DNA of 64,000 nt from Bdellovibrionaceae bacterium UBA6776. GTDB lineage: Bacteria; Bdellovibrionota; Bdellovibrionia; Bdellovibrionales; UBA1609. Shown in pieces: positions 1-64,000 of this stretch. The position numbers and the translations under genes are program-made. The stretch is taken from contig DKGG01000023.1 of NCBI GenBank assembly GCA_002453155.1, positions 13,785-77,784 of the forward strand. The letters run 5' to 3'. The notes beneath the pieces are model-generated. The model did not search any database. It had not been told where the DNA came from and saw nothing but the letters and a program-made list of their open reading frames with translations. How positions within the stretch are numbered: position 1 is the first letter of the stretch; every line of letters starts with the position of its first letter.

Positions 1-538
1 AACTTTTAAAGTCCTCATCTTGAAGGTCCTCATTGGTCTTCATGATCAGGTGATCTTCTGAGGCCAGAGGAAAACCATCCCTTTCCAACTGCTCCAAAGT
101 TCCTTCTCTCATAAGGGAGTCACTGCGACCGGTCAGATAAAAAATTTCAGCACCATGGCGCATACACATCTGCACAAATTCATTTGCATTGGGATACAGA
201 AGATCGTGAACCAAAAAAGAATTTGAAAAAAAATTTTTTTTCCAAAATCCACGAATGGATTGGATGGCTTCAGGGGGAACGGCCATATTGAGCCGTTCCA
301 AAGGGGCACGGAATCCCCAATCAAAAGACTCCACTTGAATGGTTTGAAGTGCCTCAGAGAGTTCTGGGTGGGACGTTTTGAAGTTTTGCTCTTTTCCGAG
401 GGTTCTTAGGATGGCTTGAGTGCGAGAACTCACGCAATAGAGCGTGGAATCAATATCAAAAATGCAAGCGATGCCTGCGGAAGATTCACTCTGAATTTTA
501 TGGAGAAGTGGCTTTAATTTTGAGTCGTTTTGATTCAC
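1..538 (-). CDS. HAD-superfamily hydrolase (C-terminus runs off window)
   Basis: Manual translation of the minus strand from GTG 538 is open to position 1. The N-terminus has the HAD motif I in IACIFDIDSTLY. The ORF track omits it because it has no stop inside the window. Confidence 0.55.
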   Translation of the reverse strand, partial: MNQNDSKLKPLLHKIQSESSAGIACIFDIDSTLYCVSSRTQAILRTLGKEQNFKTSHPELSEALQTIQVESFDWGFRAPLERLNMAVPPEAIQSIRGFWKKNFFSNSFLVHDLLYPNANEFVQMCMRHGAEIFYLTGRSDSLMREGTLEQLERDGFPLASEDHLIMKTNEDLQDEDFKS

Positions 539-712
539 TTCTAAAGTCTTACAAATTGATCAATTTCTTGTCACTGAAAGAATTGAAAAGTGATTAACTT
601 TTTTCCCCTTGGATCCTGAAAAACTCTTTGTTTTCAACTGATTGAAGTTCGGTCAAGACCGTTGAGAGGGCCTTCTTTTTGGCCGATAGAACCCGGGAGC
701 AGAGGGGATTGC

Positions 713-1525
713 ATGAAAAAATACACTTTGTCTAAAAACGGTACAGAACTGGGACCATTTAACCTTGAAGAGGTTTTGCAAAAAATCACTCAAAGGGAAG
801 TGGAGCTGTTCGATTACGTCTTTGATGAGCAAAAAAACGATTGGGTGCTTTTGACCGAACATGCAGAAATCACTCAAGGTCTGAAGGCAAACAAACCTCA
901 AGGTCGTCCGCAAAAGGCAGTTGTCGAAGAGGTAAAAACGGAACAGACCCAAGCTTCCGAACCCGCTCCATTGAAGCTTCAGAAAGATCCCCATGGCGTG
1001 GAGTGGTTTGTGTTGAAAGGACAATCTCAGTTTGGTCCTTTCACCCAGCACGAAATGGTTCGCTTGATGCAAGAAAAATCGCTTTTTGAATTTGATTTTA
1101 TCTGGAACTCCTCCATGAAAGATTGGAAACGCTTGGTTGAAGTGAAGGAATTTTCTAAAGAAAACATTCAATCCCTTCTCAAAAACAAAACCACAAAGGA
1201 CTCTTTCTTTAGCCGTCAATACGAACGTACGCCCTTTGAAGGACGTGTCATTGTTCACAATCAAAACGAAATGTGGGTGGCCAGTGGGAAAGAAATCTCT
1301 CAAGGTGGAATGGGACTTTACATTGCCGACTCAATGATCGTTCCCGGTCAGGTTTTGAACTTTCATGTCAAAGGCCATGGAGACCAAGAGACCTTCAATG
1401 TGAAGGGGGAAGTGGTCAGCAAGCAGTTTCTAAAAGGGGCTCGCGGAAAGGGCCAGAAGATCGAATACGGAGTTAAATTTTTAACGGACAAACTTTCACA
1501 CAAAGAACTCAGCAAAGCAGGGTAA
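713..1525 (+). CDS. Tandem GYF_2-like domains plus C-terminal PilZ domain protein (putative c-di-GMP effector)
   Basis: ATG 713 (MKKYTLSKNG) follows a GGAGCAGAGGGGA purine tract. Two repeats of the pattern GPF..EE/HEM....G.I..D..VW...M.DW are present. The C-terminus has PilZ-type motifs RQYER and EISQGG. The stop lies 5 nt before the next gene. Confidence 0.7.
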   Translation: MKKYTLSKNGTELGPFNLEEVLQKITQREVELFDYVFDEQKNDWVLLTEHAEITQGLKANKPQGRPQKAVVEEVKTEQTQASEPAPLKLQKDPHGVEWFVLKGQSQFGPFTQHEMVRLMQEKSLFEFDFIWNSSMKDWKRLVEVKEFSKENIQSLLKNKTTKDSFFSRQYERTPFEGRVIVHNQNEMWVASGKEISQGGMGLYIADSMIVPGQVLNFHVKGHGDQETFNVKGEVVSKQFLKGARGKGQKIEYGVKFLTDKLSHKELSKAG

Positions 1526-1530
1526 TTAAG

Positions 1531-4509
1531 ATGGCAAAAAAGTTCCAAGTGACATTGATCTTATTTTTGAGTTTGAGTTCTGTTGCTTTTGCAAAGGACG
1601 CAAAGAATCCCAAAGTGGATCCCTTGCTCAAGAATCTTCAGTTTGTTGAAGGCGATGAGCGAGGCAATGAATTGAAGGCTTTGAAAACAGAGCTTTTAGT
1701 TTCACACTCCGAAGAGAAAGCCATCGAACAGGCGGCAAAGCTTGCGAAAAAGCACCGAGGAACAGCTTTGGAGCCAGATCTTCTTTTTCGACTGGCAGAA
1801 CTCTATATGAGAAAAGCCAAATCTGATCGATTTTTTGAAATTCACAGAGAATCCGAGACCATTGTTCGCCTTCTGCCTCGAGAATTGAAACAACGTTCTT
1901 CTCGAGCTACTGTGGGAAAAGCATTAAGCACGTACGATCAACTTCTGAAGAAATATCCTCGCTACCATCAAATCGACTTGGTGATTTTTAACTATGCTTT
2001 TGCCCACCAGTCCTTGGGACAAGGGGAACAGGCGGAAAAGCTTTATTGGACTTTGATTTCTAAACATCCTAGTTCGCAATTGGTTCCCGACGCCCACTTG
2101 GCCATCGGTGAAATTGCCTTTGAAAAGGGAAAGTTCAAACATGCATTGAATCACTTTTTGGCCATCGAAAAATATCCCAGTTCCAGAGTTTATCCTTATG
2201 GCCTGTATAAAGCCGCTTGGACCTACTACAACTTGAGAGATGCCAAATCCGGTTTGGCAAAACTGGAAGAAGTGGTTCGCTTTGGTGAGTACGTTTCTAA
2301 GAATCAAATTGAATCGCGGTTGGATCTTCGCAAAGAAGCATTGATGGACATGACTTTGTTTTTTACCGAAGTCTACAGTGCAAAAGACGCTTACGCGTAC
2401 TTTACAAAGCAGTCTGGGGAGATCGATGTGGCTCCTATCTTGATGAAGGTGGCCACCTTGTATGAACGCTACAGTCGTTACAATGATGTGAATGTAGTTT
2501 TAAATAGATTCATCGAAGAATTGCCTCTTAATGAATTGGTGCCAGAGGCCCACGAGAAATTGATCAGCTCTTATGAAAACGTGAAAAATCGGCCTCAAGT
2601 CATTGCTCAGATGGAAGACTTCTATGGAGTCTGTCAGCCCCAAAGCAAATGGTCGAAAGCCCATGCTCCGGTGCAGTCTGAAAACTCCAAAAAAGTTCCA
2701 GAAATCATGCAAAAGGCTTCTTGTGACGAAAGACTGTATGGGACGGCCTTGGAGTTGGCTCAAAAATGGCTTCGGATTTACAATAAGAACTCTTTCGAAT
2801 CCAGCTACGCAGATTTTTCGGAAAAAGCCTTTGAGATTTATTTGAGATCCAATACAAAGACCAAGGCCTTTTCAGAAGCTCGATTTCTTTATGCGGAATT
2901 GCTCTTTAAGAGAAAGAAATTTCGTAAGGCCAGCGAAGAGTATGCAGCGGTGGGATCCGCAGCAGGTTCTAAGATCTCCCATGATGCCTCTTATGCGGCG
3001 CTGTTAAGTTTGGAAAAGGCCGTTGGAGACAAATGGTCTGATGAGGACGAAAAGAGCTTTCACACGTTGGCACAGGAATATGTAAAGTCTCATCCCAAAG
3101 GGGCTTATCGAGTAGACATCGAATTTAAAATGGGTTTGTTGGCCTACGAGAAAGGTCGCTACGATGAAGCTGCACCTATCTTTTTAACTTTGGGTGAAAG
3201 GTATCCCAAGTCCGAAAAAGGTCAAAAGGCTCAAGACCTTTACTTAGACATTTTAAATATCAAAAAAGATTATGCCGGAATCAAAAACTATTCGGCCAAG
3301 TTGATCAAGTTGGGAGGCAAGGCCGATCGCATCGGCAAACTGAAGTCTCTTTTCGAAGAGTCTTACTTTATGCAAGTTCAGCTTCTTGAAGACAAAAAAG
3401 AATTCAAGAAGGCTCTTGCGGGTTACACCAGTTTTGTCAGAGAAAACCCCAGCTCCAAGTTGGCTCAACAAGCCATTTGGAACATCAGTCAGCTTCACTA
3501 CAATTTGGGAGATGAGTGGGAAGGCGCTCAGGCTTCTTTTGAGTTTGCTCAAAAATTCCCAAAGGCCAAAGAATCTCAGTCGGCTCTGATTCGTGCGGCA
3601 CAAAGTTTTGAAAAATTGGCTCAACTTCCTGAAGCTGCTCAAGTGCTCTCGGTTCTTGCGCAAAGAGATGCCAAGGAGTCAGACAAGTGGAAAGAGTTGT
3701 CCGCGGACTTCTACGCAATGAGTGGAAAGCCAGATCGCGCGCGGGAACTTTATCAAGATGTTGCCAAGAGAAAATCGAAAAAAGAATACGGCGAGTTTTT
3801 ACTCAAGCAAGAGGACTTCGAAAAGAACTACGGATCTCCAGGTCAATTGGCGGTCATTCGTAGACAGATTGTGTCCCATGGAGTTCAACCTGCGGCTCAC
3901 AATGCACGGGTGACCGAAATCGAAGAACTCTATGAGCGCAAAAAATCTTCAGATGCCTTTCACGAAGCTCGAAGAGCATTGGCTCTGAGTGGATGGGATT
4001 CCAGTCAAAAAGCGCGGTTGCGCTTTGTTCAAGCGCAGGTTTTGGTGGACGAGTTCCTCAGTCAAAGTGTCAAGGCCAGGGCAGATCGCATCGCTATGGT
4101 TTTGGCCATCAAGACGGAGAAATTAGAAAAAGCTCAGCAGGCCCTTCAAGCAGCTATGAAATACGGGGATTCTAAAGTGGCGGTCGGTGCCTCGCAAAAA
4201 CTTTATGAATGTTACAGTCACTATGTGGACGCACTCAAAACCATGCCTACGCCACAGGGTTTAAGCGGTGAGGACGCTCAAGTTTTTCGAAACGAAGTGC
4301 AGAATTTGATCATTCCACTGGAGGAAAAGAGCGTGGATACTTTGGCCCAGGCTCTTCGCTTTGCAAGGAAGAATCAAATGCTCGACGGATCCATTCAAAA
4401 CTTGGAAAGAGAGTTGGCCTCGGTCAACCAACGGGCCGACCAAGCTTCCACCTTGGAGTTTATCAAGCCTCAAATTGTCATTCCCCATTGGAAGGGAGCT
4501 AAGCTATGA
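1531..4509 (+). CDS. Secreted large TPR-repeat protein (AgmU/GltD-like by architecture and gene order)
   Basis: 992-aa ORF with signal peptide MAKKFQVTLILFLSLSSVAFA. The sequence is helical-repeat/TPR-like throughout. Its stop overlaps the next start as ATGA. Confidence 0.75.
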   Translation: MAKKFQVTLILFLSLSSVAFAKDAKNPKVDPLLKNLQFVEGDERGNELKALKTELLVSHSEEKAIEQAAKLAKKHRGTALEPDLLFRLAELYMRKAKSDRFFEIHRESETIVRLLPRELKQRSSRATVGKALSTYDQLLKKYPRYHQIDLVIFNYAFAHQSLGQGEQAEKLYWTLISKHPSSQLVPDAHLAIGEIAFEKGKFKHALNHFLAIEKYPSSRVYPYGLYKAAWTYYNLRDAKSGLAKLEEVVRFGEYVSKNQIESRLDLRKEALMDMTLFFTEVYSAKDAYAYFTKQSGEIDVAPILMKVATLYERYSRYNDVNVVLNRFIEELPLNELVPEAHEKLISSYENVKNRPQVIAQMEDFYGVCQPQSKWSKAHAPVQSENSKKVPEIMQKASCDERLYGTALELAQKWLRIYNKNSFESSYADFSEKAFEIYLRSNTKTKAFSEARFLYAELLFKRKKFRKASEEYAAVGSAAGSKISHDASYAALLSLEKAVGDKWSDEDEKSFHTLAQEYVKSHPKGAYRVDIEFKMGLLAYEKGRYDEAAPIFLTLGERYPKSEKGQKAQDLYLDILNIKKDYAGIKNYSAKLIKLGGKADRIGKLKSLFEESYFMQVQLLEDKKEFKKALAGYTSFVRENPSSKLAQQAIWNISQLHYNLGDEWEGAQASFEFAQKFPKAKESQSALIRAAQSFEKLAQLPEAAQVLSVLAQRDAKESDKWKELSADFYAMSGKPDRARELYQDVAKRKSKKEYGEFLLKQEDFEKNYGSPGQLAVIRRQIVSHGVQPAAHNARVTEIEELYERKKSSDAFHEARRALALSGWDSSQKARLRFVQAQVLVDEFLSQSVKARADRIAMVLAIKTEKLEKAQQALQAAMKYGDSKVAVGASQKLYECYSHYVDALKTMPTPQGLSGEDAQVFRNEVQNLIIPLEEKSVDTLAQALRFARKNQMLDGSIQNLERELASVNQRADQASTLEFIKPQIVIPHWKGAKL

Positions 4510-5432
4510 GATTTGCAATCTTCATCACGTTAAGCCTATTTTTGGTTTCTTGTGCCTCTGGGCCAGGTCGTAAAAAAGGACCTTCTCCTTATTCTGCGTC
4601 CTGGGAAGGAAAAACCTCCAGCGAAAAGGGGGATCCCAAAAAATGTCCTGCGAACAAAGATTATATGAAAATGCAGTGGAAGTCTTTGGTGGTTCTTGCT
4701 GGGAACTGTGTTCAAGCAAAGAACTTTTTTCAGTTGGAGAGAGTGGCAGATCAATTGGCAAAGATTGAGCCAGAATCTCATTGGGGATCTTATTATTTGT
4801 CATTGGCAGCGGAGTACCGAAAAGACTTGCCTCGTGCATTTTGGATGATCAACTTGGCCTTGAAAAAGGCTCCTGAAGATGGAATCGCACTTTTTCAACG
4901 AGCGCGTTTGTATTGGAATTCGGATCAAAAGGATTTGGCCCTGGTGGATTTAAAGGAAGCCGTGGAGCGCAATCCTTCCATTGTGGAAGCTCATGTGTTG
5001 CTCGGCCAAATCTACTTTACATTGGACGAAACTGGAAAAGCGAAATCCCACTTTCAGTCGGTCTTGGCTCGCGATGTAAGGAACTCGGATGCACTTTTAG
5101 GTATGGGGGAGCTGTACTTTAAAGGGCGTTCTTACGAGGACGCGTACAGCTATCACCGAAAAGCTTTGAGTCACAATCCACGTTTGGCTTTGTCTTTCTT
5201 GAGACTGGCACAGATTCAAGAGATCTATCAAAAAGATCTTCCGGCAAGTTTGGCCAGTTATAAAGATCTGATGAAGCGAGTGCGCTTAAGAAAAGTGGAT
5301 GGAGATTTGCCCATCAGCTTGGAAGATAAAATTAAAAACCTTTCAATGATCGTTGATCAAAATGTTGCGAAGTCTAAAGAGAAAACCAATGTTTCTCGAC
5401 GGGAACCCACGGGAAAGAAGGTGTCAAAATGA
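4506..5432 (+). CDS. TPR-repeat lipoprotein (AglT/GltE-like position)
   Basis: Lipobox LFLVSC after a short n-region, with TPR-like repeats. ATGA overlaps occur at both ends. Confidence 0.75.
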   Translation: MRFAIFITLSLFLVSCASGPGRKKGPSPYSASWEGKTSSEKGDPKKCPANKDYMKMQWKSLVVLAGNCVQAKNFFQLERVADQLAKIEPESHWGSYYLSLAAEYRKDLPRAFWMINLALKKAPEDGIALFQRARLYWNSDQKDLALVDLKEAVERNPSIVEAHVLLGQIYFTLDETGKAKSHFQSVLARDVRNSDALLGMGELYFKGRSYEDAYSYHRKALSHNPRLALSFLRLAQIQEIYQKDLPASLASYKDLMKRVRLRKVDGDLPISLEDKIKNLSMIVDQNVAKSKEKTNVSRREPTGKKVSK

Positions 5433-5674
5433 AACATTTGATTCGAATTTTCACACTGCTTGCATTGTTTATGAGTTTTTCAGTTTTCGCGAAAAAGGTG
5501 AAATATCGAAAAACTCAAGAAGTTAATTTTGATGGCTCAAGCATTGAGGGCGAGCACAGATCGCCCGACGGCGCTTATCTCCATCAAAAACGGGGGGTAA
5601 AGTTCATGCCCATGTACCGTGTCAATTTGCAACTTGAGAAGAGCATTTCAGATTCCGTAGAGTATTTGAGGTAA
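5429..5674 (+). CDS. Small secreted protein (GltF-like position)
   Basis: 81 aa with signal peptide MKHLIRIFTLLALFMSFSVFA. It is translationally coupled by an ATGA overlap with the upstream gene. Confidence 0.6.
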   Translation: MKHLIRIFTLLALFMSFSVFAKKVKYRKTQEVNFDGSSIEGEHRSPDGAYLHQKRGVKFMPMYRVNLQLEKSISDSVEYLR

Positions 5675-5678
5675 TTCT

Positions 5679-7190
5679 ATGAAGAGAGTCGCATTAAAAT
5701 TAGAGCATAGATATCAAAACAAACTGATTCGCGCCCATCTTTTGGAAGGCGAGGATAAAGTTTTAGTTGTGGGATCTTCTCGTGGTGCTCACCTGCGCTT
5801 GATGGGCGATGGGGTGAGTGGCATTCATGCGGCTTTTGAACGCTCGGGCGAAGAGTGGACCGTTTCAGACCTTGGAAGCGAAGAGGGCACTTGGATCAAC
5901 AAGCGCCCCATTGTGGAACATAAGATTTCTGGAGCCACAGTGATTCACATTGGTGGCCACCAAATCAAAGCCACTCCCCAAGCCATGGAGCGTCCTTTGT
6001 TTCATGGCGCGAAGACCGCACAGTCCGAGTCCGAAGGGGAAACCTACCACCAATTTGTGGTTTTGAAGGACGGCCATTTGGTGCGTTCAGAGTTGGTGGC
6101 GCCAAATTCCGATTGCAGCTATCAGATCAAAGGACAATTGAAGCACTTCAAAGCCCCAGAAGATTACAATTGGGTCGAGAGTGAAGTGGATGGATATGTG
6201 ATTCGTCAACGTCTTGTAAAGTCCCAAGTGATGGAGCAAGACCTGAAAGAGCGCATGAAGTCTTCTTTGGAGCCGCGAGTGCATGGTCCCATGATCTCTG
6301 CACTTTTGGTCTTCTTGTTGATTTTTGGATTTAGCTTTTTGATGCCTGGAGAGCCAGAAGATGAACTGAAAACAGTGATGCCTCCCGCAAACCAATTTAC
6401 CCGAATGATTTTTGATTCTAAAAAAATCAAATCGAAAAAGGCTCAAGCTGAAAAACTGCGAAAAAACATTGCCGGTCAATCCAAACAAGGTGTGAAGAAA
6501 AGCGCTCCCGGTGGAGATCAAGGCAAAGTAGCAGGTGGAAGCAAGAGCAAACGGCCCGGGGCCAAAGTGGTTTCGCGCATTCGTGCCGCGGGACTGGGTG
6601 CTTTGATTGGAAAGATTTCGAAACGTGCGGCCAAGAACACCGAACTTTTAGAAGCGGCCGGAGTTTCTCCGGATCAAAAATCAGGAAAAGCATTTTCACT
6701 GGGCGGAGGTTCAAGCTTGGACAAAGTGGGACCTCGTCAAGGAACCGGTGGCGGTGGAACCAAAAAGATCGCAGGACTTGGCACCAGCGGAAAAGGTGGC
6801 GGTTCTTCAGGGTATAAAGGCTCCGGTGCACTTTCCCTTGGAAACGTGGGAAATGCCGAAGTGGGAGTGATCGAAGAGGAGACCGAAGTGGACGGAGGTT
6901 TGGATCGCGACGTGATTGCACGAGTGATCAAATCTCAATTGGGTCAAATTCGTTATTGTTATGAAAGACAGCTCAGTGCAAACCCTGAGCTTTATGGAAA
7001 GGTTTTAGTTAAATTTACCATTGGGGGCACAGGTCAAGTTGTGGCTCAGATGGTAGGAAACACTTCGTTGAACAACGCCATGGTTGAAGGATGTATTTTG
7101 AGGCGTATCGCGGGATGGAAGTTTCCACAACCAAAAGGTGGAACCAACGTCCTTGTGAGCTATCCGTTTCTCTTCAAGAGTACTCGGTAG
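5679..7190 (+). CDS. FHA-domain / single-TM / TonB_C-like (AgmX-PglI C-terminal type) protein, GltG-like
   Basis: N-terminal FHA signature (GSSRGAHLRL..SGIHAAF...WTVSDLGSEEGTWINKRPI). A TM helix follows (ISALLVFLLIFGFSFL), then a K/G-rich linker. The C-terminal domain runs LDRDVIARVIKSQLGQIRYCYERQL...VSYPFLFK. Confidence 0.75.
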   Translation: MKRVALKLEHRYQNKLIRAHLLEGEDKVLVVGSSRGAHLRLMGDGVSGIHAAFERSGEEWTVSDLGSEEGTWINKRPIVEHKISGATVIHIGGHQIKATPQAMERPLFHGAKTAQSESEGETYHQFVVLKDGHLVRSELVAPNSDCSYQIKGQLKHFKAPEDYNWVESEVDGYVIRQRLVKSQVMEQDLKERMKSSLEPRVHGPMISALLVFLLIFGFSFLMPGEPEDELKTVMPPANQFTRMIFDSKKIKSKKAQAEKLRKNIAGQSKQGVKKSAPGGDQGKVAGGSKSKRPGAKVVSRIRAAGLGALIGKISKRAAKNTELLEAAGVSPDQKSGKAFSLGGGSSLDKVGPRQGTGGGGTKKIAGLGTSGKGGGSSGYKGSGALSLGNVGNAEVGVIEEETEVDGGLDRDVIARVIKSQLGQIRYCYERQLSANPELYGKVLVKFTIGGTGQVVAQMVGNTSLNNAMVEGCILRRIAGWKFPQPKGGTNVLVSYPFLFKSTR

Positions 7191-7232
7191 ATCACTTTTC
7201 CCGCGGCACACAACGTAGCTCTGGAGGGAGTT

Positions 7233-8027
7233 ATGATGCCTTGGAATATGAAAGTTATTTTGACAGCTCTTTTGAGTCTGTCCGTGAGTGTGGCATGGGC
7301 TGAGGATGCAAAGAAATCCTCTTCAAAGGCTTCCACTGAAAAATCTCAAGATAAAAAATCAGATAAGGTGGATATCACCGATCTGGAAAAAAAGTATTGG
7401 GCGCCCAAAGACACAGATTTTAGCGTGGTTCAAAACCGAACCTACGCAAAAGACGGTGCTTACTTTATCACCGCTCAAGGTGGACCTTTGGTGAATGACC
7501 AATACAGTGAGGGCTATCTTTATGGTGCCACGGCCAACTATTTCTTTAATGAGCGCTATGGAGTTCAGGCCACCTATCTGACTGCAGATTTGAAAGACAA
7601 CGTTTTTACAAAAAACCTCACCCAGTTTGGAAGTGGTGTGCAGCCGGATTTTGGCCGCTTTAAAAACTACTACGGAGTAGGGTTTAACTTCGTTCCTTTT
7701 TACGCAAAAATGAGCTTTATCGGTAAGAAGATTTTGTACTTCGACATGGTGATTACTCCCACACTGGGAATGACTTCCTATGATCAAATTTTGGAAGATC
7801 GCTCCATTTCAAAGTCTTCTCTGACCTATGGATTAGATATCAGCCAGTACTTCTTTTTGACCAGCAACTTTGCCATTCGCGCTGATTTGAAAAACCAATG
7901 GTTCAATGAGGAAGTGGTTTCCTACCGAGGAAACTCCGGAGCTGGAGTTTCAAAAGGTCAAAAGGTGAGAGATCAAAACACTCAGTTTACGACCTTTTTG
8001 CTCGGTTTGACCCTCTACTTTAAATAG
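7233..8027 (+). CDS. Outer-membrane beta-barrel protein (GltA/B/H-type candidate)
   Basis: GGAGGG RBS lies 7 nt upstream. It has a signal peptide ending AWA. Alternating aromatic/hydrophobic beta-strand pattern, with C-terminal LGLTLYFK. Confidence 0.7.
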   Translation: MMPWNMKVILTALLSLSVSVAWAEDAKKSSSKASTEKSQDKKSDKVDITDLEKKYWAPKDTDFSVVQNRTYAKDGAYFITAQGGPLVNDQYSEGYLYGATANYFFNERYGVQATYLTADLKDNVFTKNLTQFGSGVQPDFGRFKNYYGVGFNFVPFYAKMSFIGKKILYFDMVITPTLGMTSYDQILEDRSISKSSLTYGLDISQYFFLTSNFAIRADLKNQWFNEEVVSYRGNSGAGVSKGQKVRDQNTQFTTFLLGLTLYFK

Positions 8028-8035
8028 GATTTTTT

Positions 8036-10471
8036 ATGATGAATCGTTTGTGGATCGCTTTTATTTTTACCACTTTTCTTTCCGGTGTACCGGCTCACGC
8101 CATTATGCCTGAAGGCCATGATTTTCGCAGTCGTGTGGAGTCCACATGGACTGAAGTGAAAGAGAAAGTCACTCAAACGGTAGAGAAGTGGTGGAACAAA
8201 TTTAGCGAACCTTCTGAGCCAGAAAAAATTGAAGAGTCTCAGAAACAGCAAGTTGCACAGCCATCACCGGTTGCACCTGCGGTGGAGCCGGCTGTTGTGC
8301 CTTCGGAATATGCTCAGCCGGTCTTTCAAAAGGACTCTTCAGAGAGCACTTTGCAGGACGTGCAACAGGCCAAGGATCAAATCAAAAGCAAAAACTTTTA
8401 TGACGTTTCTGAAAAGGGACGTCCTGCCGATCCCAATTTGAAAGTCAGCTCGAAGGGCGTTCCTTATTTGAGTGCCAAAGAACTTGCCGCCATTAAGGAA
8501 ATTCCCGCTCTCAATGTAGGGCAAGAAGACCGAGTTTCCAAAGCCGATTACACTTTGCCAAAGCTTTCCTGGATGGCCCAAACGCCTCAAACTTTAAAAC
8601 CTCTCCCTTCTGCGGAGGAGTTGAACCGAGAAGATTTGAAAAAGGCTTTGGGCGGAAAGTTCCATTTGGCAGGCGCAGAGCGCGTCTTGAAGCCCACTTT
8701 CCAAAAGGTGGATCAAAAATTTACTTTGGAGATGGCCAAGAATTTTTCTTGGGCCGAGAAAGAAACTCTTGAAGTGGCTTTGAAGCCTTACAAGCCCTTC
8801 TCTGGAGAACAACTTCAAATGATTGCCGGTTTGATTCTTTTTGGCAAAGGCACTCACTGTCACATGGTGATGGGTTTGATGAGTGAACTTTCAAAAAAAG
8901 AAACCACCAAATATGAAGCCCTTTATCACTTGGGTGCTTGTGCGGATCAGTTGAAAATGAATGAAGCTGCGTTTAAATCGTTGAGTCAGATTTTGAAGAG
9001 CAAAAAGGTTCAAGAGTATGCTTCCGAAGCCTTGGAGCTTTTGGCTGTAGGTCTTCAAAAAGATTCTGAGAAAGATTTTTATGAAGTGGTGAAGAGGATT
9101 GATAACCTAGATTCCTTGCTGACAGAAAAAAGCCGTGGACCTGTTTATTACCGGATGGCAAAAGGAGCCTTTAAATCGGAGCACTTCAACCGGACCTGGC
9201 AGCACGCCAGCAAAGTTCCAGAGAGTTCAGATTATTGGGCGGAAGCACAATTGTTGGCTTCACTGGGATACTTCAATGCCAATAAGAAGAAGTTAGCCAT
9301 TGATAAGCTGATTGCTCTGGAGCAAAAATTGGAGCAATCCGGTTACAAAGACAACAACATCAAAGCTCTTGTGAAAACCAACTTGGCGCGAATGAAGTTC
9401 CTCCATGGAAACATTGCGGAAGCTGTGCCTTTGTATCTGTCGGTTCCAAAAGACCACGGATTGTGGGTGCAAGCGTTGATCGAGCAGGGTTGGGCGCAAC
9501 TCTATATGGATGATTATGCGGGAGCCATCGGTAACATGTACTCTTTGCATTCTCCCTATTTCAAAATCGTCTATCAGCCAGAATCCTTTGTGGTCCGAAC
9601 CATTGGTTATTTAAACATTTGCCAATACGGTGATGCCTACCGGACCTTAACTCAGTTAGAGCAGGATTATCGCAGTTGGAACCAGTCTTTGAATGCCTAT
9701 TTGAATTCCTCTCGCAAGCCGGCTCAAGTTTACTCCACAGTAAAGACCTATTTGAATGGAAAGAGCACAGACGATGTGGAAGGGGTGCCTCACCAGATCT
9801 TGCGTGAAGCGGCTCGTAACAAAGACTTTTTGAACTCTCAGACAGCCATCAACGAAAAGTCCGATGAAGTGCTTCGTTATGAAGGTGTGAACAGAAAAAT
9901 CAAAGAGGAAAAGGCGTCCATTCGCAGCCGTTCTTACCAAGCGAAAAAGCGTTTTGACCAGCACCGCGCCAACATCAAAGTGGCCATGGCAAAAAAGGAC
10001 AAAGCAGGGAACTTGGGTGAGTTGAAGAAGCTCTTCAACTACGAAAAAGAATTGATTATTGGACTTCGATTTCAGTTGGCCATTTTGGAGCAGAGCAGAC
10101 AGGGGTACCTGGACTTCCAAAAGGTCTCTCAAAAAGAAGTGGAGCAGACCAAGTCTGACTTGAAAGCGCTCGCGGCCAATCAATTGATGGATCGAATGAC
10201 CACCATGAAAAAACAAATGGCGCGCGTCTTAGACAACAACGAATTCCTTCGTTACGAAGTTTTTGCCGGAAGTGGTGAAAACATCAGATACCAAGTGGCA
10301 GGGGGAAAAGTGTCCAATGAGACGCGCATTCCTGCGAGCATTAAGCCTCAAAAATCTTTGAACTGGAGCTTCCAAGGGGAGTTTTGGGAAGATGAGATTG
10401 GAAACTATCGATCCTCTTTGAGAAACAACTGTCCACAAGACCAAGCCATGCTGTCTAAAGGAGAACACTAA
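8036..10471 (+). CDS. Secreted helical-repeat (TPR-like) protein with coiled-coil segment (GltC-like candidate)
   Basis: 811-aa ORF with signal peptide ending PAHA. TPR-like helical repeats occupy the middle. The stop overlaps the next start as TAATG. Confidence 0.7.
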   Translation: MMNRLWIAFIFTTFLSGVPAHAIMPEGHDFRSRVESTWTEVKEKVTQTVEKWWNKFSEPSEPEKIEESQKQQVAQPSPVAPAVEPAVVPSEYAQPVFQKDSSESTLQDVQQAKDQIKSKNFYDVSEKGRPADPNLKVSSKGVPYLSAKELAAIKEIPALNVGQEDRVSKADYTLPKLSWMAQTPQTLKPLPSAEELNREDLKKALGGKFHLAGAERVLKPTFQKVDQKFTLEMAKNFSWAEKETLEVALKPYKPFSGEQLQMIAGLILFGKGTHCHMVMGLMSELSKKETTKYEALYHLGACADQLKMNEAAFKSLSQILKSKKVQEYASEALELLAVGLQKDSEKDFYEVVKRIDNLDSLLTEKSRGPVYYRMAKGAFKSEHFNRTWQHASKVPESSDYWAEAQLLASLGYFNANKKKLAIDKLIALEQKLEQSGYKDNNIKALVKTNLARMKFLHGNIAEAVPLYLSVPKDHGLWVQALIEQGWAQLYMDDYAGAIGNMYSLHSPYFKIVYQPESFVVRTIGYLNICQYGDAYRTLTQLEQDYRSWNQSLNAYLNSSRKPAQVYSTVKTYLNGKSTDDVEGVPHQILREAARNKDFLNSQTAINEKSDEVLRYEGVNRKIKEEKASIRSRSYQAKKRFDQHRANIKVAMAKKDKAGNLGELKKLFNYEKELIIGLRFQLAILEQSRQGYLDFQKVSQKEVEQTKSDLKALAANQLMDRMTTMKKQMARVLDNNEFLRYEVFAGSGENIRYQVAGGKVSNETRIPASIKPQKSLNWSFQGEFWEDEIGNYRSSLRNNCPQDQAMLSKGEH

Positions 10472-11109
10472 TGAAACACTCAATCAAAGTCGGAATTATT
10501 GCCGGTTTGTCTATTGGAGCTTTGGCTTTCGCAAAAACCAACGTGAAAGAGGCTTTGAGTCAGTTGAAAGAAAACGAAGTCAACGCCAAAGACAACTTGA
10601 AACAGTATGAAGTGAACCGTGAGATTTCAAAGAAGAATGCGGAAGAAGTGACTTCGGCGATCAAAGAACTTCGTGCGCAGAGAAAGGCCTTGGGAGAGAA
10701 CTCTCAAAACCTCGAGAAGAATCGAGCCATTTTGGATGCGATGAAGAAAAAAATCGTGGTTTTCAAGAAGCAAGAGCAGGATCTGTTAAAGACCGAAGAG
10801 GCGCAGAAGGCTCAGTTGCAGGCATTGATTGACAAGTTGGAATCCAATCGCTTGAAGCGAGAGCAGAACATTGCTGCTTATGACCAGAAGATCGTTGAGA
10901 TCGAGAATGAAAAGCAGAACTGGGACCGTCAGAAGTCCGAGATGGTTGCCATTCATGAAGAGATCAATGCGAAGGAGAAAGTGGCCTTGAAAGAGCGCGA
11001 GAAGTGGATCAATAAGTACAAGGGCTATGGTTCTGAGGCGAAGAAGTGGGACCGTCAGGCCGCCAGCGCAGAAGAAACTCGTGTTAAGTTCGAGCAACTG
11101 AACAAGTAG
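10471..11109 (+). CDS. Secreted coiled-coil protein
   Basis: 212 aa with a signal peptide (ALAFA). It has heptad-like E/K/Q-rich sequence and is the last gene of the coupled operon. Confidence 0.65.
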   Translation: MKHSIKVGIIAGLSIGALAFAKTNVKEALSQLKENEVNAKDNLKQYEVNREISKKNAEEVTSAIKELRAQRKALGENSQNLEKNRAILDAMKKKIVVFKKQEQDLLKTEEAQKAQLQALIDKLESNRLKREQNIAAYDQKIVEIENEKQNWDRQKSEMVAIHEEINAKEKVALKEREKWINKYKGYGSEAKKWDRQAASAEETRVKFEQLNK

Positions 11110-11127
11110 GATTTTTCTTTCTATTTT

Positions 11128-11480
11128 CAATTCTATCTTCTTCTCAGACGGGACACGTCCGTCCTTGGCCTCGCCAGCATTTGCCTTTCAGGCAAAGCGC
11201 ATCCTGCTTGCTGGAGGTCCCTTTCTGAAAAGAATTTAGAATTGAATATGGAAATTGAAGTTTTCGTCCTTCAGTGAATTCACCTGCATTTTTATTCACG
11301 CCTTCATTTCTATCTTCTTCTCAGACGGGACACGTCCTTCCTTAGCCTCACCAGCATTTGCCTTTCAGACAGAGCGCCTCCTGCTAATCTCTTTCTGTCA
11401 TGTGTGCATCCCATTCATCCAAATCGTATTTCCACGCGAACACGACACATCCTTCCATGGATTCACCCGCATTTTTACTT
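11128..11480 (+). repeat. Mosaic structured repeat block A - B' - A(partial) - B (left arm)
   Basis: Module A lies at 11128-11248, B' at 11250-11300, partial A at 11301-11390 and B at 11419-11480. The same block occurs reverse-complemented at 13035-13373. Confidence 0.9.
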
Positions 11481-11545
11481 CGGAAAAACCACTTCACGTT
11501 TGCGGGAGGTCTTGTTCTCGTGAAAATAAGATTTGCATGTATGGA

Positions 11546-11567
11546 AGCAGTTCTTAAGAACAGTTTG
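11546..11567. repeat. 22-bp inverted repeat, left copy (AGCAGTTCTTAAGAACAGTTTG)
   Basis: The reverse complement of 12851-12872 matches at 21 of 22 positions. The core CAGTTCTTAAGAACTG is itself palindromic. Confidence 0.9.
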
Positions 11568-11796
11568 CCAAGCCCATGCATTATTTTGAAAAAAAGTTGA
11601 CGTCTTTTTTGAAGCGCTAGGTTTTCGTGAGCGCTGTTCTCTCAGGTGAAGTCTTCTTTAAAATCATTATTCTTTCAAAAACAAAACGCAAGACCTCCGG
11701 GCGCCTTGAAACGCGCGCTGGCAGCGGATTCTGTGGCATATGAAAATTGTGACTTAAAATTCCATGTTATCTTCTTCTGCACAAAGAGGAGGATCT

Positions 11797-12810
11797 ATGA
11801 ACAATCCATTTTTTCGAAAGATTCATGATCGCGCGGTTGAAGTCGCCCAGAATTATCGAAAGCTCGAAGGGGAATTGATTGATCTTCTTCAAGAGCTGGA
11901 CCGCTACAAGATTCATTACAAAATGGGCTACCGCTCTCTTTTTGAATACTGCACGAAGGGTCTGCACCTTTCGGAATCTATTTCCTACAGTCTGATCAAC
12001 GTGGCTCGGAAATCCAAAGAGATCCCTGAACTTAAGATTGAAATTCAAAAAGGATCATTGAGTCTTTCGAAAGCAAAAAAAATCACCTCGGTTCTGACAA
12101 CCGAGAATAAATCCAAGTGGCTGGATCTTGCCAAGTCCGTTCCTCAATCCAGTCTCGAGAGGGAGGTGGCAAAGATTACTCAGCGAGATATTGGCATTTC
12201 CAAAATGAAATTTATAAATGATTCTTTGGAAGTTAAAGAAAAGATGGTGGTTCATAAAAAGGCCGACGTGCGAGTTCAGCTTCAGGTGGGAATTTCAGAA
12301 GATTTGATGTTGAAGCTGCGCCGGGCACAGGATGTGATTTGTCAGAAGCGCCAGAAGTCTACGGGCTTAGAGAGTGTGCTTGAAGAAATGGTCGCTTTTT
12401 ATCTGGAAAAACAGGATCCGTTGGAGTTGGCGAAGAAAAGCGCATTGAGGAAGACGTCGGAGCGCGAGGGAAAAAGAGCGAAGCCTACAAAGGAGCTAAA
12501 AAAGCCTCACCCTAAGCGGTCTTGTGAACGGGTGAGTGGGGATAGAAGTAAAATTTTAAAGGAAGGACGTTCGGGCGTAATCTCTTTGCGCCGGAAACGG
12601 ACGATTTCTGCGGTCCGAAAACATCAAATTTATTTTAAGTGGAAGGGCCAGTGCAGCTACACCGATGAGAGGGGAGAGAGGTGTTTGGAAACACGGTTCT
12701 TGGACATTCACCACATCCATCCCGTTTCAAAAGGCGGCACTGACGATCTGAAAAATTTGACTCTTCTGTGCAAAGGCCATCACCGCATGATTCATGTGAA
12801 GAATTCTTAG
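11797..12810 (+). CDS. HNH endonuclease with DUF222/13E12-like helical N-terminal region
   Basis: GGAGG RBS lies 5 nt before ATG 11797. The C-terminus has the HNH motif CLETRFLDIHHIHPVSKGGTDDLKNLTLLCKGHHRMIH. The N-terminus (ELDRYKIHYKMGYRSLFEYCTKGLHLSESISYSLINVARK) resembles the DUF222 pattern. Confidence 0.8.
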   Translation: MNNPFFRKIHDRAVEVAQNYRKLEGELIDLLQELDRYKIHYKMGYRSLFEYCTKGLHLSESISYSLINVARKSKEIPELKIEIQKGSLSLSKAKKITSVLTTENKSKWLDLAKSVPQSSLEREVAKITQRDIGISKMKFINDSLEVKEKMVVHKKADVRVQLQVGISEDLMLKLRRAQDVICQKRQKSTGLESVLEEMVAFYLEKQDPLELAKKSALRKTSEREGKRAKPTKELKKPHPKRSCERVSGDRSKILKEGRSGVISLRRKRTISAVRKHQIYFKWKGQCSYTDERGERCLETRFLDIHHIHPVSKGGTDDLKNLTLLCKGHHRMIHVKNS

Positions 12811-12850
12811 AGGTCCAATTTCAGAAATTGTTTTTGCCGCAGCCGCTCGA

Positions 12851-12872
12851 CAAACAGTTCTTAAGAACTGCT
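12851..12872. repeat. 22-bp inverted repeat, right copy (CAAACAGTTCTTAAGAACTGCT)
   Basis: Partner of 11546-11567. It lies 40 nt after the HNH stop codon. Confidence 0.9.
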
Positions 12873-12916
12873 GATAAGATTTTTTGATTCTAGGAGCTCA
12901 AGTATTTTAATTTCCA

Positions 12917-13446
12917 TATTCAATTCTACGTTCTTTTCAGAAAGGGACCTCCAGCAAGCAGGAGGCGCTTTGCCTGAAAGGCAAATGCTGGTGAGGCCAA
13001 GGAAGGACGTGTCCCGTCTGAGAAGAAGATAGAATTGATTGAGTGAATAACAAATGCGGGGGATTCCATGGAAGGATGTGTCGGGTTCACGTGGAAATAC
13101 GATTTGCATGAAGGCGGTGTGCGCAAGACTGAAAGGGCAAATGCTGGTGAGGCCAAGGAAGGACGTGTCCCGTCTGAGAAGAAGATAGAAATGAAGGCGT
13201 GAATAAAAATGCAGGTGAATTCACTGAAGGACGAAAACTTCAATTTCCTTATTCAATTCTAAATTCTTTTCAGAAAGGGACCTCCAGCAAGCAGGAGGCG
13301 CTTTGCCTGAAAGGCAAATGCTGGTGAGGCCAAGGAAGGACGCGTCCCGTCTGAGAAGAATGTAGAATTGAATGTGTGAATAACAAATGCAGGTGAATCC
13401 ATGGAAGGATGTGTCGGGTTCCCGTGGAAATACGATTTGAATGAAG
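12917..13446 (-). repeat. Mosaic structured repeat array (right arm): B-A-B'-A(partial)-B-A read on the minus strand
   Basis: Module A lies at 12917-13037, B at 13035-13112, partial A at 13113-13196, B' at 13197-13247, A at 13248-13373 and B at 13374-13446. B' is identical to the reverse complement of the left copy over about 80 nt. Confidence 0.9.
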
Positions 13447-13532
13447 AGAATCGATGCAAGCCTAAGAAAACTCAGCTGAAGATCAATATGCTAAGGACCA
13501 ATATTCTGAAGAACAAACAGCGAATCTGGCCT

Positions 13533-16500
13533 TTAAGAAGCCTGCTTCTGAGAATCTGAATTTTCGCCTTTGACCACTTTGTTCAAAGTCTCATTGATCA
13601 AATCTGAATCAAAAGGCTTAAAGAAGTAACCATCCACCATGTTGGAAAGCTCACTGTGCTGATCCTCAAAGTTGATGTTCACTCCACCGGTCATCAAAAT
13701 AAATTTCGGTAGGGTCGCACTTTTGGCGCGCAAATTTTTGATCAAGGAAGGACCATCCATCACGGGCATTTTCATGTCGGAAATAACCACATCAAAATCC
13801 TCAGGATGAGCCAGATATTTTTCCATGGCCTCCAGACCATTTTCGCAGCAGGTGACCGTAACGCCAGTCTCCTCCAAGATGCTTTGTACCAAGTCTCGGA
13901 TTCCCGGTTCATCATCCACCAGAAGGGCTCGAACTCCTGAAATGTCAATTCCAGGAACAACTTCATCCAATGGAGCGGCATCAGCTTTGACGGCAACCTT
14001 CTCCGCAGGAAAGACTATTTCAAACTTAGTTCCTTTTCCTGGTGTGGAGGTCACTTTGATCGTTCCGCCATGTTCTTGAATCACGTTGTGAACCAGGGAC
14101 AAACCAATTCCGGTCCCGTTGTTGACTTCTTTGGTGGTAAAGAAAGGGTCGAAAATGCGATCAATGATCTTTTCTGGAATCCCAGATCCATTGTCTTCAA
14201 AATCAATGCATACACGCCCATTGCAATGCTTTAACGAAATGCCAATACGAGCATCAGGACGTCCCTTTGTGGCATCTTTTGCGTTAGACAACAGGTTCAT
14301 TAAAACCTGCTGAACCCGTCCTCGATTTCCATAAACATTGAATCCACCACCTGTGGGGTCAACATGGTTGTATTCCACAAGAATGCCTTCACGCTCATAG
14401 ATTTCACGAACCATTCCAAAAGACTCGGAAACCGCTTCTTCCATATTAAAGACCGATTTCGCGTCGTCATCGGATCTTGAAAACGTTCTGAGGCCACGAA
14501 CAATTTTTGCAATGCGATCGGCCGCTATATCTATCTTTTCTAAAGACTTTTTTGCCTCTTCCACGTTGATGTTTTCGGGCATGTTGATATTTTTTTGCAA
14601 GAATCCCATGTACCCTTTGATGATGGCCAAAGGGTTGTTGATCTCGTGACCAATTCCTGCCGCCATTTCTCCGATAGAGGCCAGTTTGGAATTGTGAAAG
14701 GCCTGCTTCTCAAGTAGCTTTTTCTCTGTGATGTCCAGGGAAACACCACCCACGGCGACAACTTTTCCGTCTTTGTCAAAGTAGGGAAATTTAAAAGAGT
14801 GATAAAAATGTTCTCTGCCAGTATCGTCAAAGGCATTCTCTTCCGATTCAATGATCTTTCGGGCTTTTTCCACATCCAAATCATTTTTCCGAAATTGATC
14901 GGCCACTTCCCTTGGGAAAATTTCGTAATGAGATTTTCCAATGATTTCTTCGTCACTTTTCCCGATCAAACGTCGAAACCCATCATTCACTGTTAAGAAA
15001 TTTCCCTCAAGATCTTTGGCGTAAATAATTGCGGGCATGTTGTCCAAGGTGTTTTTCAAGAAAATCCTTTGAGTTTCCACAGTCTTTTGAAGTTCGATCA
15101 GAGAGGAGATTTCATGTCCACTGGCATAAAGAAGGCCACTGTACTGGTCGTAACTCAAGCCCCAAATAAAGTGTTTTTCTTCTCCATTTTTACAGATGAT
15201 GCGATTGCGGAAGCTGACGGTTCGTTTTGACTTTGTGAATTTCTCCAGTTCCAAAGACGTCAATTTTTGGTCGTCCGGGTGAACGAAATCGATAAAACGC
15301 TTCGAAAAAAGTTCTTCTTCCGTGTAACCCAAAACCTGAGAGAAAATCGGGTTAATTTTTTTCAAGAACCCATCTCGACCAGCGATGCAAAAAAGGTTGG
15401 TGGAGAGTTCAAAAAAACGTGAAAGTTCACGAGCGGTGTGTTCCAAATCCTCGCGAATTTTCATCTGTTCACTCACATCTTGAAAGGTTCCAACCAACCG
15501 AAGCAGATTTCCTTTTTTGTCGAGCAAGGGCTCGCCAATGGCGCGAACAATCTTTAGTTTTCCCTTGGCATCAAAAAATTCAAAGATGTCATCATAGCGT
15601 TGCTTTTTATTGATGCAGTCATCCAGGTACTTCGCAATTTTTTCTTGCTCGTGGGGGGCGTAAAATGAAATTCCCGAAATGCGATTTAGAGGTGTATTTG
15701 TTGGTACCCCATGGATTGAATAAACCTGCTCCGTGCAAGTGAGCTCGTTGGTTTCAATGTCCAGTTCCCAGGCTCCAATCATGGCCACTTCTTGAAGTTT
15801 TCGGGAGAGGAAAATTAATTTTTGGTTTTCAAGTTCCAGTTCCTTTTCCAGAGAAATGTCCTGGCAGGTTCCACTCAAGGAATAGATTTTTCCATCCTTC
15901 GTGAGGTTGGCTTTTCCAAAGGCTTTCACCCATACAATATGATTGTCGGGATGAATCACGCGAAATTCCAGGTGATAGGGTTTGCCGTTTTCAATGCATT
16001 TTCCAACCACGGTGGCCCACTGATCCAAGTCCTCAGGGTGAATTGTGGATTGGTGACGCTCAAGGCTTGGGGGTCCCTTTTTTTCATCCTCAGGAAAGAT
16101 CTTATACATCTGTTCGGACCAGGTAATTTTTTGAGAGCCCAAGTCAAAATGCCAACTTCCAATATTTGCAATTTCTTGAAAGGCTTTGTGGTTCTGCATT
16201 TTGTTCTCAAGTTCAAACTGGGTAACCACTTGCTTGGAAAGTTGTTTCAAAACTTGCTTTTGCATGGCGGACAATTTGCCCGGATTTTTGCCAACGACAC
16301 AAAGAGCTCCCAACTTGTGACCACTGGGTGTGATCAAGGGGGCTCCGGCATAAAATCGAATCTTCAATCCACCGACAACTTGAGGGTTGGTTGAAAAGCG
16401 CTCATCCAACAGAGCATCTTCAACGACAAAGACGTCGTCGTCCATAATGGCATAGGCGCAAAACCCTTCGTCACGTGGAATTTCAGTGCCTTCAATAGGA

Positions 16501-16691
16501 CCAAAGCGAGATTTGAACCAATTGCGGTGGGAATCCACAATGCTTACCAAAGAGATTTCGCACCCACACAGTTCGGCGGCAGCCGCAGTGATTTGGTCAA
16601 AATATTCTTCGGGCTCCGTATCCAGAACTTTGTATTTTCGCACTTCTTCCATGCGACTGGATTCGTTGTGGGGGATGGGTGCTCTTCTCAT
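13533..16691 (-). CDS. Hybrid sensor histidine kinase (GAF, multiple PAS, HisKA, HATPase_c, C-terminal receiver)
   Basis: 1052-aa ORF with an H-box ([10 protein letters not shown]), N/G boxes ([22 protein letters not shown]) and a receiver domain ([11 protein letters not shown]...ISDMKMP). Confidence 0.85.
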
Positions 16692-16863
16692 TCTTTCCTT
16701 TGGCCTTTTGAGTCCACGTGCGGGTTCACCAAATACTCATCGGCATCCCTTGGGGAGCATAAAGTCCAAACGAGAGAAAATATAATTTTTGTTTAGTTAA
16801 AGGAGCTCTAGGCCCCTTCAATCTTAAGAAAATAAGAATGATTTTGAGTCAATTTGACGACCG

Positions 16864-17307
16864 TCATCTGCCAATGCAAAAGACGCGGTAGATCCAGTAA
16901 TTTCCTGTGGGGCGAGAGACGGCAACCGGATTTCCTGCAGCGTCCTTTTCCACGGACAAAGTCTTTTCCATTTTGGTTTGTCCCAAACTGGCCCACCCAT
17001 TGGACAAAGGCACCGTGGTCGTTACGCCATTGGTATAGGAAGGAGCTTCAGTGATGCTGATTCTGACATCGTCAGAGCTGGTTTCCCAGGTCGCGCCCAT
17101 ATAGACCCCCTCTGGAAAGTCCCGTTCGAATTTGACCGAGTTTCCGTCGGTATAGGTCTGGTCCAGAGTCATCTCATTCTCGATCACTTTTCCTGTTTTC
17201 ATAAGTTTTCGGATGGTCCCTTTGCACTCCAAATGCTGAACCTCAGCCAAAGCCGGAGTAGCCATTAAAAATGTGAGAGTGGTAAGAAGAAAAGATCGAC
17301 GTTTCAT
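16864..17307 (-). CDS. Small secreted protein of unknown function
   Basis: The internal ATG at 17307 is preceded by AGGGGG and gives MKRRSFLLTTLTFLMATPALA. The longer ORF starting at 17388 lacks a signal peptide or RBS. Confidence 0.55.
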   Translation of the reverse strand: MKRRSFLLTTLTFLMATPALAEVQHLECKGTIRKLMKTGKVIENEMTLDQTYTDGNSVKFERDFPEGVYMGATWETSSDDVRISITEAPSYTNGVTTTVPLSNGWASLGQTKMEKTLSVEKDAAGNPVAVSRPTGNYWIYRVFCIGR

Positions 17308-17442
17308 AAAGCCCCCTGAAAGTAAATTTTCACAGCAAATCCCAAAGTGGATAAGCTGCCGACCTATAAAGCCACAAATCCAGCGCACAGACCACTCTCT
17401 TTAAGTTTCAAAGTGAGATTCACATTTTTTCACGGCCAAACT

Positions 17443-19254
17443 TTAAGACTCAGAAGGCGCCGGAAGCTCAGGGGTGTTTTTCAAAAAGCTTTCCTGTTGA
17501 GAGCGAAAGAATTCCGCATAGGCGCCATTGGCTTTCAAAAGCTCATAGTGAGTGCCCATCTCCACAATTTCGCCGTGGGAAAGCACTACGATTTTGTCAC
17601 ACTTCAAAATGGTGGAAAGGCGGTGAGCAATGATCAGACTGGTGCGTCCTTGAGTGAGGCGCTCCATGGCCTGTTGAATTTTGCTCTCGCTGATAGAGTC
17701 AATGTTTGCCGTGGCTTCATCCAAAATCAAAACGTCGGGATCAAAAGCCAAGGCTCGAGAAAAAGCCAACAGCTGTCGTTCGCCATGACTTAAATTTGCC
17801 CCACGCTCAAAAACAACGCCCTCAAATCCACCGTGCTTTTCAATCAGCTCCATGCACTGAGCATCTTTGGCTGCAGCTTCCATACGTTCAACGGTGATCT
17901 CGGGATCATTCAGTCCAATGTTGGTGTAGAAATTTCCGCTGAAAATAAAATTGTCCTGCTGAACCACGCCAATGCGTTTTCTCAATTCGGCAAGAGACAG
18001 GTCCCGCAGTTCCACTCCATCCAAATAAATTTGCCCCTGATTGTAGGGATAAAGTCTTTGCAGCAAAGAAATGGTGGTGGATTTTCCGCTCCCTGTTCTT
18101 CCCACCAAGGCGACAGACTCTCCGGGTTGGATTTCCAAATTGATGTTTTTCAAAATCAAAGGGCCAGATTCTTGATAGGAGAAATTTAAGTTTTTAAAAA
18201 CAATGTGTCCTTTTGCTTTTTGCAAAGTTTGAGATCCTGTTTCCGCTTCTTCGGCTTCATCCAAAAGTTGAAACACGCGATCCGCACTGGAAAGGGAGTT
18301 TTGCAAATGATTGTATTTTTCAAGGATGATACGCATGGGACGGAAAAAATTCTGAAGCAAAATAATAAAGGCCGTCAAAGTGCCCACCGTCATTCCCAAG
18401 CTGTCACGAAACCAGGCTCCAAAAAAGAGTGCCAACGATATGGTCAAAATGGAAAAACCCTCGATGCTCGGCCACAAAAGGGCAAAATAACGAATGGTTT
18501 TCACTTGAAGGGCTTTGTACTCTTCGGAAAGTTTTTGAAAACGTTCCCGAATGGTCTGCTCCCGTCCAAAAAGTTGAATCACTTTCATCCCGGTCAAATG
18601 CTCAGCGGAAAAGGCGTTGATGGATGAAAGTTTTCGTTTGGTAGCACCAAACTGAAAACGAATTTTCCGAGACAGAACTGTGCAGTAGATCAATAGCAGC
18701 GGAACAAAAGCACTGACCACGAAGGTCAATTTCCACGACAGAAACAGCATGGTGATATAGATGGTGGCCATTTCAAAAAGGCTCACCAAGATGCCGGCGA
18801 TCCCTTGGCTGAAGATTTCGCCCAAAGCCAGGACGTCATTGGTCACCCGAGTGACGGTGCGCCCCGATGGATTGGCATCAAAGTACTTCAATGGAAGTTT
18901 TTGTACGTGAAAAATCAATTTCTGCCGAATTTCATAGAGGGTGATGTTTCCCAATTTTTGAATTTGATAACTTTGGAAAAACGAAAGCACTGTACGGCCA
19001 ATTTCCACCGCAAAGTAAATTCCTGCCAAAACTGTCAGAAGCTCCAAACGTTTGTTGGTGATGACTTCATCCACCGCTTTTCCGAAAATAAGGGGAATGG
19101 AGCGCCCAATTCCCGAATACAAAACCACCAATCCCACAGAGGCAAGGACCATGGATTTGTGAGTCCAAAGAAAGGGCCACAGCTTTTTGAATACGACGAG
19201 AAACGAAAGTTCTTTCGCCCGGGTTTCTTCTTGAAGAGATCTGGAGGTGTTCAT
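17443..19254 (-). CDS. ABC exporter, fused permease/ATPase (MsbA/MdlB-type half transporter)
   Basis: Six-TM N-terminal half, Walker A GRTGSGKST, signature LSHGERQ and Walker B LILDEAT. Confidence 0.85.
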   Translation of the reverse strand: MNTSRSLQEETRAKELSFLVVFKKLWPFLWTHKSMVLASVGLVVLYSGIGRSIPLIFGKAVDEVITNKRLELLTVLAGIYFAVEIGRTVLSFFQSYQIQKLGNITLYEIRQKLIFHVQKLPLKYFDANPSGRTVTRVTNDVLALGEIFSQGIAGILVSLFEMATIYITMLFLSWKLTFVVSAFVPLLLIYCTVLSRKIRFQFGATKRKLSSINAFSAEHLTGMKVIQLFGREQTIRERFQKLSEEYKALQVKTIRYFALLWPSIEGFSILTISLALFFGAWFRDSLGMTVGTLTAFIILLQNFFRPMRIILEKYNHLQNSLSSADRVFQLLDEAEEAETGSQTLQKAKGHIVFKNLNFSYQESGPLILKNINLEIQPGESVALVGRTGSGKSTTISLLQRLYPYNQGQIYLDGVELRDLSLAELRKRIGVVQQDNFIFSGNFYTNIGLNDPEITVERMEAAAKDAQCMELIEKHGGFEGVVFERGANLSHGERQLLAFSRALAFDPDVLILDEATANIDSISESKIQQAMERLTQGRTSLIIAHRLSTILKCDKIVVLSHGEIVEMGTHYELLKANGAYAEFFRSQQESFLKNTPELPAPSES

Positions 19255-20990
19255 ACACGGCCCCCTGAACTTTGCATTTCAAAAAGTTGATTGTAGGTCG
19301 CAGATTTAGAAAGCAATTCCAAATGATCTCCGGCCCACTCCAAATGGCCCTGATTTAAAACCAGAATCTGATCGCACCAGGCCACAGATGCCAACTTGTG
19401 AGCAATCACAATGGCCGTCTTATTTTGCAGCTGGTTTTTTAAAATATTTAAAATGTTTTCTTCTGTCTTTGCATCCACTGCACTTAAAGTGTCGTCCAAA
19501 ATCGCAATGGAGGAATCTTTCACCAAGGCCCGTGCCAATGTCATCCGTTGCTTTTGTCCTCCCGAAAGGTTCACTCCGCGTTCGCCCACAATGGATTTGT
19601 ACTGATCGGGCCATTCTAAAATTTCATCATGAAGATGAACGTGCTCAGTGGCTTCTACAATTTCTTCCATTTCCCACGAGAGTTTGGAAAAGGCTAAGTT
19701 CTCGGAAACAGACTGGCTAAAAAGAAAGGCATCTTGAGGCACCACTTGCACCAAGTTTCTTAAAGAGCTCAGTTTGATTTTTTCAATGGAGTGACCATTG
19801 ATTAAAATGCTTCCCTCAGGGGCGGGATGCAGGCGGCACAACATTTCGATCAAGGTGGTCTTGCCGCTTCCGGTGGGGCCCACAATCCCAAGGGATTGAC
19901 CTTTTTTCAGAGAAAAGGAAATGTTCTGAAGAGCTGGTGCATTTTTGTCGGCGTAGGTGAAGCTAAGGTTTTTGACTTCTAAAGATTCAAAATGATCCAA
20001 CTCTAAAGCTCCGTGATCCTCCACCTCGGACCTCTCTTGCAGCACATCTTGGATGCGGCGGTGAGAGGCCAGGCCTTCTTGCAAATGGCTCATAGAGATC
20101 CCCAGAGCCGTCATGGGCCACATCATTCTTTGAACGTATTGGTAGAATGAGAAAAAAGCCCCAATGGTCACCGCGCCGGCAAGAACATCTGGAATTCCCA
20201 CCAGCAAAAGAATCACACACCCCAAGGCCATGGGCAGTTCCATGGCGGGGCTGAAAAAGGCGTCCCAAAGCCCTACGCGGTTGCAGTTGTTTTCGTAGGT
20301 TTTTGAGTATTGATTGAAGTGGCGGGTTTGTTGATGTTCTTGAGCGAAAGATTTAATCACTCGCACGCCCGAAACGATCTCTTGCGCCACTCCAGAAACT
20401 TCCGAAAAAGATTCCTGTCTTTGAGAGTAAGCGGAGTTTAATTTTTTCATCACCACACGAATCAAAAAGGGCGTGACGGGCATCAGGATCAAAGTCTTCC
20501 AGGTCCAACTGGGAGAAATGCTGATCATAATAGGGATGATCAAAATGCTTTGAAAAATCGCATCTGCGAGAATTAAAAAACCAGGCCCAATTCCAATGCG
20601 AAAGGCGTTCACGTCATTGGTGATCAAAGACATCAGTCGGCCAATTTTGTGCTTCTGAAAAAACGAAGGCGAAAGATCTGTGTATTTGAAAAACAAATCA
20701 TTTCTCAAATCGTCGGCCACCGCATGGTGAAACCGGGCCCAAAAGATCCGCCACAAAAATCGAAACAAAGACAAGGTCAGTGTGACCACCACAATGATGA
20801 TGGTGATCCGAGCAATCTCCTCAAAGGGATCATTTTGTGTGAGGTGATCCAAGGCCCGTCCGATCAGCCAGGGGATGGAAACTTCTAAGCTGTTGGTCAC
20901 CACCAAACAGGAAATCCCCAAGGCCACAAAACCGCGGTATTTCCGTGCAAACTGCAAGTAGGGATTGTTTCTGAAAAAGGAGAGGAGCAT
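19251..20990 (-). CDS. ABC exporter, fused permease/ATPase (partner half transporter)
   Basis: Walker A GPTGSGKTT, signature LSGGQKQR and Walker B AILDDTLSAVD. A 4-nt overlap with the downstream half-transporter suggests a heterodimer. Confidence 0.85.
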   Translation of the reverse strand: MLLSFFRNNPYLQFARKYRGFVALGISCLVVTNSLEVSIPWLIGRALDHLTQNDPFEEIARITIIIVVVTLTLSLFRFLWRIFWARFHHAVADDLRNDLFFKYTDLSPSFFQKHKIGRLMSLITNDVNAFRIGIGPGFLILADAIFQSILIIPIMISISPSWTWKTLILMPVTPFLIRVVMKKLNSAYSQRQESFSEVSGVAQEIVSGVRVIKSFAQEHQQTRHFNQYSKTYENNCNRVGLWDAFFSPAMELPMALGCVILLLVGIPDVLAGAVTIGAFFSFYQYVQRMMWPMTALGISMSHLQEGLASHRRIQDVLQERSEVEDHGALELDHFESLEVKNLSFTYADKNAPALQNISFSLKKGQSLGIVGPTGSGKTTLIEMLCRLHPAPEGSILINGHSIEKIKLSSLRNLVQVVPQDAFLFSQSVSENLAFSKLSWEMEEIVEATEHVHLHDEILEWPDQYKSIVGERGVNLSGGQKQRMTLARALVKDSSIAILDDTLSAVDAKTEENILNILKNQLQNKTAIVIAHKLASVAWCDQILVLNQGHLEWAGDHLELLSKSATYNQLFEMQSSGGRV

Positions 20991-21013
20991 TTCGAAAAAT
21001 CTATTCGAATCTC

Positions 21014-21046
21014 AAAAAAAAAGCCAGCCCCGAAGGACTGGCTTTT
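21014..21046 (-). terminator. Rho-independent terminator after the S8 protease gene
   Basis: The minus strand reads AAGCCAGTCCTTCGGGGCTGGCTTTTTTTTT, a stem followed by a T-run. Confidence 0.7.
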
Positions 21047-21069
21047 GAAGATTTCATCAAAGAAAAATC

Positions 21070-22560
21070 TTAGCGTTGCATCAACGCTCTCACATCCAAC
21101 TGTCCGCCAGAAACGGTCTTTGAAGACAATTGAGACGTGCGTCGCACACTGCTTAAAAGGGCCGACTTCACTTCTTTGTAAGAAGCTCCGGGGTGCTTAG
21201 AAATGTACAAAGCTGCAGCACCAGAAACGTGAGGAGCCGCCATGGAAGTTCCATCCCAAGTGGCTGTCATCATTCCGGGAATATCAATCACAGTGTCACT
21301 GTACTTGTTGCCCACCATGGTGGAGAAAACCTTCACGCCAGGAGCACCCAAATCCACGGTTCGCGCTCCCCAGTTGGAGAAGGATCCAAGGTTTGCGCCC
21401 TCGTCGATGGCCGCAACAGAAACGATGTTTTCGTTGCTGTAACTTGCAGGAACACCGGGACGGGAATCGCTGTCATTGTCATATCCATTTCCTTGGTGAC
21501 CGTTTCCAGCCGCTGCAACGAAAAGCACATTGTGGCTTTCGGCGTACTGAATCACGTCTTTCAAAGCTTGAGTGGCAGGATCGTTGGGATCATCGCCCTC
21601 AGAGCCCCAAGAGTTGGAAAGCACATTGGCGCCGTTGTCCACACCGTATTTTACCGCTTCAACCGCATCTGCAGTGGTTCCTTGACCTTTTTCAGTCAAA
21701 AAGCGAATGGCCATGATTTTTACATTTGGAGCCACGCCCACAACACCTTTTCCGTTGTCTGCGCGAGCGGCCACGTTACCGGCACAGTGAGTTCCGTGAC
21801 CAGGGTTTCCACCACCGAAAAGCATGTCCCAAACAGAAGTGGTAAAGTCATAGGGCTTGTTGTCTTTGCTGGCAAAGTCCCAGCCTACAACGTCATCGAC
21901 AAAACCGTTTCCATCATCGTCCACGCCATTGGAAGCTTTGTCGCGACCGTTGGTATCCACTCCGGTTTCACCGGGGTTTCTCCACATGTTGTCCACCAAA
22001 TCTTCATGGGTGTAATCCACACCCGTGTCGATCACGGCAACAACCACTTGGTCAGAACCTTTTCCGTTGGCGGCCCAAGCGTCTTTCACTCCCAATTGGT
22101 TCATGCCCCATTGGTTGGAGTAGTTGGGATCGGCGCCACTGCCGCCGCTGCCTGTGGTTGGAATTGCAGGGTTGTCTGGAGGAACGGGTCCACCAAGATC
22201 TGGAAGTCCGCCTTCTTGGATGCGAGCCATGATTTTAGCTCTCATCTCAGGGCTTTTTACACTCCAGTTGTTCCAAAGTTTGATCACGCGGTTGGGGCCA
22301 AAAGTCTTAATGCCCGGAGCGCTGAACGCGTTTACAGATGAAAACGTCATCATCATGGTGTCGGACAACTGCACACGAATCCAACCTGCAACGCCCAAGT
22401 CTGAAACTTGGCTTCCTTTGGGAAGTCGTTCTTTTAAGTTGCTAATAACTTCAGCAACTGCAGATGGATCTGCTTTGACCAAATAGTCATTTCTGACTTC
22501 ACTGCTGGCATGTGCCTGCCAGGTCAGTGACAGTCCGATTAAAAGTGAAAGTAATCGCAT
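21070..22560 (-). CDS. Secreted subtilisin-family (S8) serine protease
   Basis: ATG 22560 is preceded by AAGGAGGGG and gives MRLLSLLIGLSLTWQAHA. The catalytic triad motifs are DTGVDYTHEDL, HGTHCAGN and GTSMAAPHVSGAAAL. Confidence 0.85.
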   Translation of the reverse strand: MRLLSLLIGLSLTWQAHASSEVRNDYLVKADPSAVAEVISNLKERLPKGSQVSDLGVAGWIRVQLSDTMMMTFSSVNAFSAPGIKTFGPNRVIKLWNNWSVKSPEMRAKIMARIQEGGLPDLGGPVPPDNPAIPTTGSGGSGADPNYSNQWGMNQLGVKDAWAANGKGSDQVVVAVIDTGVDYTHEDLVDNMWRNPGETGVDTNGRDKASNGVDDDGNGFVDDVVGWDFASKDNKPYDFTTSVWDMLFGGGNPGHGTHCAGNVAARADNGKGVVGVAPNVKIMAIRFLTEKGQGTTADAVEAVKYGVDNGANVLSNSWGSEGDDPNDPATQALKDVIQYAESHNVLFVAAAGNGHQGNGYDNDSDSRPGVPASYSNENIVSVAAIDEGANLGSFSNWGARTVDLGAPGVKVFSTMVGNKYSDTVIDIPGMMTATWDGTSMAAPHVSGAAALYISKHPGASYKEVKSALLSSVRRTSQLSSKTVSGGQLDVRALMQR

Positions 22561-22924
22561 AAGCCCCTCCTTAGTGTTTTCGATGCTCCCGTTCCTTTTC
22601 CCGATCCCTTGGGAGAAAGGTTTCACGCCCGCAAAGGCCTATGAATGAAGCATCTTCGTCCAAAGATTGAACCGCGGCTTAGGGCCAGTTTCAAATTGAA
22701 ACCACTGAGCAAAATAAAACTGGACCTTTTATGGTGTCCTGTTTCCAAAGGCGGTGGAGTGATAGGGGATTGACGCGTCGTCCCCCTCTCTTCAATGCTT
22801 TTCAAAATCTTTTGAAAACACTCGAGGGACGTGTGTATTTCTATCTACTTGAAAACCTGTTGAAAAAACTTAAAGTGGGGATGATTCAAATTCATCTTTG
22901 TTGAACGACATCTTGGAGGATTAA

Positions 22925-23458
22925 ATGTCGACGTCTTCCGCAACACAAGATCGCCAGCTGGTCGAAGACGCGCGGTCTTTTGCATTTACGACAAAATTGG
23001 AAGCCATTGCGGCTTGGGGACGGAAAAACTCCCTTTGGCCCATGCCTTATGGAACTGCTTGCTGTGGAATTGAAATGATGTCCGTTATGGGACCTCGTTA
23101 CGACTTGGCTCGATTTGGAGCTGAGGTGGTTCGATTTTCACCGCGACAAGCGGACCTTATGATTGTGGCAGGAACCATCACCGAAAAAATGGCGCCGGTC
23201 ATTTTGCGCATCTATCAGCAAATGTTGGAGCCAAAGTTTGTGCTCTCTATGGGTGCTTGTGCAAGTTCCGGCGGTTTTTACCGCGCTTATCATGTGCTTC
23301 AAGGAGTGGATAAAGTGATTCCTGTGGATGTTTACGTTCCTGGATGTCCTCCCACTCCCGAAGCGGTTTTGGATGGAGTGATGGCGATTCAAAAAATGAT
23401 TCAAGACGGGACAGCTCGTCCTTGGAAAGACAACTGGCAGGCAGGCGTTTACCTATGA
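22925..23458 (+). CDS. nuoB: NADH-quinone oxidoreductase subunit B
   Basis: GGAGGA RBS. Motifs TACCGIEMM and GCPPTPE are present. Confidence 0.9.
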
Positions 23459-25146
23459 GTTTAGACATTACGGAATCTTTACGATCCAATTTTCAATCTA
23501 AGTTTCCCGGAAACAATTTCAACTACACCTACGCCTTTGGAAACTCCGTGGTGCGTGTGGAGCCCAATGAAGTGGTTCCTCTTTTGCGGCACTTAAAGGA
23601 TTCGGGACAGTTTGATTTTCTGATGAACATCAGTGGCGTGGATTATCCGGACCGCAAGAAACGTTTTGAAGTGAACTACGAATTGTTCTCTTCTCGAAAT
23701 GCCCAACGTCTGCGTATCAAAACTCAAATTGCCGAAGGCGAAACCATTCCCACAGCAACGTCTGTGTGGCGGGGAGCCAACTGGTTTGAGCGCGAAATCT
23801 ATGACATGTTCGGAGTGAAGTTTGAAGGTCACTTGAACATGCGCCGCCTTTTGGTGCACCAACAGTTTGAAGGCTTTCCGCTTCGAAAAGATTATCCGGC
23901 AGACCGGCAGCAGCACTGCACAGAGGCTTTGCCCATACACTTTGATGTCAATCCGGAGCGACCGTTTTCGTTGGACGAAGAAAAAGATCTGGTGCCTTTG
24001 AACATTGGACCTTCCCATCCGGCCACTCACGGAACCCTTCGGGTGATGGCGCTGCTTGATGGTGAAAAGGTACACCGTGCGGGGGTTGAACTGGGATATC
24101 TTCACCGCTGTTTTGAAAAGATGGCGGAGACCCATCCTTACAACCAAGTGATTCCTTACACCGACCGTTTGAACTACTGCTCGGCCCCGATGAACAACGT
24201 GGGCTATTGCAAGGCCGTGGAAACTTTGCTTGGAGTGGATATCCCTCCCAAAGCAAAAGCCATTCGAATCATACTTTGTGAGCTTTCTCGAATCATCGAT
24301 CACATTGTTTGCATTGGTGCAAACGCTGTGGACTTGGGAGCGCTGACCGGATTCTTTCACCTCTTCACTTACCGGGAAAAGGTTTACACGCTGTTCGAAA
24401 AATTGTGTGGAGCCCGGTTGACCGTATCACTCACTCGTGTGGGTGGAATGGCAAACAATCCTCCAGAAAATTGGTACAAAGACGTTTTGGAGTTTTGCGA
24501 TGAAATGAGTGTGGGTGTGGACGAATTGGACACTCTCCTTACAGGAAATAAAATTTGGATGCAACGGACTCAAGATGTGGGAGCCATTTCCGCAGAACGT
24601 GCCATTGAATGGGGTTACACCGGCCCACTTCTTAGGGCTGCCGGAGTTCCTTTGGATCTTCGCAAAACCGATCCTTACTATGGTTATGACCAATTGGATT
24701 TCGACATTCCCACCGGGACCACCGGCGACGTTTTTGATCGCTATTTGGTGCGTGTGGCAGAGATGCGTGAATCCATTAAGATCATTCGTCAGGTGGCAAA
24801 AAACATTCCTGAAGGGGATTACACCATTCGCGACAAAGGCATCGTTCTTCCAGAGAAAAAAGATGTCTATGGAAACATCGAAGGTTTGATGAACCACTTT
24901 ATGTTGGTGATCAAAGGCCTAAGACCTCCAGCGGGTGAAATCTATGACGCCACAGAGGCGGCAAACGGGGAACTTGGCTTTTACTTGGTCAGTGACAACT
25001 CCGGGAATCCGTACCGATTGAAAGTTCGACCTCCTTGTTTTGCAATCTATCAATCGTTTGCCGAGCAGGTGGAAGGCGGATTGGTTGCTGATGTGATTTC
25101 TATTTTGGGAAGTATGAACTTGATCGCCGGTGAGTTGGATCGATAG
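23455..25146 (+). CDS. nuoCD: NADH-quinone oxidoreductase fused subunits C/D
   Basis: ATG 23455 overlaps the nuoB stop as ATGA. The NuoC part has [20 protein letters not shown] and the NuoD part has [14 protein letters not shown]. Confidence 0.9.
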
Positions 25147-25171
25147 GGAAATTTGGGAGATATAAACTAAA

Positions 25172-25657
25172 ATGAGCAAAGCCTTTGAATTGTCAAAAGA
25201 GGGAGCCGAGTTGGTTAAAAAAGAACTGACTCGCTATGAAACCAAACATTCCGCGATCATTCCCGCTCTTTATCAAGTGCAGAAGGAAAACGGATGGGTG
25301 CCGCCAGAATCTATTGAATATTTGGCCGGATTGATGGGGCTTCCCGAAAGTCACATCAATGAAGTGTTCAGCTTCTACACCATGTTCAATAAAGTTCCCA
25401 CGGGAAAGCTTCACGTGCAGGTTTGTACAAACATTTCTTGCTCGATGAATGGTGGTCGAGAGTTGGCAAAAAAACTTTGCGAACGTTTCAACGTGAAACC
25501 TGGAGAAGTCAGCAAAGATGGATTGGTGACCATTTCTCAAGTGGAGTGCTTGGGTTCTTGCGACACCGCTCCTATGATGCAGGTGAATGATCGATACATT
25601 GAAAATTTGGATTTTGAGAAAGCCGTCCAAGCTTTGAAAGAAATGGGGGCTCAGTAA
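25172..25657 (+). CDS. nuoE: NADH-quinone oxidoreductase subunit E (2Fe-2S)
   Basis: 161 aa with Cys pattern CTNISC...CLGSCDTAP. Confidence 0.9.
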   Translation: MSKAFELSKEGAELVKKELTRYETKHSAIIPALYQVQKENGWVPPESIEYLAGLMGLPESHINEVFSFYTMFNKVPTGKLHVQVCTNISCSMNGGRELAKKLCERFNVKPGEVSKDGLVTISQVECLGSCDTAPMMQVNDRYIENLDFEKAVQALKEMGAQ

Positions 25658-25658
25658 A

Positions 25659-26945
25659 ATGTCATCTTTAGAAGTGAAACTCCTTTCGGAACACTACGAC
25701 AAGCCTGAATTTCAAGGCCTTGAAGGGTATAAAAAACACGGGGGCTATGAGGTTTTGGTCAAAGCCCTAAAGATGGAGCCTCAGAAGATCATTGATGAAG
25801 TGAAAGCATCTGGTCTTCGTGGTCGTGGGGGAGCGGGTTTCCCCACAGGAGTGAAATGGGGATTTTTGCCGAACAACGATGAACCTCGTTATCTTCTTTG
25901 CAATGCGGATGAAGGGGAGCCGGGGACCTTTAAGGATCGGGTGATGATGGAGCGCGCTCCTCATCAATTGATTGAAGGAATGATCATTTCGGCCTTCGCG
26001 GTAAAATCTCACAAGTCTTACATTTACATCCGCGGAGAATACGATGAGCCTGCGCGCATTTTGCGAAAGGCACTGGATGAAGCTTACGAAGCAGGTCTTC
26101 TTGGAAAAAACATCTTAGGCAGCGGATTTGACCATGACATGGATCTTTATCGCGGAGCCGGGGCTTACATCTGCGGAGAAGAAACTGGAATGATTTCTTC
26201 TTTGGAAGGTTTGAAAGGTCAGCCCAAATTGAAGCCGCCTTTTCCTGCCATTCAAGGTTATTTGAAAAAGCCCACCATTGTGAACAATGTGGAAACCTTG
26301 GCCGCTGTTAAATACATCATTCGTGATGGCGCAGATGCCTACCGAAAGTATGGAACCGAAAAGTCCGCAGGGACCAAATTGTTTTCTATCAGTGGCAATG
26401 TGGTGAAGCCGGGAACTTATGAAGTTCCACTTGGAATTTCATTGAAAGATTTGATTTTTGATGTGTGCGGTGGTTTGAAGCCCGGTCGAAAATTGAAGGC
26501 TGTGATTCCTGGAGGATCTTCCGCTCCCATTTTGACGGCCGAAGAGTCGTTAAAAGTAAATATGGATTACGAAAGCCTGGCTCAATCGGGATCCATGCTG
26601 GGGTCTGGTGCGGTGATCGTGATTGATGACAGCAACGACATGGTGGATTTGTTGGACGTCACTCTTCACTTTTATCACCATGAGTCCTGTGGGCAGTGCA
26701 CGCCTTGCCGTGAGGGAACCGGTTGGATCAGCAAAATCACTCACTCCATTAAAAATGGTGAGGGAACAACAAAAGACATCGATCTGATCAAGAATGTGGC
26801 CGAGCACATGATGGGAAAAACCATTTGTGCATTGAGTGACGCTGCAGCCATGCCGGCCATTTCGTTTGTGACAAAATTTCGAGATGAATTTGAAGCCTAC
26901 GTGAACAAAGGCGTTGAACGACGAGGAGAGGACGCCCATGCCTAA
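25659..26945 (+). CDS. nuoF: NADH-quinone oxidoreductase subunit F (FMN, NADH-binding)
   Basis: GLRGRGGAGFPTG, a GEPGTFKDR-like region and ESCGQCTPCREG are present. Confidence 0.9.
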   Translation: MSSLEVKLLSEHYDKPEFQGLEGYKKHGGYEVLVKALKMEPQKIIDEVKASGLRGRGGAGFPTGVKWGFLPNNDEPRYLLCNADEGEPGTFKDRVMMERAPHQLIEGMIISAFAVKSHKSYIYIRGEYDEPARILRKALDEAYEAGLLGKNILGSGFDHDMDLYRGAGAYICGEETGMISSLEGLKGQPKLKPPFPAIQGYLKKPTIVNNVETLAAVKYIIRDGADAYRKYGTEKSAGTKLFSISGNVVKPGTYEVPLGISLKDLIFDVCGGLKPGRKLKAVIPGGSSAPILTAEESLKVNMDYESLAQSGSMLGSGAVIVIDDSNDMVDLLDVTLHFYHHESCGQCTPCREGTGWISKITHSIKNGEGTTKDIDLIKNVAEHMMGKTICALSDAAAMPAISFVTKFRDEFEAYVNKGVERRGEDAHA

Positions 26946-28485
26946 ATGTACGATCAACGGGAAAGAAATCGAAGTGCCTCAGGGCACCACTGTGATTGAA
27001 GCTTTTAAAATGCTTGGGGATGACATCTGTCACTACTGTTGGCATCCCGGATTGTCTGTGGCCGGCGTTTGCCGTCTGTGTATGGTTCACATTGAAGGCA
27101 TGCCCAAGCTTCAGATTGCCTGCAACACTGAAGTCCGAGACGGGATGGTTGTGACCAACCAAACGGATGATGTGAAGGACACAGTGAAATGGGGATTGGA
27201 TTTTCATTTGATCAATCACCCATTGGATTGTCCCATTTGTGACCAAGCTGGGGAGTGCGGACTTCAAGATCAGTACATGAAGTTTGGAAAGTACGATCCA
27301 GAAATGGCCGAACCCAAAGTGAAAAAACACAAAGTGGTGGATTTGGGGCCCACGGTGGTTTTGGACAGTGAACGCTGCATCTTGTGTTCGCGTTGTGTGC
27401 GCTTTACCGAAGAAGTGACCGAGACCAATGAACTTGGAATTTTCAACCGTGGTGATCGCGCGGAAATCGGAACGGTTCAAGGGCGTCCGTTGGATAACAA
27501 CTACTCTTTAAACACCGTGGACATTTGCCCTGTGGGCGCATTGACCTCTAAAGATTTTCGATTTCGTCAGCGGGTTTGGTATCTGAAAGATTCTGAAAGC
27601 ATCTGTCCGGGATGTTCTACGGGATGTAATGTGAAAGTTTACTTCAACGAAGAAGGATTGTGGCGGGTGAAACCACGCTACAATGCAGAAGTGAACGGCC
27701 ACTGGATGTGTGACGAAGGTCGAAACACATACAAGTATGTGAATGCGGCCCACCGTTTAAAGAAGGTGAAAGCGGGTCAATCTGGGGATTGGTCTCAGGA
27801 AGAAGTGTTTCCAGAGACCATGAAGCTCGGAGAGAAGTTTCGAGCCGCAGCCGAGAAAAATCCAGAGTCCATTGCCGTGCTTGTGACCGGTCAGTACACC
27901 AACGAAGAGTTCAAAAACTTTTTTGAATTTGTTGCGGACGAGTTGAAAGTGAAAAACATTTTTCATTGGATCAACAACCCCGAAAAATTTGACGACTTTG
28001 ATGGATTGCTCCTTCGCGGGGACAAAAATCCAAACACCTACGGTTTGAAAGAGGAGATGAAATCTCGTGGAGGTTTTAAATCCTTGGAAGATCTTCAGGG
28101 CAAGATGTCTCAGTTTGAATGGGTGCTTGTTTTGGGACCGGAAAACCAATCTCAATTTCCTGATCTGAAGGAAAAGGTGGATCTTTTGAGTCAGGCCAAA
28201 TCTGTGATTTGGTTGTCGGCTTGTGAGACTCCAGAGTTGGATGCATTGCGAGCCCCCACCCATCAGATTCCCATGAAGACTTACATTGAAAAGGAAGGGT
28301 CCTTCACCAATTTCAAAGGTTTGGTCCAAGAGTTTAAACGGGGAACCACTGTGATTGAAGATGCTTTAACCCTTCAGGAAGTTGTCGCTTTGCTGCGTGG
28401 ACACGAGCTGGATTATCGCAACCGTCCACAACCCATCGGCGGCACCAAGAAGAACCACTTCACAAACGTGAGAGGTCAGTTATGA
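26938..28485 (+). CDS. nuoG: NADH-quinone oxidoreductase subunit G, short form (about 515 aa)
   Basis: ATG 26938 follows AGGAGAG and overlaps the nuoF stop by 8 nt. It has an N-terminal 2Fe-2S Cys pattern, then HPLDCPICDQAGEC, CILCSRCVRF..CPVGAL and CPGCSTGC. Confidence 0.85.
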   Translation: MPKCTINGKEIEVPQGTTVIEAFKMLGDDICHYCWHPGLSVAGVCRLCMVHIEGMPKLQIACNTEVRDGMVVTNQTDDVKDTVKWGLDFHLINHPLDCPICDQAGECGLQDQYMKFGKYDPEMAEPKVKKHKVVDLGPTVVLDSERCILCSRCVRFTEEVTETNELGIFNRGDRAEIGTVQGRPLDNNYSLNTVDICPVGALTSKDFRFRQRVWYLKDSESICPGCSTGCNVKVYFNEEGLWRVKPRYNAEVNGHWMCDEGRNTYKYVNAAHRLKKVKAGQSGDWSQEEVFPETMKLGEKFRAAAEKNPESIAVLVTGQYTNEEFKNFFEFVADELKVKNIFHWINNPEKFDDFDGLLLRGDKNPNTYGLKEEMKSRGGFKSLEDLQGKMSQFEWVLVLGPENQSQFPDLKEKVDLLSQAKSVIWLSACETPELDALRAPTHQIPMKTYIEKEGSFTNFKGLVQEFKRGTTVIEDALTLQEVVALLRGHELDYRNRPQPIGGTKKNHFTNVRGQL

Positions 28486-29009
28486 GTTTCAAAGTAAAAA
28501 GAGAGCCGGTTCGCTCCAGCTGGTATTTGCCGGGAATTTTGGTGGGACTTGGATTTACATTTAAAAAAATGCTTCAAAACCTTTTCAACCAAAAGAAAAT
28601 GGTGACCCTGAACTATCCGGAAGAAAAGTACCAGTACGGGCCACGCTTCAAGGGCAATCACGTATTAACCGTGAAAAAAGATGGATCTCTTCGTTGTACG
28701 GCTTGTATGCTTTGCGCGACCAACTGTCCGGCGGACTGCATTCGCATTACGGCCAGCGAGCATGAAGACCCCTCGGTTGAGAAGTTTCCGATTTCCTATG
28801 AGATCGACATCCTTCGCTGTGTTTTCTGCGGATTTTGCGAAGAGGCTTGTCCAGTAGATGCGATTCGTATGGGGCCCGAGTGGCAAACCGCGGCCTTGAA
28901 TGGTTCTGAATTCACCTACGACATTCGCCACTTGGCTTACCGCCCACAACTTAAAGGTGGAGTTCCATCCGTATTGGATGACCAAGAACGCCACTCTGCC
29001 GGCATTTAG
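28482..29009 (+). CDS. nuoI: NADH-quinone oxidoreductase subunit I (2x4Fe-4S ferredoxin)
   Basis: ATGA overlap with nuoG. Motifs CTACMLCATNCP and CVFCGFCEEACP are present. Confidence 0.9.
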   Translation: MSFKVKREPVRSSWYLPGILVGLGFTFKKMLQNLFNQKKMVTLNYPEEKYQYGPRFKGNHVLTVKKDGSLRCTACMLCATNCPADCIRITASEHEDPSVEKFPISYEIDILRCVFCGFCEEACPVDAIRMGPEWQTAALNGSEFTYDIRHLAYRPQLKGGVPSVLDDQERHSAGI

Positions 29010-29082
29010 GTGCCAGGTACCAAAATCTGTAAACGCCGCGTTCAATGCGCCATAAACAGATTTTGGTACCTGGCACCTAAAT
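29004..29082. repeat. Perfect 27-bp inverted repeat (ATTTAGGTGCCAGGTACCAAAATCTGT) with a 25-nt spacer, overlapping the nuoI stop
   Basis: 29004-29030 is the exact reverse complement of 29056-29082. No T-run follows the repeat. Confidence 0.9.
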
Positions 29083-29136
29083 GATGCCAAAATTCGGAGG
29101 CGAGACATTCACCCTCACTTAAAAACCCTTATCAAG

Positions 29137-30078
29137 TTGATTGTTGCCGCTGTCATTTTGGTGGTGATTGTCCGCTCAGGACATTTGGATTTAAAGGTCC
29201 TAACGTCCCTTTTTACCAGCTGGCAAAGTGCCTCTGTTTTGTTGGTGCTGGCTGCGCTTAACTTTTTGCTTTTGACCATTCGATGGTTTGATTTGGTCAA
29301 TTGCACTTTGTCGGAACTCAGCTTCTTTCGAAGTGTAAAGCTGAACCTCATTGCAAACTTTTTTAATTTCGTTTTTCCAAGCTCCATTGGGGGAGATTTG
29401 GTTCGCGGCTATTATTTGGCTCAAGATATGCACAGCCAAAAAATGAAGGCCGCACTCAGTGTGGTCTTGGATCGAGTGATCGGGCTTTACTCTTTGATTT
29501 CTCTGAGTGCGGTGACCTTGCTTTACCTCTCTTTTCAAAAAGATGTGGAGAGTCTACGAGTTTTGACGGGAAGTACGTTGCTTTTATTTTTGGGCTACAG
29601 CTTTTTTTTATTTTTAATCATTTCTGGAATTGGAAAAAGAATTGCAAAAATGATCACCTGGTCGGTTTTGCAAAAGCCTCTTAATTTTCTACTCTCCTGT
29701 CATGATTATCTACAAGAATCCATGAGAAATGTTCCGCTTTTCTTGCGCACCTTTTTCGCAGGAATCTTCAGTCAGTTGGTGGTCGCGGTTTTCTTTTTTC
29801 AAGTGGGGCAGTACATCGGTGAACCTCAAGTGAATTTCTTAGATGTTTTGAGTGTGATTCCCTTGGGCTTTCTGGTGATGTCTGTTCCCATTGCTCCCGC
29901 CGGAATTGGGGTGGGACAGGTGGCCTTTTTGTTCTTGATCAAACAGGTGACGGGTGTTTCCTCTCAATTTGGTCCCACGGCCATTTCGGCGTTTCAGGTG
30001 GCCTTGTTGATTTGGTCTCTTTTCGGGGGGTGGTTTTATCTGACCCTGAGAAAACCCAAAGAACTTTTGGAGGAGTGA
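29137..30078 (+). CDS. Polytopic membrane protein, UPF0104/flippase-like (LPG-synthase TM-domain family)
   Basis: About 8 hydrophobic helices and the family-typical GGDLVRGYYL motif. The start codon is uncertain; TTG 29137 is the first in-frame candidate. Confidence 0.65.
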   Translation: MIVAAVILVVIVRSGHLDLKVLTSLFTSWQSASVLLVLAALNFLLLTIRWFDLVNCTLSELSFFRSVKLNLIANFFNFVFPSSIGGDLVRGYYLAQDMHSQKMKAALSVVLDRVIGLYSLISLSAVTLLYLSFQKDVESLRVLTGSTLLLFLGYSFFLFLIISGIGKRIAKMITWSVLQKPLNFLLSCHDYLQESMRNVPLFLRTFFAGIFSQLVVAVFFFQVGQYIGEPQVNFLDVLSVIPLGFLVMSVPIAPAGIGVGQVAFLFLIKQVTGVSSQFGPTAISAFQVALLIWSLFGGWFYLTLRKPKELLEE

Positions 30079-31424
30079 TGGAAGATCGCACCAAGCTCAT
30101 AATCGCATCCATTCGAAAACTTCAATCTCGGGGTGCAAAGCCCAACATCCGAAAGATTTTGGCAAAGACTCATCCTTCGGACATGGCCTTGGTGCTTCAA
30201 GGATTGGATCCTGAAGAAAGATATGAAGTCTTTTTGATGGAAGAAAGCTTTGCTCGCAGAGCCAATGTGATGAGCTATTTGGACGAATCTTTGCAAAAAG
30301 AACTGATTGAGCTTTCTTCACGGGAAGACATTCTTAAAATTTTGTCTCATATGGATTCCGATGATGCTGCGGACCTGTTGGGAATCTTGCCGGAGGAAGA
30401 ATCCAAAGAATTTCTTTCGTCCATGGTGAGAAAGGATTCCGAAGAAGTCGCCGAACTGATGGGATATGCGGAAGACTCCGCAGGTGGACTGATGAGCTCC
30501 GAGTATTTGGCGGTGAATCAGAATCTTTCGGTGGCGGAGGCCGTGGCGGCCCTTCAAAGCAACGGGGATCAAGGAACCATTTCTTTTTATCTGTATGTGA
30601 TTAACGATCATGGACAGTTGGTGGGCGTGGTCAGTTTGAAGCAGCTGTTGTTGTCTTCAAAAAGTTCTAAGCTCAAAGAGCTGATGTACAAAGATGTGAT
30701 TTCCGTTCATGTGAATGCCCACCAAGAGGATGTGGCGGCAACCGTTGAACGTTATGATTTTTTGGCCTTGCCGGTTGTGGATGGAAACAACAATTTGGTG
30801 GGTGTCATTACTGTTGATGACGTGATTGATGTGATTCGTGAAGAGGCGGAAGAGGATTTCTTAGCCATGGGCCGTGCCGGTTGGGGTGTGGAAGAGTCTG
30901 TCATCGATCACGTGAAAGCCCGCTTCCCCTGGGTGATTTTGTCTTTTCTGGGTGGAGTGACCTGTTTCTTAATTATTTTTTCAAACCGTCCCCATGTGGC
31001 GGACTTTTCTCCTCTTTGGTATTTGGCCTCTTTGTTGCCCTTGCTTTTGTCTTTGGGGGCCACCACCGGAGGCCAGGCAGCTGCGGTTTCTGTGGGACAT
31101 GTACGCAGTGGTCGTTTGGAGTTTAAACGTGTGGGGAATTACTTGCTTGGCGAAGTGGCCATTGGATTGGTTTTGGGATCCATACTTGCATTGGCTGTTT
31201 TTGGACTTGGGTTTTGGCTCACTGGAGTTTTGATCATCAGTTTGTATTTTGCGGCAGCAACACTTTTCAGTGTGGTATGGGCGGTGAGTATGGGAGGCGG
31301 AATTCCCGTGGCCTTAGATCGCCTTGGAATTGATCCCACCATAGGATCCGTTCCATTGTTTACGACTTTGGCGGACATTTCTTCGGTGTTGATTTTATTC
31401 TTGGTCTATCAATTGATTTGGTAG
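30078..31424 (+). CDS. mgtE: Magnesium transporter MgtE
   Basis: ATG 30078 follows GGAGGAG and overlaps the upstream stop (TGATG). It has the MgtE N-domain, a tandem CBS pair (VINDHGQLVGVVSLKQLL; LPVVDGNNNLVGVITVDDVIDVIREE) and a C-terminal TM domain. Confidence 0.85.
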   Translation: MEDRTKLIIASIRKLQSRGAKPNIRKILAKTHPSDMALVLQGLDPEERYEVFLMEESFARRANVMSYLDESLQKELIELSSREDILKILSHMDSDDAADLLGILPEEESKEFLSSMVRKDSEEVAELMGYAEDSAGGLMSSEYLAVNQNLSVAEAVAALQSNGDQGTISFYLYVINDHGQLVGVVSLKQLLLSSKSSKLKELMYKDVISVHVNAHQEDVAATVERYDFLALPVVDGNNNLVGVITVDDVIDVIREEAEEDFLAMGRAGWGVEESVIDHVKARFPWVILSFLGGVTCFLIIFSNRPHVADFSPLWYLASLLPLLLSLGATTGGQAAAVSVGHVRSGRLEFKRVGNYLLGEVAIGLVLGSILALAVFGLGFWLTGVLIISLYFAAATLFSVVWAVSMGGGIPVALDRLGIDPTIGSVPLFTTLADISSVLILFLVYQLIW

Positions 31425-31432
31425 GAGATTTT

Positions 31433-32026
31433 TTGAACCGAGCCAAGCTGATCGTCTTAAAAGCCATCAAACATTCCGAATCAGATCTGTTGGTTCAAAC
31501 CTTAAGTGCCACGGGCGATCGGCTTCACTTTTTAGCCAAGGGTGCACTGAAAAGCAAAAAACGGTTTGGTGGCGGAGTTCTTGAGCCCACTCACTATTTG
31601 GACGTTTTGTACAAAGAGGGTAAAAGTTCATCCGATTCTGAGCCCTTGCACATTTTGTTGGAAGCCCGAGTGATCCGAGATTTTTCGGGCCTTCGTGAAG
31701 ATTACGACCGTTTAAACATGGCCCTTTCTTTTTTGTCCTTGGTGAGTCGCCTCACTCGTAGTGGTTCCGTGGGTGCGAAGGAAATTTTTGACCTTCTGGG
31801 GCATGGTTTGTCGGCCTGTGAAGGGGATTGCAATCCGGAAACCTTGTCCATTCAGTTCCGCGCAAAGCTTTTGTTTTCTCAAGGGGTTCTTGAACCGAGC
31901 TCCGACATGGCCGTGTTGATTCGAACGTCCTTGAAAAGTTCCAGTGACATTCAGCTGTCTAAAGCCCAAAGAAAAACTCTGGACCATCATCTTCACCTGG
32001 CCACCGAAGAGATGCTTCATTTGTGA
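31433..32026 (+). CDS. recO: DNA repair protein RecO
   Basis: TTG 31433 lies 5 nt after AGGAG; TTG 31418 is an alternative start. The N-terminal OB-fold pattern is AKLIVLKAIKHSESDLLVQTLS..GDRLHFLAKGALKSKKRFGG. Confidence 0.65.
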   Translation: MNRAKLIVLKAIKHSESDLLVQTLSATGDRLHFLAKGALKSKKRFGGGVLEPTHYLDVLYKEGKSSSDSEPLHILLEARVIRDFSGLREDYDRLNMALSFLSLVSRLTRSGSVGAKEIFDLLGHGLSACEGDCNPETLSIQFRAKLLFSQGVLEPSSDMAVLIRTSLKSSSDIQLSKAQRKTLDHHLHLATEEMLHL

Positions 32027-32110
32027 TTTGATTTTCGACTTCAACAATGTCTAGTCTTACAAGACTCCAGGTCTTCCCCCACCCATTTTAGATGCGAGCG
32101 TCAAAACACG

Positions 32111-32132
32111 AAATATGATCTGAATCATATTT
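32111..32132. promoter_or_regulatory. Crp/Fnr-type palindromic box 1 (AAATATGATCTGAATCATATTT; core TATGA-N6-TCATA) upstream of nrdJ
   Basis: Perfect 9-bp arms. The centre lies about 60 nt upstream of the nrdJ ATG. Confidence 0.6.
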
Positions 32133-32181
32133 AGGGACCGGCGTTGACCTTTAGCCTATGGGCAAGACTTGAGGAGAAAAA

Positions 32182-34731
32182 ATGGAGAAGCATCAAGATT
32201 TCAAACAACAATCTCAGACCCATAGGAACAAAAAAAGAATTCGCAAGACTAAGTTTGTAGATCATTTTTCTGAGGAAGTTTTTCATCAAACTTACTGTTT
32301 TGAGAAAGAAACAAATATTAACGAGCGGCATTTTCAAATCGCAGAAGAATTGGCCAGTGTTGAGATTAAAGAAAAACGACCATTTTGGAGAGAGAAATTT
32401 TTAGATTTACTGGAGGATTTTAAATTTGTTCCAGGAGGGAGAATTACATCAAACGCTGGGACCGGATTAAAAGGCACAACTTATATAAATTGTTTTGTAA
32501 GCGGCTTCCGAGGAGAAGATCAAGACTCTATGAATAGTATCATGGACGAGTTAAAGCGCCAGGCTTTAATTCTTAAGTCCGAAGGTGGGTATGGTTTTTG
32601 TGCAAATGTGATGAGACCCAGAGGTGGATATATAAGGGGCATAGGAGCAGAATCTCCAGGTGCAGTAAAGCTGTTGGAAATGTGGGACACGCAAAGTGCA
32701 GTCATTACGGCCGGAAGTGGTCTGCAAAAATCCAGTGAGCGAGGAAAGAAGAAGATCAGAAAGGGGGCTCAGATGGTAACTATGTCTATTTGGCATCCTG
32801 ATATTGAGGCCTTTGTTACTGCAAAACAAACTCCAGGAACGCTCACCAAATTCAACATGTCTGTTTTAATTTCTGATGAATTTATGATGGCTATGAAATC
32901 TCATAAACCCTGGTTGCTTGAATTCCCAGATTATGAATCTCATCCGGATCTCTATTCAAAAGAATGGGACGGAAATCTAGAGCTGTGGAAGTCCAAAGGC
33001 TATAAGACTAAGATTTATAGGAAGTATGAGGATGCGGGATCTTTATGGGATATCATTATGAAAGCTACCTATAATAGGAATGAGCCGGGAGTTCTTTTCG
33101 TCGATACAATAAATCGATGGAACAATCTGTATTACACAGAGCACATTCAAGCAACCAATCCTTGTGGGGAGCAGGTATTACCTGTCGGTGGAGTTTGCCT
33201 TCTTGGTTCTTTAAATTTGACCCAGTTTGTGAACGATCAGTTGAACGATTGGAATTATGAAAAATTAAAGGAGATCATTCCCACGGCCGTTCGCTTTATG
33301 GACAACGTAAACGATATCACTCAAGTTCCCCTTCCTGAGAACCAACGCAATCTGAAGGAGAAGCGGAGGATTGGCCTTGGTGTTTTGGGATATGCGTCTG
33401 CTTTGATGACAATGAGGATCCGCTATGGATCACCCGAGGCCCTCCGCCTGACTCACGAGCTGGGTCACTTTATTATGAATGAGACTTATAGAGCTTCGGC
33501 CCTGCTTGCGAAAGAAAAAGGAGTTTTTCCACTCTTTGACAGAGAAAAGTATCTCGCGGGGGCTTTTCTAAAAAAACTGGATGTTCAGGTTCGAGAATTG
33601 GTGTCTGATTTTGGTGTCAGAAACAGCCATCTGTTGTCGATTCAACCTACTGGAAATAGCGCGGTTCTTGCCAACAACGTGTCTGGTGGGTTGGAGCCTA
33701 TATTTTCTCACGAGTACATTCGAACTTCTATTCAGCCCTATCCTCCAAAAGGACTGAGTGTGCCTCATTCCGTGGACTGGTCAGCAAAAAGAGTTCTAGA
33801 TGAGCAGAGAGGTGACGGCTGGGAATGGGTCAAGGAAGGTGACGAAAACCTATTGAGGAAAGAGTTTGAGGCAAAAGTCTGGAAATTGGACAAAAGCAGA
33901 GGTCTGCTCAGAGAAAACAAAATCATGGACTATGCCGTACGGGTTTTAAAGGCGAGAAATCTTTGGGATCCCAATGCCGATTGGGCAGCGACGGCAACAT
34001 TATTGACTCTAGATGAGCACATCAAAACCATGGAGGTGTTCTCTAAATATATTGATTCTGCCATCTCCAAAACGGTTAACCTCCCGAGAGGGTTCTCATA
34101 TCTGGAATTTAAAGGCCTATATAGTGACCTCTTCGAGTCGGGAACCATTAAAGGTTGTACGACCTATCGAGAAGGCACTATGGCCAATGTTCTTCGCGAA
34201 TCGACGGATAAAATCGAATTTAAAAGAACGGCTGGGGTTCCTCGCCCCCCAACATTGAAGTGCCATATTCATCACATTACATCCAAGGGGCAAGCTTGGA
34301 TTGTTCTAGTAGGTCTGCTAGAGCAATCACCTTATGAGGTCTTTGTAATGAAGCAAGATTTTTTGCAGGTGCCCAAAGGCCTCATTGAAGGACTTCTTTA
34401 TAAGGAGACCTCCGGAGTTTATCATCTAGAGACACTAGACGGGTGGGTACTTAGAGATATTCGACGATTTTTTGAGTCAGACGAACAAGAGGCTTTGACT
34501 CGAATGATTTCAACGGCATTAAGGCACGGAGCTGATATTGAGTTTATTGTCTCACAGTTGTTAAAAAGTGAAGGCACCATTCATTCTTTTTCCAAAGCAA
34601 TAGCGCGCACTCTTAAGCAATATATAAAGGAAATTAAGGTCATTCGCTGCACTCACTGCGGAAGTCAGAATCTAAAGCTAGAAGAAGGGTGTTTTATGTG
34701 CTTGGACTGCGGAGATAGTAAATGTACCTGA
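32182..34731 (+). CDS. nrdJ: Class II (adenosylcobalamin-dependent) ribonucleotide reductase with C-terminal Zn-ribbon
   Basis: GAGGAG RBS. The active-site motif is ATNPCGEQVLPVGGVCLLGSLNL, and the C-terminus has CTHCGS...CFMCLDCG. Confidence 0.85.
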   Translation: MEKHQDFKQQSQTHRNKKRIRKTKFVDHFSEEVFHQTYCFEKETNINERHFQIAEELASVEIKEKRPFWREKFLDLLEDFKFVPGGRITSNAGTGLKGTTYINCFVSGFRGEDQDSMNSIMDELKRQALILKSEGGYGFCANVMRPRGGYIRGIGAESPGAVKLLEMWDTQSAVITAGSGLQKSSERGKKKIRKGAQMVTMSIWHPDIEAFVTAKQTPGTLTKFNMSVLISDEFMMAMKSHKPWLLEFPDYESHPDLYSKEWDGNLELWKSKGYKTKIYRKYEDAGSLWDIIMKATYNRNEPGVLFVDTINRWNNLYYTEHIQATNPCGEQVLPVGGVCLLGSLNLTQFVNDQLNDWNYEKLKEIIPTAVRFMDNVNDITQVPLPENQRNLKEKRRIGLGVLGYASALMTMRIRYGSPEALRLTHELGHFIMNETYRASALLAKEKGVFPLFDREKYLAGAFLKKLDVQVRELVSDFGVRNSHLLSIQPTGNSAVLANNVSGGLEPIFSHEYIRTSIQPYPPKGLSVPHSVDWSAKRVLDEQRGDGWEWVKEGDENLLRKEFEAKVWKLDKSRGLLRENKIMDYAVRVLKARNLWDPNADWAATATLLTLDEHIKTMEVFSKYIDSAISKTVNLPRGFSYLEFKGLYSDLFESGTIKGCTTYREGTMANVLRESTDKIEFKRTAGVPRPPTLKCHIHHITSKGQAWIVLVGLLEQSPYEVFVMKQDFLQVPKGLIEGLLYKETSGVYHLETLDGWVLRDIRRFFESDEQEALTRMISTALRHGADIEFIVSQLLKSEGTIHSFSKAIARTLKQYIKEIKVIRCTHCGSQNLKLEEGCFMCLDCGDSKCT

Positions 34732-34747
34732 TATGATCTGACTCATA
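34732..34747. promoter_or_regulatory. Crp/Fnr-type box 2 (TATGATCTGACTCATA)
   Basis: TATGA-N6-TCATA. The centre lies about 58 nt upstream of ATG 34797. Confidence 0.55.
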
Positions 34748-34796
34748 ACAATAGGTGTCTGATGCTGATTAAATTTTAGATAGGTTGGAGGATTTA

Positions 34797-35063
34797 ATGC
34801 AAACATCTATAAATATCGATAGTTTTAAGGATCAATTTGTTAGCGGGCTCATATACTCCCTGGTGGAGGGATTGAATTCGGGAGAATCGATTCGCATCGA
34901 ATCCGCGTCTAATTTTCGGGACTTAATAAACGAAATATGTTCTTCCAGTAGCGACGAGATCATTTGCGGAGAATGGTCTCAAAGCGGTAGGACCTTGACA
35001 GCGACGTTAATGAAAAAATACTCTGAGAAGAAGGATTCTTGTTGTGGAGTGTGTGGGGGATAG
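34797..35063 (+). CDS. Small cytoplasmic protein with C-terminal CCGVCGG tail (DUF2249/TusA-like fold guess)
   Basis: ATG 34797 is preceded by GGAGGA. The protein is 88 aa, has no signal peptide and carries a Cys-rich C-terminus. Confidence 0.55.
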   Translation: MQTSINIDSFKDQFVSGLIYSLVEGLNSGESIRIESASNFRDLINEICSSSSDEIICGEWSQSGRTLTATLMKKYSEKKDSCCGVCGG

Positions 35064-35113
35064 CCCTCTAAGGGATCAGAGGCCTATTTGTTTAAAAATC
35101 AACACATTTGGTT

Positions 35114-35129
35114 TATGATTTAGATCATA
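35114..35129. promoter_or_regulatory. Crp/Fnr-type box 3 (TATGATTTAGATCATA) upstream of nirK
   Basis: Perfect 6-bp arms (TATGAT/ATCATA). The centre lies about 60 nt upstream of the nirK ATG. Confidence 0.6.
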
Positions 35130-35180
35130 CCTCAACATTCTTTTACACTTTAAACTTTGTTTATATAGAGAGGTGAGTTT

Positions 35181-36620
35181 ATGTGCAAAAAGATTTTCTC
35201 GATCGCAATTTTTTGTGGGCTCCTTGTCGGATGTTTTGATGAAAAGGGGAGCGATGCAAATGCAACTTCCGAAATTAGGGGCGAAGAGGAGGCGAACCTA
35301 TCTTCACCCCCAAAGGTTCCTTCACCCATCACACGAGAACACAATACGAAAGTGATCGTTAAACTTGAAGTCATTGAAAAGAAAATGGAGATTGCCAAAG
35401 GGGTCGAGTACACTTTTTGGACCTTTGGTGGAACTGTTCCTGGAAAGTTTATTCGGATAAAAGAAGGAGATCTTGTTGAATTTCATCTCCAGAATCATCC
35501 CTCTTCAAAAATGCCTCACAATATTGACTTGCATGCGGTTACGGGTCCGGGAGGAGGAGCGGTTTCTTCCTTTACGCTTCCCGGACACGAAAGTGTTTTT
35601 TCCTTCAAAGCCTTGAACCCGGGCCTTTTTGTCTATCATTGTGCAACAGCCCCTGTGGGAATGCACATTGCAAATGGGATGTATGGATTGATTCTGGTAG
35701 AGCCAAGAGGGGGACTTCCCAAGGTTGATAAAGAGTACTATGTGATGCAAGGAGATTTCTATACAAAAGGAAAGTTTGGAAAGCAGGGGTATCAACCTTT
35801 CGATATGGAAAAGGCAATTGATGAACGCCCGACGTACGTCCTATTCAATGGTTCTTCGACATCAATGACGGGTGATAAGGCTTTAACGGCGAATGTCGGT
35901 GAGCGGATTCGATTGTTTGTCGGCAATGGTGGACCAAATTTAGTCTCTTCGTTTCACGTTATTGGAGAGATCTTTGACAATGTTCACAGGGAGGGCGGAA
36001 AAAATATCGATCATAACGTTCAGACCACTCTTATTCCTGCTGGAGGTGCCACCATAGTGGACTTTAAGGTTGAAGCTCCTGGGAATCTAGTGATGGTGGA
36101 TCATTCTATTTTTAGAGCATTCAATAAAGGAGCCTTGGCTCTTATCAATGTCAAAGGAAACGAGGAAAAAAAGATCTATTCAGGAAAGATTGAGGACAAC
36201 GTCTATCTGCCAGAAGGTGCTGCTATTCAAGAAGTCAGTGAGAAGGAAAAAGTTTCGACGGCTGACAATTTAGAAGATCAGATAAGGCTGGGTAAAAACA
36301 TTTTTTCTCAGAACTGTGCGGCCTGCCATCAACTTGATGGAAAAGGAATCAAAGGTGCATTTCCTCCTTTGGCAAATTCGGACTGGTTAAACGAGAACTC
36401 AAGACGAGCCATAGAGGTCGTTAAGAACGGATTGTCCGGCTCCTTGACCGTAAACGGAGAAGTTTACGATGGAGTTATGCCAGCATTGGGACTGTCGGAT
36501 GAAGATATCGCGAATGTCTTAACTTATGTTTATAATTCTTGGGGAAACAGCAGGAAGGTTATTACTCCAGCAGATGTTAAATCTGTACCCTCTCAAAGTA
36601 GTGCCGGCGGAGGTCATTGA
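35181..36620 (+). CDS. nirK: Copper-containing nitrite reductase fused to a C-terminal cytochrome c domain; lipoprotein signal
   Basis: Lipobox LLVGC. Cu-site motifs are [14 protein letters not shown] and [18 protein letters not shown]. The C-terminus has CAACH haem c and a downstream Met region. Confidence 0.9.
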
Positions 36621-37375
36621 TGCTTAACTTGATTTTTCTCTTGGTCTTCGCGGAAAATTTGAGGGCTCAAAATCAGGTGGATGTGCCAAAAGGCCATATT
36701 GAAGCTTTTTGGCAGGCTCCAGTGAAAGAAAAATCATTTCGTCCCCTTTTGCTTGTAGATGCTTTTAAGGCAATGATTTATCCGGTGACCCAAAAGCAGT
36801 TTGGAGAGTTTCTTGCAAAAAATCCTGAATGGACGAAAGACAATGTTTCTAGGATATTTGCCGATGAAAATTATCTGTCAAATTATTTGGAAGAAAGTTC
36901 TATGGAGCAAACTCCAATCACAAATGTTTCGTGGTTTGCTGCTCGAGCCTATTGCAAAAGTAAGGGTATGAGACTTCCAACTGTCAAAGAATGGGAATAT
37001 CTTGCTGCAGCTTCAGAAACTCAAAGGAATGCCAATAGGAATAATCATTTTTTGAGTCGGATTTTAAGCTGGTATGGAGAGCCAAAGAAAGGTCGTCTGC
37101 CTAACGTGGGGAGTATTTATCAAAACATTTATGGTCTCTGGGATATGCATGGACTAATTTGGGAGTGGGTTGAGGACTTCAACTCCAATTTTGTCTCTGG
37201 AGAAAGTCGAGAGGATTCCTCCTTTAATAAGAACCTCTTTTGTGGTGCTGGAGCCTTATCTATGGCCGACAAGGAAAATTACGCTGCGTTTATGCGATTT
37301 GCCTTTCGCTCTGGATTAAAGGGGACTAGCACAATTTGGAACTTGGGCTTTAGATGCGTGAGGAGCTTGCAATGA
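36620..37375 (+). CDS. nirV: Formylglycine-generating-enzyme-family protein (NirV-type NirK accessory)
   Basis: The start overlaps the nirK stop (TGATG). Motifs VSWFAARAYC, GLWDMHGLIWEWVED and LGFRCV are present. Confidence 0.8.
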   Translation: MLNLIFLLVFAENLRAQNQVDVPKGHIEAFWQAPVKEKSFRPLLLVDAFKAMIYPVTQKQFGEFLAKNPEWTKDNVSRIFADENYLSNYLEESSMEQTPITNVSWFAARAYCKSKGMRLPTVKEWEYLAAASETQRNANRNNHFLSRILSWYGEPKKGRLPNVGSIYQNIYGLWDMHGLIWEWVEDFNSNFVSGESREDSSFNKNLFCGAGALSMADKENYAAFMRFAFRSGLKGTSTIWNLGFRCVRSLQ

Positions 37376-37914
37376 AAAGAATTTTTTTACTTCTGTCACT
37401 TCTATTTTTCTGTGTCTCATCATTTTCAGATAAGTCGTCGATTTATGAAGTCAAAACGACGTGGAAGGATCAAAATTCTAAAGAGATCAGAATGGCGGAT
37501 TTCAAAGGACATCCGATTGTTCTAACAATGGTTTATACCTCTTGTCCTCACGCTTGCCCTATGATGGTATCTCGAATTCGAGATATTAAAAAGGAATTCG
37601 AACAAGAAGGGATTTTTGATGTCAAATATGTCTTAGCATCTTTTGATGTGGAAAATGATACCCCAGAGCACCTTAAATCTTATATGAACAAACGAAAGTT
37701 AGACGATAGTTCCTGGACATTTTTATCAGCTAAGAATGAAAGTGCAGCTAGGGAACTCTCCGTCGTTTTGGGCATAAACTTCAAAAAATTAAGTGACGGG
37801 AATTTTTCTCACTCCAATGTAATCACGTTGATTGATGATCAAGGTCATATTGTGGCTCGTATAGATAAACTCAGCGCAAATACCTCGCATTTTAAGAGCG
37901 CTCTTAAGAAATGA
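37372..37914 (+). CDS. SCO1/SenC-family copper chaperone/thiol-disulfide protein
   Basis: ATGA overlap with nirV after GAGGAG. It has a signal/anchor sequence and the CPHACP motif in a thioredoxin-like context. Confidence 0.8.
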   Translation: MKRIFLLLSLLFFCVSSFSDKSSIYEVKTTWKDQNSKEIRMADFKGHPIVLTMVYTSCPHACPMMVSRIRDIKKEFEQEGIFDVKYVLASFDVENDTPEHLKSYMNKRKLDDSSWTFLSAKNESAARELSVVLGINFKKLSDGNFSHSNVITLIDDQGHIVARIDKLSANTSHFKSALKK

Positions 37915-38597
37915 GCAAAGAGTGTCGGGGTCCGTGTAAGGTAAAGCTTTCCATCGGGGTTGGAAGCGGAATTGTGGGTGTTTTCCTTTAGTTTTTTTCT
38001 CTCAGGGGCGACTTCCTTTTTATCCACACCAACCCCATGTACACATTATGGCCTTTGCATTTATGTGGTCGTTAGTTTCGGGTTTTTTGGTGATCGCTAT
38101 TCCTCGAATGATCGGTGGAAAAAGCCAAGATTTACTAGGTTGTAGTGGTTGCATTCTTGGTTCTTTTAAATGTGGCTTGCAATGTTTTGAATGAAACAAA
38201 GTTTTCGGTTTTTATGGGGCTGTTTAAAGGAGAGAGCGTCTTTTCATATGTTGGATTAAAAACAGGTCCTATATTTATTCTCTTTGGAAACTTCACGATG
38301 TGGAGTCAGTGGTTTCCCAAGATTGTTGGCTTGCATTTTATGTACATCGAGATTTTCCTTGTTCACACGGGTAGTCGCCACTCAAGTTACCCTGGCTCAC
38401 CATTAGCAAGATTTCAATCATAAGGTAAAATCTAAACGTTTTTTTCTAGTCTTCTTTTTTTTGGTCTTGGTTGGGTTGTTCATAAGATTTGCCGATGCCT
38501 CTATAAGTGGACCCTATCTTGCCAGTGCGGTCGGAGCCTTCTCTCTTGCTTTGATGCTCTTGTTTCAAAAGTATTTAAAGCTTTGGATGTCTCATTA
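37912..38597 (+). pseudogene. Decayed NnrS-like haem-copper membrane protein gene (multiple frame breaks)
   Basis: NnrS-like peptide fragments lie in different frames. Examples are HIMAFAFMWSLVSGFLVIAIPRMIGG (about 38042), ATQVTLAHH followed by a stop (about 38376), and VLVGLFIRF...LALMLLFQKY (about 38464). No frame stays open for more than 92 aa. Confidence 0.4.
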
Positions 38598-38602
38598 AAT
38601 CC

Positions 38603-39316
38603 TTAAGATCCAAGAGATTCAAATTCAGCGAGTGCCCTTGGGCGAAGGATCGTAATATAATGATCATTTGTCGAAATAAATCCCTGTTTAGACCATTCAC
38701 TCATTATTCGTATGATGGATTCGACGGTAGAACCCAGGCTGTTGGCGATTTCTTTTCGAGTCAGGGGAATTGAAATTTCAATCTGTTCATTTTCATTCGG
38801 AGAATCAGTCCATTTAGCGAGTTGAATCAGCAAGGAAGCTACCTTTGCTTGGAGGGGAGCCTTCAATAGAGCCTTCTGGTTTTGTAAGGCGCCCATGCGA
38901 CTTGAAATCAGTTTTTGAATGCCAAAGATCAATTGGGTTTCCTTGTGCCAACTCATTGTGTAATTAATTTTAGGTACCTCAATGGCTCGAGAAGGTCCCA
39001 TAGCGACGGCATTGAGAGGGTAAGTGGGATGAGGCTGAGCCATTATGAATGCAGCAATAACGTCGCCAGGTGTAGAAAAATGAATGATAATATCTTCTCC
39101 TCCCGCCGCGGGCTTGGAGAGCTTAAAGGCTCCGCTGACAACCACGTAGAACGCCTCAGCTGTATCGCCTAATTCGAATAATGTCTCTCGGTGCTCACAA
39201 ATACGAACACTGCTGTCCGCAAAGAGATTCTCTATGATAGAGTCGGTATAAGCTCTAAAGAGCGACAAGGACTTGATTTCCGGAATAACGCCGAGATCTT
39301 TTAGAGTTTGAGGCAT
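38603..39316 (-). CDS. Crp/Fnr-family transcription factor (Dnr/NnrR-like, no N-terminal Cys cluster)
   Basis: cNMP-binding-like beta-roll and a C-terminal HTH (RKEIANSLGSTVESIIRIMSEW). It lacks an Fnr-type Cys motif. Confidence 0.8.
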   Translation of the reverse strand: MPQTLKDLGVIPEIKSLSLFRAYTDSIIENLFADSSVRICEHRETLFELGDTAEAFYVVVSGAFKLSKPAAGGEDIIIHFSTPGDVIAAFIMAQPHPTYPLNAVAMGPSRAIEVPKINYTMSWHKETQLIFGIQKLISSRMGALQNQKALLKAPLQAKVASLLIQLAKWTDSPNENEQIEISIPLTRKEIANSLGSTVESIIRIMSEWSKQGFISTNDHYITILRPRALAEFESLGS

Positions 39317-39443
39317 ATGGTTTGAATAGCGGATTTCTAAAGAAACATCAAAATTATTTTGGCTAGGCAGCGGCGGCTCAGATCAGACAGGATCGGATCT
39401 GGCAACGTCCCAGGGCCGTATGAGGACCTCAACCCGATTTCCT

Positions 39444-41498
39444 CTAGAATGCAGTTGTAAAAGTTCCTGTGGTCATCACTGAGTAGCGGTCATAGGCATA
39501 GCTGGATGACACGGTGGAAGAGTTGTTCGAATAACTGGCCACCACACTCCATGTGAACCACTCTTTCAATGGCTGGGCAAATGAAGTGGACACAGTGATG
39601 TTGTTGTCCTTGCGGCCATTGGAAGAGTTCACATAATTCAAAATATAATAATTCAACGACGTGGCCCAACTGCTGTCTTTCATCACTGGACGAGCATAGG
39701 TGATTCCGGTTTCATAACGCTGGTAGATTTTTTCTTTTCCTTTGGCCTGGTTCAAAGACGCCTTCAAAGATCCGGCCAAAGCTTCTTTTCGCTTCGGTCC
39801 AATTTTTACAGTTTGCGTGGTGCCCAAAGTGTACTTGTTGGAACTCAAATCATTGTCGCCGGTGGAACTGGCCAGCGAAAAGCTGTCCAAACGGTATTCC
39901 AAGGAATATTCCGAAAACCAATCTGTTTGCATCACTCGCATGTAAGAGGCTTTCAATTTGGCTGAATTTAAAATGTTCTTCTTTGTGGAGTTGCCAGACT
40001 CTGCCATAAACAGACTTTCATAGCCGGGAGTGATCGCAATGATCGAAGGAAGTTTTCCAGCTTTTGTGTAAGTGAAAGGAGCGGACAAACTGTAAAGCCA
40101 AGGATCCGCCTGAGCCAAACTGCTTTTTGAAGAGTTCATTAAAGTGGCGCCAGCCTTTACATCCCAAGTTCGGTTGTCCTCCCAAATGGCCTTATAAGTA
40201 AGATCTCCCATGGTCAACAAACGCACATCACTTTCTTTAAGACTGGAGCCTTGAGTGGTTTCCAAATCTGGTGCCAGCAAAACGTTGGAGTCGTACATCA
40301 ACCCTGCGGTGCCGGTGACATGAAATTTCTTTTCTTTCAATTTTTTCAGACGGTGGGCTTTGATGGCGGCTTCAATGTATTCCTCAGCACGTTCATCCAG
40401 CTTTGGATCTTTTGAAGTGTCCAAAACCGTTTCAAAAGACGTCTGACACTCTTCATATTTTTCTTGCTTGAACAAGATCGCACCAATGTAAAAGTGCGCA
40501 GAAGGAGCCATCACCTCATCATTTGAAGCTGCAACGATTTTGAATTTTTCAACGGACTTGTCCCACTCCTCCAAACGATAGTGGCTCAATCCCATAAAAT
40601 AATTCTTTTCAACTTCTTCAACACCTTGAGTTTCAGCCAAATTGAAAGCGACCAAGGCTTCATTGTATTTTTCGTTCTTGTACAAGGAAACGCCGTAGCG
40701 ATAGTAAATGGACTTGTTCTCAGGATCCAAACTGGCAGCGTCTTTGAACTTGGCTTCCGCAGTGACAAAGTCCCCTTTTTCGTAAGCAGCCATGGCTTCT
40801 GCTGCCAAACGGTTCGCCTCTTCCATGCGTTTTTTTCTTTCAGCCTCACTCAGTTTCTTTTGAGCTGCCATTTGCTCTTCGATTCTTTGCTTTTCAATTT
40901 GCTCCAAGCGTAAGCGCTCCATCTCTTTGTCGGCCGTTTTTTGGGCCTCCAGAGCTGCAGCATCTGCTAGGATGTCTTTTGGAGTGTTTTGAGAGGGAGA
41001 CGTGGGAACTTTGGCCTGGCCTCTCAAAGAGCGGCGTTCTTGAAACAAATCCCAGGCTCGTTGAGCTTGGTTCTTGGTATCATAAACATCGATGATGTTT
41101 TCTTCAGACGTGCGTTTGATAATGACGGGCTTTCGAAAGACTTTGTTCTGAGAAATCAGTTTATAAAATTGATCCATTTGTCCTCTTAAAGATTGGGGAG
41201 GAATGTAAACTTCCGGAACAATTTTTGATTGGCCTTTCACTTCAATTTGAAAAGTTCCTTTGAACTCCGAGGAATCTGGAGCTGTTTCCTCTAAATGAAC
41301 TTGAAAAAGTTTTTTTGAAGAGCGGTCACGAATCACTAAAAAGGCAGACTCAATTTTAGTTGGTGATTTGTTCCAAGAGGGGGAACCGTAGACGATGTCA
41401 TATCGGGAATTAGCTTCTTCCGGCGTCACTTTTGAAAAGGAACTTTGAGTGAAAAACAAACACCAAATACAGACAGTGAGAAGATAGGGTCTCATCAT
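39444..41498 (-). CDS. Outer-membrane protein: N-terminal domain, coiled coil, TPR repeats and C-terminal beta-barrel (Slam/DUF560-like architecture guess)
   Basis: It has a signal peptide, TPR-like helices (AEAMAAYEKGDFVTAEAKFKDA...) and about 300 aa of alternating beta pattern. The C-terminus ends TGTFTTAF with a terminal Phe. Confidence 0.7.
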   Translation of the reverse strand: MMRPYLLTVCIWCLFFTQSSFSKVTPEEANSRYDIVYGSPSWNKSPTKIESAFLVIRDRSSKKLFQVHLEETAPDSSEFKGTFQIEVKGQSKIVPEVYIPPQSLRGQMDQFYKLISQNKVFRKPVIIKRTSEENIIDVYDTKNQAQRAWDLFQERRSLRGQAKVPTSPSQNTPKDILADAAALEAQKTADKEMERLRLEQIEKQRIEEQMAAQKKLSEAERKKRMEEANRLAAEAMAAYEKGDFVTAEAKFKDAASLDPENKSIYYRYGVSLYKNEKYNEALVAFNLAETQGVEEVEKNYFMGLSHYRLEEWDKSVEKFKIVAASNDEVMAPSAHFYIGAILFKQEKYEECQTSFETVLDTSKDPKLDERAEEYIEAAIKAHRLKKLKEKKFHVTGTAGLMYDSNVLLAPDLETTQGSSLKESDVRLLTMGDLTYKAIWEDNRTWDVKAGATLMNSSKSSLAQADPWLYSLSAPFTYTKAGKLPSIIAITPGYESLFMAESGNSTKKNILNSAKLKASYMRVMQTDWFSEYSLEYRLDSFSLASSTGDNDLSSNKYTLGTTQTVKIGPKRKEALAGSLKASLNQAKGKEKIYQRYETGITYARPVMKDSSWATSLNYYILNYVNSSNGRKDNNITVSTSFAQPLKEWFTWSVVASYSNNSSTVSSSYAYDRYSVMTTGTFTTAF

Positions 41499-41603
41499 TG
41501 AGGCAGCTCCAAGTTGTTGAAATGTCTGCCCTTAGGATAATAGATTGTTTACGAACTGAAAACCAAAGGCCTCATAAAGATTTCTTTATGAGGCTAAGGT
41601 CTG

Positions 41604-43139
41604 TTACTGCTGATTGATGATAATTTTCAGTCGCGCATCGCCAGACTGAATGGTGTCCCGAACCGTATCTGTCAGACCGGGATCAATCGGTGGAGCTAAG
41701 ACGGGAATTTCGGGCATCAAAGGTTGAGAACCTGGTCCAAAATCTGTATTTCCCGGACCTCCGGCCAAATCACTGTCACCAATCATCGGTCCTGGTCCAC
41801 CAGGTCCTTCCATGGGAGGAGGGGGAGCTCCACCTTCGGGGCCACCAGGTCCAACGGGACCGCCTGGTCCTGGATTCATAGGGCCAGCAGAAGCCGGTCC
41901 ACGTTCACTACCACCATCGGGTCCGCCACCAGGACCACCAGGTCCCGCAGCTCCATTGGGTCCACCTTGTTGAGAACCGGGTGCACCACCGGGGCCACCG
42001 GCAGTTTTCTCTCCGCCATTTGGTCCGGCATTTCCAGCAGGACCGCCTTTGCCGCCACCATCAGGTCCGGCGCGATTAGGTCCACCGCTTTGACCATTGC
42101 CACCGCGCGGCCCACCGTTTCCTTTGTCACCGTTTGAAGCTTGATTTCCTTCTTTTGGTCCGCCATTTCCTTTGTTGTCGCCATTGTTTCCGGCATTCGT
42201 AGGACCTTTTTTGCCGCCACCATCTTCAGCACGACCGCTGTTGTCTTTTTTATCGCCACCGTTTCCGGCTTGGCTGTTTCCTTTGCCTTTGTCTCCACCT
42301 TCGGCTTTTTCTCCACTGCGGCCATTGTTTTTAGAATCTTTCGAATCCGCAGACTTTTTATCGCCTCTTCCACCGTCTTCAGAACGGGCATTTCCGTCTT
42401 TTTTATCTTTTCCATCTCCAGACTCTTTGCCTTTTCCATCTTTAGAGGCGTTTTGATCGCCACCCTCAGTGGAAGGGCCTTCCCCGGTTGCAGTTTCTGC
42501 ATCCGTTTCTTTGTCCATTTTCTTCATTTCGCTCTGAGGAACCGGTTGTGAAACGGGGGGAGCTCCACCTTTAGAAATGGTGGCCATATTTCCTGGGGTC
42601 ACTTGAACAGAGCCCGTAATTTGTCCCCCAGGACCGGGCGTTCCGAACTCCACTTTACCTTCGAAAGTGACAACTTGAGAGTTTCCTGTGTTTTGATCAT
42701 AAGAAGTTAAGAAGTTGGTTCCGCGAACACCGGCAACCGCAGAAGGTGTTTTCACCTGGAACTTGCTAGTGCGGCCATCGTACTTTTGCTCTACTTTCGA
42801 GCGCACTTTTCCGTAGATCACATTTAACAAAACGTCCTTCTTGTTTTGTCCCGGGTCGTATTCGTACTTTTCGATTTTGATTTGAGTGTCGGGTGAAATG
42901 TTAATTTCGTTGTTGTCCACCATAACCACTTTGGCGCGAGAGTTTTTCGCAGCCATAATGATGTCACCAGGAAGAACTTTGGATCCGATCCGTGCACGTG
43001 AAACCTGTCCACTTTGCGCAGACTTCACTTTGATCTGTCCTTTTACAACTCGAAATACACCATGAGCTCCACTGGCCCATGCAGAAGCGTTTACAAATGT
43101 AAGGCTTAATGCAAGCAAGAGAGTCGTCCATAAATTCAT
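41604..43139 (-). CDS. Secreted FecR-domain protein with about 330-aa Gly/Pro/Asn/Lys-rich low-complexity tail
   Basis: The signal peptide ends AWA. A FecR-like region follows (VVKGQIKVKSAQ...VLPGDIIMAAKNSRAKVVMVDNNEINISPDTQIKI). The C-terminal disordered region produces many spurious ORFs on both strands. Confidence 0.75.
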   Translation of the reverse strand: MNLWTTLLLALSLTFVNASAWASGAHGVFRVVKGQIKVKSAQSGQVSRARIGSKVLPGDIIMAAKNSRAKVVMVDNNEINISPDTQIKIEKYEYDPGQNKKDVLLNVIYGKVRSKVEQKYDGRTSKFQVKTPSAVAGVRGTNFLTSYDQNTGNSQVVTFEGKVEFGTPGPGGQITGSVQVTPGNMATISKGGAPPVSQPVPQSEMKKMDKETDAETATGEGPSTEGGDQNASKDGKGKESGDGKDKKDGNARSEDGGRGDKKSADSKDSKNNGRSGEKAEGGDKGKGNSQAGNGGDKKDNSGRAEDGGGKKGPTNAGNNGDNKGNGGPKEGNQASNGDKGNGGPRGGNGQSGGPNRAGPDGGGKGGPAGNAGPNGGEKTAGGPGGAPGSQQGGPNGAAGPGGPGGGPDGGSERGPASAGPMNPGPGGPVGPGGPEGGAPPPPMEGPGGPGPMIGDSDLAGGPGNTDFGPGSQPLMPEIPVLAPPIDPGLTDTVRDTIQSGDARLKIIINQQ

Positions 43140-43232
43140 GGTTTTGTCCTTCCTACGGTCAACGTTTCATAGGGATGCCCTATATATGTATCGGTATGTT
43201 CGAAGAAGCATTAAACTTAATTCTGCGGAATA

Positions 43233-43781
43233 TTAGGAGAGGTGTTTTATTTTGGAACAAGAATCAATCACTTGATCGCAGATCAGCTCTGGAATGGACT
43301 CTTGGGGAGTGGTGACTCCAATTTTCTTGTATTCATCAGTGTTCCGAAGCAAGACAGAGCGCATTCCTGCCCGATGTCCAGCAATCACATCGGTCAAACG
43401 ATCGCCAAACATCCAGGACTGTGCGGGGTCGATGTTGTGCCACTGAATGGCTTCCAAAAGCATTCCGGGGTTTGGCTTTCGCATAAAGTGATTGGAATCC
43501 GTCATGTAGGGAGCGGAATGAAAACTCAAAATATCTACGCCCTCTTTGGCGAAGTCTTGGCGAATCACTTCATGAATCTGATTGAGGTTTTTTACATCCA
43601 CCAGGCCTCGGGGTACTCCCGATTGGTTGGTGGCCACACAAAAGATAAAGCCTTGATCTCGAAAATCTCTCAAAGCTTCAAAGACCCCAGGCAAATACTC
43701 AATGGCATTGGGATCATTCAAATAAATTTTGTCTACGATGAGGGTTCCGTCTCGATCAAAAATGATGGCTTTCTTTTTCAT
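43233..43781 (-). CDS. gmhB: D,D-heptose 1,7-bisphosphate phosphatase / HisB-N-type HAD phosphatase
   Basis: Motifs FDRDGTLI, VATNQSG and FGDRLTD are present. Confidence 0.75.
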   Translation of the reverse strand: MKKKAIIFDRDGTLIVDKIYLNDPNAIEYLPGVFEALRDFRDQGFIFCVATNQSGVPRGLVDVKNLNQIHEVIRQDFAKEGVDILSFHSAPYMTDSNHFMRKPNPGMLLEAIQWHNIDPAQSWMFGDRLTDVIAGHRAGMRSVLLRNTDEYKKIGVTTPQESIPELICDQVIDSCSKIKHLS

Positions 43782-43793
43782 GAGCTTTGGATC

Positions 43794-44756
43794 CTACTTG
43801 GATTTTTTCCGAAGGGACATGGATGACGCTGAGAGTGGATGAGCCTTTTCCATTTCTCTAGAGAGATGGTCCAAACTGAGGTGGGTGTATTTCTGAGTGG
43901 CTGCCAAAGATTTGTGCCCCAAGAGCATTTGGATCACTCTCAAATCGGATCCGGAATTCAATAGATGAGTGGCGTAAGAATGCCTTAAAGAGTGGGGGTG
44001 CAAGGGACGGGTCAAGCCGGTGCGGGCTCCTAAGTTTCGAATCCATTGGTAGCCGGTGCGTTCATTCAATGCATGGCCTTCTGCCAAGACGTAGTCACCC
44101 TTTTGAGGAAGGCATTTGAGGTGATCTCCTAAAAACCGAGGAATTGCGACCATGCGTTCGGTGCCGCCTTTTCCGCGGATGCGCACCAGTTGTTCGGACA
44201 AATGAATCTGATCCCACTTTAGATGGCAGGCTTCAGATATTCGAAGCCCCAGTCCATATAGAAGCAGTGCCAGGGTGAGGGTCTTTGGCTCTTTGGTGTT
44301 TTCTTTGGCGGTTTGGAGCACAGAGAGACATTCGTCCAAAGATAGAAAATGAGGAATTTTTTGGGGCACTTTGGGTGCGGTGATTTTTAACGACAGATCA
44401 CTTTCAAAAATCCCCTCCTGATAGCCCCATTTAAAGAAGGATCTCATGGCCGAAAGTTTCCGCTGGCGGGTGGAGGGTTGAAGGGGAGACCACTCTTTTT
44501 GGGCACCGGGGAGACGTTTTGCGGACCATGTGAGTAAAGTTTTCACCCTTTCAGAGGAGGGGGAATTTTTGAAATTATTGCTCAGTAGGGATTTAAAAGC
44601 TTTTGGGCTTTGAAAAAACTGCCCCAGGTCTATGGCATAGCTCTTGATAGTTAAGTGGCTGGCAGCCTGAGTTTGCTCAAGGTATTTCAGATACTTATGA
44701 ACCAAACCAGACAAAAATTGTCGGTCTTGCAGTGACAATTGAGGGCTCTCACTCAC
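43794..44756 (-). CDS. Tyrosine recombinase, XerC/XerD type
   Basis: N-terminal SAM-like domain (TIKSYAIDLGQFF). Catalytic motifs are RISEACHL, HSLRHSYATHLL and LLGHKSLAATQKYTH. Confidence 0.8.
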   Translation of the reverse strand: MSESPQLSLQDRQFLSGLVHKYLKYLEQTQAASHLTIKSYAIDLGQFFQSPKAFKSLLSNNFKNSPSSERVKTLLTWSAKRLPGAQKEWSPLQPSTRQRKLSAMRSFFKWGYQEGIFESDLSLKITAPKVPQKIPHFLSLDECLSVLQTAKENTKEPKTLTLALLLYGLGLRISEACHLKWDQIHLSEQLVRIRGKGGTERMVAIPRFLGDHLKCLPQKGDYVLAEGHALNERTGYQWIRNLGARTGLTRPLHPHSLRHSYATHLLNSGSDLRVIQMLLGHKSLAATQKYTHLSLDHLSREMEKAHPLSASSMSLRKKSK

Positions 44757-44897
44757 CGGGAAAAGCCTTCAAAGGAATTTGCAAAAATGACTTGATTTGT
44801 ATGTCGCGCCCTGTTAGAACAACGTGTCATTTTGACACGAAGTGTCTTTAGGACGTGAGCAGGCGACAACAAAAACTTAACGATAGGGGTTGTACGT

Positions 44898-45953
44898 ATG
44901 TCGATCATGGATAAAAACCAGCTTTCTTCTGGTACTGGAAAACTTCCAGGTGCCAAAGATAATAGCGTCTCAGAAACAAAGAAAATCGTCTACCGGTCCG
45001 AGGTCATGAATCAACTCATGAGAATGGTGGATCGCGTGGCTCCCTCCAATGCCACAGTCTTGGTTTTAGGGGAATCTGGAACCGGAAAAGAATTGATCGC
45101 TCAGGCGATTCACGAGCGTTCCAACCGCAGAAACAAGCCCTTTGTGGCCATCAACTGCGGAGCTTTGAGAGAAACACTTTTGGAATCTGAACTTTTTGGA
45201 CACGAAAAAGGAGCCTTCACCGGAGCCTATTCGCGAAAGATCGGTTTGGCGGAAGTGGCCAACGGCGGAACTTTGTTTTTGGATGAAATTGGAGAGCTTT
45301 CTCCAGGCATTCAAGCCAAACTTCTTCGTTTTCTTCAAGAAGGTGAGATCTATCGCGTTGGCGGAAAAGATCCCATCAAAGTTGATATCCGATTGATCAG
45401 TGCAACCAACCGAGAGTTGGACAAAGAGGTGATGAGAGGCTCTTTTAGAGAAGACCTTTTCTACCGAATCAACACCATTATGGTTCACTCTCCACCTTTG
45501 CGTCGACGCAAAGATGACATTCCTTTGTTGATTGAACATTTTCTCTCCAATGGAACCATGGGGTTTTTAAACCGTGGTCGCACCATGAGCGAAGATGCCA
45601 TGAAAATCATGATGAAGTACGACTGGCCAGGAAACATTCGTGAACTTCAAAACGTTTGCGAGCGATTGCAGATTTTGTCTGAAGGTCACACCATTATGCC
45701 AGGGGACCTTCCTGATCAGATTCGTGATCCTGAACACAAGATCATCGTGGATGACTATGATCCCACTTTGACTTTGCACGAACTGGAAAAGCGCTACATC
45801 TTGAAAGCTCTCAATTATTTTGAGGGGAATAAAACTCAGGCGGCAAACGCCTTAGGGATCACCATCAAGACGCTTTACAATAAGCTTCACGAATACGGTG
45901 AGTTCGAGAAGTACGCGGTCCATTCAAAGCCTGCCAAATCAGGCAGCAACTGA
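44898..45953 (+). CDS. Sigma54-dependent transcriptional activator lacking a sensory/receiver domain (PspF-like architecture)
   Basis: Only about 40 aa precede the AAA+ domain. Motifs are GESGTGKE, ELFGHEKGAFTGA, and a C-terminal Fis-type HTH (NKTQAANALGITIKTLYNKL). Confidence 0.85.
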   Translation: MSIMDKNQLSSGTGKLPGAKDNSVSETKKIVYRSEVMNQLMRMVDRVAPSNATVLVLGESGTGKELIAQAIHERSNRRNKPFVAINCGALRETLLESELFGHEKGAFTGAYSRKIGLAEVANGGTLFLDEIGELSPGIQAKLLRFLQEGEIYRVGGKDPIKVDIRLISATNRELDKEVMRGSFREDLFYRINTIMVHSPPLRRRKDDIPLLIEHFLSNGTMGFLNRGRTMSEDAMKIMMKYDWPGNIRELQNVCERLQILSEGHTIMPGDLPDQIRDPEHKIIVDDYDPTLTLHELEKRYILKALNYFEGNKTQAANALGITIKTLYNKLHEYGEFEKYAVHSKPAKSGSN

Positions 45954-45975
45954 TTCTGTTCGTAACACCCTATCA

Positions 45976-46011
45976 AATAAAAAAAGCTGTCCGCGAGGAC
46001 AGCTTTTTTTT
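45976..46011. terminator. Bidirectional rho-independent terminator between convergent genes
   Basis: An A-run, the stem-loop AGCTGTCC GCGA GGACAGCT, then a T-run. Confidence 0.8.
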
Positions 46012-46034
46012 AGGAAGAGATGATCTGTGCGGAC

Positions 46035-46679
46035 TTAGAAGTAACCTTCGTCGTCACCCATATCATCGTCTTCAAAATTGTCGACGGCAGGGTCGTCAAA
46101 AGGATCATCCAAATCTTCCATTTCATCGGTCAGACTGTCTTCCTCAATGCTATCAAATTCAAACTCGTCATCCACCACAGTTTCTGGAGCGTCTTCTGCA
46201 GAAGGTTCACTCATCGGAGCATAGGGGTTGTTGTAGATGGGCTCAGCCTTTTCGACCACGGGTTCTGGAGCCAAAACCACTGGCGCAGACACGGAAGTGA
46301 TTTTTTTAACGGCGGTCTTTTTGGCTTTTTTGGGAGCCACTTTTTTAGCGCTCGTTTTTTTACCAGTGGCCTTTTTGCTCGATTTTTTCGCAACTTTTTT
46401 GCTGGCCTTTTTGGGAGCGGCTTTCTTAGAAGCTTTTTTGCTCACCTTCTTTGAGGTTTTTTTTGCGGCAGCTTTTTTCGTCGTCTTTTTGGCTGCTTTT
46501 TTACTGGCCTTTTTAGATGCCTTTTTTGTCGCCTTTTTAGAAGTTTTCTTGGAAGCGGCCTTTTTCACAGATTTTTTCTTGGAAGTCTTTTTGCTGGCCT
46601 TTTTTGGAGCGGCTTTTTTCGCTTTAGACTTTTTTGTTGTGGACTTCTTAGATTTTGATGTTTTCTTCTTTTTTGCCAT
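46035..46679 (-). CDS. Histone H1/Hc1-like lysine-rich protein with strongly acidic C-terminal tail
   Basis: ATG 46679 lies 8 nt after AGGGGGA. About 130 aa of (A/S/T)KK(A/T/S)xKK repeats are followed by about 70 aa rich in D/E, ending DDDMGDDEGYF. Confidence 0.75.
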   Translation of the reverse strand: MAKKKKTSKSKKSTTKKSKAKKAAPKKASKKTSKKKSVKKAASKKTSKKATKKASKKASKKAAKKTTKKAAAKKTSKKVSKKASKKAAPKKASKKVAKKSSKKATGKKTSAKKVAPKKAKKTAVKKITSVSAPVVLAPEPVVEKAEPIYNNPYAPMSEPSAEDAPETVVDDEFEFDSIEEDSLTDEMEDLDDPFDDPAVDNFEDDDMGDDEGYF

Positions 46680-46753
46680 GAACAAATCCCCCTTAGAATA
46701 CCTCGAGTGTAGATTTTCTCTTTTCATTTTCCTAGTGTTTTCGAAGAGGGTCG

Positions 46754-46789
46754 AAAAAAAATAAAAAGGCCCGGAACGAATCCGGGCCT
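46754..46789 (-). terminator. Rho-independent terminator of fliC
   Basis: The minus strand reads AGGCCCGGATTCGTTCCGGGCCTTTTTATTTTTTTT. Confidence 0.8.
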
Positions 46790-46821
46790 TCGAAGTTCAT
46801 AGAACCTTAGTCGGGCAGGTA

Positions 46822-47655
46822 TTAGCCAATCAACTTAAGGGCTGCAGCGTTGGTTTGGTTCGCTTGAGCCAAAGTCGCAGTTGAGGCCTGAAGCATGATG
46901 TTGTTTCGGGTCAACTCTGAAGAGGCTTCAGCCACATCCGTGTCACGGATTCGACTGTTTGCAGCAGAGAGGTTTTCCTCGGCAACACCCAAGTTGTTCA
47001 CTGTAGACATCAATCGGTTTTGAAGAGCACCCAGATTAGATCTCATGCTGTTCACTCCCAATTGAGCATCATCCAGAGAAGACAAGGCTTCTTGAGCGCC
47101 TTCTTTGCTGGTGTAGTCCAGACCGGCCAACCCAAGTGCGTCTAAAGTGGCAACGTTTTGAGAGGCATCAAAAGAGATGCGGTCTTCAGAATCGTTGTTG
47201 AAAACACCCACTTGGAAGTCGAAAACAGGCGTTGTTCCATCAAGAAGTTTGGTTGTTCCCCACTTCGTTACAGAAGCAATACGTTGCATTTCGTCTTTGA
47301 GCTGTTGAATTTCTTTGTCGATAAATCCTCGCTCAGACTCACCAATGGTGTCAGAAGCGGCTTGGATACCCAACTCTCTCATACGAGTGATGATGTTTCC
47401 AATTTCGTTCAATCCACCTTCAGCCACTTGAACCATAGAGATACCATCGTTCGCGTTGCGGTTGGCTTGTCGAGTTGATCGGATTTGACCTTTTAAGTTT
47501 TCAGAAATTGCTAGACCGGCGGCATCGTCGGCAGCTTTGTTGATTCGAGATCCACTTGATAATTTCGCAAGTGAGCTCTGAATGTTGGACTGGCTACCAG
47601 AAAGGTTTCTTTGAGCGTTAATCGCTGCAATGTTTGTTGATACTCTCATTCCCAT
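46822..47655 (-). CDS. fliC: Flagellin
   Basis: AAGGAG RBS. Conserved N-terminus (RVSTNIAAINAQRNL...SSGSRINKAADDAAGLAI) and C-terminus (LQASTATLAQANQTNAAALKLIG). Confidence 0.9.
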   Translation of the reverse strand: MGMRVSTNIAAINAQRNLSGSQSNIQSSLAKLSSGSRINKAADDAAGLAISENLKGQIRSTRQANRNANDGISMVQVAEGGLNEIGNIITRMRELGIQAASDTIGESERGFIDKEIQQLKDEMQRIASVTKWGTTKLLDGTTPVFDFQVGVFNNDSEDRISFDASQNVATLDALGLAGLDYTSKEGAQEALSSLDDAQLGVNSMRSNLGALQNRLMSTVNNLGVAEENLSAANSRIRDTDVAEASSELTRNNIMLQASTATLAQANQTNAAALKLIG

Positions 47656-48004
47656 TTTTAGTTCTCCTTAGTTATTAAAAAATTTCAAATTTCATAAAAA
47701 ATCCTCCTTGTTTGGTCCGCTTTATTTTTGCGGCGGCTTCCGAGCCGATGTTAACTTTACTTAGGGTAGACATTAGCGTTTTCAAAACGCTTCCCTGTCA
47801 GTCATTCAATTTTGTCGTCCTTGATCCTCCTTTCAAAAGTTAGATTCACAAATCAATTTCGATTCACAAATCACATTTCGGGAAGGGCATCGGATTCTTG
47901 ACAGGACTCTTGGTGAATTTAGACTTCTCGCTAGAAAACTTGGTCCTACGTTCGATCCAGTCGAGTCGGGATTCCAGCCTTTTAGAGAGAGAATTTTTGA
48001 CGGT

Positions 48005-48955
48005 TCAAGACGAAAGAATGAACTTTTTAATCTCTTCACTCAGCCACTCAGGCTCATCTTCTTGAAGTTGGTGACCTCCTGAAGGATGGAATAGAGTGTG
48101 AGCGTGAGGAAAAAACTTTTCAGTGCGCTTTCTGTGAGGTGCCGTAATGACTTTGTCGCCCCCACTGAAGAGAAACAAGCACTTTGAATAATCCACCTCA
48201 GGAATTCCTTGCTCTTCGATCATCTTTACATAAAGAGCAAAACTTCGAAGTCCATCCGGATTTTGCAAATAGCTCCTCGACAAATGGTTGAGAACTTCCA
48301 ATTCCAAGTCTTTTGGTTTGGAAAGAGTTCTGGAATACAAGTAACCCAGCATTTTTCGATTCAAAATTTTTGAGAGTGGCTGGGCAAGAAAGGCCCATCG
48401 ATAAAGTCGAAGTCGGACCAGCTTGCGACTGAGGGCGGGGTTGATCAGAAAAACTTTTCCCACGTGATTTGGATAAGACTCCATAAAAGACAAAGACAAA
48501 ATTCCACCCATGGAGTTTCCAATCAAATGAACGGGACCTTTGTGCTTGAGACTTTCGATCAGCTCAAAAATCAAAGGGGAAAGTTGATCGGGGCTCTTTG
48601 CAAAATAATGATTCGGATCTGGCGTCAGACCAAAGCCAGGCAGGTCAAAGGCCAAGACCTGAAAGTGAGGTTTGAGCAGCGGAAAAATTCTTCGCCAACA
48701 GTTTAAGTTTGCTCCTAGACCATGAATCAAAATCACCAAGGGTTTGTGGGAATCTCCCTCCAGGCGGTAGTGGACGGGGAGATGGGAATTGGGGTCAGAG
48801 GGTGTGGGCAAGTGGGCCCAGGAATATTCATAAAGGCTTTTTTGAGAGGAAATTTCCTGAAGAATGTGAAGGTGTTTTTTTCGAAGTTGTAGGATGAGAA
48901 AACCAAGAAACGCCAAAACGGCCAGGCCCAAGCCAAGGGCATAAACCGCAGGCAT
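48005..48955 (-). CDS. Alpha/beta-fold hydrolase with N-terminal membrane anchor
   Basis: HGLGAN oxyanion region and GNSMGG nucleophile elbow. I chose ATG 48955, 3 nt after the upstream ORF stop; ATG 48982 is an alternative. Confidence 0.7.
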   Translation of the reverse strand: MPAVYALGLGLAVLAFLGFLILQLRKKHLHILQEISSQKSLYEYSWAHLPTPSDPNSHLPVHYRLEGDSHKPLVILIHGLGANLNCWRRIFPLLKPHFQVLAFDLPGFGLTPDPNHYFAKSPDQLSPLIFELIESLKHKGPVHLIGNSMGGILSLSFMESYPNHVGKVFLINPALSRKLVRLRLYRWAFLAQPLSKILNRKMLGYLYSRTLSKPKDLELEVLNHLSRSYLQNPDGLRSFALYVKMIEEQGIPEVDYSKCLFLFSGGDKVITAPHRKRTEKFFPHAHTLFHPSGGHQLQEDEPEWLSEEIKKFILSS

Positions 48956-48957
48956 GG

Positions 48958-49215
48958 TCAGTCGATTTCCGAGAAGCGGCAAAACCCCACGCGACCAAAG
49001 AGTTCATATCTTTGATCCTGCACCGCTTTCAGGTGCTGTCTTGAGTCATAACCAATGGTGCATTCTTGAGAATTTGGGTCGAAATGAGAGCATTGCTCAC
49101 AGGCATAGATGATTTCCAGCTCCCGCCAATCTTTCGGGTGGACAGGGTCTAAAATAAGCCCTCGTCGCGTGGGAGTGATGGGTTGTGAGGTTGACTTTTT
49201 CATAACTGATCTCAT
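48958..49215 (-). CDS. Small Cys-containing protein of unknown function
   Basis: 85-aa ORF (or 81 aa from ATG 49203) containing CEQCSHF...QEC...C. It is tightly coupled to the hydrolase gene. No RBS is evident. Confidence 0.4.
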   Translation of the reverse strand: MRSVMKKSTSQPITPTRRGLILDPVHPKDWRELEIIYACEQCSHFDPNSQECTIGYDSRQHLKAVQDQRYELFGRVGFCRFSEID

Positions 49216-49293
49216 CTTTTAAAGGTCGACGCTACACCATAGATGTGGGCCTGTCATGAGGGCTTTTGCTCTTTTGGCCTTAAGGAGAAATAT

Positions 49294-51879
49294 ATGACTG
49301 ACATTGAAAAAATGACCCAGAAAAGCCAACTGGCCATGCAAGCTGCGGCACAAGAGGCGGAAAATCACCGCCATCCTGCTGTGGAGCCAGAGCATTTGAT
49401 TTTTGAAATTTTAAAACAAGACGACTCCATTGTGGGACGCGTTCTTGAAAGTTTGAATTTGTCGCCGCAGAAATTTTCCTCCGCGGTGGGCAATATCATC
49501 GAAGGCTTTCCAAAGGTTTCGGGAAGTTCGGTGCGTGTGGTTGCCAGCCAAAATTTGCAAAAGTTGTTTCAGGAGGCAGAGCGCATTTCCAAAGCTTTCG
49601 GAGATTCTTACATTTCCACAGAGCACTTCTTTTTGGGAGCCTATCATGTTCCCGGAGAACTCTCGAAAACGTTGAAGGCAACGGGACTTTCCGAATCTCA
49701 ATTTAAGGAGGAACTTATTAAACTCAGAGGCTCTCAAAAAGTGACAGATGACAATCCTGAAGCCAAATTCGATGCCTTGGGAAAATATGGACGTGACCTC
49801 ACGGCTTTGGCCGAGCAAGGAAAGCTAGATCCAGTGATTGGCCGGGACGAAGAAATCCGTCGTGTCATTCAAGTGCTTTCTCGAAGAACCAAAAACAATC
49901 CTGTGTTGATTGGTGAGCCTGGAGTGGGAAAGACGGCCATCGCTGAGGGCTTGGCCCTTCGAATCATCAATCAAGATGTACCCGATGTTTTGCTTGGCAA
50001 AAAGCTGATGACTTTAGAAATGGGATCCCTCATTGCAGGTGCCAAATACCGTGGCGAATTTGAAGATCGATTGAAGGCGGTGATTAAAGAAGTCACCAGC
50101 AGTGAAGGCCAAATCATACTTTTTATCGACGAGATTCACACTCTGGTTGGGGCAGGAAAAGGCGACGGGGCCATGGATGCGGGGCAAATTTTAAAGCCCG
50201 CACTGGCTCGCGGAGAACTTCGCTGTATTGGTGCCACCACTTTGGATGAATACCGAGAAAACATCGAAAAAGACAAAGCCCTCGAGCGCCGTTTTCAAAC
50301 GGTTTATGTGGGCGAGCCCTCTGTGAATGATGCCATCACCATTTTGCGGGGTCTCAAAGAAAAATACGAAGTTCACCATGGGGTGCGCATCACCGATGCG
50401 GCCATTGTGTCTGCGGTGAAGTTGTCTCAACGCTACATCACCAACCGTTTTCTCCCAGACAAAGCCATCGACTTGATGGATGAAGCCGCGTCTCGCTTGA
50501 GCATTGAAGTGAACAGTGTCCCTGCGGCAGTGGACGAAATCGAACGCAAGATCAAACATTTGAGTGTGGAAAAAGAAGCTCTCAAAAAAGAAAAAGATGA
50601 CACCTCCAAGGAGCGTTTGGCTCAAATTGAAAAAGAGTTGGGGCAATTGGAATCCGAAGGTCGAGATCTTCGCGCCAAATGGGATGTGGAAAAAAATGAA
50701 ATTCTTCAACTCAAAGACGTAAAGAAGAACATCGAACAAACCCGCACCGAAGTGGAGCGTGCGGAACGGGAAGGCCAACTGGAGAAGGCCGCAGAGTTGA
50801 AGTACGGGCGTCTTCCCGAGCTGGAAAAAGAACTTCAAACTTTGAATGAAAAGGTTCAAAGTCGCAAATCGCGCATGCTCAAAGAGGAAGTGGGTCCAGA
50901 AGAGATCGCCTACGTGGTGGCCAAGTGGACGGGAATCCCTGTGGACAAAATGATGGAGTCTGAAAGCGAAAAACTTCTTCGCATGGAAGCCTTTTTGGAA
51001 AAGCGGGTCAAAGGACAGGATCAGGCTTTGGAAGTGGTTTCCGATGCCATTCGTCGCGCGCGTGCGGAAATTTCGGATCCCAACCGGCCCATTGGAAGCT
51101 TTATCTTTCTTGGGCCCACCGGAGTGGGAAAGACCGAAACGGCAAAGGCGCTGGCGGAATTTATGTTCGACACTCAAGATGCCATGGTTCGCATCGATAT
51201 GAGTGAGTACATGGAGAAGCACTCTGTATCTCGCTTGATAGGAGCGCCTCCCGGTTATGTGGGATTTGAAGAGGGGGGGCAGCTGACCGAACGCATTCGC
51301 AGACGGCCTTACAGTGTGATTCTCTTGGATGAGATCGAAAAGGCCCACCCCGATGTGTTTAACGTGCTTCTTCAAGTTTTGGATGATGGAAGACTCACAG
51401 ATGGTCAGGGGCGCACCGTGGATTTTCGAAACACCGTTCTGATCATGACCTCCAACTTGGGGTCCCAGTCTTTGTTGGATCCCAAGCTGACCGATGTTCA
51501 AAAAGAGGAAGCGGTTCAGCAGGCTTTGCGGGGGCATTTCCGACCGGAGTTTTTGAACCGTGTGGATGAAACAGTGATTTTCAAATCCCTGGATCAAGGC
51601 CAGCTGGAGCTGATTGTTTCGGCGCAGTTGGAAGAGGTCAAAAAGCGATTGGAAGACAAGAAGGTCCACCTGGATTTCGACGAAAGCGTTTTGAAAATGC
51701 TTGCGGAAAAAGGTTTCGATCCTCTGTTTGGAGCAAGACCCTTGAAGCGGGTGATTCAGACCGAAATCCTCAACAAGGTGGCCAAAAAGCTCCTCGCCCA
51801 CGAAATCAAAGCGGGAGATCACCTCAAAGTGACCTACAACAAAGGGGCCTTGGAGTTTTCTGAGCCCTCCCTGAATTGA
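49294..51879 (+). CDS. clpB: Chaperone disaggregase ClpB
   Basis: AAGGAG RBS before ATG 49294. Two AAA+ modules (GEPGVGKT and GPTGVGKT) flank a long middle coiled-coil domain. Confidence 0.9.
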
Positions 51880-51887
51880 AATTTCGT

Positions 51888-51952
51888 CTCCTTTTGAAAC
51901 GACAAAAGCTCCTCTGCAGGAGCTTTTGTCGTTTCAAAAGGAGCATTTTTTG
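51888..51952 (+). terminator. Terminator-like hairpin with 26-bp perfect stem after clpB
   Basis: CTCCTTTTGAAACGACAAAAGCTCCT, a ctgc loop and the exact complement, followed by CATTTTTT. Confidence 0.7.
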
Positions 51953-52056
51953 AGCCTTGAGTTCAAATTTCCCCTTTAGAACACCTCCTCAACTAAAGTC
52001 CAGCTCAACTTCTTCCGAAGAAGGTTTTGTGAAGAGATTGATGAAGGGGGACGTTT

Positions 52057-53799
52057 GTGAGGAAAATCAGTAATTTCGTTTTGGTTGTTGTGCTTTCATT
52101 TCTTGCTCAGGGCTGTCTCAGTAGTGGGTCAGCGTCAAAGGGAGAGTCAGATTCTTTGAATGCTGCCCTTGGGACCCTGTCCAAAAGTGCCTTAGAGATT
52201 CCTTTTTTACCCGGCTATGATTTTTCAAAAACTCCTACAGCAAGACTGCTGTTTGAGGAGATAGATGACATTGGTTTGGAGTCTGAATATAAGAGCTGCA
52301 GTCCCGATGTTTCTAAGTCTGTTTCCGTGAAGGTTTTCAAATACAAATACTCCATGATGACTGATGATGAGTTGGTGGTGGTGGCCTATCTTCCCGACAC
52401 CAACGCATATGTTTCTGCAAATTCTTCGGCTCCGAGCCAGCCGGCGGTTGCGATGTTTCATGGGGGCGGGCACAACACTGGAAATCCAATTGAGTACTTT
52501 TCGCGCTTAGGACCTCGCTTGGCCTCTCACGGAATTGTAGCTTTGGGATTTCAATATCGGCTGGGGAAGGTTCACGGCACAACCCGCTTACAGGCCTCCC
52601 AAGATGCTCTCTCTGCCATTCGTTGGATGGATAAAAATGCCGATAAACTTGGAATTGATAAGCAGAAGATTATGACGCTGGGGATGTCTGCGGGGGGCCA
52701 TCTTGCTGACTTAATGGCTTATTTGAGTGCCCGAGGAGATGCAACAATTTCTGATGATGATTATGGGCCAATCCCACAAATCAAAGGAGCCGTGGCTTTT
52801 TACCCCATGTCTCGTGTGAAAAACATCCCCTTGGTTTCTCCTTTTGAATTGTCGGAAAGCGATTTGCAGGAAAATAGAAGTTTAAATCTAAAACTGAGAA
52901 TTCATATGGCCGAGTATGCCATTCCTGCCGCAGGAGAGCCTTTGTCGGAACCCGACAAGCTTAACGAAGATACAGTTCAGTTCTGCAACAACGTCAATCT
53001 TCTGGGCGGAGATTGTGTGATGGACATCACAGAGGGAGCGACTCACAATTTTGCGGATCAAGTGGAGTTTTTTTCCTCCACCTTGAGTTATCTTGAAGCG
53101 GACATTCAGGATATTCTGGGAATAAATGTGAACTTTTCAGACGACGACTCTTCGGCATCAAAAGCTTGTTTTCATCCTTCCGAGTTTGAAAGCAAATGGA
53201 TGCTCTACATAGAGCGCCGAAAGTTCTATAATTATGTTTGCAACCAGTACAAGTATTCAAAGCACGAGTACTGTTATGACAATCGATTTACAAAGTTCAT
53301 GAGTGAGCCAATGAAGCCGATGCAGGCGCAAATTCATGAAGTCAGGTTCTTTAAGAATGGGCAGGAGGTTCAAGTTTCAGAGAACCTACAGCCAAAATTC
53401 AAGCTGGAAGAGTATTTGAACCTTAAGGATCGCGGCTATAAGTTTGCAGTGGTGGTTCCTGATGTAAACATTCCCGGAGACTATGTGTACGCTCCAAGCA
53501 ATCACAAATTGGGATTGAATGAGCGGTTGCAGAAGAGAGAAGGCGAGATTCAATTTGTCCGCAAAGGGACCGGACTTTTAGAAGTGTTCTCCTCGCCTAT
53601 GTCTGCAGATCAAATTGCCGAATTTGATCAGATTCGATTTTCGGTCAAAATCGTTAATGGAGATGTCCTTTCAAACTTGAGGCGTCCTTCTCAGGCCACG
53701 GTTGATGAGACAGATCCTTCCAAACTTCATTTTGACTTCGTTTACACTCAGGCACCTGAAGTGCAGCAGAAAGCCATCTACATGGGGGTTCTCAAATAG
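52057..53799 (+). CDS. Lipoprotein: alpha/beta-hydrolase (HGGG esterase/lipase type) plus about 230-aa C-terminal domain of unknown function
   Basis: GTG start after GGGGGA, with lipobox LAQGC. Motifs are AMFHGGGH and GMSAGGHLA. It is a paralogue of the next gene. Confidence 0.75.
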   Translation: MRKISNFVLVVVLSFLAQGCLSSGSASKGESDSLNAALGTLSKSALEIPFLPGYDFSKTPTARLLFEEIDDIGLESEYKSCSPDVSKSVSVKVFKYKYSMMTDDELVVVAYLPDTNAYVSANSSAPSQPAVAMFHGGGHNTGNPIEYFSRLGPRLASHGIVALGFQYRLGKVHGTTRLQASQDALSAIRWMDKNADKLGIDKQKIMTLGMSAGGHLADLMAYLSARGDATISDDDYGPIPQIKGAVAFYPMSRVKNIPLVSPFELSESDLQENRSLNLKLRIHMAEYAIPAAGEPLSEPDKLNEDTVQFCNNVNLLGGDCVMDITEGATHNFADQVEFFSSTLSYLEADIQDILGINVNFSDDDSSASKACFHPSEFESKWMLYIERRKFYNYVCNQYKYSKHEYCYDNRFTKFMSEPMKPMQAQIHEVRFFKNGQEVQVSENLQPKFKLEEYLNLKDRGYKFAVVVPDVNIPGDYVYAPSNHKLGLNERLQKREGEIQFVRKGTGLLEVFSSPMSADQIAEFDQIRFSVKIVNGDVLSNLRRPSQATVDETDPSKLHFDFVYTQAPEVQQKAIYMGVLK

Positions 53800-53960
53800 A
53801 GCTCCCATACTCAAACTGAGGGGCCCCAATGAGCCCTAAGGAAAAAATCGTCTTACAATGAGACAGATCGACCGACTTAAGTCGAGACGTTGTTCTTCCG
53901 ATAAAAGGTTAAGAGAGCCTTGGTGACAAAGGTGGCTCATTGTTAAATGAGGGGTCGGTT

Positions 53961-55724
53961 GTGAGAAGATTTTTGGTATTCAGTTCCCTTTTGGTTTTGG
54001 TGATGTTCTTCCAGAACTGTACGGAATTGGATTCTCAACGAGACTTAAAGGCAACCTCCAGCATTCAAGATGGAGGTGGCTTTGTTGACGACTCCGCTTC
54101 ATCACCAGACTCTTCTTCAGATTCAAGGCTCCCAGATGAAAAACTACAGGATAAGGCTCAACTGGCCTTTGAAGAGATACAAGATCTAAACCTCAGGTCC
54201 TCTTACTCCAGCTGCAGTCCAGATATTTCAAATGAAGTTCATGTCAGGGTTTTCAAATACAAAGTGTCTTTCGAAACTCAGGATGAATTGATCGTGGTGG
54301 CCTACCTGCCAAACTCCAGTCGCTACATTTCTCAAACCTCAAGTTCCCCATCTCTACCCGCTGTAGCGATGTTTCATGGAGGTGGGCACTCTGTGGGAAA
54401 TCCCATAGAGTACTTTGCTCGGTTGGGACCTCGCTTGGCCTCCAATGGCGTGATTGCGTTGGGATTTCAGTACCGTTTAATGAAGGTTCACGGCACGACC
54501 CGTTTGCAGGCTTCCCAAGATGCTCTTTCCGCTCTTCATTGGATGCACAAGAATGCGTCTCTTCTTGGAATTGATCTGAACAGGACGATGACATTGGGGA
54601 TGTCAGCGGGAGGGCATCTCGCAAATCTCTCTGCCTATCTCAGTCAAACTCAAGACAAAACCATTTCTGACGTGAGGAGTCCCACCATTCCTCGAGTGCG
54701 AGGTGCATCCGTCTTTTACCCCATGTCGAAGATCCACGGACACCCCGAAGTTTCTCTCAATGATCTGGCAGAGAAAGCTTTGAACCAAGGAATAAGTCTT
54801 CCCCTTAAAATCCGTGTTCACATGGCTGAATTTGCAATTCCCCCTTCAGGGGAAACTCCTTCGGAACCCGACAAACTCAACCAGGAAACGATCCAATTTT
54901 GTGATCAGGTCAATCGATTGGGAGGTGACTGCGTTTATGACATCACTTCCGGCTCCACTCACAATTTTGCTGACACCGCTCAATTCTATTCGACCACTCT
55001 GAATCTTTTGGAAGCAGATCTGTTTCATCTGTTGGGAGTGGCGGTGAATTTTTCAGATGATGTGGAAACGGCTGCAACACCTTGTTTGCCCCCTTCTTCT
55101 GCGGAGAGCATTCAACTGCTTTATCAAGAGCGAAAGAAGTTTCACAATTACGTTTGCAACCAATACAAGTATTCCCAACAGGACTACTGTCACTTGAGTC
55201 AATTCACTCAATTCATGAGTGATCCCATGCCTGTGATGCAGGCTCAGGTTCTTAGAGTGAAGTATCTGAAGAAAGGACAAGAGGTTCACCCCTCCTCTTC
55301 GGCGGAACTGAACCTGATTTTGGAAAATGGGTTGGCACTGAAAAACAATCAAAATCGATTTTCCGTTGTGGTTCCAGACCCTAAAATCCCAGGGGATTTT
55401 ATATACGCTCGAGACACTTCTCAGGTGCAAGAATGGACGAACTTTATGTGGAAGAGAACGGGTGAGATCCATTTCCGCCGCTTGGGATCAGGAATCTTAG
55501 AAGTTTACTCTTCACCCCTCAATCCTACGCAGTCTCTTGAATACGATCAGGTTCAAATTTCAATGAGAATTGTAAATGGTGACTTGGGGTCAAACAGACT
55601 TCGAGGTCAGCAGATTCTTCTCGATCCTTCGGACAAAGAGATTGCTCGGTTTTACTTCAATTTTTCGACAGGCCAGATTCAAAAGAGATCTTTTTACATG
55701 GGGGCAAATTATGGTTCCCTATAA
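53961..55724 (+). CDS. Lipoprotein esterase paralogue (HGGG / GMSAGG) with the same unknown C-terminal domain
   Basis: GTG 53961 lies 7 nt after GAGGGG and gives MRRFLVFSSLLVLVMFFQNC. By eye it is about 60-65% identical to the upstream gene in the hydrolase core. Confidence 0.75.
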   Translation: MRRFLVFSSLLVLVMFFQNCTELDSQRDLKATSSIQDGGGFVDDSASSPDSSSDSRLPDEKLQDKAQLAFEEIQDLNLRSSYSSCSPDISNEVHVRVFKYKVSFETQDELIVVAYLPNSSRYISQTSSSPSLPAVAMFHGGGHSVGNPIEYFARLGPRLASNGVIALGFQYRLMKVHGTTRLQASQDALSALHWMHKNASLLGIDLNRTMTLGMSAGGHLANLSAYLSQTQDKTISDVRSPTIPRVRGASVFYPMSKIHGHPEVSLNDLAEKALNQGISLPLKIRVHMAEFAIPPSGETPSEPDKLNQETIQFCDQVNRLGGDCVYDITSGSTHNFADTAQFYSTTLNLLEADLFHLLGVAVNFSDDVETAATPCLPPSSAESIQLLYQERKKFHNYVCNQYKYSQQDYCHLSQFTQFMSDPMPVMQAQVLRVKYLKKGQEVHPSSSAELNLILENGLALKNNQNRFSVVVPDPKIPGDFIYARDTSQVQEWTNFMWKRTGEIHFRRLGSGILEVYSSPLNPTQSLEYDQVQISMRIVNGDLGSNRLRGQQILLDPSDKEIARFYFNFSTGQIQKRSFYMGANYGSL

Positions 55725-57690
55725 GAGACCAAGAATCCGTGGCTTTCTTCTCTTTGCTTCATTGCTTCTTTTCTTCTTTCAAAATTGCAGTGTTCCTTTG
55801 TCCTCTCAAAGCCCGTCCTTCTTGGAGCGCTCTGTGGACCTGCCGACGGACTCCTCCCGTCCTCCATCGGGGGATTCACTGAGCAAATCTCTAGACCCAG
55901 GCTACGACATCATTGTGGTTGGTGGGCAGTCAAACGCAGTGGGATTTGGCTTTGGAGAGCATTCTGATGCCTACGCTTCAGCCTCGCGAGACGCAAAAAT
56001 CTTTCAGCTGTCTCGAAGCACACCCCTGAATTCTCATGAGGATTTGAAAGTGATTCCTGCCCATGAAACTTTGGATCATTGGGGGGCCTGGAGCGCTGAT
56101 TCCACTTCTCCGGTGGGGTTTGGAATGGGCTTTGCTCGGCGATATGTCCAAACTTATTTGAATGAGAGTTCAGAACGAAAGGTTTTGGTGATTCCCGCTG
56201 CCTATGGGGGAACCTACAGCTACGAGTGGGATGAAGAGATCGATCCCTTGGAGTTGGCGCGGGGAGAGCCCAAACCCCTATTGAAGGATCTTTTAACGCG
56301 GATTCAATTTGCCTTGGTTCTTGAGGGTGAGGGGGGCAAGAAGCTCAATAATCGAATTGTCGCCTTGTTGTGGGCGCAGGGAGAGTCGGATGTGGCCTGT
56401 TTTTCCGAAAATTCAGATTGCCACTCCTTAGTTCCATCTCCCGAGGCGTGGATGAAACGCACGGAGGAGATGGTGATGAAACTGCGATCCAGTTTTCCCT
56501 CTCACCAGTTTCCCTTTCTTCTTGCAGGGTTTGTTCCCTCGTGGCGAGGATGGCCTTGGCAGGTGGCTTCTGGCCAAAATCACATCGACAGCTTTAAGGC
56601 ACTTAGAGAGAAGGTGGGGGAAGTGATTCCAAACGCGGCTTACGTGCCGACCACCGGATTGATTTCCAACGCAGAAGCTGGTGTTCGAGCCAATGATGAG
56701 GTTCACTTTTCCGCAGAATCCCAAGCGGGATTGGCCCATCGGATGTATTCGAAGTTTTTGCGTTTGAAGGCGCCTCTGCGAGATCCTTTCACCGGAGTTG
56801 ATGGAAATGGCACCATCTCCAATTCGGTTTTTGAGTTGAGCACCTTTTCGAAGTACGCGGGTGCCGTGGGAAGTTTAAAGTTTAAGGGACAAGAGATTTT
56901 AAATTCCTATGGATATGGGCGACTTTTTCAGTCCGCCATGTACAAGTACGGAATGGGTGAGTGCAACAATCCCATAGAAGCGGGGGGGAGAAGTGCCACC
57001 CAATTTAGTCATTCTCGATTGGTAAAATATTCGAAGGGTGAGACTCATTTGAGTTCAACCGTACGCCCCGCCTTTTACATTTTGAAAGGGGAATTCTCTC
57101 CAAACTGTCCCACCCAACTGAAAGGACCTGATTTTCCCAACGGACCGGAGTCTTTTGTTTACCCAGAGACCAATGAATTTTTTGATGATGAAGTGACATT
57201 TTCAAAGTCCATTGAGCTGAATTTTCAAGGAGATTCACAAATTATCCGTCATGAATTCGAGGTCAAATCTCAGGTGGATTTTGAAATTGCTCCCAACATT
57301 GTTCAGCCCCATTATTCTGCCTACACCAGAAAGTTGAGCTCCATTTTCCTTTATGACATCCCTAGCAGGCAGCTGCTTCCAAACACCAGCCCCCAGGGGC
57401 ATGAGGTCAAATTTTCCAACCGACCAAAGATTCTTGCCACTCCCGATGGAACCTTGGCTGTGGCTCTTCTTGAAGACAGGTCCAACGGATTCTCGCCCAT
57501 TTATGGAGGAAATGTGGTGGTTTTTGATGGACCCAATGCGTCTCCGGAGGCCTCCACCTCCGATCTGTCCTTGAACTATCGAGTTTCTACTCTAGGACCT
57601 CGCCAAAGCCTTAAGTTTGTAACCTATGTGATCGTGGGAAGTCTTGAGGAAGTTCAGAGTAAAATCGATAAGCTGGTAAGCGATAAGTAG
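55711..57690 (+). CDS. Lipoprotein: SGNH/sialate-O-acetylesterase-like (GQSN) domain plus about 330-aa unknown C-terminal domain
   Basis: ATG 55711 overlaps the upstream gene by 14 nt. It has lipobox FFQNC, the motif IIVVGGQSNAVGFG, and later WAQGESD. Confidence 0.7.
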   Translation: MVPYKRPRIRGFLLFASLLLFFFQNCSVPLSSQSPSFLERSVDLPTDSSRPPSGDSLSKSLDPGYDIIVVGGQSNAVGFGFGEHSDAYASASRDAKIFQLSRSTPLNSHEDLKVIPAHETLDHWGAWSADSTSPVGFGMGFARRYVQTYLNESSERKVLVIPAAYGGTYSYEWDEEIDPLELARGEPKPLLKDLLTRIQFALVLEGEGGKKLNNRIVALLWAQGESDVACFSENSDCHSLVPSPEAWMKRTEEMVMKLRSSFPSHQFPFLLAGFVPSWRGWPWQVASGQNHIDSFKALREKVGEVIPNAAYVPTTGLISNAEAGVRANDEVHFSAESQAGLAHRMYSKFLRLKAPLRDPFTGVDGNGTISNSVFELSTFSKYAGAVGSLKFKGQEILNSYGYGRLFQSAMYKYGMGECNNPIEAGGRSATQFSHSRLVKYSKGETHLSSTVRPAFYILKGEFSPNCPTQLKGPDFPNGPESFVYPETNEFFDDEVTFSKSIELNFQGDSQIIRHEFEVKSQVDFEIAPNIVQPHYSAYTRKLSSIFLYDIPSRQLLPNTSPQGHEVKFSNRPKILATPDGTLAVALLEDRSNGFSPIYGGNVVVFDGPNASPEASTSDLSLNYRVSTLGPRQSLKFVTYVIVGSLEEVQSKIDKLVSDK

Positions 57691-57761
57691 GGGTCCATCC
57701 AAGAGGCTCTCTTGGATGGCTCTTGACGCCACATCCCGCCCCCCTTATCTTGGGCCCACTC

Positions 57762-58388
57762 ATGTTTTCAGGAATCGTAGAAACCACCTCAAAAACTCAG
57801 GCCCTCCTCGAGTCTTCCCATGCAGATCTCCTCAGATTTACTTTGAGTCGTCCGCAGAACTTTACCGATCTTCACATTGGGGATTCGGTGGCCTGCAACG
57901 GAGTTTGCCTCACGGTGGAGGCTTTTACCGACAAAGACATTCAGTTTGCTCTTGGGAAAGAAACCCTCAAAGTCACCGGTTGGACTCCTGAAGGCATAAA
58001 AACCATGACTTGGAATTTGGAGCGAAGTTTGAAACTGGGCGATCGCATCCATGGGCACATCGTCACAGGTCACGTGGATTTTGTCGGCCAAGTCACTCAG
58101 TCTGACGCCGGTCCAGAAAGTTTAAGTTTGAGAATTTCTTTCCCCTTTGAGCAGTCGCCCTATTTTTGGCCAAAAGGCAGTGTGTGCCTCAATGGAGTCA
58201 GCCTGACTCTCAATGAGGTGGGAGAGAATTTTTTCGAAGTGCATTTGATTCCCGAAACCTTAAAAACCACAAATTTAGGAACCCTAAAGCCTGGCGATAG
58301 AGTGAATGTTGAAATTGACTCCTTCGCACGTGGGTGGGTTCATTACTTTAAAGAAAAAGGAACGCCCCGTGGAACTTCACTCCGTTGA
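57762..58388 (+). CDS. ribE: Riboflavin synthase (alpha chain)
   Basis: Begins MFSGIVETTS. It has the internal duplication typical of RibE (GDSVACNGVCLTV / GSVCLNGVSLTL). Confidence 0.85.
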   Translation: MFSGIVETTSKTQALLESSHADLLRFTLSRPQNFTDLHIGDSVACNGVCLTVEAFTDKDIQFALGKETLKVTGWTPEGIKTMTWNLERSLKLGDRIHGHIVTGHVDFVGQVTQSDAGPESLSLRISFPFEQSPYFWPKGSVCLNGVSLTLNEVGENFFEVHLIPETLKTTNLGTLKPGDRVNVEIDSFARGWVHYFKEKGTPRGTSLR

Positions 58389-59487
58389 AGAGTTGATCTC
58401 TGATATCAAGCAAGGAAAGATGGTCATCCTGGTCGATGACGAGGATCGCGAAAATGAAGGCGATTTGGTCATGGCGGCGGACTATGTCACTCCCGACAAA
58501 ATCAATTTTATGGCCAAAGAAGGACGTGGACTGATTTGCCTCTCGCTTTTGGAGGAGCAAATCAAACGTTTGGAGCTTCCGTTGATGGTGAAAGACCAAC
58601 TGAACCGTGCTCCCAACAAGACGGCATTTACCGTAAGCATTGAAGCGGCTCATGGAGTTTCCACCGGGATTTCTGCGGCGGACCGGGCGTTGACCATTAA
58701 GGTTGCCTCAAACCCCATGGCAAAACCTACCGATGTGATTGTTCCAGGGCATGTGTTTCCCATTCAGGCTCAAAAAGGGGGCGTTCTCAAAAGAGCCGGT
58801 CACACCGAAGCCAGTGTGGATTTGGCCCGACTTGCTGGCCTGAACCCCGCCGCCGTCATTTGCGAAATCATGAATCCCGATGGGACCATGGCCCGCGCTC
58901 AGCAACTCAAAGAATTTTCAGAAAAGTTTGATGTGAAGATGGGAACCATTGAATCTTTGATTCGCCATCGCATTCAAAATGAAACTTTGGTTCTTGAGAA
59001 ATTGAGCTATCCTTTTCAAACTTCTTTTGGCAGCGACTTTCACATTCATGTTTTCGAGAATCTCTTGGATGGTTCCGAACATGTGGCCATGGTGAAGGGA
59101 AAGGTGGATCCCAATTCTACGACCCTTGTCAGAGTCCATGCGGAGCATCTTTTAGGAGATGTGTTGGGTTGTACCGTGACTCAATCTCGCGCCTACTTGG
59201 ACGCGGCCCTTCGAAAAATCGAAGAACAGGGATCGGGAGTTTTGGTTTACCTTCGACAGAACGCTTCCAAAAATCGAATTTCTTCACCACAGCAGTCCGT
59301 GGAAGATGACGCCGACAATTTGATGAATGACAATCGGGATTATGGAATTGGCGCCCAAATTTTAAGAGCTCTGGGTGTGAAGAAAATCTGTCTTCTCACC
59401 AACAGCCCCATGAAAAGAGTGGGTTTGAAGGGATATGGTTTGGAAGTGGTTTCCGACGAACACCTGAACGTTGAAGGGTTGAGCTGA
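58369..59487 (+). CDS. ribBA: Bifunctional 3,4-dihydroxy-2-butanone-4-phosphate synthase / GTP cyclohydrolase II
   Basis: GTG 58369 is an in-frame candidate; ATG 58420 is an alternative. Motif VDDEDRENEGDL is present, plus a C-terminal cyclohydrolase-like half. Confidence 0.8.
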   Translation: MELHSVEELISDIKQGKMVILVDDEDRENEGDLVMAADYVTPDKINFMAKEGRGLICLSLLEEQIKRLELPLMVKDQLNRAPNKTAFTVSIEAAHGVSTGISAADRALTIKVASNPMAKPTDVIVPGHVFPIQAQKGGVLKRAGHTEASVDLARLAGLNPAAVICEIMNPDGTMARAQQLKEFSEKFDVKMGTIESLIRHRIQNETLVLEKLSYPFQTSFGSDFHIHVFENLLDGSEHVAMVKGKVDPNSTTLVRVHAEHLLGDVLGCTVTQSRAYLDAALRKIEEQGSGVLVYLRQNASKNRISSPQQSVEDDADNLMNDNRDYGIGAQILRALGVKKICLLTNSPMKRVGLKGYGLEVVSDEHLNVEGLS

Positions 59488-59488
59488 A

Positions 59489-59983
59489 ATGGCAAAGAAC
59501 GGATTTCGACAAGGACAAACTCAGTTGCAAGTGGCTCCGGATTGGACCGTCGGAATCGTCACTTCAAGATTTAATGAGGACATCACTTCAGAGCTTCAAA
59601 GAGGAGCTCTTGAGATGCTTGAGGTTTCAGGAATTGAAAAATCTCAAGTTGTGGTCTGCGATGTGGCTGGTGCCATTGAAATCCCCGTGGTTTGTAAAGC
59701 ACTGTTTCTGGAAAAAAAGGTGGATGCGGTCATCGCTTTGGGTTGTGTCATCCGTGGAGAAACCACTCACTATGAATCCGTTTGCAATTCTGTCGAGCGC
59801 GGTTGCACTCAAGTGGCCTTGGAATTCACAAAGCCTGTCATCTCTGGAGTGTTGACCGTCGAAAACCACCAGCAGGCTTTGGACCGCATTGGCGGAAGCC
59901 ATGGGCACAAGGGCAAAGAGGCTGCGCTGACCGCCTTAGAAATGATTCAGCTTCTCAGAAAGCTTAAAAATCATGGATCTTGA
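59489..59983 (+). CDS. ribH: 6,7-dimethyl-8-ribityllumazine synthase
   Basis: 164 aa with the pattern VTSRFNEDITSEL...GAIEIPV...ALGCVIRGETTHYE. Confidence 0.85.
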   Translation: MAKNGFRQGQTQLQVAPDWTVGIVTSRFNEDITSELQRGALEMLEVSGIEKSQVVVCDVAGAIEIPVVCKALFLEKKVDAVIALGCVIRGETTHYESVCNSVERGCTQVALEFTKPVISGVLTVENHQQALDRIGGSHGHKGKEAALTALEMIQLLRKLKNHGS

Positions 59984-62141
59984 ACAGCAGGAAAAATCAA
60001 AACGAAAGCGTGAGCTTTTTCTGATTTTCTTTCTGTCTTTGTTGTTTGTGGTTTTAACGGCCATTGAATTTAAGCTCTTCGGCATGAGCCGCTCCTTGCC
60101 CTTTATGCACTCGATCTTTTTCTTGGGGCTGGTCAACTTCAACATCATTCTCTTTTTGCTGCTTTTCTTTTTGATCTTTCGAAATTTGGTGAAGATTCTT
60201 ACGGAGCGGCGGAAAGGGGGCAGTCTTAAGGCCAAGCTTACTGCGGCGTTTGTCACCTTTAGTGTGGTGCCCACTTCGCTGATGTTTGTGGTCTCGGTTT
60301 TTTACATCAACAACGTTTTCGACCGTTGGTTTTCTGAAAAGACTTCGGAAATTCTCAAAAGCTCCATGGAAGTGACTAATGCGTTTTATTTGTCTGCAAA
60401 ACAAAAGAATTACCACTTTGCAGCTATGGCCGCGAAAAAGATCCACGGCGAGTCTGACCGGCAAATCCAAAAAACTTTGAAGGGCATGCAAAAGGAACTC
60501 AGCCTGGATGTGATCGAGTACTATCCGGGAATTTTAGAAAACCCCATTCAAGTGGTCTCCAGCAGTTTGCCCTTTAAAAAAGTTCCATCCGTTTCTCTGG
60601 AGCTTTTGGAAAAGGGCCTTGCAGACCGTCTAGAATCCTCCACCATTCACCCTTTTGAAGCAGGGGATCTTGTCCGCGCCATTACACCGGTTCCTGATGG
60701 CGGCGCCCTCGTGGTGTCTTCCTATGTCCCCCTTTCTTTGACTTCAAAAATGAAAGACGTGGCCATGGTTTTCGAGGACTTCCGCGAGAGCAACCCCATG
60801 GAAGCGCCGATCAAATCCATATACCTGATCATTTTGGTTTTAATGGCTTTGACCATTGTTCTTGGAGCCACATGGTTTGGATTTTACCTGGCCAGACAGC
60901 TTTCCGTTCCCCTGGAAAAACTTGGACTTGCGGCAAAGCGAGTGGCCAATCGAAACTATGCACCCGTGGCCATTCAGTCCAATTCTCCAGAAATCAATGA
61001 TTTGGTTCATCACTTCAATGAGATGACTCAAAACTTGGAAACCTCCGAAAAAAATCTGCGCACCACTTTGGATCAGCTGAATGAACACTCCAAGTACATG
61101 GAGGTGGTCTTATCCACGGTGACCACCGGTGTGATTTCATTGGATCACCACGAAAAGATCAACACGGTCAATTCCCATGCCGCCAAACTTTTGGAGGTGC
61201 GCCCGGGGCGCATGGTGGGAAAGCATCTCAAAGAAATCTTGCGGCCGGAGTACTACCAAACTTTTGAATCCATGATTTCTCAAATGAAGTCTCACAAAGT
61301 GTCTTCATTGACACGCGAACTTCGGGTCGAAGTCAGGGGCCGGAGCATTCCTCTTCAAATGACTTTATCCCTGCTGTTTTCGCCTTCCGGAGAAGAAATT
61401 GGACAGGTCATTGTCTTTGATGATTTGACGCCCATTCTCAGTGCACAAAGAGCGGCGGCATGGACAGAAGTGGCGCGACGGATTGCCCACGAAATTAAAA
61501 ATCCTCTCACTCCCATCAAACTTTCTGCTGAGCGTTTGCAAAGAAAGTTTGGATCCCAGTTGGATGATCCCGCATTCTCAGACAGCATTCGCACCATCAT
61601 CGATCAGGTGGATGGACTGAAAAACCTGGTCAACGAGTTCAACCAGTTTGCCCGTTTGCCCAAGTCCAATCCGACACCTGGCGACATGAACCGTTTGTTG
61701 GAAGATGTGGTGGTGTTGTTTCGAGGGGCGCACCGGAAGATCTCCTTTGAAACTCAATGGGACGAAAAGCTTCCTCCATTTTCGTTTGATGCGGATCAAA
61801 TCCGGCGGGTGATGACGAATCTTTTGGACAATGCCGTCTCCGCGGTGGAAGCCCATGCGCAGCAGGACTCCCAGTTTCAAGGGGCGATCAAGGTTCGAAC
61901 CACCTTTGGAGAAGATCTGCAGTTGGTCCGCATTGAGGTCGAAGACAACGGCGGTGGAATTCCTTTTGACATGAAAGATCGGTTGTTTGAGCCTTACGTC
62001 ACCACCAAATCCAGCGGCACAGGTTTGGGGCTGGCCATTTCACGCAGAATGGTGGAAGATCATCAGGGTTTTATGCGCGCCTTTTCCGACAACAGCTCAT
62101 ATACGCGCTTTGTGATCGAGCTTCCTGTGACAAAGGCATAA
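59973..62141 (+). CDS. ntrY: NtrY-like membrane sensor histidine kinase (TM, HAMP, PAS, HisKA, HATPase_c)
   Basis: The start overlaps ribH by 11 nt. It has an H-box (AHEIKNPLTPI) and N/G boxes (NLLDNAVSA, DNGGGIP, GTGLGL). Confidence 0.8.
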   Translation: MDLEQQEKSKRKRELFLIFFLSLLFVVLTAIEFKLFGMSRSLPFMHSIFFLGLVNFNIILFLLLFFLIFRNLVKILTERRKGGSLKAKLTAAFVTFSVVPTSLMFVVSVFYINNVFDRWFSEKTSEILKSSMEVTNAFYLSAKQKNYHFAAMAAKKIHGESDRQIQKTLKGMQKELSLDVIEYYPGILENPIQVVSSSLPFKKVPSVSLELLEKGLADRLESSTIHPFEAGDLVRAITPVPDGGALVVSSYVPLSLTSKMKDVAMVFEDFRESNPMEAPIKSIYLIILVLMALTIVLGATWFGFYLARQLSVPLEKLGLAAKRVANRNYAPVAIQSNSPEINDLVHHFNEMTQNLETSEKNLRTTLDQLNEHSKYMEVVLSTVTTGVISLDHHEKINTVNSHAAKLLEVRPGRMVGKHLKEILRPEYYQTFESMISQMKSHKVSSLTRELRVEVRGRSIPLQMTLSLLFSPSGEEIGQVIVFDDLTPILSAQRAAAWTEVARRIAHEIKNPLTPIKLSAERLQRKFGSQLDDPAFSDSIRTIIDQVDGLKNLVNEFNQFARLPKSNPTPGDMNRLLEDVVVLFRGAHRKISFETQWDEKLPPFSFDADQIRRVMTNLLDNAVSAVEAHAQQDSQFQGAIKVRTTFGEDLQLVRIEVEDNGGGIPFDMKDRLFEPYVTTKSSGTGLGLAISRRMVEDHQGFMRAFSDNSSYTRFVIELPVTKA

Positions 62142-62156
62142 TCCGAGGACAAAAAA

Positions 62157-63521
62157 ATGATGGATTCAGCGAAAAGAATATTGATTGTGGATGATGAGAA
62201 GCCCATTCGAGAGGTGCTCTCCGCCGCTTTGAAAGATGATGGCTACTTGGTGGAAACCGCCTTTGATGGAGAGTCTGGCCTGGAGATGATGAAAAACTTC
62301 AAGCCTCAGATTGTTTTTCTCGACATTTGGATGCCAGGAAAGATGGACGGATTGGATGTTTTAAAGCAAGCCAAAGAGCTTTTTCCTCAACAGCAGGTGG
62401 TGATCATGTCTGGACATGGAACCATCGAAACTGCCGTGAAAGCGGTAAAGCTTGGAGCGTGGGATTTCGTCGAAAAGCCTTTGTCCTTAGACAAGGTGTC
62501 CATTTTGATTCAAAACATTTTCACTCTTTTTCGAGAGCAAAACGAAAAGCAGGCCCTGCTTCAACGGCTTCGGCAAAATCTTGCTCTGGTGGGTGAGGGG
62601 GCCTTGATGCAGGCCACGAAGCAGATCGTTTCTCGAGTGGCGCCCACAACGTCTTGGGTTCTTTTGACCGGAGAACCTGGAACCGGAAAAATGTTGGTGG
62701 CTCAAAACATTCATTATTTGAGTCCAAGGGCCTCTCAGCCCTTTATTCCACTCAGTCTTGCCCGAGTGCCTAAAGAACTGATGACCGGAGAGATCTTTGG
62801 CTATCAAAAAGGCGCATTGGTGGGCTCCAACTTTGACAAAAAGGGAAAGCTGGATTTTGCCAATCAGGGAACTTTGTATTTGGAAGAGGTGTCTGAGCTG
62901 ACCGACGAATGCCAGGTCAAACTTCAAAAACTTCTCAGTGAAGGGACTTTTGAACGGGTGGGTTCGAAATCCTCTCTAAAGGCGGATGTTCGCATTATCG
63001 CTTCCTCAACCAAAAATTTAGAAGACGAAGTCAAAGCGGGACGTTTCCGCGAGGATCTTTACTACCGCTTGAATGTGGTCCCTTTTGTTTTGCCGCCCTT
63101 AAGACAGCGCACCGAAGATCTGCCTGCGCTGATTGATCATTTTGGAGACCAATTTGTTCATGAGGGTGGTTTTTATCGCAAAGAATTTTCTGAACAGGCC
63201 ATGGAAGCCATGAATGATTACGATTGGCCGGGAAATGTGCGCGAGCTTCGAAACTTTGTAGAGCGGATATACATTCTTACGCCAGGGGAGTTTGTAGACC
63301 TTCACGACGTGCGTTTTGCTGGTTTGGGTGCGGGCCCCGAAGATCCGGTTTCTGGGACCGAAGGATTAAACTTTCGCGACGCACGGGCGCGCTTTGAAAA
63401 AGAATTTTTGCTGCGAAAGATTCAAGAAAACAATGGCAACATCAGTCGCACTGCGGAAATGATTGGGTTGGAGCGCAGTTACCTCCACCGAAAAATTAAA
63501 TCTTATGGAATTGAGGGCTAG
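62157..63521 (+). CDS. ntrX: NtrX-like response regulator (REC, AAA+, Fis HTH) with degenerate GAFTGA loop
   Basis: REC domain (ILIVDDE...DIWMPG) and Walker A GEPGTGKM. The loop reads [10 protein letters not shown] in place of GAFTGA. The HTH is [20 protein letters not shown]. Confidence 0.8.
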
Positions 63522-63526
63522 AGAAT

Positions 63527-64000
63527 ATGAGATGGTCTGAAAGCTATCTTTTCACATTGAAAGACAAACCTGCGGATGCAGAAATCCCCTCCCACCAATT
63601 GATGGTGCGGGGTGGATACATTCGAAAATTGGCACCCGGCATTTTTACTTATGGTCCTTTTTTTCTCAGAGCGCTTAAAAAGTTTGAACACATCATTCGC
63701 GAAGAGTTGGGTAAAAAAGGCGGTGTCGAAATTTTGATGCCCATGGTTCATCCCAAAGAAATTTGGGAAGAAACTGGACGATGGAAAGAAATGGGCGCAG
63801 GACTTTTAAAATTCAAAAATCGAAATGACCAAGAGTTTTGCTTGGGAGCCACTCACGAAGAAGCCGTTACGGATTATGTACGCGGCGATGTAAAAAGCTA
63901 TCGAGATTTGCCTTTCAACCTGTTTCAAATTCAAACCAAATTCCGTGATGAAATCCGTCCACGCTTTGGATTGATGCGTGGGCGCGAATTTGTGATGAAG
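63527..64000 (+). CDS. proS: Prolyl-tRNA synthetase (N-terminal part; runs off window)
   Basis: [42 protein letters not shown] and [17 protein letters not shown] (class II motif 2 region). The frame is open to the window end. Confidence 0.85.

Follow-up and report, generated by a model that had tools for sequence, protein, structure and literature searches.

Organization of the segment

The window, which is the whole 64-kb stretch of DNA analysed, contains a segment bounded by two convergent genes, a gliding-operon gene on the left with its stop at 11109 (+) and a histidine kinase gene on the right with its stop at 13533 (−). These stops, given by an earlier note as the limits of two convergent operons, matched re-derived gene calls. 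The note had also counted 11797-12810 as the single credible gene between them, and this was indeed the sole ORF in the segment with family support. Features of the segment are collected in Table 1. The same locus sequence was found in several independent metagenome assemblies, one contig (L064) being 100% identical to the window across 4.9 kb, and the locus is therefore more than a single assembly error.

Table 1. Features of the segment between the convergent genes (positions in the window)
Feature	Position	Strand	Basis and details
Module A, left full copy (A_L1)	11126..11259	+	z = −5.8; complementarity of 95-96% with 12906-13038 and 13239-13372
Truncated unit B'-A' (3' portion of B, then 5' two-thirds of A)	11260..11385	+	Holds most of the 94-nt run identical in both arms
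Module B, left copy	11391..11481	+	82-90% complementary to 13045-13135 and 13378-13445
Imperfect hairpin of 3' B and a degenerate reverse-complement B fragment (11509-11539)	11415..11540	.	Direct-repeat family; z = −4.0
Non-coding leader of HNH gene	11482..11796	+	Promoter-like site 11733-11760; Shine-Dalgarno GAGGAGG 11786-11792
Left twin site	11546..11573	.	Palindrome core CAGTTCTTAAGAACAG at 11548-11563, 249 nt before ATG
HNH endonuclease gene, 337 aa	11797..12810	+	Pfam HNH match, alignments, structure model
Right twin site	12845..12872	.	Perfect palindrome CAGTTCTTAAGAACTG at 12855-12870, 45 nt past stop
Right array, inner unit: reverse-complement A (12906-13038) and B (13045-13135)	12906..13135	-	Repeats, fold, alignment of copies
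Right array, truncated unit: A' and B', both reverse-complemented	13133..13240	-	Repeats, alignment of copies
Right array, outer unit: reverse-complement A (13239-13372) and B (13378-13446)	13239..13446	-	Direct repeat of 12906-13113

The HNH gene and its product

Analysis of the enclosed gene with Pfam and NCBIfam returned HNH-type domains only. Pfam PF01844 (HNH) matched residues 295-333 (E = 6e-9), and the domain also matched HNH structures in the PDB. The protein is laid out as a helical N-terminal region (residues 1-225), a disordered linker (about 225-264) and a zinc-binding HNH domain (about 270-337), in and around which family alignments conserve C286, C296, H305, H306, N320, C325, H328, H329 and H333. 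No HUH/Y1 transposase was identified in the segment by Pfam or NCBIfam, and no recombinase ORF was present within 11.1-13.5 kb or adjoining it. With the defence-system and phage family libraries, the match was confined to the HNH domain.

The protein had previously been labelled DUF222-type. The label held as a remote relationship, since the family profile aligned with a bona fide DUF222 protein over residues 20-112 at 97.3% probability (hhalign, E = 2e-11), but not as a Pfam assignment: the DUF222 model (PF02720) missed the protein and produced weak matches in only 3 of 31 family members. A Foldseek search with the N-terminal model gave best matches that were all ParB/Noc/Spo0J DNA-binding domains (probability 0.8-0.99, TM up to 0.67), at weak E-values of 0.4-1. 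On these weak scores, the modelled N-terminal domain appears to resemble ParB/Noc DNA-binding domains.

The leader upstream of the gene matched no Rfam family. The structure of the leader RNA was not significant (z = −1.3), which led us to reject a guide-RNA-like leader.

Two inverted arrays surround the gene

The longest inverted repeats of the 64-kb window were the array arms around the HNH gene. Arms 11126-11365 and 13133-13372 were 96% complementary over 240 nt, 11127-11259 and 12906-13038 were 95% complementary over 133 nt, 11391-11481 and 13045-13135 were 82% complementary over 91 nt, and 11414-11481 and 13378-13445 were 90% complementary over 68 nt. Given their length and identity, the arms are not due to chance. 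The arrangement was as first described: the block A-B'-A(partial)-B to the left of the gene is mirrored by its reverse complement to the right, where an extra A and an extra B are also present. The repeated unit, of about 215 nt, consists of module B and the 125-nt hairpin module A. Module A forms an imperfect hairpin of approximately 125 nt, with fold z-scores of −5.8 to −6.6 relative to shuffled sequences. Module B' corresponds to the 3' portion of B, and the arrays therefore make most sense as [B-A] units in tandem, one of them internally truncated. Copies of B' were identical, as had been noted, though over a longer stretch than the approximately 80 nt claimed: the identical run spans 94 nt, at about 11251-11345.

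Within the right array, 12906-13113 and 13239-13446 form a direct duplication that is 93% identical at a spacing of 333 nt. The truncated unit is a derived form, and its presence in both arrays means that one was copied from the other. Together with the 96% identity and the 94-nt identical run, the shared truncated unit shows that this inverted copy is recent.

Tandem Repeats Finder reported no array, as the units are too few. Inspection by eye found no target-site duplications at the array ends. A likeness of the module A termini to the L017-type palindrome was judged non-significant (estimated p about 0.1).

Twin palindromic sites flank the gene

Just inside the arrays, a 16-bp palindrome occurs on either side of the HNH gene, at 11548 and 12855. 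These were the only two sites in 64 kb, where 0.14 would be expected. In the closest relative (53% amino acid identity), the gene is flanked by the same palindrome, there of 18 bp, and the relative is without A/B modules. It is thus the palindrome around the gene, and not the A hairpins, that is conserved between diverged elements. The imperfect hairpin at 11415..11540 is positioned immediately outside the left palindrome.

In the wider family, the upstream region had an exact match of 13 nt or more to the ORF or 3' flank in 13 of 32 loci, compared with 46 of 992 non-self pairs in the control. About a third of the family loci thus have twin sites, whose sequences are clade-specific and which often fall within codons of the disordered linker. 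In most positive loci the sites were palindromic, one lying upstream and the other in the linker-coding part or immediately past the stop. Site identity followed N-domain relatedness only in part, as pairs of loci with the same site had a mean N-domain identity of 55%, against 45% for pairs with different sites. Since the second site often precedes the HNH-coding part, the twin sites do not simply mark the ends of an element. Their position within linker codons suggests constraint at the DNA level. Given the ParB/Noc-like model of the N-terminal domain, the palindrome may be the binding site of the protein, and we regard it as a candidate site for that domain. The pairing of palindromic sites in this HNH gene family is a new finding of the analysis.

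Copies of the gene in related genomes

The family occurs mainly in Bdellovibrionota, with about 1,300 clusters at 50% identity (E ≤ 1e-30), and is multicopy: three MAGs carried at least 10, 9 and 5 loci. In one MAG, the DNA common to the copies extended around the ORF from about −320 to +30..100 and took in leader, ORF and tail; it matches the span between the arrays here. The common leader of relatives in one MAG was approximately 320 nt long and started at a TTGACA-17-TAATCT promoter. MAG contigs were seen to break inside family genes. A search with tblastn found no plasmid or phage copies of the gene, and a protein search for orthologous flanks in relatives returned only the query itself.

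The gene is a self-contained HNH gene, and its family is present in multiple copies in predatory Bdellovibrio-like bacteria. The suggestion in the earlier note of a selfish or mobile cassette suits the gene, in view of the multicopy family, the contig breaks inside the gene and the shared leader, ORF and tail. In this species, the gene seems to be single-copy and always at the same locus, and present mobility is at most putative.

Such a fixed, single-copy position would also be expected of a domesticated nuclease, that is, a McrA-like type IV restriction, defence or predation enzyme, for which the palindromes would be regulatory or terminator sequences and the arrays irrelevant. Some sources name relatives McrA, EcoKMcrA was the best full-length structural match, and PADLOC gave a weak type IV restriction match. 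All of these matches, however, were confined to the HNH domain, while the N-terminal region is DUF222/ParB-like and not a reader of methyl-cytosine. A multicopy family whose repeated unit takes in non-coding DNA, and twin sites inside coding linkers that suggest constraint on the DNA, also fit such an enzyme poorly. We consider domestication unlikely.

Hairpins accompanied the gene in other lineages. In one MAG, a 110-nt hairpin lay upstream of four of eight aligned HNH copies and nowhere else in those loci, and a 60-nt hairpin lay upstream of the copy in L060. These hairpin modules were unrelated to those of the present locus. In a BLAST-based test for enrichment of long hairpins upstream of homologues, the counts were 3 of 28 near and 7 of 253 far; this result was not relied on because the detector missed known cases. 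None of 35 HNH homologue loci had long flanking inverted repeats.

The array modules are local within the DNA searched

No A or B module was found outside the locus in 82 kb of contiguous chromosome. The 20-nt module-A pattern TTCTCAGACGGGACRCGTCC had no exact matches in 185,579 GTDB reference genomes, a set from which this species is evidently absent, and none in IMG/VR. Four matches in JGI metagenomes all turned out to be unrelated; that scan was non-exhaustive, having missed L004, a JGI-sourced contig with the pattern. Small ORFs in the arrays, used as proxies for further module copies, fell in singleton clusters only, and Rfam returned nothing over the region beyond a meaningless miRNA match. 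Within the data searched (82 kb and the reference genomes), the modules proved to be local and not dispersed.

The A/B units are palindromic and extragenic, and in the 82 kb were seen at this locus only. Each array has the same sense relative to the operon reading into it, and hairpin A_L1 begins 17 nt past the stop of the gliding-operon gene, so that operon-end elements unrelated to the nuclease would also fit. Under this explanation, the arrays would be BIME- or REP-like terminators or stabilisers of mRNA, homogenized by gene conversion, and the HNH gene a chance lodger between them. That HNH homologues elsewhere (35 loci) are without such flanks, and the closest relative without the modules, agrees with this. 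Other operon ends in the 82 kb, however, have no A/B copy, the module-A pattern was unmatched in reference genomes, and hairpin A has no canonical terminator T-tract. The shared truncated unit and 94-nt identical run point to recent copying and not to independent elements, and hairpin modules accompany HNH copies in other lineages too. On balance this explanation seems doubtful, though it is the strongest of those that compete with the one preferred below.

Structured repeats inverted around a single-copy nuclease gene had led the earlier note to an analogy with REPtrons. As a mechanism, this would require the HNH protein to recognize the module-A hairpins and to mobilize or maintain the arrays, as a counterpart of RAYT with REP/REPIN. 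Lineage-specific hairpins that adjoin HNH copies elsewhere and are absent from distal flanks would agree with such a role. Against it, the segment has no HUH enzyme, and we know of no strand transfer by HNH enzymes. The modules are not dispersed in the 82 kb, GTDB or IMG/VR, and long flanking inverted repeats are absent at the 35 homologue loci. The arrays contain no palindrome half-sites at up to one mismatch, and it is the palindrome that diverged elements have kept. The analogy is therefore not supported as a mechanism, and we judge it improbable; the locus is probably not a REP/transposase-type system. Mobilization of hairpins by the nuclease is not known and found no support at this locus.

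Unit number and orientation vary among assemblies

Metagenome assemblies carried one, two or at least three array units. The outer right unit was missing in L001, L004, L070, L071 and L073, and apparently gained in L066. In L003, L068 and L069, from three samples and two assembly pipelines, the HNH segment was flipped relative to the gliding operon, while L001, L064 and others had the unflipped junction. Across the remainder of 3.8 kb the variant contigs were identical. Every crossover fell in a 79- or 94-nt identical run, and that of the inversion always in the 94-nt run. All of the structural variants stem from short-read assemblies, and with crossovers placed in identical runs of 79 and 94 nt they could be artefacts of the assembly graph. 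The proposal that the segment is recombination-prone or invertible is consistent with these differences among the short-read assemblies.

The three flipped contigs might be taken as evidence of a programmed switch, in which the arrays are recombination sites and the direction of the segment governs either HNH expression or read-through to the neighbouring genes. No recombinase gene lies within or beside the segment, however, and a promoter-and-target logic is not evident. A crossover that always falls in the 94-nt run would reflect homologous recombination, or mis-traversal of the graph with reads of about 100 nt. A programmed switch is thus very unlikely, the least probable of the explanations considered.

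A proposed autonomous HNH element with local arrays

The explanation that we favour, tentatively and with a probability of about 45% for the whole, is that the segment has two parts: an autonomous selfish HNH element, and two local inverted arrays of the lineage-specific unit of approximately 215 nt, which adjoin the element and recombine around it. The element would measure about 1.36 kb, roughly 11540-12902, and would carry its own promoter-like site and ribosome-binding site. Its N-terminal domain may bind the 16-bp palindrome as a dimer. The upstream palindrome could then serve as an operator for autorepression, and one or both palindromes could position a nick or cut by the nuclease. Such a nick or cut might promote spread or persistence of the gene through recombinational repair, in a homing-like manner.

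The arrays may have originated when breaks at the nuclease site were repaired, through inverted duplication and unequal crossing-over; alternatively, they may have travelled with the element as end-associated hairpins. That nuclease activity had any part in their origin is something we purely infer. At present the arrays would be substrates for homologous recombination, which could change the number of units and flip the HNH segment.

A broader version would hold that DUF222-type HNH genes of Bdellovibrionota form an undescribed mobile element. The ParB-like domain would read the two identical palindromes, of which one lies at the promoter and the other in linker codons or shortly beyond the stop, and the nuclease would cut there for self-copying. 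The long hairpin modules beside the element, multiplied at this locus into inverted arrays, would be element ends or footprints of break repair, the whole being an HNH counterpart of elements that depend on hairpins, such as IS200/IS605 and REPtrons. We regard this as rather unlikely.

DUF222-HNH genes, such as REP13E12 in M. tuberculosis, are to our knowledge among the commonest "repeat" genes without a known mechanism. If the twin palindromes are the binding or cleavage sites of the protein itself, the family gains a mechanism that can be tested, along with a simple assay. Conservation of a DNA site in codons for a disordered linker would clearly exemplify how constraint on DNA can shape a protein. 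The inverted hairpin arrays, for their part, would illustrate how a nuclease-bearing locus can become locally prone to duplication, inversion and changes in unit number, which is relevant to the assembly and interpretation of metagenome-derived genomes. Should the arrays be unrelated to the nuclease, the locus would amount to an ordinary selfish gene lodged in an intergenic spacer rich in repeats.

Comparison with known systems

A close parallel is with the DUF222-HNH 13E12 repeats (REP13E12 of Mycobacterium tuberculosis; PF02720 and PF01844), which are remotely homologous and have the same layout of N-terminal helical and C-terminal HNH regions. For REP13E12, we are aware of no account of twin palindromic sites or of inverted hairpin arrays on its flanks, and a literature search likewise found none. 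REP13E12/HNH/DUF222 sequences have been counted among repetitive elements (PMC10589994). In some genomes of the present family, the gene and its non-coding flanks likewise form a repeated unit of about 1.4-1.9 kb. The protein here differs in falling below the Pfam DUF222 threshold, in its phylum, Bdellovibrionota, and in being single-copy in this species.

REPtrons share with the locus a single nuclease gene bracketed by structured inverted repeats. The enzyme here is HNH, not an HUH/Y1 transposase, the repeats are mosaic units of about 215 nt and not REPs of 20-40 nt, and there are no dispersed module copies in the 82 kb or the reference genomes. BIMEs and NIMEs (enterobacteria, Neisseria) are similar in being mosaic palindromic arrays between convergent operons and prone to recombination, but they are dispersed in many copies per genome, whereas the modules here are confined to one locus within the 82 kb.

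The HNH domain is similar to that of IscB of the IS200-IS605 group (NCBIfam IscB, 39.8 bits; PDB IscB chains). The score is far under the 175-bit cut-off and covers the HNH part only; the protein has no RuvC, the locus has no omega-RNA/HEARO Rfam match, and the leader is unstructured. With ParB/Noc and their parS/NBS sites, the likeness is that of a helical HTH-type DNA-binding fold and a 16-bp perfect palindrome as candidate site. This likeness is structural only, with weak scores, and the protein here lacks the ParB N-terminal CTPase domain and is fused to a nuclease.

With free-standing homing endonuclease genes (phage HNH, GIY-YIG), homing itself is only an analogy. The family here has no phage or intron context and no tblastn matches in phages or plasmids, and the candidate site is intact beside or inside the gene, not disrupted by it. 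I-TevI represses its own promoter through an operator that resembles its own target. The HNH gene is comparable in that it is small and selfish, encodes a nuclease and has a promoter of its own, close to which lies one copy of a long candidate recognition sequence (16-20 bp). Genomic positions are variable among relatives, as for homing genes; in a Peredibacter comparison, 10-13 HNH endonuclease genes were found per genome, partly at strain-specific sites (PMC13147790).

Anatomy of the HNH segment

The arrangement described in the earlier note, an HNH gene between convergent operons with inverted repeat arrays around it, was recovered in full, including stops, ORF and arms (see table). The HNH gene was the sole ORF with family support between the two operon stops. 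Module A forms an imperfect hairpin of ~125 nt (z -5.8 to -6.6), and modules B and B' showed no significant folding. Because B' corresponds to the 3' end of B (direct-repeat family D6), the arrays read most simply as tandem series of ~215-nt B-A units, one of them internally truncated to B'-A'. With these unit orders, each array has the same orientation with respect to the operon that reads into it. Both arrays contain the truncated unit and a 94-nt run of perfect identity; the identity of the B' copies noted earlier is real, though the run is longer than the ~80 nt then given. Together these features show one array to be a recent inverted copy of the other.

Features of the HNH segment (window positions)
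Feature	Position	Strand	Description
Gliding-operon gene	stop at 11109	+	811-aa protein, weakly GltC-like
Histidine-kinase gene	stop at 13533	-	GAF, PAS, HisKA, HATPase, receiver domains
HNH gene	11797-12810	+	Pfam HNH match, residues 295-333, E 6e-9
Inverted arms	11126-11365 / 13133-13372		240 nt, 96% (repeat search)
Inverted arms	11127-11259 / 12906-13038		133 nt, 95% (repeat search)
Inverted arms	11391-11481 / 13045-13135		91 nt, 82% (repeat search)
Inverted arms	11414-11481 / 13378-13445		68 nt, 90% (repeat search)
Left array			A / B'-A' / B
Right array			B-A / B'-A' / B-A, read on minus strand
Left palindrome	11548-11563		CAGTTCTTAAGAACAG, 249 nt before ATG
Right palindrome	12855-12870		CAGTTCTTAAGAACTG, 45 nt after stop

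The modules are confined to this locus, as far as 82 kb and reference genomes tell. No further copy of A or B was found in the 64-kb window or in the adjoining 8.5 kb upstream and 9.5 kb downstream, for which a contig of the same organism was used. A 20-nt module-A pattern had no matches in GTDB (one genome per species) or IMG/VR, no Rfam family matched the segment, and ORFs called within the arrays fell into singleton protein clusters. Four JGI metagenome matches of the 20-nt pattern turned out to be unrelated. The proposed likeness to REPtrons, in which REP/REPIN elements flank a RAYT HUH transposase, is architectural only: the HNH enzyme is of a different class, and dispersed copies are missing from the same 82 kb and reference genomes.

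Variation among assemblies

Metagenome assemblies of the organism disagree on the structure of the segment. Outside the repeats, contigs L001, L003 and L004 showed no differences over the 3.8 kb compared. L001, L004, L070, L071 and L073 lack one 333-nt unit of the right array. At their junction the 5' part of the inner unit is fused to the 3' part of the outer unit, and the crossover of this hybrid falls within 79 nt of identical sequence. The reciprocal hybrid occurs on L066, as would be expected from an array of at least three units. On L003, L068 and L069 (three samples, two pipelines), the 3' side of the HNH segment is joined to the gliding operon, which indicates that the segment is flipped, with the crossover in the 94-nt identical run. 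Deletion, gain and flip are the expected products of homologous recombination between repeats. These variants agree with the earlier suggestion of an invertible or recombination-prone segment but are suggestive only, as mis-traversal of the assembly graph with ~100-nt reads would also yield all three.

Many metagenome contigs of the organism end at repeat-module edges (L002 and L065 start at window 11109, L003 at 11259, and L074-L077 at ~13267-13325). In ~16 index blocks the HNH gene was present only on contigs < 2 kb, and the locus regularly breaks short-read assemblies.

The HNH protein and its family

AlphaFold models (mean pLDDT 76.5 full length, 83.9 for residues 1-222) predicted a confident helical region (residues 1-135), three helices (residues 168-225) and a disordered linker (~225-264) followed by the HNH domain. 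A sequence search of solved structures matched the HNH part alone, to group II intron maturase, McrA, Cas8-HNH and IscB. The best structural matches of the N-terminal model were consistently ParB, Noc and Spo0J DNA-binding domains (probability 0.8-0.99, but E-values only 0.4-1), with a TM of up to 0.67 versus the site-bound Noc domain. The protein is missed by the Pfam DUF222 model, though the family profile over residues 20-112 aligned to a bona fide DUF222 protein (97.3% probability, E 2e-11). The label "DUF222-type" is thus right as a remote relationship.

Full-length relatives (32-55% identity) occur mainly in Bdellovibrionota, and a profile search at E <= 1e-30 gave 1,301 clusters at the 50% identity level. 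The family is multicopy and behaves as a leader-ORF-tail unit. A reference-genome scan returned 50 family loci, with at least 10 in MAG SJ826, nine in CA_2019_TPBS_17 and five in JTS-AC254; several contigs stopped within the HNH gene, a pattern typical of repeated DNA. The DNA common to copies in CA_2019_TPBS_17 begins ~320 nt upstream of the ORF, where the leader starts at a TTGACA-17-TAATCT promoter, and continues 30-100 nt past the ORF end. The 315-nt leader, ORF and 95-nt tail between the arrays here match this unit. In a published comparison, two Peredibacter genomes are reported to have 10 and 13 genes for HNH endonucleases, of which no more than six are at shared sites (PMC13147790). 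The family is probably mobile. No tblastn matches were obtained in plasmid or phage collections. In the window organism, the identical protein was found on 22 contigs with neighbouring genes always the same, and the next relative had only ~53% identity, so this species appears to have one copy of the gene. The idea of a selfish or mobile cassette is favoured by the unit-like copies in relatives, but not by the apparently single, constantly placed copy here.

One SJ826 contig (L040) carries two family copies (8001-9107 and 16575-16765) in inverted orientation, ~7.5 kb apart. By bin label, members also lie outside Bdellovibrionota, at L028 and L049 (982-kb contig, MAG labelled Lysobacteraceae) and L042 (MAG labelled Aenigmatarchaeota), which could reflect mis-binning, mislabelling or horizontal transfer.

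Twin palindromes

Two copies of a 16-bp palindrome, absent from the earlier note, sit just inside the arrays. They are the only sites in 64 kb, where 0.14 would be expected. The closest relative, the P0002 element of Tara contigs L060/L061 (53% protein identity), is without A/B modules and has two copies of ACAGTTCTTAAGAACTGT, one 297 nt ahead of its ORF and the other 10 nt past it. In L060 the HNH gene of this relative is followed, up to the contig end, by a heptamer microsatellite (AGAAACT / AGAAACC, > 15 copies, 1660-1806). Such twin sites recur across the family. When the 800 nt upstream were compared with the ORF and its 3' flank, 13 of 32 loci had an exact match of 13 nt or longer (28 nt at most), versus 46 of 992 non-self pairs, several of which represent the same site in related elements. 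At most of the 13 loci the site is palindromic, e.g. GTCCCGGGAC, GCCCGGGCAC and CTGTAACGTTACAG; TGCACGTGCA and CAATTCTTAAGAATTG are further examples. The upstream copy lies 207-411 nt before the ATG in most matching loci, and the second lies either 10-45 nt after the stop or in the hypervariable linker, 23-60 codons ahead of the first HNH cysteine.

Linker codons of L014, L017, L021, L022 and L024 repeat the upstream palindromic site, as do those of L026, L030, L031 and L032. Conserved peptide islands in the linker (LQFLRI, QLVPGPV, PVTLQ) are translated palindrome sites, which points to constraint on these codons at the DNA level. N-terminal domain identity averaged 55% for protein pairs with a common site versus 45% for pairs with different sites, a trend with exceptions. 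The candidate palindromes are probably binding sites of the element's own ParB-like domain.

The 6-bp cores of the linker palindromes are the same as common type II restriction sites (CTTAAG, CCCGGG, CACGTG, AACGTT). In L017, a direct repeat (7449-7520 and 8822-8890; 45 nt at 82% by BLAST, ~70 nt by eye) contains the palindrome ACAATTCTTAAGAATTGC and thereby links leader and linker-coding region within one gene.

Relationship between arrays and gene

Long flanking inverted repeats were found at none of 35 homologue loci, and no palindrome half-sites occur within the arrays; both results argue against a specific link between arrays and gene. The main alternative treats the arrays as operon-end elements without relation to the nuclease. 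The shared sense of each array relative to its own operon fits this explanation, but the modules are missing at all other operon ends in 82 kb. Some link is favoured by hairpins at comparable places and by clustering of common DNA. A hairpin at 11415-11540 (z -4.0), formed by B with a degenerate B fragment in reverse complement, flanks the left palindrome on its outer side, and L060 has a perfect 60-nt hairpin at the equivalent position. In CA_2019_TPBS_17, 4 of 8 aligned copies have an unrelated 110-nt hairpin (z -5.0) immediately ahead of the promoter; it occurs in both orientations and is absent from the rest of those loci. DNA common to the HNH loci of one genome is mostly within ~700 nt of the ORF, although in one MAG it extends to ~1.5 kb downstream; farther out it is near zero.

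Most economically, the locus can be read as two things. One is a selfish HNH element of the remote-DUF222 kind with its twin palindromes; the other is a pair of inverted arrays of hairpin units, local and recently duplicated, that surrounds this element. Under this two-part account, the HNH protein would bind or cut the palindrome, breaks made by the nuclease may have given rise to the inverted duplication, and the segment may invert in vivo. The upstream copy could act as an operator of the element's own gene, by analogy with I-TevI, which is autorepressed. DUF222-HNH repeated genes are already known, and we rate the element as a variant of these. The earlier note did not recognise the pairing of an HNH nuclease with inverted repeats as one already described, and searches of the literature on DUF222-HNH, REP13E12, Bdellovibrio HNH and HNH/ParB/palindrome turned up neither HNH genes within inverted hairpin arrays nor the twin sites of the family.

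Other repeats in the window

A near-perfect palindrome of 81 nt (29003-29083), whose 40-nt arms are 88% complementary and separated by a 1-nt spacer, is located where ORF 28482-29009 ends, between two genes that run in the same direction. The 230-aa protein encoded at 46035-46727 (-) combines a long repeat region rich in lysine, alanine and serine, similar to histone H1 tails, with a strongly acidic C-terminus; the DNA encoding it appears as an 11-copy degenerate repeat family. Adjacent paralogous genes at 52294-52706 and 54210-54622 (72-76% nucleotide identity) form a tandem duplication, both with BD-FAE/Abhydrolase_3 esterase domains according to gene calls on an identical contig.
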